A stretch of DNA of 64,000 nt from Candidatus Kaiserbacteria bacterium (GCA_016699245.1 CP064968.1:576317-640316), one strand, 5' to 3'. Counted from the first letter of the stretch, positions 1-64,000 are shown. The notes: generated from the sequence alone by a model not told the origin. Program-made: numbers and translations.

Positions 1-438
1 ACAGAAAGAAGTATGATTCCAAAAATAAAATTGTGACTGAGGGTTGTATTGAAAAAATAATACCCCATACCAAAGGACGCAAGCGCAGAGACTGAGCCAA
101 TCACGGGCACGACATCAGACGCATCGTGGTCGCGCAGTGCACTAAACATTGCGACAAGCGCGGTAAAGAAGGTGTACGCTGAAAGAAATGAAAGTGCCAC
201 CACTTCAAGGGTCGGCTTAATAACATTTGAAAAAGAAGGGATATGAAGTGACGCGGAGACAAATGGGAGAAATCCTATGAAGTACACCACGACCCACACA
301 CCTGAAATAAGACAGGTGTAGAAGGCATACACGAAAGGGCGTGGGAGCGTCTTTTCATCACTCACAATATGCTTGTCGACAAGCGCCACAAAAGCGTTGA
401 GAAATTGTGCACCTACTGCAAGAAGAATCCAGTTCATG
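1..438 (-). CDS. Integral membrane protein, partial (5' start inside window, runs off the left edge)
   Basis: Reverse-strand ORF starting at ATG 438-436. Its translation MNWILLAVGAQFLNAFVALV... is multi-pass hydrophobic. It is not in the ORF track because no stop falls inside the window. Confidence 0.4.
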
Positions 439-456
439 CTCGAGAAATTAACTGTC

Positions 457-1698
457 TCATATGTTTGTGTATTGTACCGCATTGTTCACACAAATCTCCT
501 TATACACCTGGGCAGAAGGACGCACAGTGCGCTTCAAAGTGACAAAATCAACAGCAACGAGTCCAAAGCGTTTTTCAAAACCAAGTGCCCATTCATAATT
601 ATCGAGAAGTGACCAATACATATGCCCGCGCACATCCACTCCCCTCTTCATAGCGCGCCACATAGCTTCGACCTGGCGGGTGATGTAATCAGCACGATAG
701 AGATCAGCCGCATCAGCCAGTCCTGACTCCGCCACATACAGTGGTTTTTTATATTTTGCGAGCATCACAAGTGCATCTTCAAGTCCTTCAGGATAAATAT
801 CCCAATCCATATCGGTCTTTACATACGTTTTAGTATCACCAAATTTTTTGTGGAAATAGTAATTAAGTCCTATAGAGTCGCATTTTTTATACACACGCCC
901 CATGAAAAGATACGTCCAGAAATAGTTTGCAATACATGCAATCATTTTATTGAGAGGATTCCAGTTCGCATGAAAAAGAATAACATGCTTTACCACACTC
1001 ACGTCTGCCTTTGGTGATGCTTTCTTGATTGCGTCATATGCAAGATTGTGTGCTAATGCAAGATTTTTCATCACACGAAAATAGAGGCGTAGTGGACCAA
1101 ATCCTTTTTGTGCTTGTGATTCATACGTGCGACCAGAATTGGTAATTGAAATGAGATCAGTGAGGGTAAATCGTTTAAATGGCGGCCAACTTCCTCGGAG
1201 CCATCCATTCGAACCAAAAACGTTTGGCTCATTCATGGTAGAAAAATCTCCACAGAGGTCCCCCAGACGCGATGCAACAAAAGCAGAGTAGCGCGCAAAT
1301 ACCTGAGGTGCGTTTTTTTGCTCGAATCCACCCTCCTTTGCAAACCACGTTGGCAACGTAAAGTGCCAAAGTGTGATATATGGTTTCATTCCTCTTTCAT
1401 TCAGTGCAATAAGTACCTTTCTATAGTGCTCAATTTCGTTTTCATTAAAGTTTCCTTCCTCCGGCTCAATACGCGCCCATTCTATAGAGAAACGATGGGC
1501 GTTGTGTCCCAAGGATTTTGCAATATCAAAATCCTCCTCGTAGCGATGATAGTGGTCGCAGGCAATACCACACAGAGGCACACGCCCCGCGCGTGCCGCT
1601 TCAGCCCAATCGGTATTTTCTATACCCCCTTCCACTTGATATGATGCAGTTGCTGCACCCCAAGAAAATCCTTCCGGAAATTTTTTTAGTTCAGACAT
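457..1698 (-). CDS. Glycoside hydrolase family 1 beta-glucosidase / 6-phospho-beta-glucosidase
   Basis: Family 1 glycosyl hydrolase (beta-glucosidase) N-terminal region KFPEGFSWGAATASYQVEGG is present. The conserved NEP and ITENG-like regions are also present. Start was moved to the internal Met MSELKK at 1698, because GH1 proteins begin just before this motif. Confidence 0.85.
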   Translation of the reverse strand: MSELKKFPEGFSWGAATASYQVEGGIENTDWAEAARAGRVPLCGIACDHYHRYEEDFDIAKSLGHNAHRFSIEWARIEPEEGNFNENEIEHYRKVLIALNERGMKPYITLWHFTLPTWFAKEGGFEQKNAPQVFARYSAFVASRLGDLCGDFSTMNEPNVFGSNGWLRGSWPPFKRFTLTDLISITNSGRTYESQAQKGFGPLRLYFRVMKNLALAHNLAYDAIKKASPKADVSVVKHVILFHANWNPLNKMIACIANYFWTYLFMGRVYKKCDSIGLNYYFHKKFGDTKTYVKTDMDWDIYPEGLEDALVMLAKYKKPLYVAESGLADAADLYRADYITRQVEAMWRAMKRGVDVRGHMYWSLLDNYEWALGFEKRFGLVAVDFVTLKRTVRPSAQVYKEICVNNAVQYTNI

Positions 1699-1763
1699 AC
1701 TAAAAACTATATCACAAAAGAAAACAGCCTCGAAGCGAGGCCGTTTCATCTGAGGACGAAAAA

Positions 1764-2246
1764 TCAAATCCAGGTTACTTTTTCTAGAAGAGAACGCTCC
1801 CTGAGTGCATCCCGAATGGACTCTTCACTCGCTGGTGTGAGGAACACATCGAACTGTACGACCTCACCATAACCTCCCATTTCCGACAGTGCAGCCACTT
1901 TGATTGCACGCGGACCCTCACGCATTGCAACATACGGTGTAGAAATTTTATTGAAGTAACTCATACAAGAACCCACTTCATCTGTCTCAAAGTAGATGTC
2001 GAATGCCCCTTTGTATGACGTGGAGATAACAATCCACTTCCACGTGTCGCGCCAGAATGGATCAGTTTGAGGAACGGCCTCGGAATCACCTTGAACAATT
2101 AAACAACTGACATCTGCAAGGGACTTGCCCGCAGGGAACCAAAATTTCCCTTTGAAAAGTCGTCCAACCATGCCAAAGAAATTTTGGACTTCCTTTGCAA
2201 CGTTTTTCATTACTTCTTCTCCTGTAAAATACAAAACAGAAAACAC
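1764..2246 (-). CDS. Hypothetical protein
   Basis: 160-aa ORF upstream of the GH1 gene on the same strand. No motif recognised. Confidence 0.4.
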   Translation of the reverse strand: MFSVLYFTGEEVMKNVAKEVQNFFGMVGRLFKGKFWFPAGKSLADVSCLIVQGDSEAVPQTDPFWRDTWKWIVISTSYKGAFDIYFETDEVGSCMSYFNKISTPYVAMREGPRAIKVAALSEMGGYGEVVQFDVFLTPASEESIRDALRERSLLEKVTWI

Positions 2247-2264
2247 TGTACCACAAAATATTTT

Positions 2265-2993
2265 TTATTCAATAGGAGTATTTTGGAATTTTTGAGGTGC
2301 GAGGGACTCTAGCCATTTGTGGTACAGAGCTGTTGTTGCAATGACATCGCGTGCATTATAGTGCGCGATGTCGCGGAACTTTTTCGCATGAAAAAGTTCC
2401 GCGACATCATCCCCTGCCACACCCTCTGCCTTTGGACTCTTTATCCCAAATGCCCTACAAAAAAGATGGAGTGACGGTCGACGCATCATCGCACCGTAAA
2501 AAGTCATTTGGTCTTGTAGGTCAACGTGTCGTACGTTCTTTTGTTGATAGAGATATCGTCCGTCCATCAAATCTACGGTCGGATGAATACCTAAGATTGC
2601 TGAGCGAAGATTGAGAAATGGTGCATCAAATCCTCGCCCATTGAAGGTTACAAATGTGTCATATGATTTTGCTCCTTCCCAAAAATCAAGGAGCATGTCT
2701 TTTTCGGTTCTTGGCTTCAGTACGTATTCACCCACGTCACTTTCTATTTCATCATCACTTTGGTAATACACCACACCCTGTCTTCGTTCTATATCATAGA
2801 GTCCAATCGCAACAATATGCCCCGTGAGTGGTGAGAAGCCAAGGCCTTCACGAAGATCTTTGAGTTCGACTTCACGTTCTGCTTCATTTTTTGCAGTACG
2901 CAAAATCCACCGAGAAAGCATCTCTTGCGTCGTGTGATCGAATGAGTCCCATGACTCCCCGACAGTTTCAATATCAAAGACGAGTGTTGCCAT
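2265..2993 (-). CDS. RNase H-like 3'-5' exonuclease (DnaQ / PolB-exo-like, YprB-type)
   Basis: N-terminal VFDIETVG acidic exonuclease motif I, followed by FNGRGFDAPFL. The C-terminal YNARDV resembles exonuclease motif III (YxxxD). Confidence 0.6.
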   Translation of the reverse strand: MATLVFDIETVGESWDSFDHTTQEMLSRWILRTAKNEAEREVELKDLREGLGFSPLTGHIVAIGLYDIERRQGVVYYQSDDEIESDVGEYVLKPRTEKDMLLDFWEGAKSYDTFVTFNGRGFDAPFLNLRSAILGIHPTVDLMDGRYLYQQKNVRHVDLQDQMTFYGAMMRRPSLHLFCRAFGIKSPKAEGVAGDDVAELFHAKKFRDIAHYNARDVIATTALYHKWLESLAPQKFQNTPIE

Positions 2994-3396
2994 ACAAAGG
3001 AGTCATAGTTGCGGCAGAAGTAGTCGCTATAGGTACTACAACCGGTACTACGATTGAGGTCGTAGAAGATACCGTAGGTGTAGGACTTTCTACTGCGGGA
3101 GGAGTTTCAAACTCCGATACAAAAGGAGGAAGGTTCTCCTCAGACGATAATCGTTCTGGTGCAACATATGTCCGGCGTACTTTCTCGATAAATGCATCTC
3201 GCCCCTCGCGCAAAGAATTTTCTTCGTACGGCACCACCTCATATGAGTCTTTTGGTGTAGCGAGCAGGACTGCTGATGTATCGGGTGTTGATTCTACAGT
3301 CTCGGATACTGGAGACAGCAGTATGTATATCACCCACACCAAAAACGTGAGAAAGAGAGAGACGACAACAACGAGCAAATCGCGGGTGCGTGGCAT
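2974..3396 (-). CDS. Small membrane-anchored Thr/Pro-rich protein
   Basis: N-terminal TM helix followed by a low-complexity T/S/P-rich tail. It overlaps a same-region ORF on the other strand. The minus-strand ORF was chosen because it shares strand with its neighbours. Confidence 0.3.
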   Translation of the reverse strand: MPRTRDLLVVVVSLFLTFLVWVIYILLSPVSETVESTPDTSAVLLATPKDSYEVVPYEENSLREGRDAFIEKVRRTYVAPERLSSEENLPPFVSEFETPPAVESPTPTVSSTTSIVVPVVVPIATTSAATMTPLYGNTRL

Positions 3397-3413
3397 GTAT
3401 CCACTATACTACA

Positions 3414-3444
3414 ACACCCGTGGGGGCTTTGCCCCCACGGGTGT
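3414..3444 (-). terminator. Stem-loop (13-bp GC-rich stem) downstream of the ATP-grasp gene
   Basis: acacccgtgggggc tttg cccccacgggtgt, a perfect hairpin. Confidence 0.4.
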
Positions 3445-3455
3445 GAGTACCTTTC

Positions 3456-4733
3456 TCATTTTACCTGTACTTCAATCAATTTTTCTACCCGTCTAATATC
3501 GGCAAGTAATTTGGAACGTTCGGTATTAAAAAGCGTGATTGTGAAAACGGCTTTTCCTCCATGGCGTGCAAAGACACAAGTATCACCCACTTTCTTAATC
3601 AGTTTGATTTCATTAAATGATGCCAATTCTTGGCATTTCTTTATACCTTTCAGTGCTATAATCTTCCCCTCTTTTTTTGAATACCATTTGATGGTTGCTG
3701 CGAAGCCTTTGCATTTTTTTGGTGTATGCGGTTTCTTGGGCATACGCACGAGAATATCATTGAGCGAATGATCAATATCGCAACTGAGGCGATGCAATTT
3801 ATCGCGAAATCCACCCACGCGTGGACCTATCTCGATAATTTTCCACTCATCGTCCATCTTCATGAGTTCTACATGTGCAGTCGTGTTGCGTAACCCGAGT
3901 GCGTGAATGCCCGCTTCCGCAGCAGTGTGTGCTCGCAGGATAGAAGTTTGTTTCAAATGAGTCGGACTCATGTGAAGGTAGTTAAAAAAGTCTTCATGGC
4001 CGATGTTGTGCCCCGTTAGGACACGCACCATAGGGCAAAAATACATCACGCCGCGTGAATTGACATACGCATCAACAGAATACATGTCCCCCTCCATAAA
4101 TTCCTCCACCATCATGCGTGGTTCTTCGGTGCGATTGTTTTGGGCATACGTCTGCTCAATTTTTTTACTCAGATTCGTGAGTGCTTTTTTTAATTCATCT
4201 TCGTGATAGCACAGTGACACTAAAAGACTTTGTGCGAGATTCGTAGGCTTAACAATCATTGGAAAGCCAATTTTTTCAATGATGCGCTTTCGCTCGCCTG
4301 TCGTATTACTTTTCACAACGGTATACTTTGGAGAAAAACGCGGTGCAAGGAGTTTAAACCTGCGACGCATCTCGAGTTTGTCGGTAGCCCATATGAGGGA
4401 CTCGGTGGTGGGTGTACGGAGGTATGGCACATGGGGGATAACTTCAATGAAGCGTGCCATGTGAGATTCAGAACGACAGGTGATGGCACAGAGTTGGCTT
4501 TGATACGGCGCAAGGGCTTCCGCGATGCGCGCAGGCGTATTGAGGTCGCACTCGATGAGTATATCAAGTCCTTTGTATGACTCGATTTCTTTCTGTTTCC
4601 CTTCATGTGCATCGCGAATAAGCATGACTTTAAACTTGCGTTTTTCTCTTTTCTCGTACGCACGAATACTCCCAACCGCACCCGCAGGCAGAACAGAAAC
4701 GTATACAATGATGTTTCGTTCTATTTTTTTCAT
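3456..4733 (-). CDS. ATP-grasp domain protein (carboxylate-amine ligase)
   Basis: 425 aa with a central ATP-grasp fold signature (FPMIVKP...EEFMEGDMYSVDAY...IIEIGPRVGG). Confidence 0.6.
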   Translation of the reverse strand: MKKIERNIIVYVSVLPAGAVGSIRAYEKREKRKFKVMLIRDAHEGKQKEIESYKGLDILIECDLNTPARIAEALAPYQSQLCAITCRSESHMARFIEVIPHVPYLRTPTTESLIWATDKLEMRRRFKLLAPRFSPKYTVVKSNTTGERKRIIEKIGFPMIVKPTNLAQSLLVSLCYHEDELKKALTNLSKKIEQTYAQNNRTEEPRMMVEEFMEGDMYSVDAYVNSRGVMYFCPMVRVLTGHNIGHEDFFNYLHMSPTHLKQTSILRAHTAAEAGIHALGLRNTTAHVELMKMDDEWKIIEIGPRVGGFRDKLHRLSCDIDHSLNDILVRMPKKPHTPKKCKGFAATIKWYSKKEGKIIALKGIKKCQELASFNEIKLIKKVGDTCVFARHGGKAVFTITLFNTERSKLLADIRRVEKLIEVQVK

Positions 4734-4877
4734 GAGAGTGTGTGCAACACAAGAAATGGGTCACACAAATAATGGAGTAGGATAATTATTGTTCGAGACT
4801 ATACCATAATCACATATGTATGTACAGAAATGCTGTTGCAAATCTGGGACTCGTTATAACTAAAATAGTATGGGTGT

Positions 4878-5789
4878 ATGTCCAAAATCCCTTATATAGA
4901 CTATGATACTCGAATGGAAACATCTTCAAAAGTAATATTTTTAAACGCAGGGACTGAGACACGCAAAGCATTTCTCGCGGGGATTGGCGATACTCCCTAC
5001 AAGTGGTACCACACGAAGAATATTGCACTCCATGTTTCAAAAGAAGGGGATGTAATTTTTATACGCAGAAATAAGCGTATCGACTGGACAGGTGCACAAG
5101 TCTTCACACGCCTTCGTGGTACCGATACTCAATTCTGTGGGATTCTTTATGACTATTTTGCTCATCACCACATTCCCGCAAGTGACCCTATCAATCGTTC
5201 CTATGAAAATAGCGCAGAGAAAATATCACAAATGTCACTTCTTGCGATGCATGGTATTCGCGTTCCGGAGTCATTTATTTTTCGTGAGGAATCGTATGCT
5301 CGAAATCAAGCCTACATAGAAGAGCGGCTCATCTTCCCCGCAGTGTATAAGACTGATGGGAGTAAGGGGCGCAATGTGCACTTTGCAGAAAATATTGGTG
5401 AACTGCGAAGACTTATTACAGCAAAGCAACCATATGTACTGGCGCTCGTGCAACCCTTCATTCAAAACACCTTTGATACGCGTACCCTAGTAGCGTTTGG
5501 CGAAGTACTCGGCAGCATTAAGCGAACACGCACAACCGGCTACCTCAACAACATCGCACAGGGTGCGATACCCGAAGTGTATGCGCTCACTGATATAGAA
5601 AAAGAAATTGCACTTCGTTCAGCAAAGGTATGTGGCATGGATGTCGCAGGCATCGACATGATACATACCGCAGAAGGACCAATTGTCCTCGAGGTCAACA
5701 AGTCACCCCAGATTCACGGCTTCGAATCCGTACACAATTTCAAAGTCTTCGAAAGAATCGCCGAGCTCATGCTCAAGCGAATGAAATGA
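4878..5789 (+). CDS. RimK-like ATP-grasp ligase (alpha-L-glutamate ligase family)
   Basis: Consistent with the RimK family: FPAVYKTDGSKGRNVHF...LVQPFI...GMDVAGIDMI...IVLEVNKSPQ. It is divergent from the previous ATP-grasp gene. Confidence 0.65.
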   Translation: MSKIPYIDYDTRMETSSKVIFLNAGTETRKAFLAGIGDTPYKWYHTKNIALHVSKEGDVIFIRRNKRIDWTGAQVFTRLRGTDTQFCGILYDYFAHHHIPASDPINRSYENSAEKISQMSLLAMHGIRVPESFIFREESYARNQAYIEERLIFPAVYKTDGSKGRNVHFAENIGELRRLITAKQPYVLALVQPFIQNTFDTRTLVAFGEVLGSIKRTRTTGYLNNIAQGAIPEVYALTDIEKEIALRSAKVCGMDVAGIDMIHTAEGPIVLEVNKSPQIHGFESVHNFKVFERIAELMLKRMK

Positions 5790-5829
5790 AAACAGCACTT
5801 ACAGTATGTAGTCAGATATTATAATATTA

Positions 5830-5849
5830 CCCGAGGACAGTCCTCGGGG
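5830..5849 (+). terminator. Hairpin cccgaggac-ag-gtcctcggg after the RimK-like gene
   Basis: Perfect 9-bp GC-rich stem 40 nt after the stop codon. Confidence 0.4.
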
Positions 5850-5904
5850 AAGATTATAATAAGTAATTGGCACTCTCGGGCATTTCCTGGAATTAAAATA
5901 TCAT

Positions 5905-6579
5905 ATGCAACTAGATACTGAACTCCGTATTGAACAAAACAAGGTATTGCTCCCATTCATTACACTAAAAATAGGGAATAAAACAATTATCATAATAGGA
6001 ATGCTCCATGTTGCCTCGAGGGCGTATTTCGAAGTTGTTCTTTCTCGTCTCAATTCATATGAATCTGCTGGATTTAAAATATTGTATGAAGATATCGAGA
6101 GCGTACCATCTGCATCTCAAGAGAATCTTGATAATTTGCTTAAAGGTCTAGAAATGTATGGTCTATACAGCCAACTAAGCTTCATACAACCGAAAACATC
6201 ATGGGTGTCTGCTGATGTATCACCAGAAGAAATGGTAAAAAACTTTCCTCAAGTAGAAGACTATGCTGAGAATATGAAGAATCCAGAAAAATATTTACAG
6301 GAGATACTGCTACCAGAATTACGCGGTTCTGGACCTGAAATACCGAATATTGAATTTGTAATTAATACAAGAAACCAATCCGCGGTAAATGCGATTCTCA
6401 AACACATAGAGAATGGAAACGTTGCAACCTATTGGGGTTGTGCTCACATGCCAGGAATGATTCATTTACTTGAACAGTCATCATTTACCATCAAATCAAT
6501 TGAGTGGATTGAGGCAATTGATATAGAAAAAATCAGTACGGGATTTTGCACTCTTCGAAGCAGTGGGCATCGCGATTGA
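5905..6579 (+). CDS. Hypothetical protein (possibly TraB/GumN-like)
   Basis: An IIIIGMLHVAS motif resembles the TraB family GTAHV motif. The last ~11 codons lie inside the duplicated arsR 3'-end fragment, so the native C-terminus was probably altered by the insertion. Confidence 0.4.
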   Translation: MQLDTELRIEQNKVLLPFITLKIGNKTIIIIGMLHVASRAYFEVVLSRLNSYESAGFKILYEDIESVPSASQENLDNLLKGLEMYGLYSQLSFIQPKTSWVSADVSPEEMVKNFPQVEDYAENMKNPEKYLQEILLPELRGSGPEIPNIEFVINTRNQSAVNAILKHIENGNVATYWGCAHMPGMIHLLEQSSFTIKSIEWIEAIDIEKISTGFCTLRSSGHRD

Positions 6580-6667
6580 GGGTGTAGATTCGCTCGCGTC
6601 CTTCGTCGCGCACTGAAACGGAACCACTGATTTAAGCACGCTGAGATGATGCGTAATGTTGGGTTTA
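6547..6667 (-). pseudogene. Degenerate 121-bp duplicate of the arsR-family gene 3' end
   Basis: About 90% identical to 7428-7549. Translates as TITHHLSVLKSV, then loses frame through a 1-nt deletion. Confidence 0.7.
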
Positions 6668-6680
6668 CGAAACCCAACAT
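6656..6680. repeat. REP-like 25-bp palindrome (left end of the RAYT unit)
   Basis: atgttgggtttacgaaacccaacat is a perfect palindrome. Its reverse complement occurs at 7376-7400. Confidence 0.75.
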
Positions 6681-6686
6681 ATATAC

Positions 6687-7373
6687 TTGTGTAATATGGA
6701 ATTATTTCATGTTTTGAACAGAGGGGTTGATGGTCGTATTCTTTTTAAAGACTCTGGCGACTATGTTCGATTTATACACAATATGTATGAATTCAACGAC
6801 GCGAACCCAGCACCACAATCAAATCGACGCCCTGGTGATATTGCTGACATCACAATTAAAGAACGTGAGATTTTGGTTGATGTACATGCGTGGGTACTCA
6901 TGCATAATCATTATCATCTACTCCTCTCTGAGCATAGAGAAGGTGGTATCTCTCTTTTCATGCGAAAGCTTAATGTCGGATACGCAAATTATTTTAATGA
7001 ACGATACCAGAGAAGTGGCACCCTATTTCAGGGGCGAACAAAAAAGATTCATATCGAAACAGACGCCCATTTTTTATATATTCTCCACTACATACACCTC
7101 AACCCACTCGACTATCTTGAAGGAGCGCAAGAGTGGCGAGTGCGAGATGCTTCAAAAACTTCTGAAGTAGAATTCTCACAACTCCAGACACATCTTCATC
7201 AGTACAGGTGGAGTAGTTATCAAGATTACCTCGGTAAGAAAAACTTCCCTTCCATACTCACCACAACACTGTTTCAAGAAAAACTTGGGGATGTACAAAG
7301 GAGTACAGAGAAATATCTTCAGAGCATTTCAGACGCACAAACTGCCATGCTATCAAAACTTTTCCTCGAGTAA
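6687..7373 (+). CDS. IS200/IS605-like Y1 (HUH) transposase, REP-associated tyrosine transposase (RAYT) type
   Basis: HUH motif VLMHNHYHLLL and C-terminal catalytic Tyr region YRWSSYQDY. The gene is flanked at 6 nt and 3 nt by inverted 25-bp palindromes. Confidence 0.7.
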   Translation: MCNMELFHVLNRGVDGRILFKDSGDYVRFIHNMYEFNDANPAPQSNRRPGDIADITIKEREILVDVHAWVLMHNHYHLLLSEHREGGISLFMRKLNVGYANYFNERYQRSGTLFQGRTKKIHIETDAHFLYILHYIHLNPLDYLEGAQEWRVRDASKTSEVEFSQLQTHLHQYRWSSYQDYLGKKNFPSILTTTLFQEKLGDVQRSTEKYLQSISDAQTAMLSKLFLE

Positions 7374-7375
7374 TC

Positions 7376-7400
7376 ATGTTGGGTTTCGTAAACCCAACAT
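7376..7400. repeat. REP-like 25-bp palindrome (right end of the RAYT unit)
   Basis: atgttgggtttcgtaaacccaacat is the exact reverse complement of 6656-6680. Confidence 0.75.
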
Positions 7401-7416
7401 CCAACATTGAATAAAT

Positions 7417-7770
7417 TTAATACGGAATCTTGCACTCTTCGAAGCAGTGGGCGTCGCGGTTGAGGGTGTAGATTCGCTCGCGTCCTTCGTCACGTACCGA
7501 AACGGCACCTACTGATTTGAGTACATTGAGATGATGCGTAATGGTGGGTTGCTTGAGTCCTAAACGCTCGGTAAGTTTCCCTACCGTCTCCCCTTTTTTT
7601 GCTTTCCCGAGGAAACACACTAATTTATAACGGCTCTCCACACCCACTACCTTGAAGCAGTCGGGGCAGAGTTCCTGCTCGCTCACTACCGTTTTTCTCA
7701 CCCATGCTGGACGGGGGTACGTTCGTGTTTTCGAATGCGTGTCTTTTTGTGCTTTTTTTACTTTTTCCAC
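7417..7770 (-). CDS. ArsR/SmtB-family metalloregulator (HTH)
   Basis: ELCPDCFKV metal-binding-like motif followed by a winged HTH (LGLKQPTITHHLNVLKSVGAV). Divergent from nrdD. Confidence 0.65.
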   Translation of the reverse strand: MEKVKKAQKDTHSKTRTYPRPAWVRKTVVSEQELCPDCFKVVGVESRYKLVCFLGKAKKGETVGKLTERLGLKQPTITHHLNVLKSVGAVSVRDEGRERIYTLNRDAHCFEECKIPY

Positions 7771-7875
7771 AGTCTCAAAAATTATATAGATGAGTATCTA
7801 TATATGATATATAGGCTATTATCTATTAATTGTACCAGAGGTTGCACTCGCGAGGCAACGCCTTTTAGAAACACC

Positions 7876-10032
7876 ATGCCAAATATCACAGAAAGCACCA
7901 CGCTCACCCACGTTATCAAGCGCTCTGGACGTAAAGTACCCTTCAATAAGGGGAAAATCACTCGTGCTATCGAAAAGGCCCTCCACGCTACCGGTGTGTA
8001 CAAGCCGGCCACTCCAGAGAAAATCACCAAGGCGGTCATCGCGGAACTCAATTCCCTCCACAAATCAGACCCGGCCTTTGTCCCTTCTGTGGAAGAAGTG
8101 CAAGACGTGATTGAACGTACTTTGATGGAGGTCGGATACCTTGATACGGCAAAGGCATACATTCTTTATCGCGAGCAGCACGCGCAGATTCGCAGGATGA
8201 TTCAAACCGAATCTATCGACTTGGTCGACCAATACCTCGCATCGGCAGATTGGCAGGTGAAGGAAAACAGCAACATGGCATTTTCCCTCCAAGGACTCAA
8301 CAACTACATCGCATCCGAGGTTTCAAAAAACTACTGGCTCAACAAAATCTATCCACCCGAAATTCGTGATGCTCACCAAAATGGTGACTATCATATTCAC
8401 GACCTCAATCTTCTCTCGGTGTACTGCGTGGGCTGGGACCTCTTTGACCTTCTGAAACGCGGCTTTGGTGGTGTGCCTGGCAAGGTTCAGAGCAAGCCTG
8501 CAAAGCACTTGAAGACCGCGCTCGGGCAAGTAGTGAACTTCTTCTACACCCTCCAGGGCGAAGCAGCGGGTGCACAAGCATTCTCAAATGTGGACACACT
8601 CCTTGCGCCATTCATCTGGTACGACCATCTTTCGTATGATGAGGTAAAGCAAGCAATTCAAGAATTTGTCTTTAATGTAAACATACCGACTCGCGTGGGC
8701 TTCCAAACCCCCTTCACCAACATCACGTTAGACCTCACGGTACCTGCCCACTACGAAAAGATGCGCGTCATCATAGGGGGAAAAGAGATGAAAGAGACAT
8801 ACGGTGAGTTCAATAAAGAGATGGCGATGTTTAACCGCGCATTCCTCGAAGTCATGAGCGAGGGCGATGCTTCAGGGCGCGTCTTCACCTTCCCTATTCC
8901 CACATACAACATCACCAAGGATTTTAACTGGGATGATGAAAACATCGTGTCGCTTTGGGAGTCTGCAGCAAAGTATGGTATTCCGTACTTCTCCAACTTT
9001 GTAAATTCAGACATGAGTCCCGATGACGCCCGTTCCATGTGCTGTCGCCTCCGCATCGACAACCGTGAACTCCAGAAACGTGGTGGTGGTCTCTTTGGTG
9101 CCAATCCACTTACGGGCTCTATTGGTGTCGTCACCATGAATCTCCCTCGCCTCGGCAAGACCTCAAAAAACAAAGCAGATTTCCTCGAGAAACTAGCAGT
9201 ACTTATGGACAGTGCCCGTGACAGCCTTGAGATAAAGCGCAAAATACTTGAGCAATTTACTGACAAAAATCTCTACCCATACACCAAGTACTACCTTGAA
9301 AATATAAAAATTGCCTACGGCACCTTCTGGAAAAATCACTTCTCGACAATAGGCCTTGTAGGCATGAACGAAGCAATCCAAAACCTTCTACATACCTCAA
9401 TCGCTACCGAAGAGGGACAAGCGTTTGCAGCAGATGTACTCGACTTCATGCGTAGCAGAATGTCTGACTATCAGGAAACCACGGGCAATAATTACAACCT
9501 CGAAGCAACGCCCGCAGAAGGCACCTCGTACCGCCTTGCGCTCATCGACCAAAAGAAGTTTGACGACATGATTTTTGCAAACGGTGTCGGACAAGAAGCA
9601 ATCGACCCGTACTACACCAATTCTACCCATCTTCCCGTACAACAGAGCGAGGACATCTTTGAAATTCTTGAACTTCAGGATACGCTTCAGACAAAATACA
9701 CTGGGGGTACGGTAATCCACTTCTTCCTCGGTGAACGGGTGCAGGATGTGAACGCAATAAAAAATCTGGTAAAGAAAATCTGTAGTGAATACAAACTCCC
9801 GTACTTCACCATTTCCCCCACCTTTAGTGTCTGCAAAAATCATGGATATATTCACGGTGAAGCATTCACCTGTCCTACGTGTAACAGTGAATGTGAAGTG
9901 TACACCCGTATCGTCGGTTACCTTCGTCCCGTAGAGCAGTGGAACAAGGGTAAGCGCGCAGAGTACGGCAATCGTGCGCACATAGAGCCGGAAAAAATAG
10001 AGATAACTCATAACCAGCATGCAAAGGTCTAA
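7876..10032 (+). CDS. nrdD: Anaerobic ribonucleoside-triphosphate reductase (class III)
   Basis: N-terminal ATP-cone. C-terminal Zn-ribbon TCPTCNSEC and glycine-radical motif RIVGY. Start placed at MPNITES, because the 5' extension in the ORF track is AT-rich promoter-like DNA. Confidence 0.85.
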   Translation: MPNITESTTLTHVIKRSGRKVPFNKGKITRAIEKALHATGVYKPATPEKITKAVIAELNSLHKSDPAFVPSVEEVQDVIERTLMEVGYLDTAKAYILYREQHAQIRRMIQTESIDLVDQYLASADWQVKENSNMAFSLQGLNNYIASEVSKNYWLNKIYPPEIRDAHQNGDYHIHDLNLLSVYCVGWDLFDLLKRGFGGVPGKVQSKPAKHLKTALGQVVNFFYTLQGEAAGAQAFSNVDTLLAPFIWYDHLSYDEVKQAIQEFVFNVNIPTRVGFQTPFTNITLDLTVPAHYEKMRVIIGGKEMKETYGEFNKEMAMFNRAFLEVMSEGDASGRVFTFPIPTYNITKDFNWDDENIVSLWESAAKYGIPYFSNFVNSDMSPDDARSMCCRLRIDNRELQKRGGGLFGANPLTGSIGVVTMNLPRLGKTSKNKADFLEKLAVLMDSARDSLEIKRKILEQFTDKNLYPYTKYYLENIKIAYGTFWKNHFSTIGLVGMNEAIQNLLHTSIATEEGQAFAADVLDFMRSRMSDYQETTGNNYNLEATPAEGTSYRLALIDQKKFDDMIFANGVGQEAIDPYYTNSTHLPVQQSEDIFEILELQDTLQTKYTGGTVIHFFLGERVQDVNAIKNLVKKICSEYKLPYFTISPTFSVCKNHGYIHGEAFTCPTCNSECEVYTRIVGYLRPVEQWNKGKRAEYGNRAHIEPEKIEITHNQHAKV

Positions 10033-10156
10033 AACTTTTAGAATTGAGTGTAGTTTGAGGAACGAGCGAGGCTTGCGACCAAGTTGTACGAGTGTACTAC
10101 GCATGGAGCAAACGAACGAAGTGACAAAAAAAATACGCCAATTATAAAAGTTTTAT

Positions 10157-10843
10157 ATGAAAATTGGTGGATTACAAAAGTGTTCGCTCATTGATTACCC
10201 AGGGAAAATCTCTGCAATAGTATTTACCATTGGCTGCAACTTCCGCTGTCCGTACTGTCACAACCCAGAACTCGTTGACGAGACTGCGACCGAGATGACG
10301 GAAGAGGAAATATTTAGTTTCCTCGAACGGAGGAAAAACCTCCTTGATGCCGTCACTATCACGGGTGGTGAGCCCACGGTGCACGACGACCTTATCCCCT
10401 TCATCGAACGTATTCGTGCACTCGGCTTCTTGGTGAAACTCGACAGCAACGGCACCAATCCCGACATGCTCAAAGAGGTGTTTGCACGGGGGCTCGTGGA
10501 CTACATCGCCATGGATATTAAATCCCCCCTCCAAAAATACAGCGAGACTGTAGCGAGGCCCGTAGATGTGGGAAAAATTCGCGAGAGCATTGCGCTCATT
10601 ATGAAAAGTGGTGTCGATTACGAATTTCGTACTACCGTAGTGAAGTCACTTCTCTCCCCCGAAGACATCCTCAAGATAGTCGGAGAAATTCATGGCGCAA
10701 AACAGTACTTTTTGCAGAAATTTGTACCCACCAAAACACTCAATCCTGCATTCATCAGAAAAACGACGTATACTGATGCAGAATTTGAGGACATGCGTAT
10801 CATGCTCTCGCCCTATGTGGAAGCCTGCGCAGTACGTGCATAA
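10157..10843 (+). CDS. nrdG: Anaerobic RNR activating protein (radical SAM)
   Basis: CNFRCPYCHN is a CxxxCxxC radical-SAM cluster motif. Located immediately after nrdD. Confidence 0.85.
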   Translation: MKIGGLQKCSLIDYPGKISAIVFTIGCNFRCPYCHNPELVDETATEMTEEEIFSFLERRKNLLDAVTITGGEPTVHDDLIPFIERIRALGFLVKLDSNGTNPDMLKEVFARGLVDYIAMDIKSPLQKYSETVARPVDVGKIRESIALIMKSGVDYEFRTTVVKSLLSPEDILKIVGEIHGAKQYFLQKFVPTKTLNPAFIRKTTYTDAEFEDMRIMLSPYVEACAVRA

Positions 10844-10844
10844 T

Positions 10845-12020
10845 ATGAAAACTATCTATCTCGACAACGCAGCATCAACACCCATCCGCGATGAGGTGTT
10901 TTGCGCTATGCTTCCCTTCCTTCAAGAAACATACGGAAACCCTTCTTCCATACACCACAAGGGACGCGCAGCATACGATGCACTCAGTACTGCACGAGAG
11001 GAGGTAGCGCGCGACATAGGTGCACACGGAAAAGAAATCATATTCACCAGTGGTGGCACTGAATCCAACAACCTCGCCCTCCACGGCGTCATGAAAAATG
11101 TGCGACATCGTAAGTCACACATTCTTGTATCTGCAATTGAGCATGTGTCGGTACTTGCATCGGCGGAAGATCTCAGAGGAGAAGGGTGTGATGAGGAATA
11201 TATTCCTGTCGATACATACGGACTCGTGAGTGTCAAAGAAGTAATGACGCGCGTGCGTGCAGACACCGCACTTATCTCGATCATGTACGCCAACAACGAA
11301 ATAGGTACTGTAGAGCCAATAGCAGAAATCGCAAAAGCACTTCGTGATCGCTTCGGAGCAGATAGACCCCTCCTCCACACCGACGCATGCCAAGCACCCG
11401 GACAGCTTCCTCTAGATGTTACGACACTCGGTGTGGATTTGATGACACTGAATGGCAGCAAGATGTACGGACCAAAAGGTGTGGGGATGCTCTACGTGCG
11501 TGAGGGTGTCCGATTTACACCTACAGCACGCGGCGGACACCAAGAGCACGGTATGCGTGCAGGTACCGAGAATCTTGCGGGTATCGTAGGATTTGCACGC
11601 GCGCTTACACTTGCAGAAGAAGACCAGACTCACGAATGCGCGCGACTCATCAATCTCCGTGACACACTCATTACACGTATACAAAAGTCCTTCCCGGATG
11701 CCACACTCCATGGACACCCCACCCTCCGTCTTCCGGGGAACGTGCATTTTTCATTCCCCCACATTGAAGGAGAATCTCTTGTACTTCTTTTAGACACCTT
11801 TGGTATCTGTGCGTCCACTGGTTCTGCGTGTAACGCAGAGGATCTTGTTCCCTCGCATGTACTTCGTGCCATTGGTATTTCTGTCGAACGAATCCACGGC
11901 ACCCTGCGCTTTACCCTCGGGCGTACCACCACAGAAGCAGATATTGATACAACAGTGGATGCACTCACGCACGCCGTCACTCGCCTTACCCGTATTTCAC
12001 CCTCACCACTACACTTATGA
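10845..12020 (+). CDS. iscS: Cysteine desulfurase (IscS/NifS family, PLP-dependent)
   Basis: MKTIYLDNAASTP start motif, the PLP-Lys region SGSKMYGPKG and the active-site loop SACNAED. Start at 10845 directly after the nrdG stop. Confidence 0.85.
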   Translation: MKTIYLDNAASTPIRDEVFCAMLPFLQETYGNPSSIHHKGRAAYDALSTAREEVARDIGAHGKEIIFTSGGTESNNLALHGVMKNVRHRKSHILVSAIEHVSVLASAEDLRGEGCDEEYIPVDTYGLVSVKEVMTRVRADTALISIMYANNEIGTVEPIAEIAKALRDRFGADRPLLHTDACQAPGQLPLDVTTLGVDLMTLNGSKMYGPKGVGMLYVREGVRFTPTARGGHQEHGMRAGTENLAGIVGFARALTLAEEDQTHECARLINLRDTLITRIQKSFPDATLHGHPTLRLPGNVHFSFPHIEGESLVLLLDTFGICASTGSACNAEDLVPSHVLRAIGISVERIHGTLRFTLGRTTTEADIDTTVDALTHAVTRLTRISPSPLHL

Positions 12021-12472
12021 ATACCCCATCAAACATCCCCGATGTCACCGCATGCGACAAGGGCACCTCGTGGCTCTATAACGATGTGGTAAAAGATCAC
12101 TTTCTTAATCCTCGTAATCTACTCATCGACGATATGACGTATGAGAGTGATGGCATTGGTATTGTTGGAAGTCCTGCCTGTGGTGACATGATGGTGGTCT
12201 GGATAAAGGTAGACGCTGAAACAAAGCGTATAACTGAATGTGTCTGGCGCACCTTTGGATGTGCGTCCGCTATTGCCTCCACATCGATGATGTCGGTCAT
12301 GGCAACGGAGAATGGTGGTATGACACTCAAGGAAGGAAAGCATCTCACTCCCGAAGCAATACTCGAGCGATTGGGCGGACTTCCCGACCGAAAGTATCAT
12401 TGCTCGGTACTCGGCCATCAAGCACTCCACGAAGCGATTCTTGATTATGAGTCATCACTCAATACAGATTGA
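12017..12472 (+). CDS. iscU: Fe-S cluster scaffold (IscU/NifU-like)
   Basis: Conserved Cys triad context GSPACGDMM...GCASAIASTS...HCSVL. It overlaps iscS by 4 nt. Confidence 0.8.
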   Translation: MNTPSNIPDVTACDKGTSWLYNDVVKDHFLNPRNLLIDDMTYESDGIGIVGSPACGDMMVVWIKVDAETKRITECVWRTFGCASAIASTSMMSVMATENGGMTLKEGKHLTPEAILERLGGLPDRKYHCSVLGHQALHEAILDYESSLNTD

Positions 12473-12489
12473 GCATAACAGGTCTTTAA

Positions 12490-12557
12490 TCTCAGCCGAC
12501 ATATCGTTTTTAAAAGGCGGGGGTAGGACTGGGTTTAAAAACGATATGTCGGCTGAG
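12490..12557 (+). terminator. Very long hairpin (about 25-bp stem, 18-nt loop) followed by a T-run, after iscU
   Basis: ctcagccgacatatcgtttttaaaa ... ttttaaaaacgatatgtcggctgag, then tttttcc. Confidence 0.5.
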
Positions 12558-12576
12558 GTTTTTCCAATAAACTCTA

Positions 12577-13290
12577 TTGATAGATATGCAAAATAACACC
12601 TGTAATTGGACTATTGTAGAAAAGAAGGAGGAGGCGCCGCTTGTTTCTACCCTCTTTCTTCGTGCCGAAAGTGAGCAACCCAACTTTATTGCAGGTCAAT
12701 ACCTCACCGTACAACTTCCTGGCTTCGAGCCCGCTGAGGGAAAGAGTTATAGCATCAGTAGTGCACCGCATGACCCACTCCTCACACTTACGATAAAAGA
12801 GATGGGTAATTTCTCGCGTGCCCTCCTTGCGCATGAAGTCGGCACCATCCTCACCACCTCCACCCCCTACGGCTTTTTCTATCCTGATGAGCCCCGCGCA
12901 CCACACCTCATTTTCATTGCTGGCGGTATCGGTATCACCCCCTGTATGAGTATGATTCGTTCTCTCCTCCACACCGCTCCAGACACACATATCACTCTCC
13001 TCTATAGCAATCGCACTGAGGCAGATATTATTTTCAAAGACACCCTCACTACACTCGCGTCCAACCACCCAACATTTTCCATACACCACTTTCTCACAAG
13101 AGAAGACATCGTCGAAACCGACACCCAGCACCGAGGACGCCTTACCGAAGCCAGTCTCGTCGAGTACACTAAAATCCCCGAAGCAGACTACTTTCTCTGT
13201 GGCTCCATGGACTTCACCAAGAGCCTATGGTCCCACCTCCGCACCCTCCACATCCCCTCCACCAAAATCTACACCGAAGGCTTTTTTTAG
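12577..13290 (+). CDS. FAD/NAD(P)-binding oxidoreductase (ferredoxin-NADP reductase-like)
   Basis: The RSYSISS FAD motif (RxYS) and the GGIGITP NAD-binding motif are present. Confidence 0.6.
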   Translation: MIDMQNNTCNWTIVEKKEEAPLVSTLFLRAESEQPNFIAGQYLTVQLPGFEPAEGKSYSISSAPHDPLLTLTIKEMGNFSRALLAHEVGTILTTSTPYGFFYPDEPRAPHLIFIAGGIGITPCMSMIRSLLHTAPDTHITLLYSNRTEADIIFKDTLTTLASNHPTFSIHHFLTREDIVETDTQHRGRLTEASLVEYTKIPEADYFLCGSMDFTKSLWSHLRTLHIPSTKIYTEGFF

Positions 13291-13312
13291 ATTAAAAAAA
13301 GTTGGTACCATG

Positions 13313-13347
13313 AAAAAACCCGACTCTGTGAAGAGTCGGGTTTTTGG
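13313..13347 (+). terminator. Rho-independent terminator
   Basis: aacccgactct gtga agagtcgggtt followed by ttttt. Confidence 0.6.
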
Positions 13348-13367
13348 TCTTGTGACAATGTCTTGTT

Positions 13368-13718
13368 TTAGAGCCAAATCATTTCTTCTGCCTTAGGCAG
13401 ACGAATTGCTCCTTCAAAGAATATGCTCCGTCCTGTTACTTGCCATTCACGAAGCTTCATTATGTATGCTTCTGCATAAATGTAAAAGTAATGGCGTTTC
13501 CCATTGAGATTTATATCGAACCGTGCAAGACGATTAACTCTGTACGCTACGATTTCGATACCATTACTCCATACTACCCGTTCGATCATTCCGCGAGTAG
13601 ACCTTGGCAATGCAAAAGCGAACTCGAGAACTGCGTTTGTAAAACCAGTAAACTCACACGACTCGCTCATTTTGAATAAGGGTACGAATTCTTGAAAGTG
13701 CAAAGAACGTGTTTCCAT
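13368..13718 (-). CDS. Hypothetical small protein
   Basis: 116-aa ORF with no recognised motif. A toxin-like fold is possible but unsupported. Confidence 0.35.
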   Translation of the reverse strand: METRSLHFQEFVPLFKMSESCEFTGFTNAVLEFAFALPRSTRGMIERVVWSNGIEIVAYRVNRLARFDINLNGKRHYFYIYAEAYIMKLREWQVTGRSIFFEGAIRLPKAEEMIWL

Positions 13719-13841
13719 TTCATCCTCCGGTCAACAGATTTAGCACAGCAGGGTCAACCCACTGTGGATACCACACCAAGTGGAACCGCGCGTACATTAT
13801 CATTAATCTATATACTGAGCAAATACTACTAGAAACGAGTC

Positions 13842-13911
13842 CTACTCAATAAACTCAATCTGAAAAGGGTACATGCCCATACCACAGTTACCTGTGAGGG
13901 GGCTTTTTTCA
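13842..13911 (-). repeat. Degenerate duplicate of the last ~22 codons plus stop of the gene at 15014-15415
   Basis: Reverse-strand translation ...GNCGMGMYPFQIEFIE* matches ...GSCGMGMYPFQIEFIE* at 15014-15083. No upstream ORF accompanies it. Confidence 0.75.
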
Positions 13912-13972
13912 CAAATCAAGGCCGGGCCTTGTACGAATGTACAAAGTCCGGCCTTGAACGAAGTTGTATTTA

Positions 13973-14941
13973 CTACCTGAGCATCTGGGTTACGAGTGCG
14001 ACCATCTGATCTTTCTTTTCAGGATCACTTTCTGCAATAAGAAGTGTGAGTGCGGTGAGTGCTGCGGGGTTTATCTGCGATGCGCCTCGTGCCCCTGCTT
14101 TTTTGAGGAGCCACACAAAGGCAAACGCTCCTGAGCGCTTGTTGCCATCTGAAAACGGATGATTCTTTATAACGAAGTAGAGGAGGTGTGCTGCCTTCTC
14201 TTCAAGAGTGGGATACACAGGCTTTCCACCAAATGACTGCATAACATTCCCCACAATTCCTTCGAGCGCTCCGCGACTACGTTCATTCGCAAAAAGTTCT
14301 GTCGCTTCCCCCTTTTTCATAAGTATTGTTTTGAGACTCTGAAGTGCAGTATCAAGGTCGCTCCCAAGAAGTGTTACTTTTTTCCGTGTGACACCTTTGG
14401 TAACAAGTGTTCCTTTATCATACGCATCGAGCGATACCCATGTGGTTGCAAACTCCTTAATAAGTTCAAGTACCGACTTTGGATCGAGGGTGACGTGCTC
14501 AGGAAGGAGTGCCTGCACATCCGCAACCGACTTCATAAAAGCATCGTAGTTCTTCCCTACTAACTTTTTGTTGATGGTGTATCCCTTCGTGATATGTTCA
14601 CGAAGCGTCTTCGTCGCCCACTGGCGAAAACGAATTGCGGTTACTGAATTTGTGCGATACCCCACCGCTAAAATAATATCGAGTGAATAAAGTGATATTG
14701 GTTTGTCAGAATTTGCAATGTGCATTTTTTGCACATTGCTTTTTTCCGCAATTTCATCACTCTTGAAAAGATTTCCGATGTGCTTTGTAATCACCGAACG
14801 CTCTACCCCAAACACATCAGCAATTTCTTGTTGCGTTGCCCATACCGTATCATGCCTGAAATCCCCCCGAAGTTTTACATCACCACTGGGACCTCTAAAC
14901 AATACAAGTTCAGTTTTATGCATTTCCTTTTTCATACACAC
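13973..14941 (-). CDS. Fic/DOC-family protein with an N-terminal RhuM-like domain
   Basis: Doc/Fic motif HPFSDGNKRSG near the C-terminus. The N-terminal half resembles the RhuM virulence-protein family. Confidence 0.7.
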   Translation of the reverse strand: MCMKKEMHKTELVLFRGPSGDVKLRGDFRHDTVWATQQEIADVFGVERSVITKHIGNLFKSDEIAEKSNVQKMHIANSDKPISLYSLDIILAVGYRTNSVTAIRFRQWATKTLREHITKGYTINKKLVGKNYDAFMKSVADVQALLPEHVTLDPKSVLELIKEFATTWVSLDAYDKGTLVTKGVTRKKVTLLGSDLDTALQSLKTILMKKGEATELFANERSRGALEGIVGNVMQSFGGKPVYPTLEEKAAHLLYFVIKNHPFSDGNKRSGAFAFVWLLKKAGARGASQINPAALTALTLLIAESDPEKKDQMVALVTQMLR

Positions 14942-15013
14942 AAGTATACATCTAACAATTTACAAAAGGTATGAGGATTCACTCTCTCCATCACCCTCAC
15001 GAGGGAGATATAA

Positions 15014-15415
15014 CTACTCAATAAACTCAATCTGAAAAGGGTACATGCCCATGCCGCAACTTCCTTCGAGGGGGCCTTTTTCATTCACACCTATATCAAT
15101 ATCGGTCGTACCTGATTGAGGAAGTATTTGCGACACGTCGCGGCTCGGGATACGTACTGATGCAGAGCAGTCAAAGGTGCCGGTAGTATTAAAACGCACA
15201 ATGGTTGGCACTCCCGCTTTTGCGGTGCTCACCTCGGGAAGGTAGCCGCCCTTTGCATCTATCATCACCACCTGTTTTTCTCCCTCCATAGTCACATTAC
15301 TGGTGATAGTTGTCGGTACCACTATTGATGTTTCGGTAGATTTTTCACGCAAGAAGAATGCGCCCATAATGATGAGCACACCTACCCCTACTGCAATGCC
15401 AAGATTTTTATTCAT
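15014..15415 (-). CDS. Secreted/membrane-anchored putative metal-binding (cupredoxin-like) protein
   Basis: N-terminal TM anchor and a C-terminal Cys/Met-rich tail CGMGMY. Co-directional with, and 5 nt from, the downstream permease. Confidence 0.45.
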   Translation of the reverse strand: MNKNLGIAVGVGVLIIMGAFFLREKSTETSIVVPTTITSNVTMEGEKQVVMIDAKGGYLPEVSTAKAGVPTIVRFNTTGTFDCSASVRIPSRDVSQILPQSGTTDIDIGVNEKGPLEGSCGMGMYPFQIEFIE

Positions 15416-15420
15416 ACACT

Positions 15421-16197
15421 CTAAAAATTAAAAACGGGGTTGATGAGTCCTATGATAACAAAACTATTGATGATATTGAGAAATGCAAATGCAAGCACAA
15501 TGAGCCCTGCAGTCTTGTAGAAAAGACTCGCATAGCGACTCTCTGCGAGCGATACCGAGCCCACACTCATGAGTGCAAGCATCGGAAGTGTTCCGAGCCC
15601 AAACACAAGCATGGTAAGTCCGCCCACTACAAATCCCCCTGTACTAAGTGTGTAGAGTTGCATTGACTGCGTAAATCCGCACGGCATAAAGAACGTAGCA
15701 ATACCCACAAGGAGGGGCGTTACACTCGTATCAAATGAAAGCGTACGCTCTACATGTGTATGAAAGACCCTCGGGAATGAGATGCGCATATGTTCAAAAA
15801 ACGGAATGCCAAGCAACTTACCTCCGAGGATGAGCATCACCATCCCAATGAGGAGATTAAGCACAAAGGTTGTCGTGGTGGTGAGCGTAAATACCTGTCC
15901 CAAAAGCCCAATCACACCACCAAGGATAAAGAAGGAGACGAGGCGCCCTACATGGAAATAGAATTGAGGAATGAGTCCTCCACCTGCACGAGCAAATGTT
16001 GCTGAAAGCGTAAGTACAATTCCTCCCACCACTGCCATACAAGTAGACAAAGAAGCAATAACCCCAATCATAAAAATCGCCCCATAGCCTATCTCTCCCC
16101 CACTGACGAGATGTACGAGCCCAAGAGATTGCAAAAATACAAACCCGCAAATGAGCGTCCCAGCAATGAGACTCGCCTGTATGTATTCTCGAAACAT
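15421..16197 (-). CDS. Multi-pass membrane permease (TauE/SafE- or CcdA-like)
   Basis: 258 aa with about 7-8 TM segments. Gly-rich helices are present, plus a PCG motif. Confidence 0.4.
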   Translation of the reverse strand: MFREYIQASLIAGTLICGFVFLQSLGLVHLVSGGEIGYGAIFMIGVIASLSTCMAVVGGIVLTLSATFARAGGGLIPQFYFHVGRLVSFFILGGVIGLLGQVFTLTTTTTFVLNLLIGMVMLILGGKLLGIPFFEHMRISFPRVFHTHVERTLSFDTSVTPLLVGIATFFMPCGFTQSMQLYTLSTGGFVVGGLTMLVFGLGTLPMLALMSVGSVSLAESRYASLFYKTAGLIVLAFAFLNIINSFVIIGLINPVFNF

Positions 16198-16228
16198 ACT
16201 GACTATAGTACCGAAGAATACTCGATAC

Positions 16229-16975
16229 TCAAAGTTTATTCAGCCCCTTCCTATGCAGTCCTGAACCACGTCGCTCTCCCGTACGTATACCAAATACTTC
16301 AAATACACCATTCTTCATCTCACCCCCCATAAAGACTACGTCTCCTACAGTAAGTCCCGAAGTAGTCCCGTGTACATCATCTTGCATAACCGCCGTAAAA
16401 GACTCATCTGTTACGACATCACGCACCTCAAGGTGTGTTGCATCGATAATGGCCGTCACCTCACAATGACAGCGTCCCTCACCTGGTGGTGGTGTATGAA
16501 GACGATTGAAAAACATCGGAATAGGCCGAGGCATTCCAGATCTGTTGGCTTCGCGCAAAAGAACATCGTTCATAGGTGTATGACGCTCGACCGCAAAGCC
16601 AAAGACTGAAGCCGCAACAAATACCGCACCAGCGATATAGAGAAGTGGAACACGATAGCCAAATCGAAATGTGCGCAAAAGCATAATGAGAAGTATGGTG
16701 CCAACTGCATCCACCACCAGAAGTATCCATGGAAAGAACGTAAGAAATGCATACCACCCCCGCGGGCCAAAGCCTAGAAACGCATCAGTGCTCTGTATAT
16801 GAATCGAAAAAATAATGAAATTCACCATGAGCGTTGTGGTAAGAAATACAAAAATACTCAGAAGGACCAGCGCAATGGACTTGCACACAAAAATAGCACG
16901 CGAGCGCATTTTTACTTTTCCCGAAGATATCTGAGCATTTACCTTCTCTATTATGTTGTTGTATTTTTCATTCAT
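16229..16975 (-). CDS. Membrane protein, putative anti-sigma factor
   Basis: Immediately downstream of the ECF sigma gene, overlapping it by 4 nt. Contains TM helices. Confidence 0.45.
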   Translation of the reverse strand: MNEKYNNIIEKVNAQISSGKVKMRSRAIFVCKSIALVLLSIFVFLTTTLMVNFIIFSIHIQSTDAFLGFGPRGWYAFLTFFPWILLVVDAVGTILLIMLLRTFRFGYRVPLLYIAGAVFVAASVFGFAVERHTPMNDVLLREANRSGMPRPIPMFFNRLHTPPPGEGRCHCEVTAIIDATHLEVRDVVTDESFTAVMQDDVHGTTSGLTVGDVVFMGGEMKNGVFEVFGIRTGERRGSGLHRKGLNKL

Positions 16976-17538
16976 AGTATTTTCGCTTTGAGTGTTTTTT
17001 TGAGTTCTATGCGTGCCCGCCTCAGACGAACACCGACTGTGCCAATAGGGATATGGAGTACCTCGGCTATTTCGTCATAGGAAAGTTCTTCAAAGTAATG
17101 GAGCACAATGACTTCACGATATTTTGGTGCAAGTTCCGACAGATGCTCTTCAATCACTTTTGCAAGCTTCGCTGATTCAACTTCCATTTCGTCGGGCTGT
17201 GCAAACGAGAGTGGAGAAACCAATGTGTCGAAATCATAAAATTCAAAGGTCCGATGCTTGTGTTTCCGTAAGACATTCACAAATGCATTGTGCGCTATAC
17301 GATATATCCATGGAGAAAAGCGATACGTGGAATTGTATGACTGAATGTTTTGATACGTCTTTAGAAAAACGTCTTGCATGACATCTTCTATGTCTTCATC
17401 GCGTGCGAGGTAACGTCTACCGTACCGGGTGAGGCGCGTGGCGTAGCGCTCCATAATGACACCAAACGCCGCAGACTCACCTTCCTGTACTCTGTGTGCA
17501 AGTTCCTCGTCACTCAGTACTGCTTCACTTTCTGTCAT
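16972..17538 (-). CDS. ECF-type RNA polymerase sigma factor (sigma-70 family)
   Basis: Region 2 (DVMQDVFLKTYQ) and region 4 HTH (LSYDEIAEVLHIPIGTVGVRLRRAR). Start moved to MTESEAV. Confidence 0.75.
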   Translation of the reverse strand: MTESEAVLSDEELAHRVQEGESAAFGVIMERYATRLTRYGRRYLARDEDIEDVMQDVFLKTYQNIQSYNSTYRFSPWIYRIAHNAFVNVLRKHKHRTFEFYDFDTLVSPLSFAQPDEMEVESAKLAKVIEEHLSELAPKYREVIVLHYFEELSYDEIAEVLHIPIGTVGVRLRRARIELKKTLKAKIL

Positions 17539-17574
17539 CTTTCTATAATACACTGAGTGCACATTTTTCTTTCA

Positions 17575-18396
17575 TTACCTATTTCGACCATTTCCTTGCG
17601 CTTTCCCGTGTCCGGAACCATCGTGCATTCCCTGCCTTGACCCATCTCCACGACTCATTCCTTTCATACTATTTTCGCTATCAAGAATAATTTCGAGTGT
17701 ATCCTTTGAAATAAAGGATGGTATGTACGTTTCACCCGTTACAATTTCAATATTGCGATTGAATGCACGCATGTGGTTTTCTGAACCACTTTGCAAGTAT
17801 TCATACACAACACGTATATCTTCATGTGTTACCGATGCAATTTCTTTCTTCAAATCAGCAATATCAAGGTCTTCAATGTATGCACCCACCTTGTATGCCT
17901 CTACCACCGATGCCGAACCGCGGGCGACCAATTCCGTGTAGAGCTTTGCAAGTTCTGCATTCTGGAAGACACCGCGCGTATCGTCAGTCACGGGGTCTGC
18001 AACACGGTGTGCACTGAGGAGCGACTTCACTGCCTCGGTATGGCGTGACTCACTCACTGCAATATTTTTAAAAATGGGCACACTCCAAGTTTCATCGAGT
18101 GCCTGATACACATCACGTGCAAGTTTTTCTTCCTCACGCATTTTAATGAGCCCTGCCGTCTCATCTTCTGTTAGTGTACTCGTGTCAGTAGGAATAGCGA
18201 GTCTTTGTAAAGAAGTATCATCTTCTCCTGCATCCTCAGAAAGCACTGAATACTTATTATTCATACTCTGTCGTTGATGCTGACCACCATTCCCCCGCAT
18301 CGCAATATCACTCTGTTCATTAAAATAAGCATAAAGCCCTGTGCCACCAAGTATAAGGATTGTACCTAAAAGTGCGGTGATATGTGGTTGTTTCAT
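17575..18396 (-). CDS. DUF2202 / ferritin-like domain secreted protein
   Basis: EEKLARDVY...SESRH and EYLQSGSENHMRAF are the paired ferritin-like motifs of DUF2202. An N-terminal TM/signal sequence is present. Confidence 0.55.
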   Translation of the reverse strand: MKQPHITALLGTILILGGTGLYAYFNEQSDIAMRGNGGQHQRQSMNNKYSVLSEDAGEDDTSLQRLAIPTDTSTLTEDETAGLIKMREEEKLARDVYQALDETWSVPIFKNIAVSESRHTEAVKSLLSAHRVADPVTDDTRGVFQNAELAKLYTELVARGSASVVEAYKVGAYIEDLDIADLKKEIASVTHEDIRVVYEYLQSGSENHMRAFNRNIEIVTGETYIPSFISKDTLEIILDSENSMKGMSRGDGSRQGMHDGSGHGKAQGNGRNR

Positions 18397-18495
18397 ACGT
18401 AAAAATTAGGATTGTAGTACTTGTAGTACACGTCAGTGTCGAATTTATTTCATCTCTCCCTATGCGCCCGCTCACTTTCGTGCAAAAATACAATA

Positions 18496-20598
18496 ATGCA
18501 TTTACTCTTTGCTATTCATCCTTTTTTACGGAGACATGCAAGGATTCTCATTAGTTTTTGTGTTTGTATTGCACTCTGTTTCATTGGAGCATTTGTTCTT
18601 GCACGTGAGGCGGAAAAGCGTTTTGACACACTCACATCACACATCATCTATGACAGGAACGGGGAACCACTCCGCATCACCGCAAACAGCAAAGGACTGT
18701 ACGCCTACCCAATGGGGTATATCAAACAAGACTTTTCACGTCTTCTCATAAAGAAAGAGGATCGCTTTTTTTATTTTCACCCAGGAGTCAATCCGTTCAG
18801 CACACTTCGTGCGCTCTTTCACTACATGCGATATGGAGATGCTGGTGGGGCGAGCACCATTACACAACAACTCACAAAAAATATTTTAGGAACAGAGGGA
18901 GAACGTACGTTTAAGAACAAACTTCGTGAGACACTCTACGCACTAAGTCTTGAGATGTATACAAGTAAAGATGACATTCTCCATATGTATGCGAGCACAG
19001 TCTCCTTGGGCAATCAGGTACAGGGATTTGAGGCCGGTAGCCGAGCATATTTTGATAAATCATTTTCTGAAACCACTCCATTTGAACAGGTTGCTCTGCT
19101 CGCAACACTTGCAAATCCGACAAAGAGAAACCCGTGGCGTGAAGAAAATAATACCTATGCGCAAGCGCTCTATGCACGCCTCGGACTCCCTGAGTCATAT
19201 GTTGCACCACGCATGACTGATGCATACTCATTTCAGAGTCCGAGCATTTTTGAAGTATCGTCACTCGGTATCGCCTGCAATCATTCGTGCAAGATCACGC
19301 TCGACGCCACGGTCAATGAGGACCTCCGAACAATCCTCGCACAACACATAGCACGCGAACGTACACGTGGCGCACGAAATGGGGCTATCGTAGTTATTGA
19401 CCCAAAGAGCGAAGAACTCATTGCTCTTGTAGGAAGTCCTGATCCCACAAAGGAAACGAATGGCGGAAAAATAAATATGGCACTTGAGCCGCGCCCTATT
19501 GGCTCCACAATAAAGCCATTTATATACCTCAAGGGATTTATGGAAGGCCTGCGCCCGTATTCACGGGTTGATGATCGCGAATATAAATACCCTATCGCCA
19601 CAGGGTACGCACTTTACCCCAAAAACTTTGATGGTCAGTATCGTGGTGAAGTATCTCTTCACCAAGCCCTTAGTAATAGCCTTAACGTACCCTCGGTAAA
19701 AATACTTGAGTATATTGGTCTCAGTCATTTTTATCATTTTCTTGGAGACACACTTTCATTTACCCCCCTTCAGCCATACGACAGTTACCAGTACGGCATT
19801 GCGCTTGGTGGGCTCGAGATGGATTTACTCACCCTCACTCATTACTTCACCCTGTTCCCCCGTGGAGGAACGCTTGCACCACTTGTTACCACACGCAATG
19901 GAAGTACCACACGCACACTTCCCCCTCAGTCCAACATCCACAACGTTCGCACTGTTGCAGAGGAAAAATATACTGAACTCGTCACCGCTATCTTAAGCGA
20001 CCGACTCACCGGCGTTGAACAGTTTGGTCTCAAAAGTAGTCTCAATCTGACGATTCCTTCGTACGCGGTAAAAACAGGTACCTCGAGAGATTTCCACGAT
20101 AGTTGGGTCATTGGGTATACCCCTGATTTTGTCGTGGGGGTATGGATCGGTAACAGTGAAAACGAGCCTTTGATGCAGGTAACGGGACAGTCGGGCGCAG
20201 GAACTATCTGGCATGATGTTATGGAGTATTTAAAAGAAACACCATACTACACAAGAGCATCCTTCACTGATACACACATCACTAAAATCCCTATGGATGA
20301 CTCTGTAGAATGGGGACTTCCCGGTGATACACCACGTGAACACAAAACCCTCCTGCTTACTGATGCCCTCATCATGCGCCCCCATCACGATGATACCTTT
20401 GAGTTTTCAAAGTCTATTACCATTCCGCTTCATGCATCACGTTCAGTAGTTTGGACGATTAACGGTACGTCACTCGAAGAAAGTGCTGAAGTAGTGTTTA
20501 GACCAGAGACTCCCGGTACGTATGAACTCAGCGCCCACGACCCAGAATCAGGACGCACTGAGTATATAACTATTCACGTCGTTACTCCTTCACGGTAA
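18496..20598 (+). CDS. Class A penicillin-binding protein (GT51 transglycosylase plus transpeptidase)
   Basis: GT51 motif GASTITQQLTKN. Transpeptidase motifs STIKP, SNSLN and KTGTS. Start placed at Met 18496 before the TM helix. The upstream Met at 18436 is an alternative. Confidence 0.8.
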   Translation: MHLLFAIHPFLRRHARILISFCVCIALCFIGAFVLAREAEKRFDTLTSHIIYDRNGEPLRITANSKGLYAYPMGYIKQDFSRLLIKKEDRFFYFHPGVNPFSTLRALFHYMRYGDAGGASTITQQLTKNILGTEGERTFKNKLRETLYALSLEMYTSKDDILHMYASTVSLGNQVQGFEAGSRAYFDKSFSETTPFEQVALLATLANPTKRNPWREENNTYAQALYARLGLPESYVAPRMTDAYSFQSPSIFEVSSLGIACNHSCKITLDATVNEDLRTILAQHIARERTRGARNGAIVVIDPKSEELIALVGSPDPTKETNGGKINMALEPRPIGSTIKPFIYLKGFMEGLRPYSRVDDREYKYPIATGYALYPKNFDGQYRGEVSLHQALSNSLNVPSVKILEYIGLSHFYHFLGDTLSFTPLQPYDSYQYGIALGGLEMDLLTLTHYFTLFPRGGTLAPLVTTRNGSTTRTLPPQSNIHNVRTVAEEKYTELVTAILSDRLTGVEQFGLKSSLNLTIPSYAVKTGTSRDFHDSWVIGYTPDFVVGVWIGNSENEPLMQVTGQSGAGTIWHDVMEYLKETPYYTRASFTDTHITKIPMDDSVEWGLPGDTPREHKTLLLTDALIMRPHHDDTFEFSKSITIPLHASRSVVWTINGTSLEESAEVVFRPETPGTYELSAHDPESGRTEYITIHVVTPSR

Positions 20599-23500
20599 AG
20601 CGTCCTCCGCTTGTACGACCAAAGATATCAGGGAAATACAGTTCCTCTGCACGCGCAGGAAGATGTGCAAATGTCCCTGGCACGAGCGCACGCAGATAAT
20701 ACTCATACTCATATACTCCTGGCTCAAGTGATTTAACATAGAGGAATACCCTATCATCATGAGCCTCAATATGTGAAGGATAGAGTGTCCGCGTCCCCAT
20801 CTCTCCGTCATTTGCATACACATAATCCAATGCACCATACGTCTGTGCAAGCTGCGGTTCATACCCAAAGTACGAACCCACTTGTGAGAAAGTCCGTGCG
20901 AGAAATCCTCTCTTAGTCTCTGGCGTTACGGGTGCAAAACTATAATCACCCATTTCTGCGTCTACTGCCCCACGCTCAGTATCGAGGTTTTGATTTACTA
21001 TCTCAAAACCAGCAGGAATAAAATCTTCAACGGACACATGTGCGTATGCACTTGGTACGGTGAGTGTTATCTTTCCTTTTACAATGTCGCCAATCCGCGC
21101 GTCACGGAGTGGTTTTTCTTCCTTGGTATCGGTAAGCGCATAGATGTCGCGTGTGATGGTAATACCCTCATCACGTGGTGGAAGCGACTCGACGGGCAAA
21201 AAGTATTTGAGTGACATATCGTAGTAGAGGGTGCTTTTCTGGCCTGTACTCTCTTTCTTTGTGAACGTGAATGGGAGGAGTGTATTTCGTGCAAATGAAT
21301 CAATGGGGATTGTGTGGGTGAATGTCTCAAAGATATTGGTGCCATTCCATGAGTGTTCAAAGAGTGCATTACCACCAAGTGTACCCTCGAGGGTAAATTG
21401 TGCTTCGGTCTCATGCGTAAACGCGAGATATTCAGTCATCGCGTCAATGACCACAAAGGTGTTTTGTGTTGAACCCCACACGCCGTGCACATCTCGACTT
21501 GCAAGGAGCCAACGAAGGAGGCTCGCAATGTTTGCATTCTTGTCTTCATGTGCCACAAATGCTTTGAGAAGTAGTGCCGTGTCTTTTATTGCTGTCTCAT
21601 AGTACTCGGTCTTCTGTTGTACTGATGGTTTCAAGTACGCGCCGCGTCCATCAATACTGATCCGATTCAGAAGTGTGTTGTACACGTCTGCCGACACTTT
21701 CTCATTCCATCCCTGTGCAGTGAGAACCGCAAGATACGCGAGCGTCATGCTACTTATTTCTTCTTTCACATAGAGTTGCTCGTTCAGTATTCCTGTCACG
21801 AGCGGAGTAAGTTTCGTAGATGTGTTTCCATTCATTTGTCGTAATGTATACTCCGCAAGAATAACGAGTTCACGATGAAAACGTGGATAGTATTGATGCA
21901 TTTCCGCTACTTCCGTTTCCACATATGCTGCACCACGCACGAGCACATCCTCTCGTACGGGAAACCCTGCGTTTTTAAGTTCGGTGAGTGCAGTGAGCAC
22001 ATGCATGCTGAGCCATATATCAGGAATAAGTCCTTTGTAGTATGAGAATCCCCCATTCATAGTCTGCGTTTCATATATCTTTGTAAGTCCTGTACGCACT
22101 ACGTCATCCACGGTATACGTAACCCCCTCATATTCAATTGTCTCAAAACTTCCGGGCACGTTCGGCGTCTTAAGTGCGCTCTGCAAAATGGCGATGGTGC
22201 TCAGTGCACTCGCGAGTTGTTCACTACAGCCATACGGGTACGTTGCCATAGAGGTGAGTGCATCAGTCATAAATGCAGCGAGCGTTGCATTTGTATGTAC
22301 GGTGAGTCCTCCGTCCCCTCCCACCACCTCTTCCGGCACATAGAGATACTCAGTAGTGACAGCATCAGTAGTCATCCCTGCGGTCGCGACAGTTTCATAG
22401 GTACGGTTTTTAGTAATAGGAATTGTACGCTCGACCTCATCAACATATGCATCAAACGATGCTTTGAAGGTGAAGGAGTGTTCTCCTGATTTTTTATTTT
22501 TTGGCGCAGTCACGTCAAAGTAGACGGTCTTTGTCTCACCCTTCTCTACTGTCACCACATCGGTATGTTCCCCAGTAAAAGTAAGCGTATCACTCGTGAG
22601 CGAGACAGAAACTTGTGCTGATTTTTCCGTTTCATTGAATACCTTTGCTCCGAGTTTAAAGGTGTCTCCAGGGACAATGAAACGTGGAGAGAGTGGGACT
22701 GCCATAAGATCTTTCTTTGTAGAAAACTCTTTATAGTCAACACCGACTTTTGTATCTTTCGTAACACCAATCGACTCTATCTGCCATGTGGTGAGATTAT
22801 CAGGAAGCGTGAAGGATACATGTGCACGACCATCTGCATCTGTGGTTACCGATGCACTCCAATACGCAGTATCTTTAAAGAGACCACGCTTTTTTGTTAC
22901 CAAATCATTCGGGTCTCCACCACCACCCTTTGTCCCGAGTGGAATATCCATCTCGTACAATACGTTTTTTATATTGCTTCCCGTCATGACTGAGAGAGGA
23001 AATCCGTTATAGAAATACGAGAGCGGATCACGTTTTGGATTACCTTTAAGGGCAAGGACCGAAAGGTCTGCAACCGCAATAGAAACCTCTGCAGGCACAG
23101 GATTCCCCACACTATCCTTTGTGACCACATCAAGCGTTACTTGTTCACCAGGAAGATACGATGTTTTGTTTGCAGTCACGTCAACATCGAGAACATGCTC
23201 ATCAGTATTGATGGCAAATTCAGTCGTACCATACTTCACTTCGGGAGTATCCGAGAGTAAGAGTGCAGAAAAATATACATTTGGCGCATATTCGCTTTTA
23301 ATGGGGAACTCATGAAGGAAAAGTCCACCATTCACGTCTTTGACCCAATAATCAAAGATGGTGCCACGTTCTGCAGTAATAAGGACCTTCGCGCGTGTAT
23401 AGGGTGACTTAATCAGAAGAGAACCTTTTTGCCCTACTTTCATATCATTACTCATGACCTCCATATCAAGGTCGTAGTTATTGTTGGGCGGTACCACCAC

Positions 23501-26500
23501 ACTCTCGCCATAGATATACACGGACGATGTGGTGTCGATGCGATTTCCATCGTTGTCGTCCTTCGAAACCACAATTTCATACTCACCCTCTTTAGGGAAC
23601 GTAAGAGTTCCTTCCCAATTACCTTTATCATCAGTAGCAATCGTTTCCTCACTGATCGGTGTGCGTTTCTTTTCAGAACGATAATAGAATCCACCGTCAA
23701 CTTCCTGACGCTTAAAGACATCCCAGTCAACTTTATACACAGTTCTCTGTATTCCCTTTTGTGAAATCGGTGTGCCTTTTGTATCAACCGTTTTTACCTT
23801 AAGCGTAATAGGAGCATTCACCCCAGTATAGTACTCACTCGTCACCGCACCGATGTAGAACGACCCTTTATGGACAATAAATGTACGCTGCGCAGACACC
23901 GAGCGACCATTTGTATCTTTTGCAGACACGGTGAAGGTGATGAGTTTACTCCCGACTGATTCATCATCCTTGAAAAAGTCCTTAAGATTTATTTTGCGGG
24001 ATATATGTGCATGCCCCTCACCATCAATTACTGCCTCTCCACGGAAAAGGAATCGGTCTCCATACCCACATGAGTAGCAGGAATACCAACCACTTCCAAA
24101 GTTGAAATACTCATCGGTATACCGGTCAAAGTAATAGTCTTGTGCAGTCGCGCTATAAAAGATTTCACCTCCACTGAGTGGTACGCCGAAGTAATAGTCC
24201 GCCTGTACATCAAGTTTAATTTCCTCACCATTTGTATATTCTTCCTTTCCTCCCGTTAGTTCGAGTTTGAATGGGGCAGGAACATACTCTTCCACATCAA
24301 ACCACGTACTCTGATTAAATACATCAATACGATAACTCCCCAGTGGTGCGTCAGCGGGTAATGTGAACTCAGTATTGAATGTACCGTATGGATTCACTGT
24401 GAGCATCGTGTCGTAGATACGGTTTCCCGATGCATCAAACACTTCAAGGGGAACATTATTCTGTTGCCACACTTCGTATGCACCATCAAATCCCACACGG
24501 TCAATCCCGCGGATATACACCGTATGTCCAGGGCGGTAGATTGGTCTGTCTGTATAGAGGTATGTGCGCGAACTGTTCTCTACAGTCTGATACCACCCAA
24601 GACTGTCTGCCCAGTCACTCACAATAGCCACATCGCCGTTGTACGTAACAATCGCCGCGGTCACATTGCGCTCGGTGGTGAGTCGCGCAATACCTTCACC
24701 ATTGGTACTCCCCACTGCACCACTCTTTGGATATTCGTCCCCATGGTACTGCACCACCGTCGCGCCACTCACCGCCGCAAGTGTTGCACTGTCATTTACC
24801 CAGTACAGGTTTTGGCTTGCGCCGATTTTCTTTTTAAGTACTTCATTCGCGAGTGGATTCGCTGACCCCCAGTAGTACTCATTTTCCTCATAGCGAACTT
24901 CTTTTTTCCCGACCGCAAGCCCCGTCACACTCAGGTAGGTCACATCATACAGTGGTTCCTTTGAATACGAATCGCGATAGAGTGGACTACTAAACGTCAG
25001 TACGTATTGGCCTCGGGTATCGGTAAAGTAGGTATGCAAGTCCACTTGGAAATAGTTGTTTACCCAATACCGTGGGGGTAGCGTAATACGCTCCGTTTTT
25101 ATCTCAGTACATCCTGTTCCGGAAGGAGATTGATTCCCTGTATGACTCAGTCGTTCCAAAAATGATGCCGCAGGCAATTTACAAATATGCATATCCACCT
25201 GCTCAAGATTTTCTACTGCATACGTAAGTTTGGTATGTTCAGGACGCGTCACATTGTACTGTTTTTGCATATTGTGGAAGCGCGTATACTGTTCACTCGG
25301 CTGAGTAGTAGTAAACGATATATGATTGCTTGCGGTACCACCAAATGCGTCGGTAAGTGAAAGCGAGAGTGTATACGACGTTGTCGGAAGAAGTCCGTAT
25401 TTAATCTCGGTTTCATATTCACCTGGATTACACACTGGCTTAAAGTACGAATTGTCGTCATACTGACTCACCAGGTACGAATTCGACCATCTACCATAGA
25501 CAATATAGTTTTCGGTATTCACGTATGATTTTATACCTGCATCCCCTGGTTCACGGAGTGGGGCGTTCGTACATACATAGAGTCGGTCAAGCGCTGCATC
25601 CTGTGCTCCGCTCGCGGGTACGGTGCGTAAAATAGAGAGTGTTGGATATACCGTAAGATCATGAAGAATTTCCTCTTTATTCGCTAGGAATCCATCTCGT
25701 GTATAGAGCGCATCAAACGTCAATGTAAATACTTCACCGGGTTTAAAGGCATCAGGATCAAATGTGAGCATGAGTGTGCGTGGGTCTTCTTCTTTTTCAC
25801 AATCATCCCCGAGAAGAATTTCCTCGCCACGCGCATCCTTTTTACACCGCTCTCCATACGTAACAGAACGGAGTCCTTTTGCCTTTATTTTTGAACGTTC
25901 TTTATCAATATCATCGTAGAAACGAACAATGAGCGAACCTTGTGGGTCAAATAATGCGGATGATGTGACGGGGCTACGTTCAGAAGTCGTTTCAACACCA
26001 GCAACAATACCCGGAACCCAAAGTGGCACCGTACGTTCCTCATCGAGCACAATGTCTCCCTCACTCGGCACAGCACCACTCACCGTGAATGTATACTGCG
26101 TCCCAAAGTCCCAAACATTTTTTCTGCCATATGCATCTTTCTTTTGATACACAAACACAAGACTTTGGTCTTCCTGCGTCGTCGCTTCCCCACTCACTCG
26201 ATCGTACACCGTGGTTTTGCCATACTCCACCTGTACGTTAATAGCGTCGCCATTACCATTGGTCACATGAATCAACCTTTCGGTTTCTTCAAGGTCCACT
26301 GGCTGATTGAATGCAATTACTATGGGGGAACGATACCCCACTTCACTCTCCGATATTGATACGTAGCGCAGCGGGCGTGTGGTAAAGGAGTATGTCACAG
26401 GAGCCACACTGAGCCCATCAACTGAAGTCAGCCCCTCCCCTATCGCTACCGCATAGTGTGACGAAGGTACAAGTTGGGTGTCGGGAATGAACTGCAGATT

Positions 26501-27208
26501 GCGGGTACTAATCCATTTGAATCGCCCTTTGGTTTCTGGAGTAATCGTAATGGGTAATTCTTTCATCTCCTGCTCGGTAAGCGTGGTGAGGGGTACCATG
26601 GGACGATTAAAGAGGATAGTGATTTTTGAATGTTCATCGGTCTCACTTCCGTCGCGTGGAAATACTGCCTCTACACGTGGGTCAGCATCCACAAGGAAGT
26701 CACCGGACACGCGCACCGCCCCCGTATCCAAACTCACTGCATAGTAGGTACCGAGCAGTAGTTCGTCTTCAGGTTTAAAGGTTACGTGTTCAGGAACCGT
26801 GTCTTCAATCCATTCTCCTTTAAGAGATGGAGAAAATACCACCGTTTTAATTGCTTCTTCTTCGCTCACCCCCTTTGGGAGCGAGAGAGGGATCATCGCA
26901 CTTTTCGAGATTTTTTCGGGAACAAATGTGTATACGTTTGTAAAATGCTTGAGTGGGACACTGTGTGTCTCCATATTGGAGAAATAAAATGCAAGAATGA
27001 TGAGTGCACTAAGGCCAACAACACCAAAAACGATAGCAAACATGTGTGCGCGAAGATTCGCAAACATACGCATCCGTGGTGTCTCGTGTACGACACCCTC
27101 TGTAGGCAACGGCACTTCTGTTGGCTCCGCCTCACTCGGCGTCACTACATCCTGCAGAGTTGCATCAACCACCACAGCCCCCTCACCTGCATGCGTTTCA
27201 TCATTCAT
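20582..27208 (-). CDS. Bacterial alpha-2-macroglobulin family protein (2208 aa, thioester-containing)
   Basis: N-terminal TM anchor, very long beta-rich body, and thioester motif YPYGCSEQ (the CxEQ motif). Convergent with the PBP gene, overlapping it by 17 nt. Confidence 0.8.
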   Translation of the reverse strand: MNDETHAGEGAVVVDATLQDVVTPSEAEPTEVPLPTEGVVHETPRMRMFANLRAHMFAIVFGVVGLSALIILAFYFSNMETHSVPLKHFTNVYTFVPEKISKSAMIPLSLPKGVSEEEAIKTVVFSPSLKGEWIEDTVPEHVTFKPEDELLLGTYYAVSLDTGAVRVSGDFLVDADPRVEAVFPRDGSETDEHSKITILFNRPMVPLTTLTEQEMKELPITITPETKGRFKWISTRNLQFIPDTQLVPSSHYAVAIGEGLTSVDGLSVAPVTYSFTTRPLRYVSISESEVGYRSPIVIAFNQPVDLEETERLIHVTNGNGDAINVQVEYGKTTVYDRVSGEATTQEDQSLVFVYQKKDAYGRKNVWDFGTQYTFTVSGAVPSEGDIVLDEERTVPLWVPGIVAGVETTSERSPVTSSALFDPQGSLIVRFYDDIDKERSKIKAKGLRSVTYGERCKKDARGEEILLGDDCEKEEDPRTLMLTFDPDAFKPGEVFTLTFDALYTRDGFLANKEEILHDLTVYPTLSILRTVPASGAQDAALDRLYVCTNAPLREPGDAGIKSYVNTENYIVYGRWSNSYLVSQYDDNSYFKPVCNPGEYETEIKYGLLPTTSYTLSLSLTDAFGGTASNHISFTTTQPSEQYTRFHNMQKQYNVTRPEHTKLTYAVENLEQVDMHICKLPAASFLERLSHTGNQSPSGTGCTEIKTERITLPPRYWVNNYFQVDLHTYFTDTRGQYVLTFSSPLYRDSYSKEPLYDVTYLSVTGLAVGKKEVRYEENEYYWGSANPLANEVLKKKIGASQNLYWVNDSATLAAVSGATVVQYHGDEYPKSGAVGSTNGEGIARLTTERNVTAAIVTYNGDVAIVSDWADSLGWYQTVENSSRTYLYTDRPIYRPGHTVYIRGIDRVGFDGAYEVWQQNNVPLEVFDASGNRIYDTMLTVNPYGTFNTEFTLPADAPLGSYRIDVFNQSTWFDVEEYVPAPFKLELTGGKEEYTNGEEIKLDVQADYYFGVPLSGGEIFYSATAQDYYFDRYTDEYFNFGSGWYSCYSCGYGDRFLFRGEAVIDGEGHAHISRKINLKDFFKDDESVGSKLITFTVSAKDTNGRSVSAQRTFIVHKGSFYIGAVTSEYYTGVNAPITLKVKTVDTKGTPISQKGIQRTVYKVDWDVFKRQEVDGGFYYRSEKKRTPISEETIATDDKGNWEGTLTFPKEGEYEIVVSKDDNDGNRIDTTSSVYIYGESVVVPPNNNYDLDMEVMSNDMKVGQKGSLLIKSPYTRAKVLITAERGTIFDYWVKDVNGGLFLHEFPIKSEYAPNVYFSALLLSDTPEVKYGTTEFAINTDEHVLDVDVTANKTSYLPGEQVTLDVVTKDSVGNPVPAEVSIAVADLSVLALKGNPKRDPLSYFYNGFPLSVMTGSNIKNVLYEMDIPLGTKGGGGDPNDLVTKKRGLFKDTAYWSASVTTDADGRAHVSFTLPDNLTTWQIESIGVTKDTKVGVDYKEFSTKKDLMAVPLSPRFIVPGDTFKLGAKVFNETEKSAQVSVSLTSDTLTFTGEHTDVVTVEKGETKTVYFDVTAPKNKKSGEHSFTFKASFDAYVDEVERTIPITKNRTYETVATAGMTTDAVTTEYLYVPEEVVGGDGGLTVHTNATLAAFMTDALTSMATYPYGCSEQLASALSTIAILQSALKTPNVPGSFETIEYEGVTYTVDDVVRTGLTKIYETQTMNGGFSYYKGLIPDIWLSMHVLTALTELKNAGFPVREDVLVRGAAYVETEVAEMHQYYPRFHRELVILAEYTLRQMNGNTSTKLTPLVTGILNEQLYVKEEISSMTLAYLAVLTAQGWNEKVSADVYNTLLNRISIDGRGAYLKPSVQQKTEYYETAIKDTALLLKAFVAHEDKNANIASLLRWLLASRDVHGVWGSTQNTFVVIDAMTEYLAFTHETEAQFTLEGTLGGNALFEHSWNGTNIFETFTHTIPIDSFARNTLLPFTFTKKESTGQKSTLYYDMSLKYFLPVESLPPRDEGITITRDIYALTDTKEEKPLRDARIGDIVKGKITLTVPSAYAHVSVEDFIPAGFEIVNQNLDTERGAVDAEMGDYSFAPVTPETKRGFLARTFSQVGSYFGYEPQLAQTYGALDYVYANDGEMGTRTLYPSHIEAHDDRVFLYVKSLEPGVYEYEYYLRALVPGTFAHLPARAEELYFPDIFGRTSGGRFTVKE

Positions 27209-27286
27209 ACGTGTAACACAATACGTTATTAATTACGTATAAGTGTATCACGGGATAACGGACAAAGTCGCCGTGGCTTTCCCAAA

Positions 27287-28036
27287 TTACCGTAACGCAC
27301 CCGGATGCTTCGTGCTCCATGCGTGGAGCACTACCCCTGCTGCTACTGAAGCATTGAGAGATTCTGCATTTTTATGCATAGAGATCCTAAGGGGAATATC
27401 ACAGTGTTCCAAAGTCTTTGTGCGGATACCATCGCCTTCATTGCCAAGAATAATGACGCTTGGTTTTTCAAATCCCTCGTTTGCAACCTCTTGTTCTGCA
27501 TCCCCTGCAAGGCCATAAATCCAAAAACCACGTTCTTTCAAATCCTTCACCGTAGTATTCACATTGCCAATCTGAATGAGTGGAATACGAAACGCCATTC
27601 CTGCAGACACTTTAATCACCGTACCATTCACCTGTGCCTGCCGATGCTCGGGAATGAGTACCCCCGCTATACCAAAAGCCACCGCCGAACGAATGACCGC
27701 CCCTACATTGTGCGGATCCTGCACTTCCCCGAGTAGCACGAAGGCGGAGTCACTCGTCACCGTGTATGTTGGAATAAAATCTTCGTAAGAGATGATGAGT
27801 TTCTTCGGGTTTATTTCTGCAATAATTCCCTGATGTACAGAATCAGACGGCACACCCTTGGGGAGTTTCTTTGGATTGAGGTCAATCACGGGAATATGTG
27901 CGCGCCCTAACTGCTTCATAATGCCCGCATCTATTCCTTCACGCACTCCGTGGACCGCACGCACAATGTCGGGGCGGGCATTCACCGCCTCCGCCACGGC
28001 GTGCTTTCCATATATATATGTTGCTTCTTCTATCAT
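27287..28036 (-). CDS. rlmB: SpoU/TrmH-family 23S rRNA 2'-O-methyltransferase (RlmB-like)
   Basis: SPOUT motifs DPHNVGAVIRSA, IILGNEGDGI and LNASVAAGVVLH. Start moved to MIEEATYIYGKHAV. Confidence 0.7.
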   Translation of the reverse strand: MIEEATYIYGKHAVAEAVNARPDIVRAVHGVREGIDAGIMKQLGRAHIPVIDLNPKKLPKGVPSDSVHQGIIAEINPKKLIISYEDFIPTYTVTSDSAFVLLGEVQDPHNVGAVIRSAVAFGIAGVLIPEHRQAQVNGTVIKVSAGMAFRIPLIQIGNVNTTVKDLKERGFWIYGLAGDAEQEVANEGFEKPSVIILGNEGDGIRTKTLEHCDIPLRISMHKNAESLNASVAAGVVLHAWSTKHPGALR

Positions 28037-28102
28037 GCGCGGCAGTATAGCGCAGATATGCAAAGTTTGCCAGAGGTACCTTTTTATGGTCTACTTACGC
28101 CC

Positions 28103-28804
28103 ATGAAGAAAAAACGCGGAGGAAAAGAATTCTGGAATGCAGAGTATAAAGAGGCAGGACACCTCGCGCTTTCGACGAACCAAAGTGAGGACCTCGAAAA
28201 ATTTGTACGGTGGCTCGTACGCGAAGAGGGACACTCGCTCCTCAATGTCACAAGCTCCATGCTCGACCTCGGCTGTGGCAACGGACGCAACATTCATTGG
28301 CTCGCTGAGGAATTTGGTATGCACGGTGTCGGATACGACATCTCTGAGGAGGCGGTAAAGCAAGCGGCACGACGTGCCGAAGCAGCACACCTTCCGCTCA
28401 CCTTTGCTGCACGCTCTATTGGTAAGCCCATTCCCCTTCCCGATGAATCTCAGACTTTCGTGCTCGACATGATGACCTCACACTTCCTGAAAGCAGATGA
28501 ACGTCTCGCGCTCATACAAGAAATTCATCGTGTCCTGCGCCCTGGTGGTTACTTTTACTACAAGACGTTCCTCCTCGACGAAGACAAAAACGCCGCACGT
28601 ATGATTCTCGAAAATCCTACCGATGAAGAAAATACATACATTCATCCCAAGATTGGTGCAGCAGAGCATGTGTCCACCGAAGAAGAGATTGAAGAACTCT
28701 ACGGCAAATACTTCACCATTCATAAAATATCGAAGTCCCACCGTCACCGTGGCAAGTATGCAAAAAGACGCAGTATCTCGGTGTACATGCAAAAGTTTGG
28801 TTAA
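28103..28804 (+). CDS. SAM-dependent methyltransferase
   Basis: Motif I LDLGCGNGRN and motif post-I VGYDISEEAV. Start at MKKKRGGK. Confidence 0.65.
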   Translation: MKKKRGGKEFWNAEYKEAGHLALSTNQSEDLEKFVRWLVREEGHSLLNVTSSMLDLGCGNGRNIHWLAEEFGMHGVGYDISEEAVKQAARRAEAAHLPLTFAARSIGKPIPLPDESQTFVLDMMTSHFLKADERLALIQEIHRVLRPGGYFYYKTFLLDEDKNAARMILENPTDEENTYIHPKIGAAEHVSTEEEIEELYGKYFTIHKISKSHRHRGKYAKRRSISVYMQKFG

Positions 28805-28850
28805 TATCATACCAACACCCTTCGGCAACAAAATAGGGGAACATAAAAAA

Positions 28851-28872
28851 GGCCTCCGAAATTCCGGAGGCC
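28851..28872. terminator. Bidirectional terminator hairpin between convergent genes
   Basis: ggcctccgg aatt ccggaggcc, with A-runs and T-runs on both sides. Confidence 0.65.
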
Positions 28873-28882
28873 TTTGTGGATG

Positions 28883-29278
28883 TTAGCCGAGCTTGAGCAC
28901 GGTAATCTTAAGGACTGCCTTACCTGCATGCGCATAGCCGAGTTGCTCGGCTCCCGCATACGACATATCCAACACGAAGTTGGGATCCTTGTGATATGGT
29001 CCGCGATCTTGCACTGTAACGACACTCGTCTTACCGTTTTGAGTATTCTTCACGAGAAGAATCGTACCGAGCGGCAGGGTTTTGTGTGCCACAACAGAGG
29101 GGTCATACATGTTGAACTTTTTACCGTTCGCCATACGTCGCCCATGAAACTGTTGCCCATACCACGTTGCTTTTTTTACCACAGTGTCGCCTACCGAGTA
29201 ACCTACTCCGTGTGCCGCACTAATACTGGCGAAAAAAGCAATGAGCGTGAGAACTTTTTTACCTACAAAGAACTTCAA
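28883..29278 (-). CDS. RlpA-like double-psi beta-barrel protein (septal ring lytic transglycosylase family)
   Basis: Signal peptide plus ATWYGQQFHGRRMANGKKFNMYDPSVVAHKTLPLGT...VQDRGPY, a typical RlpA DPBB signature. Confidence 0.7.
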   Translation of the reverse strand: MKFFVGKKVLTLIAFFASISAAHGVGYSVGDTVVKKATWYGQQFHGRRMANGKKFNMYDPSVVAHKTLPLGTILLVKNTQNGKTSVVTVQDRGPYHKDPNFVLDMSYAGAEQLGYAHAGKAVLKITVLKLG

Positions 29279-29484
29279 TGGTTTAATACCTCATAGTATA
29301 AAGGGTTTTGGCGCCACCATACGAACGTATGTACAGTGGAACGTCCGTTTTCAAGACGCACTAACTCCACACTTCTTACAAAACATCCAAAAATGGCTCA
29401 TATATTGGCCACAAGAGGACACATGAATGAATGTGTCAAAAAATCTGAATATTGTCGTCATCAAAACAATACGTGTCTTCTACA

Positions 29485-30216
29485 CTACCAAGGGAGTCGC
29501 TTACCTTTGTGTATTAGTTGGCCGTGTGGGAACTGGTCTCGAGGCATTGTCACAAGTTCAACGACTGTGGCTGCACCCTCGTCGACCTCCATTGGCGCGG
29601 CTTGAGTTCCGAGATCTGTCTTCACCCAGCCAGGATGGGCTGCTGCAACAGCGATTCCCTTGCTCTTTAGCGTCTTCGATTGAATTAGTGTGAGCATGTT
29701 GAGGCCTGCCTTAGATGTCGAGTATCCAACGCGCATAAAATCTGCAACGTACTCCCAGCTACTGTCTGCGGTATGCAGCGAGCCTAATGCTGACGAATGA
29801 TTAATTACTCGTGCGTCTTCACTACGCGAGAGAAGCAGTACCAGGGATTCTGTGATTGCGTAGGGAGCAATGAGGTTGACTTCAAGTGTGCGACGAATCT
29901 TATCTGCGTCGGTAGGCTCTCCATCCCACTCAAGTGCTATCCCGGCGTTATTCACGAGCACATCAAGCTTACCAAACGTTTTTTCGAGATAACTCACAAG
30001 GTTGACGATGTCATCAGAGTTGGTAACTTCGAGACGAACCGCATGAGCATCACAACCTGCAGCCACGAGTTCTGCAGCAGCTGTAGCGCCCGCCTGTTGG
30101 TCACGTGCTGTGAGAACAACCGTGTACCCGAGTACACCAAGCTGTCTCGCTATCTCCTTGCCCAGACCCTTGTTTGCTCCTGTAATGAGCGCAATCTTGT
30201 TATTCTTTATTATCAT
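29485..30216 (-). CDS. Short-chain dehydrogenase/reductase (SDR)
   Basis: N-terminal TGANKGLG Rossmann motif, NNAG, and catalytic YSTSK. Confidence 0.8.
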   Translation of the reverse strand: MIIKNNKIALITGANKGLGKEIARQLGVLGYTVVLTARDQQAGATAAAELVAAGCDAHAVRLEVTNSDDIVNLVSYLEKTFGKLDVLVNNAGIALEWDGEPTDADKIRRTLEVNLIAPYAITESLVLLLSRSEDARVINHSSALGSLHTADSSWEYVADFMRVGYSTSKAGLNMLTLIQSKTLKSKGIAVAAAHPGWVKTDLGTQAAPMEVDEGAATVVELVTMPRDQFPHGQLIHKGKRLPW

Positions 30217-30304
30217 GTATTGATTCTACATAATTTTTCCTCAGGAAACTACTATTACGTGCTGGCCGTCTGGGACGATATGAGAACTTATGTAACCACC
30301 CATT

Positions 30305-31228
30305 TCATCGAGATTGTGTACCCAGACATGCACGGAGATCTGCTGTCTCTGTCCAGCCACATTGACCACTTGCTTGACGTTCGCACACTGCACTCTGATA
30401 GCAAGCGTATTCCTCCCTGAACTCACATGTTGATGCCATATCCGGTTGATCCGAGCAGAGCTGTGAGGAACAGCCACCGCGGTAACATGTATCTGAAGGG
30501 TTTGTCACGATAGGTGCATCTTGTTTTACTACATTAAAATTAAAACGGTATTCTGTCTCTTCGACATCTATTTTTGAATTTTTTGGAGGAGTAACGTTTG
30601 TCAGTGTTATGCTCATTCCCTCCGTTGTAAACTCTTGGCCAAGTTCTACTATACTCGTGCTTGTGCCGGTACGTGAGACCACTTGAATTTTGAGACGCAC
30701 CGTTCCAGCCTGAATACAGGTTACGTCAACAGGACAACGACTATCTTCTTCTATAGAAAGTGGAAGGATAGATATTGATGTAAAGGTACCAAGTTCTCCC
30801 AATCTAAGACCAGTATCTGTATCTGGCGATACGGAAGGAATCTGAGGAATTTCCTCAGCAGACTCACATGTCTCCAAGTCAATAAAATCTACCGCGCTGG
30901 AGTTTCCTCGTTTGTATTCTCCTAGCAACGTAATTGTCCTATCATTTTTCAAGTAATAGCACTTCGCATCCAATATACCCGGCACCCCGCTTCCTCGCTG
31001 TATAAATCCAAAATACCAACCATCTCGACTTTGTTTAGACTCTATAGAACTCGGGGGCAAATCAGTAGTCTGATATACAGCTAATTGAGGATATTGTACG
31101 AGTATTGCATCGAGCGCTTCCTTTTCTCCGAGTACGCTTGTAGGCTGAGAATCAGGCTGTATGAACATCTTTACCAAAAGTATGATTAGTAAAACTAAGA
31201 TAAAGGTGGCGAGTATTTTTGTTTTCAT
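30305..31228 (-). CDS. Secreted protein with a Cys-rich C-terminal domain
   Basis: Signal/TM N-terminus. The C-terminal 60 aa contain 10 Cys. Confidence 0.5.
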   Translation of the reverse strand: MKTKILATFILVLLIILLVKMFIQPDSQPTSVLGEKEALDAILVQYPQLAVYQTTDLPPSSIESKQSRDGWYFGFIQRGSGVPGILDAKCYYLKNDRTITLLGEYKRGNSSAVDFIDLETCESAEEIPQIPSVSPDTDTGLRLGELGTFTSISILPLSIEEDSRCPVDVTCIQAGTVRLKIQVVSRTGTSTSIVELGQEFTTEGMSITLTNVTPPKNSKIDVEETEYRFNFNVVKQDAPIVTNPSDTCYRGGCSSQLCSDQPDMASTCEFREEYACYQSAVCERQASGQCGWTETADLRACLGTQSR

Positions 31229-31467
31229 ACCTTAGTATACATTTTTATTGACTGTCTGGGTGGGTTAGCTCCGAAGGTCTGACCCTTATCGCTGTCAAAG
31301 CCATTTGCTAGCCATCTGGGACGATATTTGAACGTATTTAGCACTCTCAACGTAAGTATGAACTTGGGTCTGAAAAGTTCGACTATCTGGAGAATTTAAA
31401 ATCCTATATAAAATAGAATAAGATAAGTGGAAATGTGGTCAGTGAACCGACCCTATTTCTTGTAGAC

Positions 31468-32193
31468 TTAGATGGTGGCTCCACTGGGGAGATTCATTTC
31501 AGATTTGTACTTCTCGATAACTTCAGGATGTTTGCCTTCTTTGCATTCTGCGACAAATGTATTCGCTTCTGCGCTGTCGGGGAATGTCATATAGGAAAGG
31601 GCTCCTTCGCATATGACGTCCGCGTTTAATTTTCCAGAAACATGAGTCTGCCCATTAAATGCTTTAAGCGCGTTGGATTCTACAATACGCTCTGCTTCCT
31701 CATATCCCTCATGGTAATCAAAGTTCCAGCGCGGAGGAAGCGCGAATACGTAAAGATTATTTCTTCCTAGTTCAGTTGCGAGTATAGGAGCAGCTGATAC
31801 AGAAAAATCTTCAGCGATGTATGAATCCCATTGAGCCAAGGTGAAAACCATGACAGGAATATCTTCATACGGAAGTGTTGCGGTCCACTTTGGATTTCGG
31901 ATCAAAAGTGTAACCCCTGTTTGTGTACTTTCCGTGGACGTTAAGGGATTCCCTTCCCACGTGTTTTCTACAATGGAATATCCTTCCCAGTTTTGAGGGA
32001 GTGAAAAGGTAAATCCGAAGTCAGTATTGCTATATACGATAGAGGTGCTCGAAGCAGTGGGTTCCTGTACCGGCACTGTTACTTTATTTTTGTCACGAAG
32101 AGAATATCCTACTATTCCTAATACCATCAGACTTACGACGACGAGTAGTATAGAGATTATTTTGTTGCTTTTCATGTCTAAAGTGTACCACAA
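31468..32193 (-). CDS. Secreted hypothetical protein
   Basis: N-terminal TM/signal. No recognised motif. Confidence 0.5.
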   Translation of the reverse strand: MWYTLDMKSNKIISILLVVVSLMVLGIVGYSLRDKNKVTVPVQEPTASSTSIVYSNTDFGFTFSLPQNWEGYSIVENTWEGNPLTSTESTQTGVTLLIRNPKWTATLPYEDIPVMVFTLAQWDSYIAEDFSVSAAPILATELGRNNLYVFALPPRWNFDYHEGYEEAERIVESNALKAFNGQTHVSGKLNADVICEGALSYMTFPDSAEANTFVAECKEGKHPEVIEKYKSEMNLPSGATI

Positions 32194-32462
32194 AAAACAA
32201 TATCATTTTAGTTGTGTCAAGGCTGCGGGCCATCTGGGACGATGTTCGAACTTTTGTATTTAATGAATCTACTGTATAGTCACACTTGAGTGCTTGGATT
32301 ACCAATCTCTATGTCCGGTGTCGACAACAGGTTGAGAGCACAAGTAAACCTGCTGCCCACAGCCACGACAAACGACGGCCGTAACTATAACGGTCATCTG
32401 GTGTCCAAGCACTCACCCGCCACCTTTAATGGTGGCTTTTTCTTTCATAAAACGAGCTGGCC

Positions 32463-33038
32463 TTATGGGAGGATGTTAGAACCATCCTTCTCTAGAAAAT
32501 CTTTAATCTGCAGATTAGTCATTGGCGCTGATATTTTTCCAGAAAGATACTTTATCGTAACCACATGATGCTCCTCATCCCATGAATTGATACAATCCAA
32601 AGCAAGGATCACCTCGTAATCTCTCTGATATGCATCTATTACTGCCATTCTGACGCATGCATGCGTATTGATCCCTGATATGATGAGTGTATCTATTCCA
32701 AGCGCCTGAAGCATCTCATCAAGGTTAGTTTTATAGAACGGACTATACCTCCTTTTAATAATTTCTAAATCGTACGTCTGATGGTCAAGACCATCCAAAA
32801 GCTTGCTCCCTTCAGTTCCAGCAACAACAAATCTCTTACCTAATTTGCGATCGCCTATGAAGGCATCACTTCCATCAGGTTTCATTTCCTGCCTGACCCA
32901 AATGATCGGTACGCCATGCTCCCGTATTATTCCAGACAGAATATTTATCTTTGGAACTAAATCACTTTGAATTGCATTAAGTTCTACTGACTCAAAAAAA
33001 TCCTTTTGAAGATCAATGATGAGTAAAGCTGGTTTCAT
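32463..33038 (-). CDS. Isochorismatase-family cysteine hydrolase
   Basis: ALLIIDLQKDF (the catalytic Asp region), and a GINTHACV region containing the catalytic Cys. Confidence 0.7.
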   Translation of the reverse strand: MKPALLIIDLQKDFFESVELNAIQSDLVPKINILSGIIREHGVPIIWVRQEMKPDGSDAFIGDRKLGKRFVVAGTEGSKLLDGLDHQTYDLEIIKRRYSPFYKTNLDEMLQALGIDTLIISGINTHACVRMAVIDAYQRDYEVILALDCINSWDEEHHVVTIKYLSGKISAPMTNLQIKDFLEKDGSNILP

Positions 33039-33179
33039 ATTGCGTTAAGTGTATCAAAGTTCAAAAGTAAAACTCTTGATCTAATTCAACCTCAAATAAG
33101 GCTGGATGACGTGCTGGCCATCTGGGACGATGTTCGAACTTTTTTACAAACTAATCATTTCGTATACTATAATTAAGAA

Positions 33180-33977
33180 ATGAAAACTTGGCTGATTGGA
33201 AGCGACTTGGATGGAACACTGATCTATCCAGATAATTCTCCTGAAGTAAATCTGGGTACAAAAGCTTTTAACTTAATAATCCAAAAGCATAGAGAATCAC
33301 ATACTTTAGCCTACGTAACTGGCCGTCACCTTGAAAGAGCTAAAGAAGGAGTAAAAGAAGCTGGTCTTATTGAGCCAGATTTTTATATCTGTGATGTCGG
33401 AACCACTATCTATGAACAAAATGTCTTAACTGGAGCTTTTTCTCTTGACCAAGTTTATAGGGATCAACTTACAAAATCTTGGCAAGAAACCACAAAAGAC
33501 AAATTGATTGATTGGCTACAAAATTTTCCTTTCCTTACCCTACAAGAAGATAATAGACAGGGTGAATTTAAACTGTGTTACTACGTTTCTTCCGACATTG
33601 AGCGTGAATCATTTGAAAATTCTGTTATTAAACAGATAACAGAGGAATTTAAACTTCAAGCGATATACAGCACTGACCCAAATAATAATATTGGCTACTT
33701 AGATATCCTTCCTAAAGGAGCATCTAAAGAATCTGCATTAAACTTTCTAGCTCAAAAGACTAATATTTCTAAAGATAGAATTGTCTATGCTGGAGACAGT
33801 GGTAACGACTTAGCTGTCTGCAAAGCGGGAATAAAATTTATCATTCCTCAAAAAGCCAGTGAGGAAGTTAATTCTTTTTTCTTATCACCAGAAAATTCTA
33901 GTTGTATTTATTATAAGGTTACAGAGCCCTTTTGCTTTGGTTTACTTGAAGGACTCCGTTACTTTAAAGTCTTTTAG
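33180..33977 (+). CDS. HAD-IIB family hydrolase (sucrose-phosphatase / Cof-like)
   Basis: DLDGTL motif I, and motif III/IV YAGDSGNDLAV. A TTTACA-17 nt-ACTATAAT promoter-like sequence lies between motif copy 4 and the ATG. Confidence 0.7.
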   Translation: MKTWLIGSDLDGTLIYPDNSPEVNLGTKAFNLIIQKHRESHTLAYVTGRHLERAKEGVKEAGLIEPDFYICDVGTTIYEQNVLTGAFSLDQVYRDQLTKSWQETTKDKLIDWLQNFPFLTLQEDNRQGEFKLCYYVSSDIERESFENSVIKQITEEFKLQAIYSTDPNNNIGYLDILPKGASKESALNFLAQKTNISKDRIVYAGDSGNDLAVCKAGIKFIIPQKASEEVNSFFLSPENSSCIYYKVTEPFCFGLLEGLRYFKVF

Positions 33978-34196
33978 AAAATCTATAGTTGTATTGCTGG
34001 CCGTCTGGGACGATGTTAGAACTTTTTATACAACAAAAAAGTAAATATTTGCAAAATGCGTTACAATTAAAACTATATGGGCAGAAAAAAGAATGTAACT
34101 TGCACATCGGTATTCTAGGTATGCGGATTTCTCTTTTTTTTATATGCGAAATTTTGGTCCACCTCACTATCAATCCAGTCATGGGCAGAAGTCTCA

Positions 34197-34472
34197 ATGC
34201 CAATAACAGCTTATCTGTCGAGTACTGTTGTTATAGCGATGATGCTTTGGTTTGCTATGCAAAGAAGTAATAGTGTATGGCAAAAGACTGTATGGATACT
34301 TTTCGTAGCATTAATCATCGGTGGAGTTGGAAGCTATGTATGGAGAGGCAACACACTAGTAAATCAGTGCACATCACAAGGTGGAATACTTGACCAGCAA
34401 AATAAAGTTACTTCTTTTAATTTCAAATGCGAGCAAGTTGGCACAAATAAAATATTGCCTCTTGTGAATTAA
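34197..34472 (+). CDS. Small membrane protein
   Basis: 91 aa with two TM helices. Confidence 0.4.
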   Translation: MPITAYLSSTVVIAMMLWFAMQRSNSVWQKTVWILFVALIIGGVGSYVWRGNTLVNQCTSQGGILDQQNKVTSFNFKCEQVGTNKILPLVN

Positions 34473-34527
34473 TATTATGTTAGAAGACTAAAAAGCGATT
34501 GCTGGCCGTCTGGGACGATGTGAGAAC

Positions 34528-35004
34528 TTATTTAACAAGTTCAAGAGCGACTGATGCATAGCGATATACATCATCACGTAAACGTTCATCGTTTGTATGC
34601 ATTTGATTTAATTCTTCTTTTGTTACCCAAACACACTGAGCATTTTTACTTGCCTCCTCTTGGGGTTTTATTTCACGACTATTCGACTTTGCAAAAAAAA
34701 TAAAGGAGGAATGGTCGTGGTGCTCGTTAATTGAATGTCTATTAACAAAGATCGGTGGTACCAAATCTTTATTGATGTCAAAGTCTTGTTTGGTCCACGT
34801 ACTTGGTCCGATCAATTCGACTTTCAAACCAACCTCCTCCCAAACTTCTCGAAGTACTGCCTCATTAATATCTTCTCCTGGATCCACATGACCACCTGGA
34901 GCAATCCAGAAATTATATTTTTCGTGTAAACGTAAAAGCACGGCTTTGTCGTTCACGATATACGCATCAGTACAAAGATCGACATAATAATTTAAATGAG
35001 CCAT
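34528..35004 (-). CDS. NUDIX hydrolase
   Basis: Nudix box GGHVDPGEDINEAVLREVWEEVGL. Confidence 0.75.
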   Translation of the reverse strand: MAHLNYYVDLCTDAYIVNDKAVLLRLHEKYNFWIAPGGHVDPGEDINEAVLREVWEEVGLKVELIGPSTWTKQDFDINKDLVPPIFVNRHSINEHHDHSSFIFFAKSNSREIKPQEEASKNAQCVWVTKEELNQMHTNDERLRDDVYRYASVALELVK

Positions 35005-35070
35005 ATCAAAAGTATACCAGACCTTCGACTTGAACCAATTTTTTATTGAAAGGTATGGCTAAAATAAAGA

Positions 35071-35089
35071 GCTGCCGATCAGGGACTCG
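35071..35089 (+). repeat. 19-nt exact copy of the tRNA-Gln 3' end (attR-like direct repeat)
   Basis: gctgccgatcagggactcg is identical to 44643-44661. An inverted partial copy lies at 35196-35207, and a GAACAGTCCCCCGGACTGTT-type palindromic module at 35161-35183. Confidence 0.7.
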
Positions 35090-35538
35090 GTCACGAATCA
35101 CTAAGTATATTTGTTCGTCTACGACTCCAAATCTACTAAGTGTTCTCGACCCCGGCGGGTAAAACAGTCCCCCGGACTGTTTTCTTCCGCCTTTCGAGTC
35201 CCTAGGCAACAAACACAAAAATAACCGACTTTTGTCGGTTATTTTTGTGTTAGCTGGCAGCCTTGGACGATTTACGAACGCCAAAGTGGGTAGATTTGGT
35301 GGAATACCCCTCTCTCACACTCCAAGATATCCTTGAATTTACTCACTAATTCAGACAGAGAGGTTGAAGGGCCTAGAGTGATGAATGCTGATTACTATAC
35401 AAATTCGTAACTTTGCGGGGGTTTTTTCATTTACTTTCGAACTTTTGTTTTTGAGTGGGGGTACCCCCCGAATTGACCCCACACGTCTTGCACAAAGTAC
35501 CCAACTATAGATGGAGAAAAAAATCTGGTAAATTTTGG

Positions 35539-35544
35539 TATAAT
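35539..35544 (+). promoter_or_regulatory. Extended -10 element TGgTATAAT, 7 nt upstream of the ATG
   Basis: tggtataat directly precedes the start codon at 35551. Confidence 0.4.
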
Positions 35545-35550
35545 TTCTAT

Positions 35551-36534
35551 ATGGAAAAACCAAAAATATCAAATGTCGAACATAATCAAAATTTAAGTAA
35601 CATTCATCAATTGGATGAGGCTGTGAGGCAATTATATAGTAAGCCTGAGAACGACGAAGAGCTTGTGGAGCGAGTTAGGATTCTGAAAGAGATCCCTGAA
35701 AATTTAAATACACCTAAGGTGCTTGTTAAACTCGGTGACCCTACAAAGGCAGACAAGTTTATATATATGCACGATGATGAGGGGAAGGAGTATCTTATCG
35801 CACTACCCATAAACAAGATGGATTATCATAGGCAGATAGCGAATTTTGCGAGGAAGCTCTATGGAAAAGATTTTAAAGTCGATGGTGGTGGGTATCTAAG
35901 TGTGCGTGATGGCAATCTTGTTGTGCATGGTAGTTCTGGATCATACGGAAATTTTCCCCCTCGCGTTGTGTCAATTTTAAAGGAATCATTTCCAGACATT
36001 AATGTAGTTGATGAATCTCCATCTATTGTTGAACAAGATAAGATAAACAAGGAGCACAAAGCAGTTCTTGAGTCTATTGAAGATCCAGTTCAATCTGAAT
36101 TGTATTCTGTAGTAACGGGAGATCTTGGTACGAAAATGGGGTACGACTCCACGACACTTCCGCGTCCAGTTGATAATGCTGACGAGATGTCACATATGAT
36201 ATACAGAAGTGAAAATGGTGGTTCCTTTGGAGTCGACACGCTTTTTGTGGCTCGAAGAAAGGAAGACCACACGTTAGCAGTTAATGAAGTAGCTGTTACA
36301 CGATGGGCTATTCATGATGTGAGTGCACGAGCAGAGGGAGATACGATTATATTTGAGTTCACCACTAACGGCGAAAAGCAGGTACTATCTTTACCTATGA
36401 GTGAAGTCGACAAGAGAGAAGCTTATACGGACTTAAATGAACCAGAGAAAATCATTCTCAAAATGTATAAAGACAACCAAGCTATCTACAATACTGGGAC
36501 AAAACCAAAAATAATGCACGGCTCAGCACACTAA
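35551..36534 (+). CDS. Hypothetical protein (328 aa), divergent from the vWA/AAA+ operon
   Basis: No recognised motif. Start placed at MEKPKISN. Confidence 0.55.
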   Translation: MEKPKISNVEHNQNLSNIHQLDEAVRQLYSKPENDEELVERVRILKEIPENLNTPKVLVKLGDPTKADKFIYMHDDEGKEYLIALPINKMDYHRQIANFARKLYGKDFKVDGGGYLSVRDGNLVVHGSSGSYGNFPPRVVSILKESFPDINVVDESPSIVEQDKINKEHKAVLESIEDPVQSELYSVVTGDLGTKMGYDSTTLPRPVDNADEMSHMIYRSENGGSFGVDTLFVARRKEDHTLAVNEVAVTRWAIHDVSARAEGDTIIFEFTTNGEKQVLSLPMSEVDKREAYTDLNEPEKIILKMYKDNQAIYNTGTKPKIMHGSAH

Positions 36535-36546
36535 TTAATTAGTGTG

Positions 36547-38796
36547 CTATATCTTTACTCCTCCAAGGTACTTCTTAAGAGCTTCGGAGAGCACTGGGAG
36601 TAGTTTTTGCATATCCACGCCAACAACCATTCCGCGTTTCTCATTCTCATCACTATTCCATGCATAGTTAAATGCTCTTTCTTCAGATCTACCGACTTGA
36701 CCGATCTGAAATGCGCTCGCATGAACACCAACTTCCACCATTTTTTTAACTGCTTCTTGAGTTGCTCCAGCATCGCTTGATCCACCGTCTGTAATCTCGA
36801 AGAGTATATCTAGAATCTTCCCTTGTTGTATTCTTTGTTTACTCACTTCATCTTGAGTTTCGAGTATATGATTTAAAGCGACATGATCATAGGTGTTTCC
36901 ATTTTCAGCACCAGACTGCTTCAATGTATTAAGAATCTCAATCGTCGGGTCTTCTTCTCCACTTTCTGAATCAAGCTTCTTGATGATCGATAAAGTATTA
37001 CTGAATCCGAGTACCTGTGTTTCGACTTTGAGCTTTGAACCTGTACTACCTCGAGTAAGATTGAGCATCTCGTTAAATTGTTGAAGCGATCTGAGAATGA
37101 GAACTAGGGTCTTGGCAAGCACATTTTGCTTCGTTTCATCATCCATTGAACCTGATTTGTCCACCACAAGACGAACCCTAATGACCTCGGGCTTTTCAAC
37201 TGTAGATTCCTTCGTTATCACCTTATCGTATATTCTTGGCGAGGACTGACCTGCATAGATTGCCCCCATATTGTCTATGACGGAGTCGATATTTAAGTCA
37301 AAACCAGATGAGTGTGCACTATCTCTTGTGTGTGTAATTTCAATCGAACTTCCCGTAATGATATTTTGCCACAACTCAGTAAGATCATTCAGATACGGAA
37401 GAATACTCTCCTCAATCCTTCGGAGAGAACGCAATTCTTGATATATGTTTCTACCTTGAATTTCGTGCTGGTTTGCCCAATCTTTGTCTAAGTTTTCCTG
37501 AAAGGCACGTTCACTCTTCGGTTGTTCTTTTACTTTTCCATCCTTCTGAGCGTCTTTTGCCTTTTCTTCCTCTTTACGTTCAGTAAATTTCTTTATCTCG
37601 TCCTCATTGAGTTGATCAGGGCTTTGTGATTCAAACTTTTCATGAATATTTGACCACTCTTTAAATTTTTGCTCTTGTCGCTCTTTTGACGAAGTTCCAG
37701 TTGAATTAGTATTTTGTTGCTCGTTACTAGCAGTACCATCTGATTTTTTGTCCTCATTTCCGCTACCACTTTGTGACTTATCCGTCCCTTGATCCTCAGG
37801 ATTCTTATTTTCTGACTGACCTTTATCTTCAGTACTTTCTTGATTTTTCTGTTCAGGACTTTCATTACCCTGATTTTGTTCTTGCCCATTATCTTGGTTA
37901 GGATTGGATCCGTCATTCTTCTTATCCTCAGGATTTGAATCCTTATTCTCGTTAACATCCTTTTGTATCAAAGCTTCGTATATTGGTTGGATATACCTCT
38001 TTAAGTACTCATGTCGTGCTGACGCTTTTGCATCAGTTCGACCTGGAACCATAAAAGTATGGATGAGTGACTCCACGTCATATTCTTTATTGCCGACAGT
38101 AATTTGGGTATCTAGTGCCTCTCTCACCTCAGCATCTACAACAATTTCCTCGCTAGGGAGCATGGCTTTCCGAAGTAGATAATATGCAAACTGAAGATGT
38201 CGGGGGATTTGTGAAATTGAACCATCGTCTCCTTGTACATTAGTAAAATCTGAATCTTTAAATAATTTTTCTCGGTACAAATCTTCCACATGCTTTCCAC
38301 CTTGTCTTTTGCTTTCGTAATAACTTGCCCGTCTTGATACCACTTTATTTACATAGACATCATCCAAACAGTTGAATAACGTGTGGTACGTCTTATAGGC
38401 AAGTTGCGGATCCATCTCTGTTTCCTTTGAAAGTGTATCCGCCTTTCCTTTCATGTATTCAAAACTCGCAAGCAATCCTTCTTTGTCAGTAGCAAAATCT
38501 CTAAAATGTGAAAGTTCATGAAATACTGCCCAGAGTATTTGCTCTTTATTGTACCCTCGTTCAAAAAACCATTTGCTGTCGAGTTGTACGACCCCATTCT
38601 CGTAATCAATAAGAAATTGGTCCTCCATTTTGAATCTGAGCGAGACATCCTCGGCAAAGGAGTTGAGGAGTCTTCTGTGGCTATTCACAAAATCCTCACC
38701 CTGCTTTTTATAGGCTTCAATTTCCATCTCTACAGATGGTCGTTTTATTTGATCTATCGAATTGAATTTAAACTTTGGAGGCATATTAATAACCAC
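36547..38796 (-). CDS. von Willebrand factor A domain protein with an N-terminal HExxH zincin-like region and an acidic low-complexity linker
   Basis: FHELSHF near residue 90. A ~110-aa N/Q/E/K-rich linker. C-terminal vWA with MIDAS motif VVDKSGSMDD. It overlaps the upstream AAA+ gene by 11 nt, consistent with one operon. Confidence 0.7.
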   Translation of the reverse strand: MVINMPPKFKFNSIDQIKRPSVEMEIEAYKKQGEDFVNSHRRLLNSFAEDVSLRFKMEDQFLIDYENGVVQLDSKWFFERGYNKEQILWAVFHELSHFRDFATDKEGLLASFEYMKGKADTLSKETEMDPQLAYKTYHTLFNCLDDVYVNKVVSRRASYYESKRQGGKHVEDLYREKLFKDSDFTNVQGDDGSISQIPRHLQFAYYLLRKAMLPSEEIVVDAEVREALDTQITVGNKEYDVESLIHTFMVPGRTDAKASARHEYLKRYIQPIYEALIQKDVNENKDSNPEDKKNDGSNPNQDNGQEQNQGNESPEQKNQESTEDKGQSENKNPEDQGTDKSQSGSGNEDKKSDGTASNEQQNTNSTGTSSKERQEQKFKEWSNIHEKFESQSPDQLNEDEIKKFTERKEEEKAKDAQKDGKVKEQPKSERAFQENLDKDWANQHEIQGRNIYQELRSLRRIEESILPYLNDLTELWQNIITGSSIEITHTRDSAHSSGFDLNIDSVIDNMGAIYAGQSSPRIYDKVITKESTVEKPEVIRVRLVVDKSGSMDDETKQNVLAKTLVLILRSLQQFNEMLNLTRGSTGSKLKVETQVLGFSNTLSIIKKLDSESGEEDPTIEILNTLKQSGAENGNTYDHVALNHILETQDEVSKQRIQQGKILDILFEITDGGSSDAGATQEAVKKMVEVGVHASAFQIGQVGRSEERAFNYAWNSDENEKRGMVVGVDMQKLLPVLSEALKKYLGGVKI

Positions 38797-41557
38797 GTGC
38801 TATTTGTGGTGCGACAAATCGGTGTGTAGAGAAACTCCCGTTTACTTTTGAGACTTTCCATTCTTGATCTCCAATGCGTTTTACTGAAATAAGGACATTT
38901 TCATCACTCTTTAATTTTATACAAAAAAGGACGGGGTCATCTGCGTACATTGATCCAAAACTCTTCTCAAGATGCTCATTGTCTCTCCATCTTTCTTCAT
39001 AGTAAATAAACAGTTTAATCATCCATGGCTCAGTGAATATGAAGTCACTCAATAATTCTTTCAGTTTATCGATAGAAACAGTGTATGCAGGAAGTCTTTG
39101 ATCTTCTCTCCAATCAGCACCGTAATACTGATTAAATTCAAAACTACTCTTATTTTTAAAGATATGTGCGGCCTGTTCAAAAACTTGTTCGACTTCTGGA
39201 TCTAAGGACATTTTTAGCTTTTTAAATTCTTGAGATTCTTTTTCGTCCATATCAAATGCAGTAAATTGAGATCCGCGATTGATCATACTTCTACCAGTCC
39301 TTGGCTGAAGTGTTTTTGAGTCAGTACCTGGTTTCAAGTTTGGGAAATCAGGAGTGCCACAATATAATTCTCGTTCACGTCTTTCCTTGGTGAATTCGAT
39401 AAATTTACTAAACCCCTCGTCGAGCTTACTTTGAGCATCTTTGTCACCCAATGCAACCCGAACTCTTAACTCAAGTCGTTGTCCCAGCACTTCTTTAACG
39501 TTGTGTAATTCAGACCCAAAATCTTCTTCTAGTTGGTGCAAGAAGTCAGTATGATATTTAACAAATGCTTCATTGATCTTAAATTTCTCTGTGTATGTTG
39601 CAGCAATAGATGGAAAAAGATTCTTCTCACTTTCTATCACTCTTTCGACAGAAGCAACCGCTTGTTCTACTGAATCATACTTACCAGGATCATCTAAAGC
39701 TTTTACTACCTCAGAAAACGTGCTCTGCAACAATTGTTCTTCAGTTTCGTTTAAAAGATCCGTGGTCGTATTAATCTCTTCCTTCTCTCCATTTTTTAGA
39801 TGCTTTCTTAATTTAAAGACAAGCTCCTTAATTTTTGAGAGAGATTCATTACCATACTCCAAAACAGGAGCGAGTGAGGTCTTCAGATCGGATGAAACAC
39901 CTTCTGCTGAGACAAATTTTTGCAGTGTTCTTATGTTATTTTCCAGTTTCAGAATTGTGTATTCACTTTTCTTTATTCTTTCAAAATCGTACGGAAATTC
40001 ATTTCTTTCAGGAGCTTTTCCGTATACATTTTCAACAACTTCGCGTACGGTAGTAAACTGTAGATCCCTCCCTTTATTTTCAGGAGTGTGGATCGCTGAG
40101 TCAAATGTTCCAGCCTTTGCTACAGCCTCTTTCCACGAAGCATCAGTGAGAAATCCTTCTGCTTGAAGTTGTTGGACGAAAAACTTTACGTCCATTGCAT
40201 TTGTGAGTGGTGCGATTAACTCTTTATAAATATAGAAATCAAATTCGTTTTCAAAGTTATCTCGTTTCCACGACTCAATAACTTGCTTCACGTCACGCAT
40301 GCTTACGACCGACGATGTCGCAGTAAGTGGTACATTTAAGCCAGCCTGTCCCGAAAACAGCTTCCCATCGCGCTGACCACTGTATACTTCCTGGACCTTT
40401 CGTATAAACTTTGCCAATCGCCACAAATCATCGAAAGCATCTTCTGGAGCGTTCACATCCCCTTTATCGTTCATCAGCATCGCGATCATAAGCGTATACA
40501 ATTCATTTCCTCGCTCAGCCGTTTCTTGGTATGTGCCCTCTGTGGCTTGCGGTAAATAATCGTAATCTATCGGACGGATTCTGTTTACAAAATCCGCAGA
40601 CAATTCAAAAAGTCCTTTATACCTATCTATCGCCTTTGGATTGCGGTTTAAGTTTCCAGTCATAATGACTCCGAATCCTGGTCTTGCAATCATTTTTGTC
40701 CCCTTAGGGTCGCCGATAACAGGAACTTCTTCTCCACGTTTCGCATTAATAATTATGTCATTAAGTGATTTAAGTATCTCAGGTGGAATTGCGTTAACTT
40801 CTTCGATAATGAGAGGAATTCCTTGATCCATTGCCCTATATAGGGGACCCAAAACAAAATTTGCCTGTGGACCACGTTCATCTGACGTTAAATCAATTTT
40901 CCCAAATATCTTTGTTTCATCAATACCTTTTGCACCCGCTATTCTTTCTGGCTCAACACTTAACACCTCACTACAAAAATATTTAGCAACAGACGATTTA
41001 CCTGAACCCGTTTCACCATTCAGAAAAGGGATCTTATCAATTGCATAGTAATTATCTTGAAGCTCATCTAATTTCTTTTCTGCGTATGGTGTAAGCACAA
41101 AATCACCAGACTTTAACTCCTTTCGATACTCTCGTAATTCAAGGGCATTTCGAACAATATATGCTTCTGGGTTCGACCACATAAGCTCTGCGATTGAAGT
41201 TTCTACACCCTCGATCTCAGTATTAATCTTCTTCATTGCTTCAATCACCTGCGGTGGTCGATTGAGTGCGGAATTGATTGGAAAACGCTCCTCAAATTTT
41301 AACTTTGCATCTTTGAGAGCCACAACTCTCTTATCAAAGACATGAAATGCCCGTGCGGCCTCTTTAACATTTTTTAATCTAAGCTCAATAAGAGCATTCT
41401 CTTCAACAGAAAAATCAACATCATTTGTAATAGTTTCTGTCAAAAAGACACGTAAATCGTCAGGTAGATCCAGATCAGTTGCACTAGACAAATTCTCACG
41501 CGTAACGATTTCTTTTTTGTTTACTGATTCCTCAACAGGTTTCCAACTCTCTTTCAT
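38786..41557 (-). CDS. Large AAA+ ATPase (MoxR/AAA_5-like core), paralog 1
   Basis: Walker A LNGETGSGKSS, Walker B PLIIEEVNA, sensor-1 VIMTGNLN. 923 aa with long N- and C-terminal extensions. Confidence 0.7.
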   Translation of the reverse strand: MKESWKPVEESVNKKEIVTRENLSSATDLDLPDDLRVFLTETITNDVDFSVEENALIELRLKNVKEAARAFHVFDKRVVALKDAKLKFEERFPINSALNRPPQVIEAMKKINTEIEGVETSIAELMWSNPEAYIVRNALELREYRKELKSGDFVLTPYAEKKLDELQDNYYAIDKIPFLNGETGSGKSSVAKYFCSEVLSVEPERIAGAKGIDETKIFGKIDLTSDERGPQANFVLGPLYRAMDQGIPLIIEEVNAIPPEILKSLNDIIINAKRGEEVPVIGDPKGTKMIARPGFGVIMTGNLNRNPKAIDRYKGLFELSADFVNRIRPIDYDYLPQATEGTYQETAERGNELYTLMIAMLMNDKGDVNAPEDAFDDLWRLAKFIRKVQEVYSGQRDGKLFSGQAGLNVPLTATSSVVSMRDVKQVIESWKRDNFENEFDFYIYKELIAPLTNAMDVKFFVQQLQAEGFLTDASWKEAVAKAGTFDSAIHTPENKGRDLQFTTVREVVENVYGKAPERNEFPYDFERIKKSEYTILKLENNIRTLQKFVSAEGVSSDLKTSLAPVLEYGNESLSKIKELVFKLRKHLKNGEKEEINTTTDLLNETEEQLLQSTFSEVVKALDDPGKYDSVEQAVASVERVIESEKNLFPSIAATYTEKFKINEAFVKYHTDFLHQLEEDFGSELHNVKEVLGQRLELRVRVALGDKDAQSKLDEGFSKFIEFTKERRERELYCGTPDFPNLKPGTDSKTLQPRTGRSMINRGSQFTAFDMDEKESQEFKKLKMSLDPEVEQVFEQAAHIFKNKSSFEFNQYYGADWREDQRLPAYTVSIDKLKELLSDFIFTEPWMIKLFIYYEERWRDNEHLEKSFGSMYADDPVLFCIKLKSDENVLISVKRIGDQEWKVSKVNGSFSTHRFVAPQIARGY

Positions 41558-41608
41558 AGTACTGTTGATTATAGCTCATTAAATATGAATTTGTTTGTCA
41601 TTATTCCC

Positions 41609-44470
41609 CTAGTTAAAAGCTTTTCCTGTGATTGTTGGAGCAACGAACTGCTGGGCAGAAATCGATGGCTGGGTAACTTTAGTGATACTCCATTCATGAT
41701 CCCCAGTCCTGTCTAAAGCAAGTAAGACATCCTCACCATTTTTTTGGGCAACACAAAATACTGCTGGGAAGCTATACATGTATGCCTTTGCATAATCTTC
41801 AGAGTATTCGTACAATTTCTCGGAATGGTATATAAATCCTTCAACCATCCATGTGTCACTTTTGGAAAAACCACTGAGTAGCGTGTTAATTTTTTTCGTA
41901 TCAATCTCGAATGATTTCGGGTTTGGATTACCATTCTCGTCTCTCGTATCGAAGAAATCTTTTTGAAAGAAAAGCTGAAAAGTAACTGCACTTTCTTCTT
42001 TAAAAACTCTTCTCGCATTTGCAAAGACTTCTTCGACACCAGCATCCTTATGAATGATTGTTTTTTCCAACAACTCCTTGCGGTAATAAGCTAGTCCTTT
42101 TTCATCTCTGAAATGAGGGTTAAAAATAGCTGGAATTTGATCAAGCTCAATTATTTCACTTTTCTCATCAAGATTCGGATATACATCTGTTCTCAGTGTC
42201 CAGCGCAAGTCGTTATGTTTACGAAAGAAGAAATTAAAATCACTCATTAAGACAGATGCGGGATGTTTTACGTCCTCCAATGTGTACATATCAGCCCCAA
42301 GTCTTAATTCTAAATCAAGTATACGATTTATTATTTCATTCACACGATCAGCAAGAGTCAGGTCCGAATGAAAATTTTTGACTAGTTCATTTTTTTCCTC
42401 CAGCAATCCTTCCAATTCGACAATCAATTCTTTTTTACCAAGTATCTGATCTGGATTCCTTTTTGTTTCATACTCTTCGATTCTGTTGCTTGCTGCAATA
42501 TAGTCCTCAGTGTATACATCCTTTAATTCTGACCATAACGTTTCTTCTTTTTTGATTCTTTCCTTCCATAAATCCACGAACTCCCCAGCCTTTATTATCC
42601 GTCTATTTTGAAGAGAATCAACGGTTTTAAGTACTTTTTCGATTGATCCTGCACGAAGTTGAGTCAATGACTCACTTAGCTGTTCACCGAGTATACGAAG
42701 TTTCTTTCCGTCTCGTGTTTGGTGTGCATCCTCCATTTCTTTTACTAGAGTGGTAACGTCTGCTTCAAGTTCTGCAAGACCATCACGAATGCCACGAAAT
42801 TGATTATTTTCTGCACCCTCAAGAAATGCGTCCATTTTTTCTTTTTGTGACTGTACAGTGCAGAGTTCGCTCTTTGCATAGGTAATAACATTAGGATCAT
42901 ACTGTGGGTACTCCTTTCTCTCAGGAATTTTCCCGTAAACATTTTGTACAACGTCGCGAACAGTCGAAAACTGAATTTCTTGCCCCTTATTTTCAGGAGC
43001 ATGCATAGCAGAATCGAATGTCCCAGCTTTTGAAACGACATCCTTCCATGACTGATCAGTAAGGAAACCTTCAGACTGAAGTTGTTGAACAAAAAACTTT
43101 ACATCCATTGCATTAGTGAGCGGTGCAATAAGTTCCTTATATACGTAGTAATCAAACTCTCTTTCAAAATTATCTCGCTTCCATGACTCAATAACCTGCT
43201 TCACATCGCGCATACTCACGACTGAAGATGTGGCGGTCACAGGCATATTCAGTCCGCCTTGTCCTGAAAATAATTTCCCGTCTCGCTGACCGCTGTAGAC
43301 TTCTTGTACTTTTCGGACAAACTTTGCCAAACGCCACAAATCATCGAACGCCTCTTTAGGTGCATTTACATCACCCTTATCGTTCATGAGCATTGCGATC
43401 ATGAGTGTGTAAAGTTCATTACTTTTTCCCGCCTCTTCAATGTAGTTACCTTCAGTTGATTGGGGTAGATAATCGTAATCTATTGGACGAACGCGATTAA
43501 CAAAATCGGCAGAAAGTTCAAATAGCCCTTTGTATCGATCGATAGCCTTTGGATTGCGATTGAGGTTTCCGGTCATGATCACGCCGAATCCATCCTTAGC
43601 CTTTACTTTTGAACCCTTGGGGTCACCAATAACAGATACCTCCTCACCCTTTTTCGCATTGATAATTATGTCATTGAGTGATTTTAGGATCTCAGGCGGA
43701 ATTGCATTAACTTCTTCAATAATGAGGGGAACTCCTTTTTCCATTGCACGATAAAGGGGACCTGGCACAAAGCGTGCCTGTGGTCCGTTCTCGTCTGAAG
43801 TAAGATCAATTTTGCCAAATATTTTTGTTTCATCAATTCCTTTTGCTCCCGCAATTCGCTCTGGTTCTACCTCAAGTACTTCAGCGCAGAAATACTTGGC
43901 GATTGATGATTTCCCTGACCCCGTCTCTCCATTTAGAAAGGGGATCTTATCTATTGCGTAGTAGTTATCTTGGAGCTCGTCTATCTTTCTCTCAGCGTAT
44001 GGAGTCAAAACAAAATCCCCCGACTTTAATTGCTTTCTGTACTCACGCAACTCTAAGGCATTACGCACCACATATGCTTCTGGATTTGATTGCATTAATT
44101 CTGCAGTCGAGTTTTCTATTTCCGATATTTCCGTATCAATTTTTCTCATCGCCAAAATTACTTGCGATGGACGGTTTTGTGCAGAATTGATTGGAAATTT
44201 TTCCTCAAACCTAAGCTTTGCGTGTTTAAGTGAATCTATCTTTTTGTCAAAAGCACGAAACGCTCGAGCGGCCTTCCTTACATTTTGGATTCTTAGTTCA
44301 GCAAGTACGGTTTCCTCTGCTGTTAAACCAACCTCATCTGGTATGGTTTCTGTAATGTATGACTGGAGTTCTGGAGGGAGATCAAGATCCTCGGATCGAG
44401 CTAGATTTTCACGTGCAATAACTTCCTTTTCATTGACTGACTTTTCAATCGGTTTCCAGTTTTCTTTCAT
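41609..44470 (-). CDS. Large AAA+ ATPase (MoxR/AAA_5-like core), paralog 2
   Basis: Collinear with paralog 1, with the same Walker A/B and sensor-1 motifs. Start moved to MKENWKPIEK by alignment with paralog 1. Confidence 0.7.
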   Translation of the reverse strand: MKENWKPIEKSVNEKEVIARENLARSEDLDLPPELQSYITETIPDEVGLTAEETVLAELRIQNVRKAARAFRAFDKKIDSLKHAKLRFEEKFPINSAQNRPSQVILAMRKIDTEISEIENSTAELMQSNPEAYVVRNALELREYRKQLKSGDFVLTPYAERKIDELQDNYYAIDKIPFLNGETGSGKSSIAKYFCAEVLEVEPERIAGAKGIDETKIFGKIDLTSDENGPQARFVPGPLYRAMEKGVPLIIEEVNAIPPEILKSLNDIIINAKKGEEVSVIGDPKGSKVKAKDGFGVIMTGNLNRNPKAIDRYKGLFELSADFVNRVRPIDYDYLPQSTEGNYIEEAGKSNELYTLMIAMLMNDKGDVNAPKEAFDDLWRLAKFVRKVQEVYSGQRDGKLFSGQGGLNMPVTATSSVVSMRDVKQVIESWKRDNFEREFDYYVYKELIAPLTNAMDVKFFVQQLQSEGFLTDQSWKDVVSKAGTFDSAMHAPENKGQEIQFSTVRDVVQNVYGKIPERKEYPQYDPNVITYAKSELCTVQSQKEKMDAFLEGAENNQFRGIRDGLAELEADVTTLVKEMEDAHQTRDGKKLRILGEQLSESLTQLRAGSIEKVLKTVDSLQNRRIIKAGEFVDLWKERIKKEETLWSELKDVYTEDYIAASNRIEEYETKRNPDQILGKKELIVELEGLLEEKNELVKNFHSDLTLADRVNEIINRILDLELRLGADMYTLEDVKHPASVLMSDFNFFFRKHNDLRWTLRTDVYPNLDEKSEIIELDQIPAIFNPHFRDEKGLAYYRKELLEKTIIHKDAGVEEVFANARRVFKEESAVTFQLFFQKDFFDTRDENGNPNPKSFEIDTKKINTLLSGFSKSDTWMVEGFIYHSEKLYEYSEDYAKAYMYSFPAVFCVAQKNGEDVLLALDRTGDHEWSITKVTQPSISAQQFVAPTITGKAFN

Positions 44471-44523
44471 AATGTCCATTATTATACCCAAAAAATACTG
44501 GGTAGTTTGTTGGTCCCAAAAAC

Positions 44524-44549
44524 AAAATCCACCCAAATGGGTGGATTTT
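44524..44549 (-). terminator. Terminator hairpin downstream of tRNA-Gln
   Basis: aaaatccaccc aaat gggtggatttt. Confidence 0.55.
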
Positions 44550-44640
44550 TAGTTTGGATACTGCTCTCAGCAGGTATGCCATTTCAGAATAGTCCTCGGG
44601 TGGTTTCGACGCGTCTCGTGCGCGATAACCTACCTCGAGT

Positions 44641-44714
44641 TGGCTGCCGATCAGGGACTCGAACCCCAATGACTTCCTCCAGAGGGAAGCATCCTACCAT
44701 TAGATGAATCGGCA
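44641..44714 (-). tRNA. tRNA-Gln (anticodon CTG), CCA encoded
   Basis: Manual cloverleaf: U1-A72 acceptor pair with G73, as in bacterial tRNA-Gln. Anticodon loop CTCTGGA. T-loop TTCGAGT. Confidence 0.7.
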
Positions 44715-44719
44715 ATGTG

Positions 44720-45224
44720 ATATGTGCGTTTGTACAAGGTTCTCGTTTGGACTCGATTCCTACAGAATCTGTTCAGGTTGTCGATACTTTATTTCGCATG
44801 CACTCATAAATTATCTGGCAACCTTCTTGAAAAGTCTCCCAGACTTTTCAAGCCCCAATGACTTCCTCCAGAGGGAAGCATCCTACCATTAGATGAATCG
44901 GCAATGTTTGTTTTGTACTTTGTTTGTTCTCGTTTGGACTCGATCATTACATGATCAGTACACGTTGTCGATATTTTTACAAAATATCTGGCAACGTCCT
45001 GAAATGATACCCCATATCATTTCAGCCCCAATGACTTTCTCCCGGGGGAAGAATCCCACCATTAGATGAATCGGCAATATTTTGTACGTCGCCCAGATTA
45101 CTTTTTTTGGGATGCGTGTGTGCATCGTCTGTTTTTCTTCCGTGGGGAAGAAAAACAGACGGGCTCAGAAATTATAATTGCTTCGCTCTTTAATTTCTGG
45201 CCACCATTAGATGAATCGGCAATG
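44720..45224 (-). repeat. Two and a half tandem ~180-bp units, each ending in a copy of the 5' ~55 nt of tRNA-Gln
   Basis: Fragments at 44853-44906 (near exact), 45026-45078 (diverged) and 45201-45224 (short). The spacers share blocks ttctcgtttggactcgat...gttgtcgata...atctggcaac. Confidence 0.7.
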
Positions 45225-45299
45225 TGTATTGCTTTGGAACTCCCAAATCAATAGCGTCTGAATTCTAACAGATTTTTCAATTTTTGCTATACTTTTATC

Positions 45300-45917
45300 A
45301 TGCAAAAAATACGAGTATTTATTATCCATGGTGGGATGACTTTTAAAAGTAAAAAGGATTATATTACGTACCTTACGACCCGAGAAATTTCTATTGATCG
45401 TAAGCCAAACTGGACTGAAGAATATCTGAATACCTCTCTCGGAAAACAGTTTGAGATAGTCCGGCTCCGTATGCCAACCCCCGACAACGCCCATTATGAT
45501 GAATGGAAAATTCACTTTGAGCGCTATCTTCCCTTCTTCACGAAGCAAGTCATTCTTATTGGAGAATCTCTTGGTGGCATTTTCCTTGCACGATATCTTT
45601 CTGAGAACCGCCTTCCACAAAAAGCACTTGCGACATATCTCGTTTGTCCTCCTTTTGATAACTCTCTTTCTGATGAAGACTTGGTGAATGGCTTCAAACT
45701 CAAACCAGACCTTTCCCTTCTTCCTGAAAACACGAATCATCTTTCAATTCTCTTCTCCGCAGATGATGATGTCGTCCCCGTGCAACATGCAGAAAAATAT
45801 CGTGAAAAACTTCCCACCGCAATGATACGGATACTCAAAGGAAAAAATGGACATTTCAACGTGAGCAAATTACCCGAAATAGTAAAAATGATTCTCAAAG
45901 ATACGCGTCCACGATAA
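45300..45917 (+). CDS. Alpha/beta-fold serine hydrolase (YdeN/RBBP9-like)
   Basis: GESLGG nucleophile elbow (GxSxG). Confidence 0.6.
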   Translation: MQKIRVFIIHGGMTFKSKKDYITYLTTREISIDRKPNWTEEYLNTSLGKQFEIVRLRMPTPDNAHYDEWKIHFERYLPFFTKQVILIGESLGGIFLARYLSENRLPQKALATYLVCPPFDNSLSDEDLVNGFKLKPDLSLLPENTNHLSILFSADDDVVPVQHAEKYREKLPTAMIRILKGKNGHFNVSKLPEIVKMILKDTRPR

Positions 45918-45973
45918 CACTATAAGACACAAATTATCTTGTCTACATTCAGTAGATACCTGCTATACTGGAG

Positions 45974-46627
45974 TTGATGATATTACTCAGACTTCATCAT
46001 ATAAATCCTTTTTATATGATGGGTATTTTCCTTGTTGTAGCGCAACTCTTTATTTTTAGTGCTGTCCTTCACGATCCTTCAATAGGTATCTTTTTATTCT
46101 GGTCATGTAACAATTTCTGTATTTTCTTGATGTATGCTTGTTATAAGCAGGATATGCAGATGATCAAGGGTATTAGTTACCTCGGATTAGTGTCACAGAT
46201 ACTCTGGATATTAGATTTTGGCTCGCACATATTAGGATTTGATTTGTCTGGAATCACTGACTACATATACCTTGAAGGATTCACATATACCAATGAGGTT
46301 TCAGTAGGAGTTCATATAATTATTCCTATTGCGATACTTGTTTTTAGTTTTAGAGTAAAACCAATGTATACATCGCTTCTATATGCTCTTCCCTATATCG
46401 TTTTTCTCTACATCGTCACGCTCATATGGACACCACCTGTAGAAGATATTAACTGCGTCTTTTATGGATGTGGCAACGATCAATACCTCCCCTATAATAT
46501 ATTGTTATGGCCATTGTATGCAGTTATTTCAACCTTGCTGAGTTACGGTATTCACAGCCTTTTGTATTACGGGTGGAAAAAGACTGTTGTCAGTTTAAGG
46601 TACATAGCAACGCGCAAGCATGCATGA
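45974..46627 (+). CDS. Multi-pass membrane protein
   Basis: 217 aa with about 6 hydrophobic helices. Confidence 0.45.
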   Translation: MMILLRLHHINPFYMMGIFLVVAQLFIFSAVLHDPSIGIFLFWSCNNFCIFLMYACYKQDMQMIKGISYLGLVSQILWILDFGSHILGFDLSGITDYIYLEGFTYTNEVSVGVHIIIPIAILVFSFRVKPMYTSLLYALPYIVFLYIVTLIWTPPVEDINCVFYGCGNDQYLPYNILLWPLYAVISTLLSYGIHSLLYYGWKKTVVSLRYIATRKHA

Positions 46628-46707
46628 ATATATGACGACAACAGATACTATACACATAAAACACTGGCGTTAACGCCAGTGTTTTACTTTTTCAATAATC
46701 TCAATTG

Positions 46708-47238
46708 TTAACTCGCTCTTGATTGACGGGCTTTCTTTGCTGCGGCGGCGGCATCGGCGGCTTTTTTTGCGGCAAGTGCATCTGCGGCGGCTTGCTGTTT
46801 TGCGAGTGCTGCTTTTTGGGCTGCCAAGGCATCGGCTGCGGCTTTTTGTGCAGCGAGAGCGTCTGCGGCTTTCTTTGCAGCAGCGGTTTCGGCTTGCTTC
46901 TTCGCAAGGGACGTCGCGAAGTCTGCGGCATTTTTATCTGAGGCTGCTTTCTGAGCCGCCGCTGCTGCCTCTGCTTCTAATCGTTCCGCTTCCTTTTGTG
47001 CTTGGGCAATTTCCGCTTTTAGTTTTTCTTCAGCGCGCGCTTGCTCTTCATTTTTTAAAAGAAGCAATTCTGCTTGGAGTTTTGCTTTTGCCTCCTCTTC
47101 TTTTTGTTCTTTTTCAAAGTTGAGACGTTCATTCTCAATCTCTATTGCCACCTTTTCCGCATACGCCGAAGAACCTCCATAGAGCATGATGCCAATGAGT
47201 GCAAAAGTAGCCGCTACATTTCTAATATCTTTTTTCAT
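46708..47238 (-). CDS. Secreted Ala/Lys-rich coiled-coil repeat protein
   Basis: Signal peptide followed by heptad-like repeats AKKAADALAAQKAA, iterated. Confidence 0.55.
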   Translation of the reverse strand: MKKDIRNVAATFALIGIMLYGGSSAYAEKVAIEIENERLNFEKEQKEEEAKAKLQAELLLLKNEEQARAEEKLKAEIAQAQKEAERLEAEAAAAAQKAASDKNAADFATSLAKKQAETAAAKKAADALAAQKAAADALAAQKAALAKQQAAADALAAKKAADAAAAAKKARQSRAS

Positions 47239-47243
47239 ATAGG

Positions 47244-47414
47244 TTAATCAAGTTTCTGCCACATGTGTGTCTCACCTTTTGTCACCTCACATTCACCACA
47301 CTTAAATGTATCAGGTAATGTCTCCCACTTAGTGCCCGCGAGGAAACCACGTTCGGGGAAGCCCACCGCTTCATCGTAAATCCATCCACACTCTAAGCAT
47401 ACGTATTGAGACAT
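47244..47414 (-). CDS. Rubredoxin (56 aa)
   Basis: VCLECGWIY...KCGECEV contains two CxxCG knuckles with rubredoxin spacing. It is absent from the ORF track because it is shorter than 60 aa. Confidence 0.7.
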   Translation of the reverse strand: MSQYVCLECGWIYDEAVGFPERGFLAGTKWETLPDTFKCGECEVTKGETHMWQKLD

Positions 47415-47609
47415 AATTTGTTGGTTATCTTATTACCAAATAATACTACCTTTCTAGTATGAATATTTGATGAAGATGAGGGGACGTAGAGCCCATCCAA
47501 TGACCCCAGATACGAGGCATCGAGGAGTGAAGACATGAGGCGTACTTAATGTACGATGAATGTCTGAACGACGAAGATAACGAAGTAGGTGGGGTTAGTG
47601 GATGGGCTC

Positions 47610-48644
47610 TTATGCACAGGGTACGCGGAGTTCAATAGTCGTACCTTCACTTTTTATACTTGTCACACGAAGCGTCCCCCCATGTGCATCAGCAATTTCT
47701 TTTACAATCGCAAGACCGAGGCCAGAGCCTGTGGTGGCTTTTTGGGTTCGGGCGACATCAACTTTGAAAAATCGTTCAAAGATACGTGGTATGTCTTCCT
47801 CCGCAATACCGATACCCGTATCCGTAATACGAAGTACCGCTTCACGATGCACTTTTTCGAGTGAAAGTGTCACACTACCTCCCCTGGTATTGTAGTCCAC
47901 AGCATTTTTAAGGACATTGAGCACAAGGCGTGTCATGTCATCCTGGTTACCCACAAGGGTCACCGCTGTATCTACCCGATGAGATACGGTCACCTCTTTT
48001 TGTGCGGCATAGGCAACAAGCCTTTCACACTGAGCAATACACACGTCATTGAATAAAAATGGTGCTACTGTGCGCACTCTCCCTTCGGTATTTCGGACGA
48101 GAAAAAGAAGATCGTTTGAAAGTGTGATGAGTCGATTAATTTCATCTTGCGACTCCATAAGAAACTGTCGGTACTGAGGGGTGGTGCGTTCCCCCTGAAG
48201 GAGTACTTCCCCTCCCGCTTTAAGGACCGCAAGTGGTGTACGGAGTTCATGTGCTGCATCGGCCACGAATTGCTTTTGACGCTGGTATGACTCCGCAAGT
48301 GGTGCAAGCGTTTTACGTGCGAGCAGATATGAAACAATGAGTGTCATAAAAAGAAGAACGATATCTGACACGACGAGAATATCAAAGAGATTCTCAGTTA
48401 CTTCATGGAGGAGTGGCTCATTGCGCATCTCGAGCATTTCTTTATACTCATCACTTCCGTGTTCTATCTCTAACTCACGCTCAACTCCTTGTGAAAAAAG
48501 GATGTATACGGCTACACTAAATACCACGAGAATACAAAAGACGCCGAGCGTGTAGTACGCAGTCAAGCGAATGACTGCGCCTTTAAAGTTAGTGGCTGTT
48601 GAATTTGTAACCAACGCCGCGAATCGTTTCAATATAGTGTTCAT
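47610..48644 (-). CDS. Sensor histidine kinase
   Basis: HisKA H-box AAHELRTPL. HATPase N, G1 and G2 boxes (DTGIGI, GSGLGLAIV). Confidence 0.8.
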   Translation of the reverse strand: MNTILKRFAALVTNSTATNFKGAVIRLTAYYTLGVFCILVVFSVAVYILFSQGVERELEIEHGSDEYKEMLEMRNEPLLHEVTENLFDILVVSDIVLLFMTLIVSYLLARKTLAPLAESYQRQKQFVADAAHELRTPLAVLKAGGEVLLQGERTTPQYRQFLMESQDEINRLITLSNDLLFLVRNTEGRVRTVAPFLFNDVCIAQCERLVAYAAQKEVTVSHRVDTAVTLVGNQDDMTRLVLNVLKNAVDYNTRGGSVTLSLEKVHREAVLRITDTGIGIAEEDIPRIFERFFKVDVARTQKATTGSGLGLAIVKEIADAHGGTLRVTSIKSEGTTIELRVPCA

Positions 48645-49257
48645 GTGAATCTGTGAGTTTTTTTCTTAGTTGTCGTATGTATACGTCGGTGATATTGCTA
48701 AATGCACTATAGGCGAAGTCCCAACAATGTTCAAGGAGTTGCTCACGAGTCACCACGGCGTCAGCATTTCGCATGAGGTACTCAAGTATCGAGTATTCCT
48801 TTGGCGTGAGGGTGATTTCCTTCCCTTTCTTCCTCAAGGTGTGCTCAGTGGTATTGAGTTCTAAATCTTGCATGTGAAGTGTGTCAACAAATTTTTCCTG
48901 TGGGCGACGAAGGAGTGCGCGGGCGCGTGCAAGCAGTTCTTTCATTTCAAATGGCTTCACGAGATAATCATCTGCACCGCTATCGAGCCCATCAACTTTG
49001 TCATCTATTTCCCCACACGCGGTAAGCATGAGAATAGGCATCACGTACCCTGCGGCGCGAAGTGTACGGCATACATCTTTGCCGTTTTTCTGAGGGAGCA
49101 TGACATCGAGTACAATAAGGTCGTATACCCCCGACCCAGCCATGCGCTCGCCAGACTCTCCATCACTCACCGTATCCACCGCATAGCCATGTTCCTCAAA
49201 CATTTGCTTAATGTAGGCTGCAAGTTTTTCGGTATCTTCTACTACAAGTATACGCAT
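48589..49257 (-). CDS. OmpR-family response regulator
   Basis: Receiver domain (LVVED...DLIVLDVMLP) and a C-terminal winged helix. Confidence 0.8.
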   Translation of the reverse strand: MRILVVEDTEKLAAYIKQMFEEHGYAVDTVSDGESGERMAGSGVYDLIVLDVMLPQKNGKDVCRTLRAAGYVMPILMLTACGEIDDKVDGLDSGADDYLVKPFEMKELLARARALLRRPQEKFVDTLHMQDLELNTTEHTLRKKGKEITLTPKEYSILEYLMRNADAVVTREQLLEHCWDFAYSAFSNITDVYIRQLRKKLTDSHEHYIETIRGVGYKFNSH

Positions 49258-49318
49258 GGGGATAGTATAGCGTGTATTCATCTTCTCTTCATCTTATGCT
49301 TGATACACTATATCCATT

Positions 49319-50218
49319 ATGCAGGAATTCACGTACACAGGTAAAGCGATGGGGACTGATTTTTCGGTTTCTATTGTGACTGAAAATGAAAGTGTTGCCC
49401 GCACTCTCTTTGAGAGTGCGGGCAACACTATACATGCGTACGAAGCGCGCTTTTCTCGATTCCTCCCCGAAAGTGAACTTTCACAACTCAATGCAACACG
49501 CACAGCAATTGTGTCTCCCGAGTTTCTTGAGGCACTTCTCGAAGCAGAACGACTCTTCGAGCTCACCCATGGTGTCTTTAATCCTTTAGTCCAAATAGAT
49601 CGCTTCGGATATGTGACCTCGTTTGAAACACTTGAAAGTACGACGCCTGCACCGTCTCCAGAAGAACCATACGATATCGACTTCTCTACCACATCTATTG
49701 ATCCTGAGATACGAAGCGTCATACTTAATGAGGGACAAAAATTGGACTTTGGAGGTTTTCTCAAAGGGTTCCTTGCAGAAAAAATTGCCAAAGAACTTAT
49801 GAACTCAGAAAATATAGTCCAAGGAGTCATCGTGAACCTCGGTGGTGATATTCATACTCAAGGACTTGATGCCGAAGGTGCTCCCTTCCTCTTTAGTATC
49901 TATAATCCCATTACCCAAAAAGACGATTTTCATCTTCCCCTCAAAGACGCAAGTCTCGCAACGAGTGGTATCTACAAACGTACATGGATGCATGGAGATA
50001 TTCCGACACACCACATCCTTGACCCTTCAGGTACTCATAACCCGGATTCAGACATTGTCTCAGCAAGTGTCGTACACGAACATGGTGGCATGACCGAAGC
50101 ATGTGCAAAAGTTTTTCTCTCTCTTGGGATTCAGAAAGCTTCACAGGTACTACGGGAGCACTCCATGCGCTACATTATTATTACCAAAGGCGGTACGTTA
50201 CTCACCGACACCATATGA
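49319..50218 (+). CDS. FAD:protein FMN transferase (ApbE family)
   Basis: ApbE-like motifs (THGVFNP, LDFGGFLKG, ATSGIY). Confidence 0.65.
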   Translation: MQEFTYTGKAMGTDFSVSIVTENESVARTLFESAGNTIHAYEARFSRFLPESELSQLNATRTAIVSPEFLEALLEAERLFELTHGVFNPLVQIDRFGYVTSFETLESTTPAPSPEEPYDIDFSTTSIDPEIRSVILNEGQKLDFGGFLKGFLAEKIAKELMNSENIVQGVIVNLGGDIHTQGLDAEGAPFLFSIYNPITQKDDFHLPLKDASLATSGIYKRTWMHGDIPTHHILDPSGTHNPDSDIVSASVVHEHGGMTEACAKVFLSLGIQKASQVLREHSMRYIIITKGGTLLTDTI

Positions 50219-50847
50219 AAACATATCTCAAAACAATTAAATTTTTACAAACCTTCTTCTTGGGTATTTCGATTGCGAGCATGCTCCTCTTACCCCTCAT
50301 TCTCTCGTTTCATCCTGATTGGGTAAGTCCAGCAAACACTCTGCTTTTGTATGATATTTCACATATCTCTGTCTTCTTTGTTATGCTCATACGCCCACTT
50401 GCTGACATCTTCCTCAAAGTGAAATGGATTCGCTCCCTTGTTATTCTTCGCAAAGGTGTTGGTGTCTTTTCTGCAGCGGTCGTGATGTCATTCATCTTTT
50501 CAAAGATTATTATGGACCCGGTCGGGTATTTTAGTGCATTAGGTACTTCCGCATACTGGTCACCCGCGAACTACGCACTTCTTGCACACCTTGCAGACAT
50601 TTCAGCAATCATACTTCTTGCAACTTCAAATAATCTTTCAAAGCGCATTATGGGTGCCCTATGGAAGAAGGTACAGAAACTCTCGTATGTGTTTTTCTAC
50701 GCAAGTTCACTCTTTGTGTTCCTCTCATACGGTGACATTGGCCCGTTCATATCAATGATTATTATTACGTTCGTGACCATACTCGCGTACCTCACGAATA
50801 GAACACGCGTCATAGAAGCACAACAAGCTAACCCCCAAACTGTATAA
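50215..50847 (+). CDS. Membrane protein, possibly ferric-reductase-like transmembrane component
   Basis: Six hydrophobic helices, encoded between apbE and an FNR-like reductase gene. Confidence 0.4.
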   Translation: MKTYLKTIKFLQTFFLGISIASMLLLPLILSFHPDWVSPANTLLLYDISHISVFFVMLIRPLADIFLKVKWIRSLVILRKGVGVFSAAVVMSFIFSKIIMDPVGYFSALGTSAYWSPANYALLAHLADISAIILLATSNNLSKRIMGALWKKVQKLSYVFFYASSLFVFLSYGDIGPFISMIIITFVTILAYLTNRTRVIEAQQANPQTV

Positions 50848-50850
50848 CAT

Positions 50851-51543
50851 ATGAAAAAACTCACTGCACACATTACACACATTAAAGACCTTTCAAAGAC
50901 TGCAAAAGAAATCACCCTTACCCTTCCCGAGCAGATAGATTTCATCGCTGGGCAATTCGTAAATATCTTTATGGATATCGATGGAGTTAGTGTAAGGCGC
51001 GCATACTCAATCTCTTCGTCTGATGATTACCAGTCTCACATATCACTTTCGATTCGAGAAACATTAAATGGTGTTATATCTCCTCTCTTTTGGAAAACTG
51101 ATTTAACGGGTACAACCCTAGAACTTATGGGACCACTTGGACTCAATACTGCTGACAAAATGAAAAGCCCACGTGCATATCTTTTTGCATACGGCGTCGG
51201 CGCAGGAGTCGTAAAGTCGGTGCTCGACCATGTGATTAAAAAAGGAATCGCAGAGAAAATAGTGGTTATGACCGGAAGTCGTTCAGAAGATGAAATACTG
51301 CACCGTGATTACTTTGATAGCATGGCACAAGAGCACCCCATAATTGAAGTACGTCATGTCATCTCAAAACCTGCGACCGCTGGATTCCGAGAAGGATACA
51401 TCCAAGACCATATTGACGGCATTGATTTCAATAATGCCGATGTCTATGCCTGTGGCCAAGGCGTTGCCTGTGACAGTCTCGTAGAAAAAATAAAAGCACA
51501 AAACCCTGAAAACTGTCATTTCTTTATCGAAGCATTTCATTAA
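50851..51543 (+). CDS. FAD/NAD(P)-binding oxidoreductase (FNR-like)
   Basis: RAYSISS FAD-binding motif and AYGVGAGV nucleotide-binding motif. Confidence 0.6.
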   Translation: MKKLTAHITHIKDLSKTAKEITLTLPEQIDFIAGQFVNIFMDIDGVSVRRAYSISSSDDYQSHISLSIRETLNGVISPLFWKTDLTGTTLELMGPLGLNTADKMKSPRAYLFAYGVGAGVVKSVLDHVIKKGIAEKIVVMTGSRSEDEILHRDYFDSMAQEHPIIEVRHVISKPATAGFREGYIQDHIDGIDFNNADVYACGQGVACDSLVEKIKAQNPENCHFFIEAFH

Positions 51544-51648
51544 AAATTAACAGGAAGGACCTGTTTAAACAGGTCCTTCCTGTTGATTTTGTAAAATACA
51601 AAACAGCCGATGCCCATAGGGCGCCGGCTGTTTTGATGTCACATGGCT

Positions 51649-53325
51649 TTACCCTTTTTTATGTTCGTATGATGCTTTGATGAATGCAGTAAAGAGTGGA
51701 TGTGGGGAGAGGGGGCGCGCATGGAATTCGGGATGGAATTGGGTACCCACAAAGAACGGATGCAGGTCACTCGGAAGTTCTGCTATCTCCATAAGAGTGC
51801 CGTCAGGAGAGGTTCCTGAAAATACCAATCCTTTTTCGGTAAGTGGCGCAATATATGTGGGATTTACCTCGTAACGGTGGCGGTGACGTTCACTAATCTC
51901 GCGTGCGTTATACGCTCGCGCGGCTACAGACCCCTTTGTGAGGACTGCAGGATATTCTCCAAGGCGCATTGAGCCACCCATATCGCCACGGGCAATCTTT
52001 TCTTTTTGCTCAGGCATGACGTCGACCACTATATGTTTTGAAGTAGGTTCTATTTCTGCAGTATGGGCATCTTTGTACCTAAGTATCGTGCGTGCAAACT
52101 CAATAACCAAAAGTTGCATACCATAGCAAATACCGAAGTAGGGAATCTTTTTTTCGCGTGCGTATTTAATAACTGAAAGCAGTCCTGGAATACCCGTAGC
52201 ACCAAATCCGCCCGGGACAAGGATGCCATCAAAGTCATTCAGCTTCTTTAAACTTTTTGGATTATCCTCAAAACTTGACGCAGAAACATAGTGAATCTCT
52301 GGAGTGAGATGGAGTGCATAAGCAGAGTATTTAATCGCTTCAAGAACGGAAATGTATACGTCTGAGAGAATGAAATCGCCTGAACTAAAATACTTCCCCA
52401 CCACGGCAATCTTTACCACATCCTTGCCATTCTTTGACCGTGACACAAAATTCTTCCAGGCAGTGAGGTTCACTGGCCTCGGAGCCACAATACCGAGTTG
52501 CGCACAGATAAGTGCAGAAAGATTATCTTTTTCAAAATTAACGGGAACATCGTACACACTTTTCACATCAGGTGCCGAAATGACATGCTCAACTTTCACA
52601 TTACAAAAACGAGCAATTTTTTCTTTCCGTTTTTTATCTATCACCACGGGACCACGTGCAAGAATAAAATCTGCAAAGACACCAGTGCTGTTCAAGATAC
52701 GCGCAGCGGTCTGCGTGGGCTTGGTTTTCATTTCCCCGATACTCGAGGGTACCGGGAGGTAACTCACCATAACCACAGCCACATGCTCCGGCATCTCGGT
52801 TTTCATCATGCGCACCGCCTCAAGAAAAAGAATGTTTTGGTATTCACCCACGGTACCCCCCACTTCGATTGTAATCACGTCAGCGTCTGCTGCTTCGCCC
52901 GCTTTTTTAATACGTCGAATCACCTCTTCGGGAATATGAGGAACAACCTCAACATTTTTTCCTCCGTACTCAAGATTGCGCTCCTTCCGTATCACGTCCT
53001 GATACACACTTCCTGTCGTCATGTAGTTGATACCAGGAATAGTCTTCCCCAAGAAGCGCTCGTAATTACCCATGTCTTGGTCTGTTTCGAGACCGTTTTC
53101 AAGTACAAAAACCTCACCATGCTCAGTGGGATTCATCGTGCCTGCGTCAACGTTGATGTATGGATCTATCTTGAGTGAAGTGACGGTTAGACCACGAGAC
53201 TGAAGCAAGAGTGCAATAGAGGATGAGGCAATGCCCTTCCCCACACCACTCATTACTCCTCCGACGATAAAAATGTATGAACGTGTTTTACTTTTTTGCG
53301 CAACTGAAGTTTTTTTATTGGTCAT
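51649..53325 (-). CDS. pyrG: CTP synthase
   Basis: N-terminal synthetase P-loop region GGVMSGVGKGI and C-terminal glutaminase GICYGMQ with catalytic Cys. Confidence 0.9.
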   Translation of the reverse strand: MTNKKTSVAQKSKTRSYIFIVGGVMSGVGKGIASSSIALLLQSRGLTVTSLKIDPYINVDAGTMNPTEHGEVFVLENGLETDQDMGNYERFLGKTIPGINYMTTGSVYQDVIRKERNLEYGGKNVEVVPHIPEEVIRRIKKAGEAADADVITIEVGGTVGEYQNILFLEAVRMMKTEMPEHVAVVMVSYLPVPSSIGEMKTKPTQTAARILNSTGVFADFILARGPVVIDKKRKEKIARFCNVKVEHVISAPDVKSVYDVPVNFEKDNLSALICAQLGIVAPRPVNLTAWKNFVSRSKNGKDVVKIAVVGKYFSSGDFILSDVYISVLEAIKYSAYALHLTPEIHYVSASSFEDNPKSLKKLNDFDGILVPGGFGATGIPGLLSVIKYAREKKIPYFGICYGMQLLVIEFARTILRYKDAHTAEIEPTSKHIVVDVMPEQKEKIARGDMGGSMRLGEYPAVLTKGSVAARAYNAREISERHRHRYEVNPTYIAPLTEKGLVFSGTSPDGTLMEIAELPSDLHPFFVGTQFHPEFHARPLSPHPLFTAFIKASYEHKKG

Positions 53326-53327
53326 GG

Positions 53328-54299
53328 TTATACACGAAGATATCTAGCAATGGCAAGTGTACTCGACACAACGCCGAGTACAATTCCCGAGCCGACAAGT
53401 ACAATGAAGAGATACCCAAAGTTTTCTACAAAATAGTTAAAGATATTGAATCCAAAGAATACATCAGTTCCTGGACCAAGCCACAACACGACTGGATATA
53501 ATACAAGAAGTGTGAGTACACCCGCAATAAGTCCGTAGAGTACTCCCTGAAGCACAAATGGCCCACGAATAAACATGTTGGATGCTCCCACAAGGCGCAT
53601 CACGCTAATTTCTTCACGCGATGTGTAGATAGCGAGACGAATGGTATTGAAGGCAATCAGAATTGAGGCACCGATGAGAATGAGCATCGCAAAATAACTC
53701 GTACGCTCGACAGTATTGATAATATTCGTGAGTTTGTCGATTGCCTCCTTATTTTGATTGAAATTGATACGATCAATAAGTGGTGCCTCGGATGATTCTG
53801 CGGCTTGATGGTCAGTGAGGAAGGTTGCAATACTCTCGTATTGAGAAGTCTCATTTGCTCGAATCGAGAGTGACGCACCGAGCGGATTATCACCGAGTTC
53901 TTCAAGAGCCTGAATAGTGAGTTCATCGTTTTGATGCCGTTCACGGAATTGTGCAAGCGCATCTTCACGTGAGGTATAGATGACCTCACGCACATCAGGG
54001 AGACTTTCGAGAGAAGATTTCAGTACATTGATTTCGTCTTCACTGGCGGAAGTCACCATGTACACATTAATATCTACCTTTTCGCGCACCTGCACGAGTG
54101 AGGCATCGAGGAGTTGCCCGGTAAGCATGGAACTGCCCACGACGATGAGTGTTATTGCGATAACAAAAATTGCCGAAAGCGACACGAAGCCGTTACGCCA
54201 AAACCCAACAAACCCTGCTCGAATGACCCGTTTAAGACTAGTAACCATATTTATATATTGAATTGCATACTTATAGAACGTACTTACCCTCCGCATCAT
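53328..54299 (-). CDS. ftsX: Cell-division ABC transporter permease FtsX
   Basis: FtsX topology with a C-terminal 3-TM MacB-like block. Located downstream of ftsE. Confidence 0.75.
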   Translation of the reverse strand: MMRRVSTFYKYAIQYINMVTSLKRVIRAGFVGFWRNGFVSLSAIFVIAITLIVVGSSMLTGQLLDASLVQVREKVDINVYMVTSASEDEINVLKSSLESLPDVREVIYTSREDALAQFRERHQNDELTIQALEELGDNPLGASLSIRANETSQYESIATFLTDHQAAESSEAPLIDRINFNQNKEAIDKLTNIINTVERTSYFAMLILIGASILIAFNTIRLAIYTSREEISVMRLVGASNMFIRGPFVLQGVLYGLIAGVLTLLVLYPVVLWLGPGTDVFFGFNIFNYFVENFGYLFIVLVGSGIVLGVVSSTLAIARYLRV

Positions 54300-54954
54300 C
54301 TCGTACTATCCGGCCCTCATCCATGGTAATCACACGTCTCCCGAGTGCGTCGATAACGCCTTTATTATGTGTAGTCATAATGACAGTAGTGCCGAGGTCA
54401 TTAATTTTTTTCAAAATCTGGACGACTTCATATGTAGCGATAGGATCGAGATTGCCTGTGGGCTCATCCGCAATAATAATATCGGGTTGATTCACAATGG
54501 CACGTGCAATAGCCACACGCTGTTTCTCACCACCAGAAAGTTCATGAGGGAAATTCCACACTTTGTCACCTAAATCTACCAGATCAAGTGCCTGAGGCAC
54601 GTTCTCCGCAATCTCTTCATCGGAACGGCCATTTGCCTCCATCGCAAAGGCGATATTCTCATAGGCAGTCATGTGAGGTAGGAGCTTAAAGTCCTGAAAG
54701 ACGGTACCTATTTTGCGACGAAACTTTGGCAGTGCACTTCGCGAAATAGCATGGATGTCGAGTGACTCAAAAAAAACTTGTCCTTTGGTGGGCTTATCTT
54801 CAGCAATAAGCATTTTGAGCAGTGTGGTTTTACCCGCACCTGAATGTCCCACAATAGAAACAAACTCATTGGGTGCTACCTGAAACGTTACATCGTGGAG
54901 TGCCACAGAACGGCCTGCATTGTATATCTTTGAAACGTTATCAAAATAAATCAT
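54271..54954 (-). CDS. ftsE: Cell-division ABC transporter ATPase FtsE
   Basis: Walker A GHSGAGKTT, ABC signature LSGGEKQR and Walker B IIIADE. Confidence 0.85.
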   Translation of the reverse strand: MIYFDNVSKIYNAGRSVALHDVTFQVAPNEFVSIVGHSGAGKTTLLKMLIAEDKPTKGQVFFESLDIHAISRSALPKFRRKIGTVFQDFKLLPHMTAYENIAFAMEANGRSDEEIAENVPQALDLVDLGDKVWNFPHELSGGEKQRVAIARAIVNQPDIIIADEPTGNLDPIATYEVVQILKKINDLGTTVIMTTHNKGVIDALGRRVITMDEGRIVRDDAEGKYVL

Positions 54955-55065
54955 ATATCGTACCTATTCTACTGGTATGAGGGGTGCATGTCCATTACTT
55001 TCTGATGAACATGCGCCCCTCAAAAGTGGGAACACTCAAAACAGCGCTTTTATGCGCACGTTTAA

Positions 55066-56025
55066 CTATGTTAACTCCGCCTCTGCGTCCAGAAATACTT
55101 GTATATCGCCATTAAGGACCTTGTCGGTGTCTCGCACTTCCACCTCGGTACGATGATCTTTTACCATTTGATATGGATGGAGTACGTACGAGCGAATCTG
55201 ACTCCCCCATTCTATCTTCACCGTCTTTTCTATTGAAAGTCCCTTGAGTTCACGTGCGTGTTGCTCTTCGGTAAACGCAAAGACTTTTCCTGCAAGGAGG
55301 GTGAGTGCCTTTTCTTTATTTTGCTGCTGACTACGCTCTGAAGAAACGTGCACTGAAATGCGCGTGGGCGTGTGGGTTGCACGCACCGCGGTCTCACGTT
55401 TATTTACATTCTGTCCACCCGCGCCACCTGACTTTGCATACGTAATTTCAACATCCTCCTCCGCTAGGTCTACTTCCTTCATATCAACTACCTGTGGTGA
55501 GACTTCTACGAGCGCAAATGATGTCTGCCGTTTACCATTCGCATTAAAGGGCGACATGCGTACCAAGCGATGCACCCCTGACTCACGACGCAACGTCCCA
55601 TACGCCTCCTTCCCACTCACCTCAAATACAATATTGCGATACCCGTTTTCATTGTTTGCATTTGAATCAAGGATGGTAAGCCCCCAGCCTCTCCCTTCTG
55701 CATAGCGCTTATACATCTCCACAAGCATACGTGCAAAATCCTCGGCATCGTCGCCCCCTGCCCCTGCCACTATAGTAATGACTGCGGGTGCTTTGTCGTA
55801 TTTTCCTTTCCCTAAAGCCACATCTTTAAGAGATTCGAGTTCCTTAAACATAGCCTGAGCCTTCGCCGGCTCATTCCAAAAATCAGGCCGCACCATTGCT
55901 TCCTCAATTTCTTTTATTCTTTCCTCATGAGACTGTGCCATTTGTATGAGTATAACAGAAATGTGGCCGGCTCAAAGAGAGCCGGCCACAGGGGTGCGAT
56001 TGTTACATCGCAGTATTTCAATCAT
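55066..56025 (-). CDS. prfB: Peptide chain release factor 2, with an in-frame UGA at codon 18
   Basis: SPF and GGQ motifs in the main ORF (55066-55941). An upstream 17-codon ORF MIEILRCNNRTPVAGSL ends in CTT TGA (TGA at 55972-55974). It matches the RF2 N-terminus and is in the same frame as the main ORF. Confidence 0.7.
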
Positions 56026-56107
56026 GAGAACGGGATAAAGGAACATCATGGTGACGTATCATTACACTTTCTTCTGGAGTTCTAAAGAGCGAATTCTGTG
56101 CGTGAAA

Positions 56108-56566
56108 TTATTTAAACACCTTCCACATGTCCATTTTAAGATCTAGTGGGATTGTGTCATCTGCCATTATGCTGGTTTTCCAGTCATTGAAACTGACATA
56201 ATTTACGCCTAGAACTGAATTTTCTTTCTGCCAAAGTCTTTGAATGGCGCGCAAATCTTCTGCAGTACATTCACGCCAGAACACAACGACAGGACGACGA
56301 GCATCCTCAGATTGTTGCACAATATCAAAACTGGTTTGCGTGTATTCATTCTGGCGTGGATACACGACACAATCTATCATTCGGCAGATCTCTCTGAAGG
56401 CTGAAGGATTTACCTCGCTGCATCGCAATCGATACGAAACTTCAGTGCCTGACGCAGAAACTTTAGTCGCGGTGTACAAAACACCGACACGTGGGTTGAA
56501 TTTACTCATCTTTCTCTCCTTGTAATGAACTTTTCGAAAATGAAGTACTACCTTCATGTGGTTCAC
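56108..56566 (-). CDS. Hypothetical protein
   Basis: 152-aa ORF. No recognised motif. Confidence 0.4.
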   Translation of the reverse strand: MNHMKVVLHFRKVHYKERKMSKFNPRVGVLYTATKVSASGTEVSYRLRCSEVNPSAFREICRMIDCVVYPRQNEYTQTSFDIVQQSEDARRPVVVFWRECTAEDLRAIQRLWQKENSVLGVNYVSFNDWKTSIMADDTIPLDLKMDMWKVFK

Positions 56567-56787
56567 ATTAAATCACTTTTAGAACAAAAGTCAATAGATG
56601 GTGGTAATGTGTAGACACATATGGCGGTTTTCTCTATCGTTAAAGAACGTATACGCCTCTGACACACAAAATCCCCATCGAGGGATTTATCCTTAAGTTA
56701 CCTCATTATTCGAAGTACATTAGTGGTGAAGGTGCCCACACTTCCAAAACCAGGATTAAACTACTGTAAAAATAGTAGTCTTTATAA

Positions 56788-57666
56788 TTATGTAAGGAGC
56801 AATTCAGCAACAAGCTTGTCTGCGACACGATCTGCTTCATCACGAGCAATAGTCATCTTCGCAAGAATCATTTTTCTCTCATCCTCTGAGATCCCTAGTC
56901 TAATCGGTTTAGCATGTAAATCAAAATAATGTTTGGCTACTCCTGAAAGGTCTTTCTTATCGAATAGAGAAGGTGGTACCGGAGACTTCTTACCATACGA
57001 AACCAACGGCACATTTAGTTCAGTTTCCATTGCCCTCGCTACTTTGTACGAATTAATATTTGTGGTGAGTATAACAGGTGTGATGTTATTTCCTTGCAAA
57101 GCTTTTATCACTGGAATAAGGCCCTCTCCACTTTCTATAAATTCAGTCACAATGAGTGCGTCAGAGATATTTAAGGAAGACTCAGTTTTTAATTCTGCAA
57201 TGTACGCACTTATCTCAGCTTCCTTTTTTGCCACTCCTAATTCTAGCTCCTTAAGAGATAATCCTTCTTTATTGCTATGTATTGACGTCCCGGCAATAAA
57301 ATGGGTGGGGATTTTTGGTCGACCGGTATTTTCATAAGCGACGTTGATAATCTTCCTCACGATGAGTGCTGGGATTCTGCCAGATGTATCGTCACCAATA
57401 AGTAACTGGAATTCTCCATTCTCTATCTTTTCGAGAACCGGTTCAAGCATTTTTCCTATAGACTCGTGTAATTCACTAACGATCCGTCTTATTTCCACAA
57501 CTGTCTCATCCCCAAGGAATCTAGCCGCCTGCTCTACTTGGTTAGAATCAGACTCTATCGAGAAATCCTGTGATTGTTCGGATAATTCTTCTTTATCAAT
57601 TGATGATTCCCCAGACACTGTCTCGGGTACACTTAATTTTTTATTACCAAACCCTTCGTGAATCAT
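56788..57666 (-). CDS. Hypothetical protein (possible PRTase-like fold)
   Basis: LLIGDDTSGRIPALIVRK is weakly reminiscent of a PRPP-binding loop. Confidence 0.4.
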   Translation of the reverse strand: MIHEGFGNKKLSVPETVSGESSIDKEELSEQSQDFSIESDSNQVEQAARFLGDETVVEIRRIVSELHESIGKMLEPVLEKIENGEFQLLIGDDTSGRIPALIVRKIINVAYENTGRPKIPTHFIAGTSIHSNKEGLSLKELELGVAKKEAEISAYIAELKTESSLNISDALIVTEFIESGEGLIPVIKALQGNNITPVILTTNINSYKVARAMETELNVPLVSYGKKSPVPPSLFDKKDLSGVAKHYFDLHAKPIRLGISEDERKMILAKMTIARDEADRVADKLVAELLLT

Positions 57667-57698
57667 ATTATGTTTTACCCATCACTTCGTCCTTCGTG

Positions 57699-57975
57699 AG
57701 CCATCTCCCGGGATTGAACCGGGGACCTCATCCTTCGCTTACACCCCAATTTACAAAAAGTGATATATGGGGACTAGACTGTATCTTACGCATACCTTTC
57801 GGCGTAGCGTCCCTTGTCAGTCGTTCGGGCCTCCACCACGTGGTGATTGCCACGGTCTTAACTCCACATGAGCCGTTAACCGTTATTCAGGATTCGCTTG
57901 CCTGTTTCCGGGCAAGTGGGCAAGAAGTCAATGCGACTTACCATGGATGCGCTCTACCGACTGAGCTAAGATGGC
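57699..57975 (-). tRNA. tRNA-Thr (anticodon GGT) interrupted by a 204-nt intron in the anticodon loop
   Basis: Exons 57940-57975 and 57699-57735 splice to a canonical 73-nt tRNA-Thr(GGU), closely similar to E. coli tRNA-Thr(GGU). The intron (57736-57939) follows U36 and ends in G. Confidence 0.65.
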
Positions 57976-58085
57976 TTCTTTCTGCTGCCGCAATTCGGTT
58001 ATTGCAGACAGTGACTAGAATACCAAATTGTTTGGTTGAAAACAAACGGTATCTATACTAGGATTGTGGAGTCGCCATAAAAATT

Positions 58086-58158
58086 GCCGAGGTAGCTCAG
58101 TTGGCAGAGCAGTGGTATCGTAAACCTCAGGTCGCCGGTTCGATTCCGGCCCTCGGCT
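58086..58158 (+). tRNA. tRNA-Thr (anticodon CGT)
   Basis: Manual cloverleaf: acceptor GCCGAGG/CCTCGGC, anticodon loop ATCGTAA, T-arm GCCGG-TTCGATT-CCGGC. Confidence 0.7.
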
Positions 58159-58166
58159 CAAAGATA

Positions 58167-58196
58167 AAAATAACTCTCCAAGGGGAGTTATTTTTA
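58167..58196. terminator. Hairpin terminator between tRNA-Thr(CGT) and the convergent ORF
   Basis: aaaataactctcc aa ggggagttattttt. Confidence 0.5.

Positions 58197-64000: not shown

Follow-up and report, generated by a model that had tools for sequence, protein, structure and literature searches.

The closest described counterparts of the intron analysed here are the tRNA-Thr(GGU) introns at position 36/37 described from three members of a set of 95 complete Patescibacteria genomes (Nakagawa et al., mSystems 2026, PMC13011429). They are referred to as 'divergent group I introns', a term taken over from Castelle et al. (2018), and have a canonical-like length and predicted structure; they are missed by the Rfam model RF00028, an invisibility that is thus a published property of these introns, and are detected by a tFind model (PMC13011429). 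In the tree of that study the Thr introns are placed on long branches beside the IA-type tRNA introns of Patescibacteria. [quoted passage not shown] According to the literature, this type of split tRNA-Thr gene is also missed by tRNAscan-SE.

The number of known tRNA/intron settings had previously been raised from 4 to 21 (Williams, 2020, 10.1101/2020.01.27.920355), and the seed of that study contains an intron at the same site, Thr.5Ug (Rba53). The initial annotation of the locus described here regarded a tRNA-Thr intron at positions 36/37 as unusual. Given the Thr.5Ug seed sequence (10.1101/2020.01.27.920355), the three published genomes (PMC13011429) and at least 117 further cases reported below, this view could not be maintained. 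The gene analysed here is a tRNA-Thr(GGU) gene of Candidatus Kaiserbacteria that, with high confidence, carries a small group I intron without an ORF between U36 and A37.

Organisation of the split tRNA-Thr(GGU) gene

The stretch of DNA that was analysed (64 kb, in the following the window) originates from a Candidatus Kaiserbacteria bacterium (Patescibacteria group, Patescibacteria/Parcubacteria), and the bacterial housekeeping genes pyrG, ftsX, ftsE and prfB flank the locus. The split gene is located at 57699-57975 on the minus strand and is composed of a 36-nt exon, a 204-nt insert and a 37-nt exon. Exon 1 (57975-57940, minus strand; tRNA positions 1-36, assigned with ARAGORN on the spliced and the precursor sequence) reads GCCAUCUUAGCUCAGUCGGUAGAGCGCAUCCAUGGU in 5' to 3' direction and ends ...AUGGU, with the anticodon G34 G35 U36 at its end and U36 (57940) as the last nucleotide before the 5' splice site. 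The intron (57939-57736, minus strand; AAGUCG...GUAAGCG) follows directly after U36 and has a final G. Exon 2 (57735-57699, minus strand; positions 37-73, AAGGAUG...GGCU, ARAGORN) reads AAGGAUGAGGUCCCCGGUUCAAUCCCGGGAGAUGGCU in 5' to 3' direction and does not encode CCA.

Joining of the exons yielded a 73-nt sequence that was called by ARAGORN as tRNA-Thr(GGU) with a normal cloverleaf, and nucleotides 8-60 of the spliced tRNA were 85-87% identical to annotated tRNA-Thr genes in each of the 5,426 E. coli genomes. On the sense strand, the longest of the ORFs that overlap the intron had 41 aa, and the ORF list of the intron region contained no homing-endonuclease ORF. These data bear out the initial annotation, which had described a textbook, E. 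coli-like tRNA-Thr with a 204-nt insert after U36 that ends in G and lacks an ORF.

Due to an AA repeat in the window copy, the splice position is ambiguous by 2 nt, and ARAGORN in intron mode recognised the split tRNA-Thr(GGU) in the precursor with boundaries placed differently (191 nt). Position 36/37 was chosen because it is the sole option for which the intron of the window copy is preceded by U(-1) and terminates in G. Since many introns of homologous genes begin with G or U, the splice site is fixed at this position. The boundary also bears on a different type of insert, a protein-spliced bulge-helix-bulge (BHB) intron as in archaeal and eukaryal tRNA genes: the location in the anticodon loop and the 38/39 boundary offered by the intron mode of ARAGORN are compatible with it, whereas the homologues with non-A intron starts fix the site at 36/37 and not at the canonical 37/38. 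In addition, the host is a bacterium and BHB introns are not reported in bacteria (PMC13011429), and the conserved covarying helices described below are those of a group I core and not of a BHB motif. A group II intron or another mobile insertion was considered together with this explanation; 204 nt are far too small for group II, and neither RF00029 nor another Rfam family matched. We regard an insert of any of these kinds as extremely improbable and return to the group I intron in the following.

The split gene was called neither by ARAGORN in default mode nor by the Rfam tRNA model in the 64-kb window. As the gene is missed by both and, according to the literature, by tRNAscan-SE, a Patescibacteria genome appears to lack tRNA-Thr(GGU), and this apparent absence distorts completeness estimates and codon-usage inferences. 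Should no further GGU isoacceptor gene exist, these reduced genomes would depend on RNA-catalysed splicing for translating ACC and ACU codons. A 163-aa ORF with a GTG start (57570-58061, plus strand) runs antisense across the entire split gene. It is almost certainly spurious, because indels within the intron family are not multiples of three, although an annotation that overlooks the tRNA may list it as a gene.

Directly downstream of the split tRNA lies a 292-aa ORF with 100% identity to IPH92_03060 of Candidatus Kaiserbacteria bacterium; the search for relatives of this protein yielded no more than 11, most of them on short contigs. When the region was compared with GenBank phages by blastn, the neighbouring tRNA-Thr(CGU) gave the sole match, and the intron itself gave none. 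The release factor 2 ORF (55066-55941, minus strand) has just 291 aa and begins at position 87 of the PCRF profile; the N-terminal part is probably encoded in another frame and joined by programmed +1 frameshifting, as is usual for prfB. A solitary fragment with similarity to the 5' end of 23S rRNA (59186-59361, minus strand; LSU_rRNA_bacteria positions 46-180, 52.9 bits), with an additional weak 5.8S match, is located between tRNA-Asp and a 270-aa ORF without family match (58194-59006), and no other rRNA was found in the 64-kb window. The G+C content is 0.38-0.41 at 32000-46000 as compared to 0.44-0.49 across most of the remaining window. This stretch harbors tRNA-Gln(CUG) (44641-44714) and may represent an island.

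Secondary structure and covariation of the intron

With Rfam 15, no group I, group II or other family was assigned to the insert when the whole window was scanned at the gathering threshold, and scans of 901-nt and 296-nt slices left it without a meaningful match (RF00028 and RF00029 included). The Intron_gpI model thus failed to recover the proposed group I intron even at E<=10. Likewise, no Rfam family, RF00028 included, matched the insert at the gathering threshold in 11 homologous loci. Since the homologues and the published introns behave alike, this failure was taken as a limit of the model and not as evidence against group I. The minimum free energy (MFE) fold of the insert had a group-I-like layout with the right topology. 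Its energy was unremarkable (z = -1.1; 30 of 200 shuffles folded equally well), so that thermodynamics alone would not support a group I claim, and a case made from this single sequence would have depended on motifs fitted by hand.

The structure was examined in a MAFFT alignment of 116 distinct sequences with 285 columns (A1). The 44 invariant columns were concentrated in GAAUCCCGAAUAACGGUU, AGACCGU, CGAACGACUGACAAGGG and AAGAUACAGUCUAG. On this alignment, RNAalifold independently obtained P1, P2, P4, P5, P6/P6a, P7 (GACUG/CAGUC), P8 and P9, with compensation in 29 of 44 pairs. A P3 pseudoknot (CCY/RGG), a two-pair P9.0, formed by J7/9 and the two nucleotides preceding the omega-G, and an A-U pair flanking the bulged C in P7 were added by inspection. 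In the full structure of 50 pairs, 94.7% of the cells were paired, as compared to 77.3% in shuffles (0/500 reached the observed value) and 31-44% with slid partners. The covariation score was 0.491 versus 0.157 in shuffles and approximately 0.1 with slid partners, and compensatory changes were present in 35 of the 50 pairs. P4 and the five central pairs of P7 never vary and are uninformative for covariation. The resulting fold contains the core order P3-P4-P5-P6-P7-P3'-P8-P7' with the P3/P7 pseudoknot.

The P1 hairpin (57919-57942, minus strand) is formed by exon nucleotides G34 G35 U36 and the first intron nucleotides (57942-57938) with the guide UUGCC (57923-57919). In columns 4-8/26-30 of A1 the exon pairs are GC in 116/116, GC in 116/116 and UG in 115/116 sequences, followed by two covarying intron pairs; the splice site is marked by a U36.G wobble (columns 6/28) beside two invariant G-C exon pairs. 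A P10 pairing of CUU (57924-57922) with AAG of exon 2 is possible in the window copy and is not conserved in the family. The 3' exon is probably aligned by way of the tRNA anticodon stem, by analogy with the Anabaena intron, for which Zaug and co-workers reportedly described such a role in 1993. P2 (57895-57918, minus strand) has nine pairs, all of which are compensated, and a GNRA-type loop (GAAA, 57908-57905; GAAA, GUAA or GCAA across the family).

The 5' strand of P3 (CCU, 57889-57891, minus strand) is followed by J3/4 (GAAUA, 57888-57884), and its 3' strand (GGG) is located at 57811-57813 (minus strand). According to the pair counts in A1, columns 61-63/169-171 are 99.1% paired, and each of the three pairs shows double changes. 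The P4-P5-P6 domain (57828-57883, minus strand), defined by RNAalifold and pair counts, consists of P4 (ACGGUU/GACCGU, 57883-57878/57857-57852), which is invariant and 100% paired, P5 (57873-57861), which covaries, and P6 (GGC/GCC, 57851-57849/57830-57828), which encloses P6a and covaries together with it. The outer pair of P6 is GC in 95, AU in 14, CG in six and UA in one of the sequences.

The gactg...cagtc pairing that had been proposed as P7 was recovered and could be extended to A(C)GACUG/CAGUCU. Its 5' strand (57818-57824, minus strand) carries the bulged C at 57823 and is followed by J7/3 (ACAA, 57817-57814). J8/7 (AAGAUA, 57787-57782) and the 3' strand of P7 (CAGUCU, 57781-57776; both minus strand) together are the equivalent of the classical 'S' element, and the corresponding columns 215-226 are almost invariant. 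Five pairs of P7 are invariant and show no covariation; in the flanking pair (columns 158/226), AU is replaced by GC in two sequences and kept in the other 114. By analogy with known group I introns, the pair G57822-C57777 next to the bulge is the predicted guanosine-binding site.

P8 (ACGC...GCGU, 57788-57810, minus strand) has four pairs, all compensated, and a loop that contains GAAA in the window copy. P9.0 (GU 57774-57773/GC 57738-57737, minus strand) encloses the P9 hairpin (57772-57744), in which all six pairs covary. In P9.0 itself (columns 228-229/276-277), 97% of the cells are paired, with exchanges between GC and AU and between CG and UA and double changes in 40 and 48 sequences. 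The last intron nucleotide, the omega-G (57736, minus strand), is G in 118/118 listed members of the family including the window copy and was not demanded by the pattern used to find them. With the U.G pair in P1, the omega-G and all core helices present in a fold that was tested for covariation on 116 sequences, construction of the P1-P9 structure, as suggested in the initial annotation, gave the full group I anatomy.

By analogy, splicing would follow the standard group I pathway. In the folded precursor, G34 G35 U36 of exon 1 would pair with the internal guide GCC in P1, with the U36.G wobble at the splice site. An external guanosine, occupying the P7 G-C pair next to the bulged C, would attack the U36-A bond. 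The terminal omega-G, placed by P9.0, would then occupy the same site, and attack of the 3'-OH of U36 on the omega-G/A37 bond would ligate the exons. The expected products are a 73-nt tRNA with the anticodon loop A-U-G-G-U-A-A and a free 204-nt intron.

The exon pairing in P1 and the P3 helix comprise only 3 bp each, and this raises the question of whether the RNA still splices by itself. A group-I-derived intron might instead need the help of a protein cofactor or of a chaperone, or might persist as a relic that is spliced poorly or not at all and leaves the tRNA gene crippled. Besides the very short pairings, the divergent core that is invisible to RF00028, the small number of peripheral elements and the restriction of the published splicing assays to Asn and Asp introns (PMC13011429) are in line with such a loss. 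However, a dead relic would not be expected to show purifying selection on its entire fold in at least 117 species, as seen in the 35 of 50 compensated pairs, the omega-G in 118/118 members and the U.G pair in 115/116 sequences. In the exons, the anticodon and acceptor stems have stayed perfect. Moreover, the Azoarcus intron, which is of similar size and has a 3-bp P1, self-splices efficiently. Loss of self-splicing is therefore considered improbable, and an intact group I intron remains the preferred interpretation.

Distribution of the intron family and related phage introns

One genome per GTDB species was scanned with an exon-anchored pattern (D-arm, 8 nt, GGT, gap of 138-168, AYAGTC, gap of 41-71, T-arm), in which the intron is constrained solely by the six-base P7-type word AYAGTC. 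The scan returned at least 120 loci, three of which were adjacent tRNA pairs and not split genes. At least 117 other tRNA-Thr(GGU) genes with an insert of 176-214 nt after U36 were thereby identified in GTDB species genomes. Anticodon stems were intact in all listed members and acceptor stems in 116 of 118, the sequence being too short in the rest. Nearly all listed members are Patescibacteria metagenome-assembled genomes (MAGs), with groups including Saccharibacteria, Paceibacteria, Kaiser-, Wolfe-, Nomura- and Jorgensenbacteria.

The window sequence likewise derives from a metagenome-assembled genome, in which two tRNA halves could have been joined by unrelated sequence during assembly. The two halves, however, form one perfect cloverleaf, the adjacent gene is identical in a short-read Logan assembly, and the same architecture is present in the at least 117 independent assemblies, which include complete chromosomes and one cultured isolate. 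An assembly artefact can hence be given hardly any credence, and the gene is treated below as a genuine split gene.

A profile that was built with nhmmer from 110 homologues, without the window copy and the five sequences closest to it, gave a single match in the window (57730-57945, minus strand, E = 3.6e-45). The closest relative among the matches listed was L034 with 98% identity, while the median identity to the family was 65%. A covariance model of the family (R1), in the building of which the window copy was included, also found one copy in the window (182.9 bits). As in the window, prfB was found close to the gene in more than 40 of the at least 120 loci (8 kb each), and this association of prfB with the split tRNA in many genomes indicates vertical inheritance. 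As host tRNA and insertion site do not change, an endonuclease gene is lacking and prfB adjoins in many genomes, the intron family looks vertically inherited in Patescibacteria.

The listed members also include a cultured Bacteroidota isolate, Niastella populi CCTCC AB 208238, in which a tRNA-Thr(GGU) gene with the family intron was found on a 300-kb contig (L038:5228-5420, minus strand). Next to this gene, a T4SS coupling protein is encoded that is most closely related to proteins from Chitinophagaceae, and the copy may reside on a conjugative element. N. populi offers a culturable system for splicing tests. Other labels outside Patescibacteria, taken from the record labels alone, were a Pedobacter MAG (L006), a Gammaproteobacteria MAG (L050) and a Bdellovibrionales MAG (L067).

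The free-standing LAGLIDADG gene that had been noted 2 kb away from the intron is a LAGLIDADG-domain ORF at 59988-60665 (minus strand), between tRNA-Met(CAU) (61158-61084) and tRNA-Asp(GUC) (59921-59846). A link between this gene and the intron was rejected: homologues were rare, being present in six of the at least 120 loci listed, and were always located between tRNA-Met and tRNA-Asp where the flanks were called. This order was observed again, with homologues of 39-53% identity, in the Patescibacteria loci L003, L004, L008 and L046. In L043 a canonical group I intron (RF00028, 52.5 bits) comes after the LAGLIDADG homologue, and an intact tRNA-Asp was not called. The tRNA-Met/tRNA-Asp placement in five genomes including the window ties the gene to the tRNA-Asp site, and it lies near tRNA-Thr only because the tRNA cluster is syntenic. 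The gene may encode an endonuclease that was left beside, or acts on, the known tRNA-Asp intron site.

The IMG/VR database was scanned with the core of the tRNA-Thr intron itself, and the matches were scored with R1. Sixteen contigs matched at 44-126 bits, and none of these introns was located in a tRNA. The phage introns share CGAACGACUGACAAG...GAUACAGUCUA with the tRNA-Thr family and, like it, were not detected by RF00028. In contrast to the tRNA-Thr introns, they interrupt protein-coding genes or the template repeat of a diversity-generating retroelement (DGR), in some cases carry an ORF, and keep a canonical P4-P5. In six of 11 cases the 5' exon ends with GGU opposite GCCCC of the intron; in a seventh (L121), CAGGU is one base off the model-derived boundary. 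The AACGACU...AGUCU core resembles the T4 td and Twort IA2 introns. The P9 module of the phage introns matches known Herelleviridae introns. A link to the described introns of this family was also considered and is weak, as the Romulus terminase intron scored 8.9 bits with R1.

Among the interrupted genes were those for tape-measure proteins (L127 and L134, in one case inside the SLT motif) and a major head protein (L128). A protein of approximately 950 aa with a DxDGD motif was interrupted in L121, L131 and L136 by an intron that carries an ORF. L126 carries two introns approximately 500 nt apart, of which one is divergent (4401-4605) and the other is of the canonical RF00028 type (5099-5361).

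A DGR template repeat was split by a family intron at L124:13423-13974 (= L135:9630-10181) and in L133 (minus strand; reverse-complement 1336-1931). The introns have a length of 193 nt (L124) and 187 nt (L133) and scored 101 and 98 bits with R1. Upon splicing, the repeat matches an uninterrupted variable repeat that lies approximately 200 nt upstream and forms the 3' end of a long ORF; a reverse transcriptase ORF follows. Differences between the repeats lay at template adenines in 15 of 15 (L124) and 13 of 14 positions (L133), on both sides of the intron site. Since the variable repeat is uninterrupted and adenine differences occur on both sides of the intron, the DGR cDNA must be copied from spliced RNA. 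A literature search found introns in DGR template repeats only as engineered tags.

A more far-reaching reading of these data, to which we assign a rather low probability, is that of a distinct, Rfam-invisible group I clade that would be common to Patescibacteria tRNA-Thr(GGU), where it would be fixed and perhaps ancient, to the tRNA-Thr gene beside conjugation genes in N. populi, and to phage genes for tape measure and major head proteins and the DGR template repeat, many members having the same GGU/GCC P1. If such a clade exists, it would fit a spread between phage and cellular RNA via reverse splicing into GGU-containing sites, and ACC/ACU decoding in Patescibacteria would depend on a ribozyme.

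Comparison with described group I introns

The IC3 introns of Azoarcus tRNA-Ile(CAU) and Agrobacterium tRNA-Arg(CCU) occupy the same site after position 36 (Reinhold-Hurek & Shub, 1992) and share with the window intron a size of about 200 nt, a short P1, a GNRA-capped P2, the omega-G and the lack of an ORF. The core is different: J3/4-P4, J6/7-P7 and J8/7-P7' read GAAUAACGGUU, CGAACGACUG and AAGAUACAGUCU in the window intron, as compared to AAAUUCGGGGAAA, GUAGAGACUA and AAGG.AUAGUCC in IC3. Unlike IC3 introns, which are found by RF00028, the window intron has no CCUAAG...UAUGG receptor, a loop L9 that is not GNRA and no RF00028 match, and since its core also differs from all IC3 seed rows, it was not assigned to IC3. 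The Thr.5Ug intron of Rba53 likewise occupies the same site as the window intron, but has a canonical IC3-like core (Williams, 2020).

The IA-type Asn and Asp introns of Patescibacteria are found in the same phylum and in the same kind of host gene. They differ from the window intron in their site (35/36), in being detected by RF00028 and in sometimes carrying HNH genes (PMC13011429), and they have the usual GAAUUGCGGGAA/GUUCAGAGACUAG/GAGAUAGUCC elements. The P7.1/P7.2 helices of IA1/IA2 introns are absent from the tRNA-Thr family, as the P3' columns 169-171 directly abut P8 column 172 in A1. Subgroup IA is said, after Michel and Westhof in 1990, to have these extra helices between P3' and P8. 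A CM-based classification nevertheless places the tRNA-Thr family near IA (PMC13011429).

The divergent introns of Nakagawa et al. agree with the window intron in isoacceptor, site and phylum, and also in their similar length, the absence of an endonuclease gene and the invisibility to RF00028. The window intron is one more copy of this class, published between 2018 and 2026, and the finding in itself is no new biology. The three genomes listed in that study do not include that of the Kaiserbacteria copy; one of them probably corresponds to the complete Wolfebacteria genome CP011209.1, the source of homologue L036. The tRNA-Thr intron family is large and tightly conserved, and has no public Rfam covariance model. 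As compared to the three published cases, it is represented here by at least 117 species-level genomes and by helices from P1 to P9.0 that were tested for covariation.
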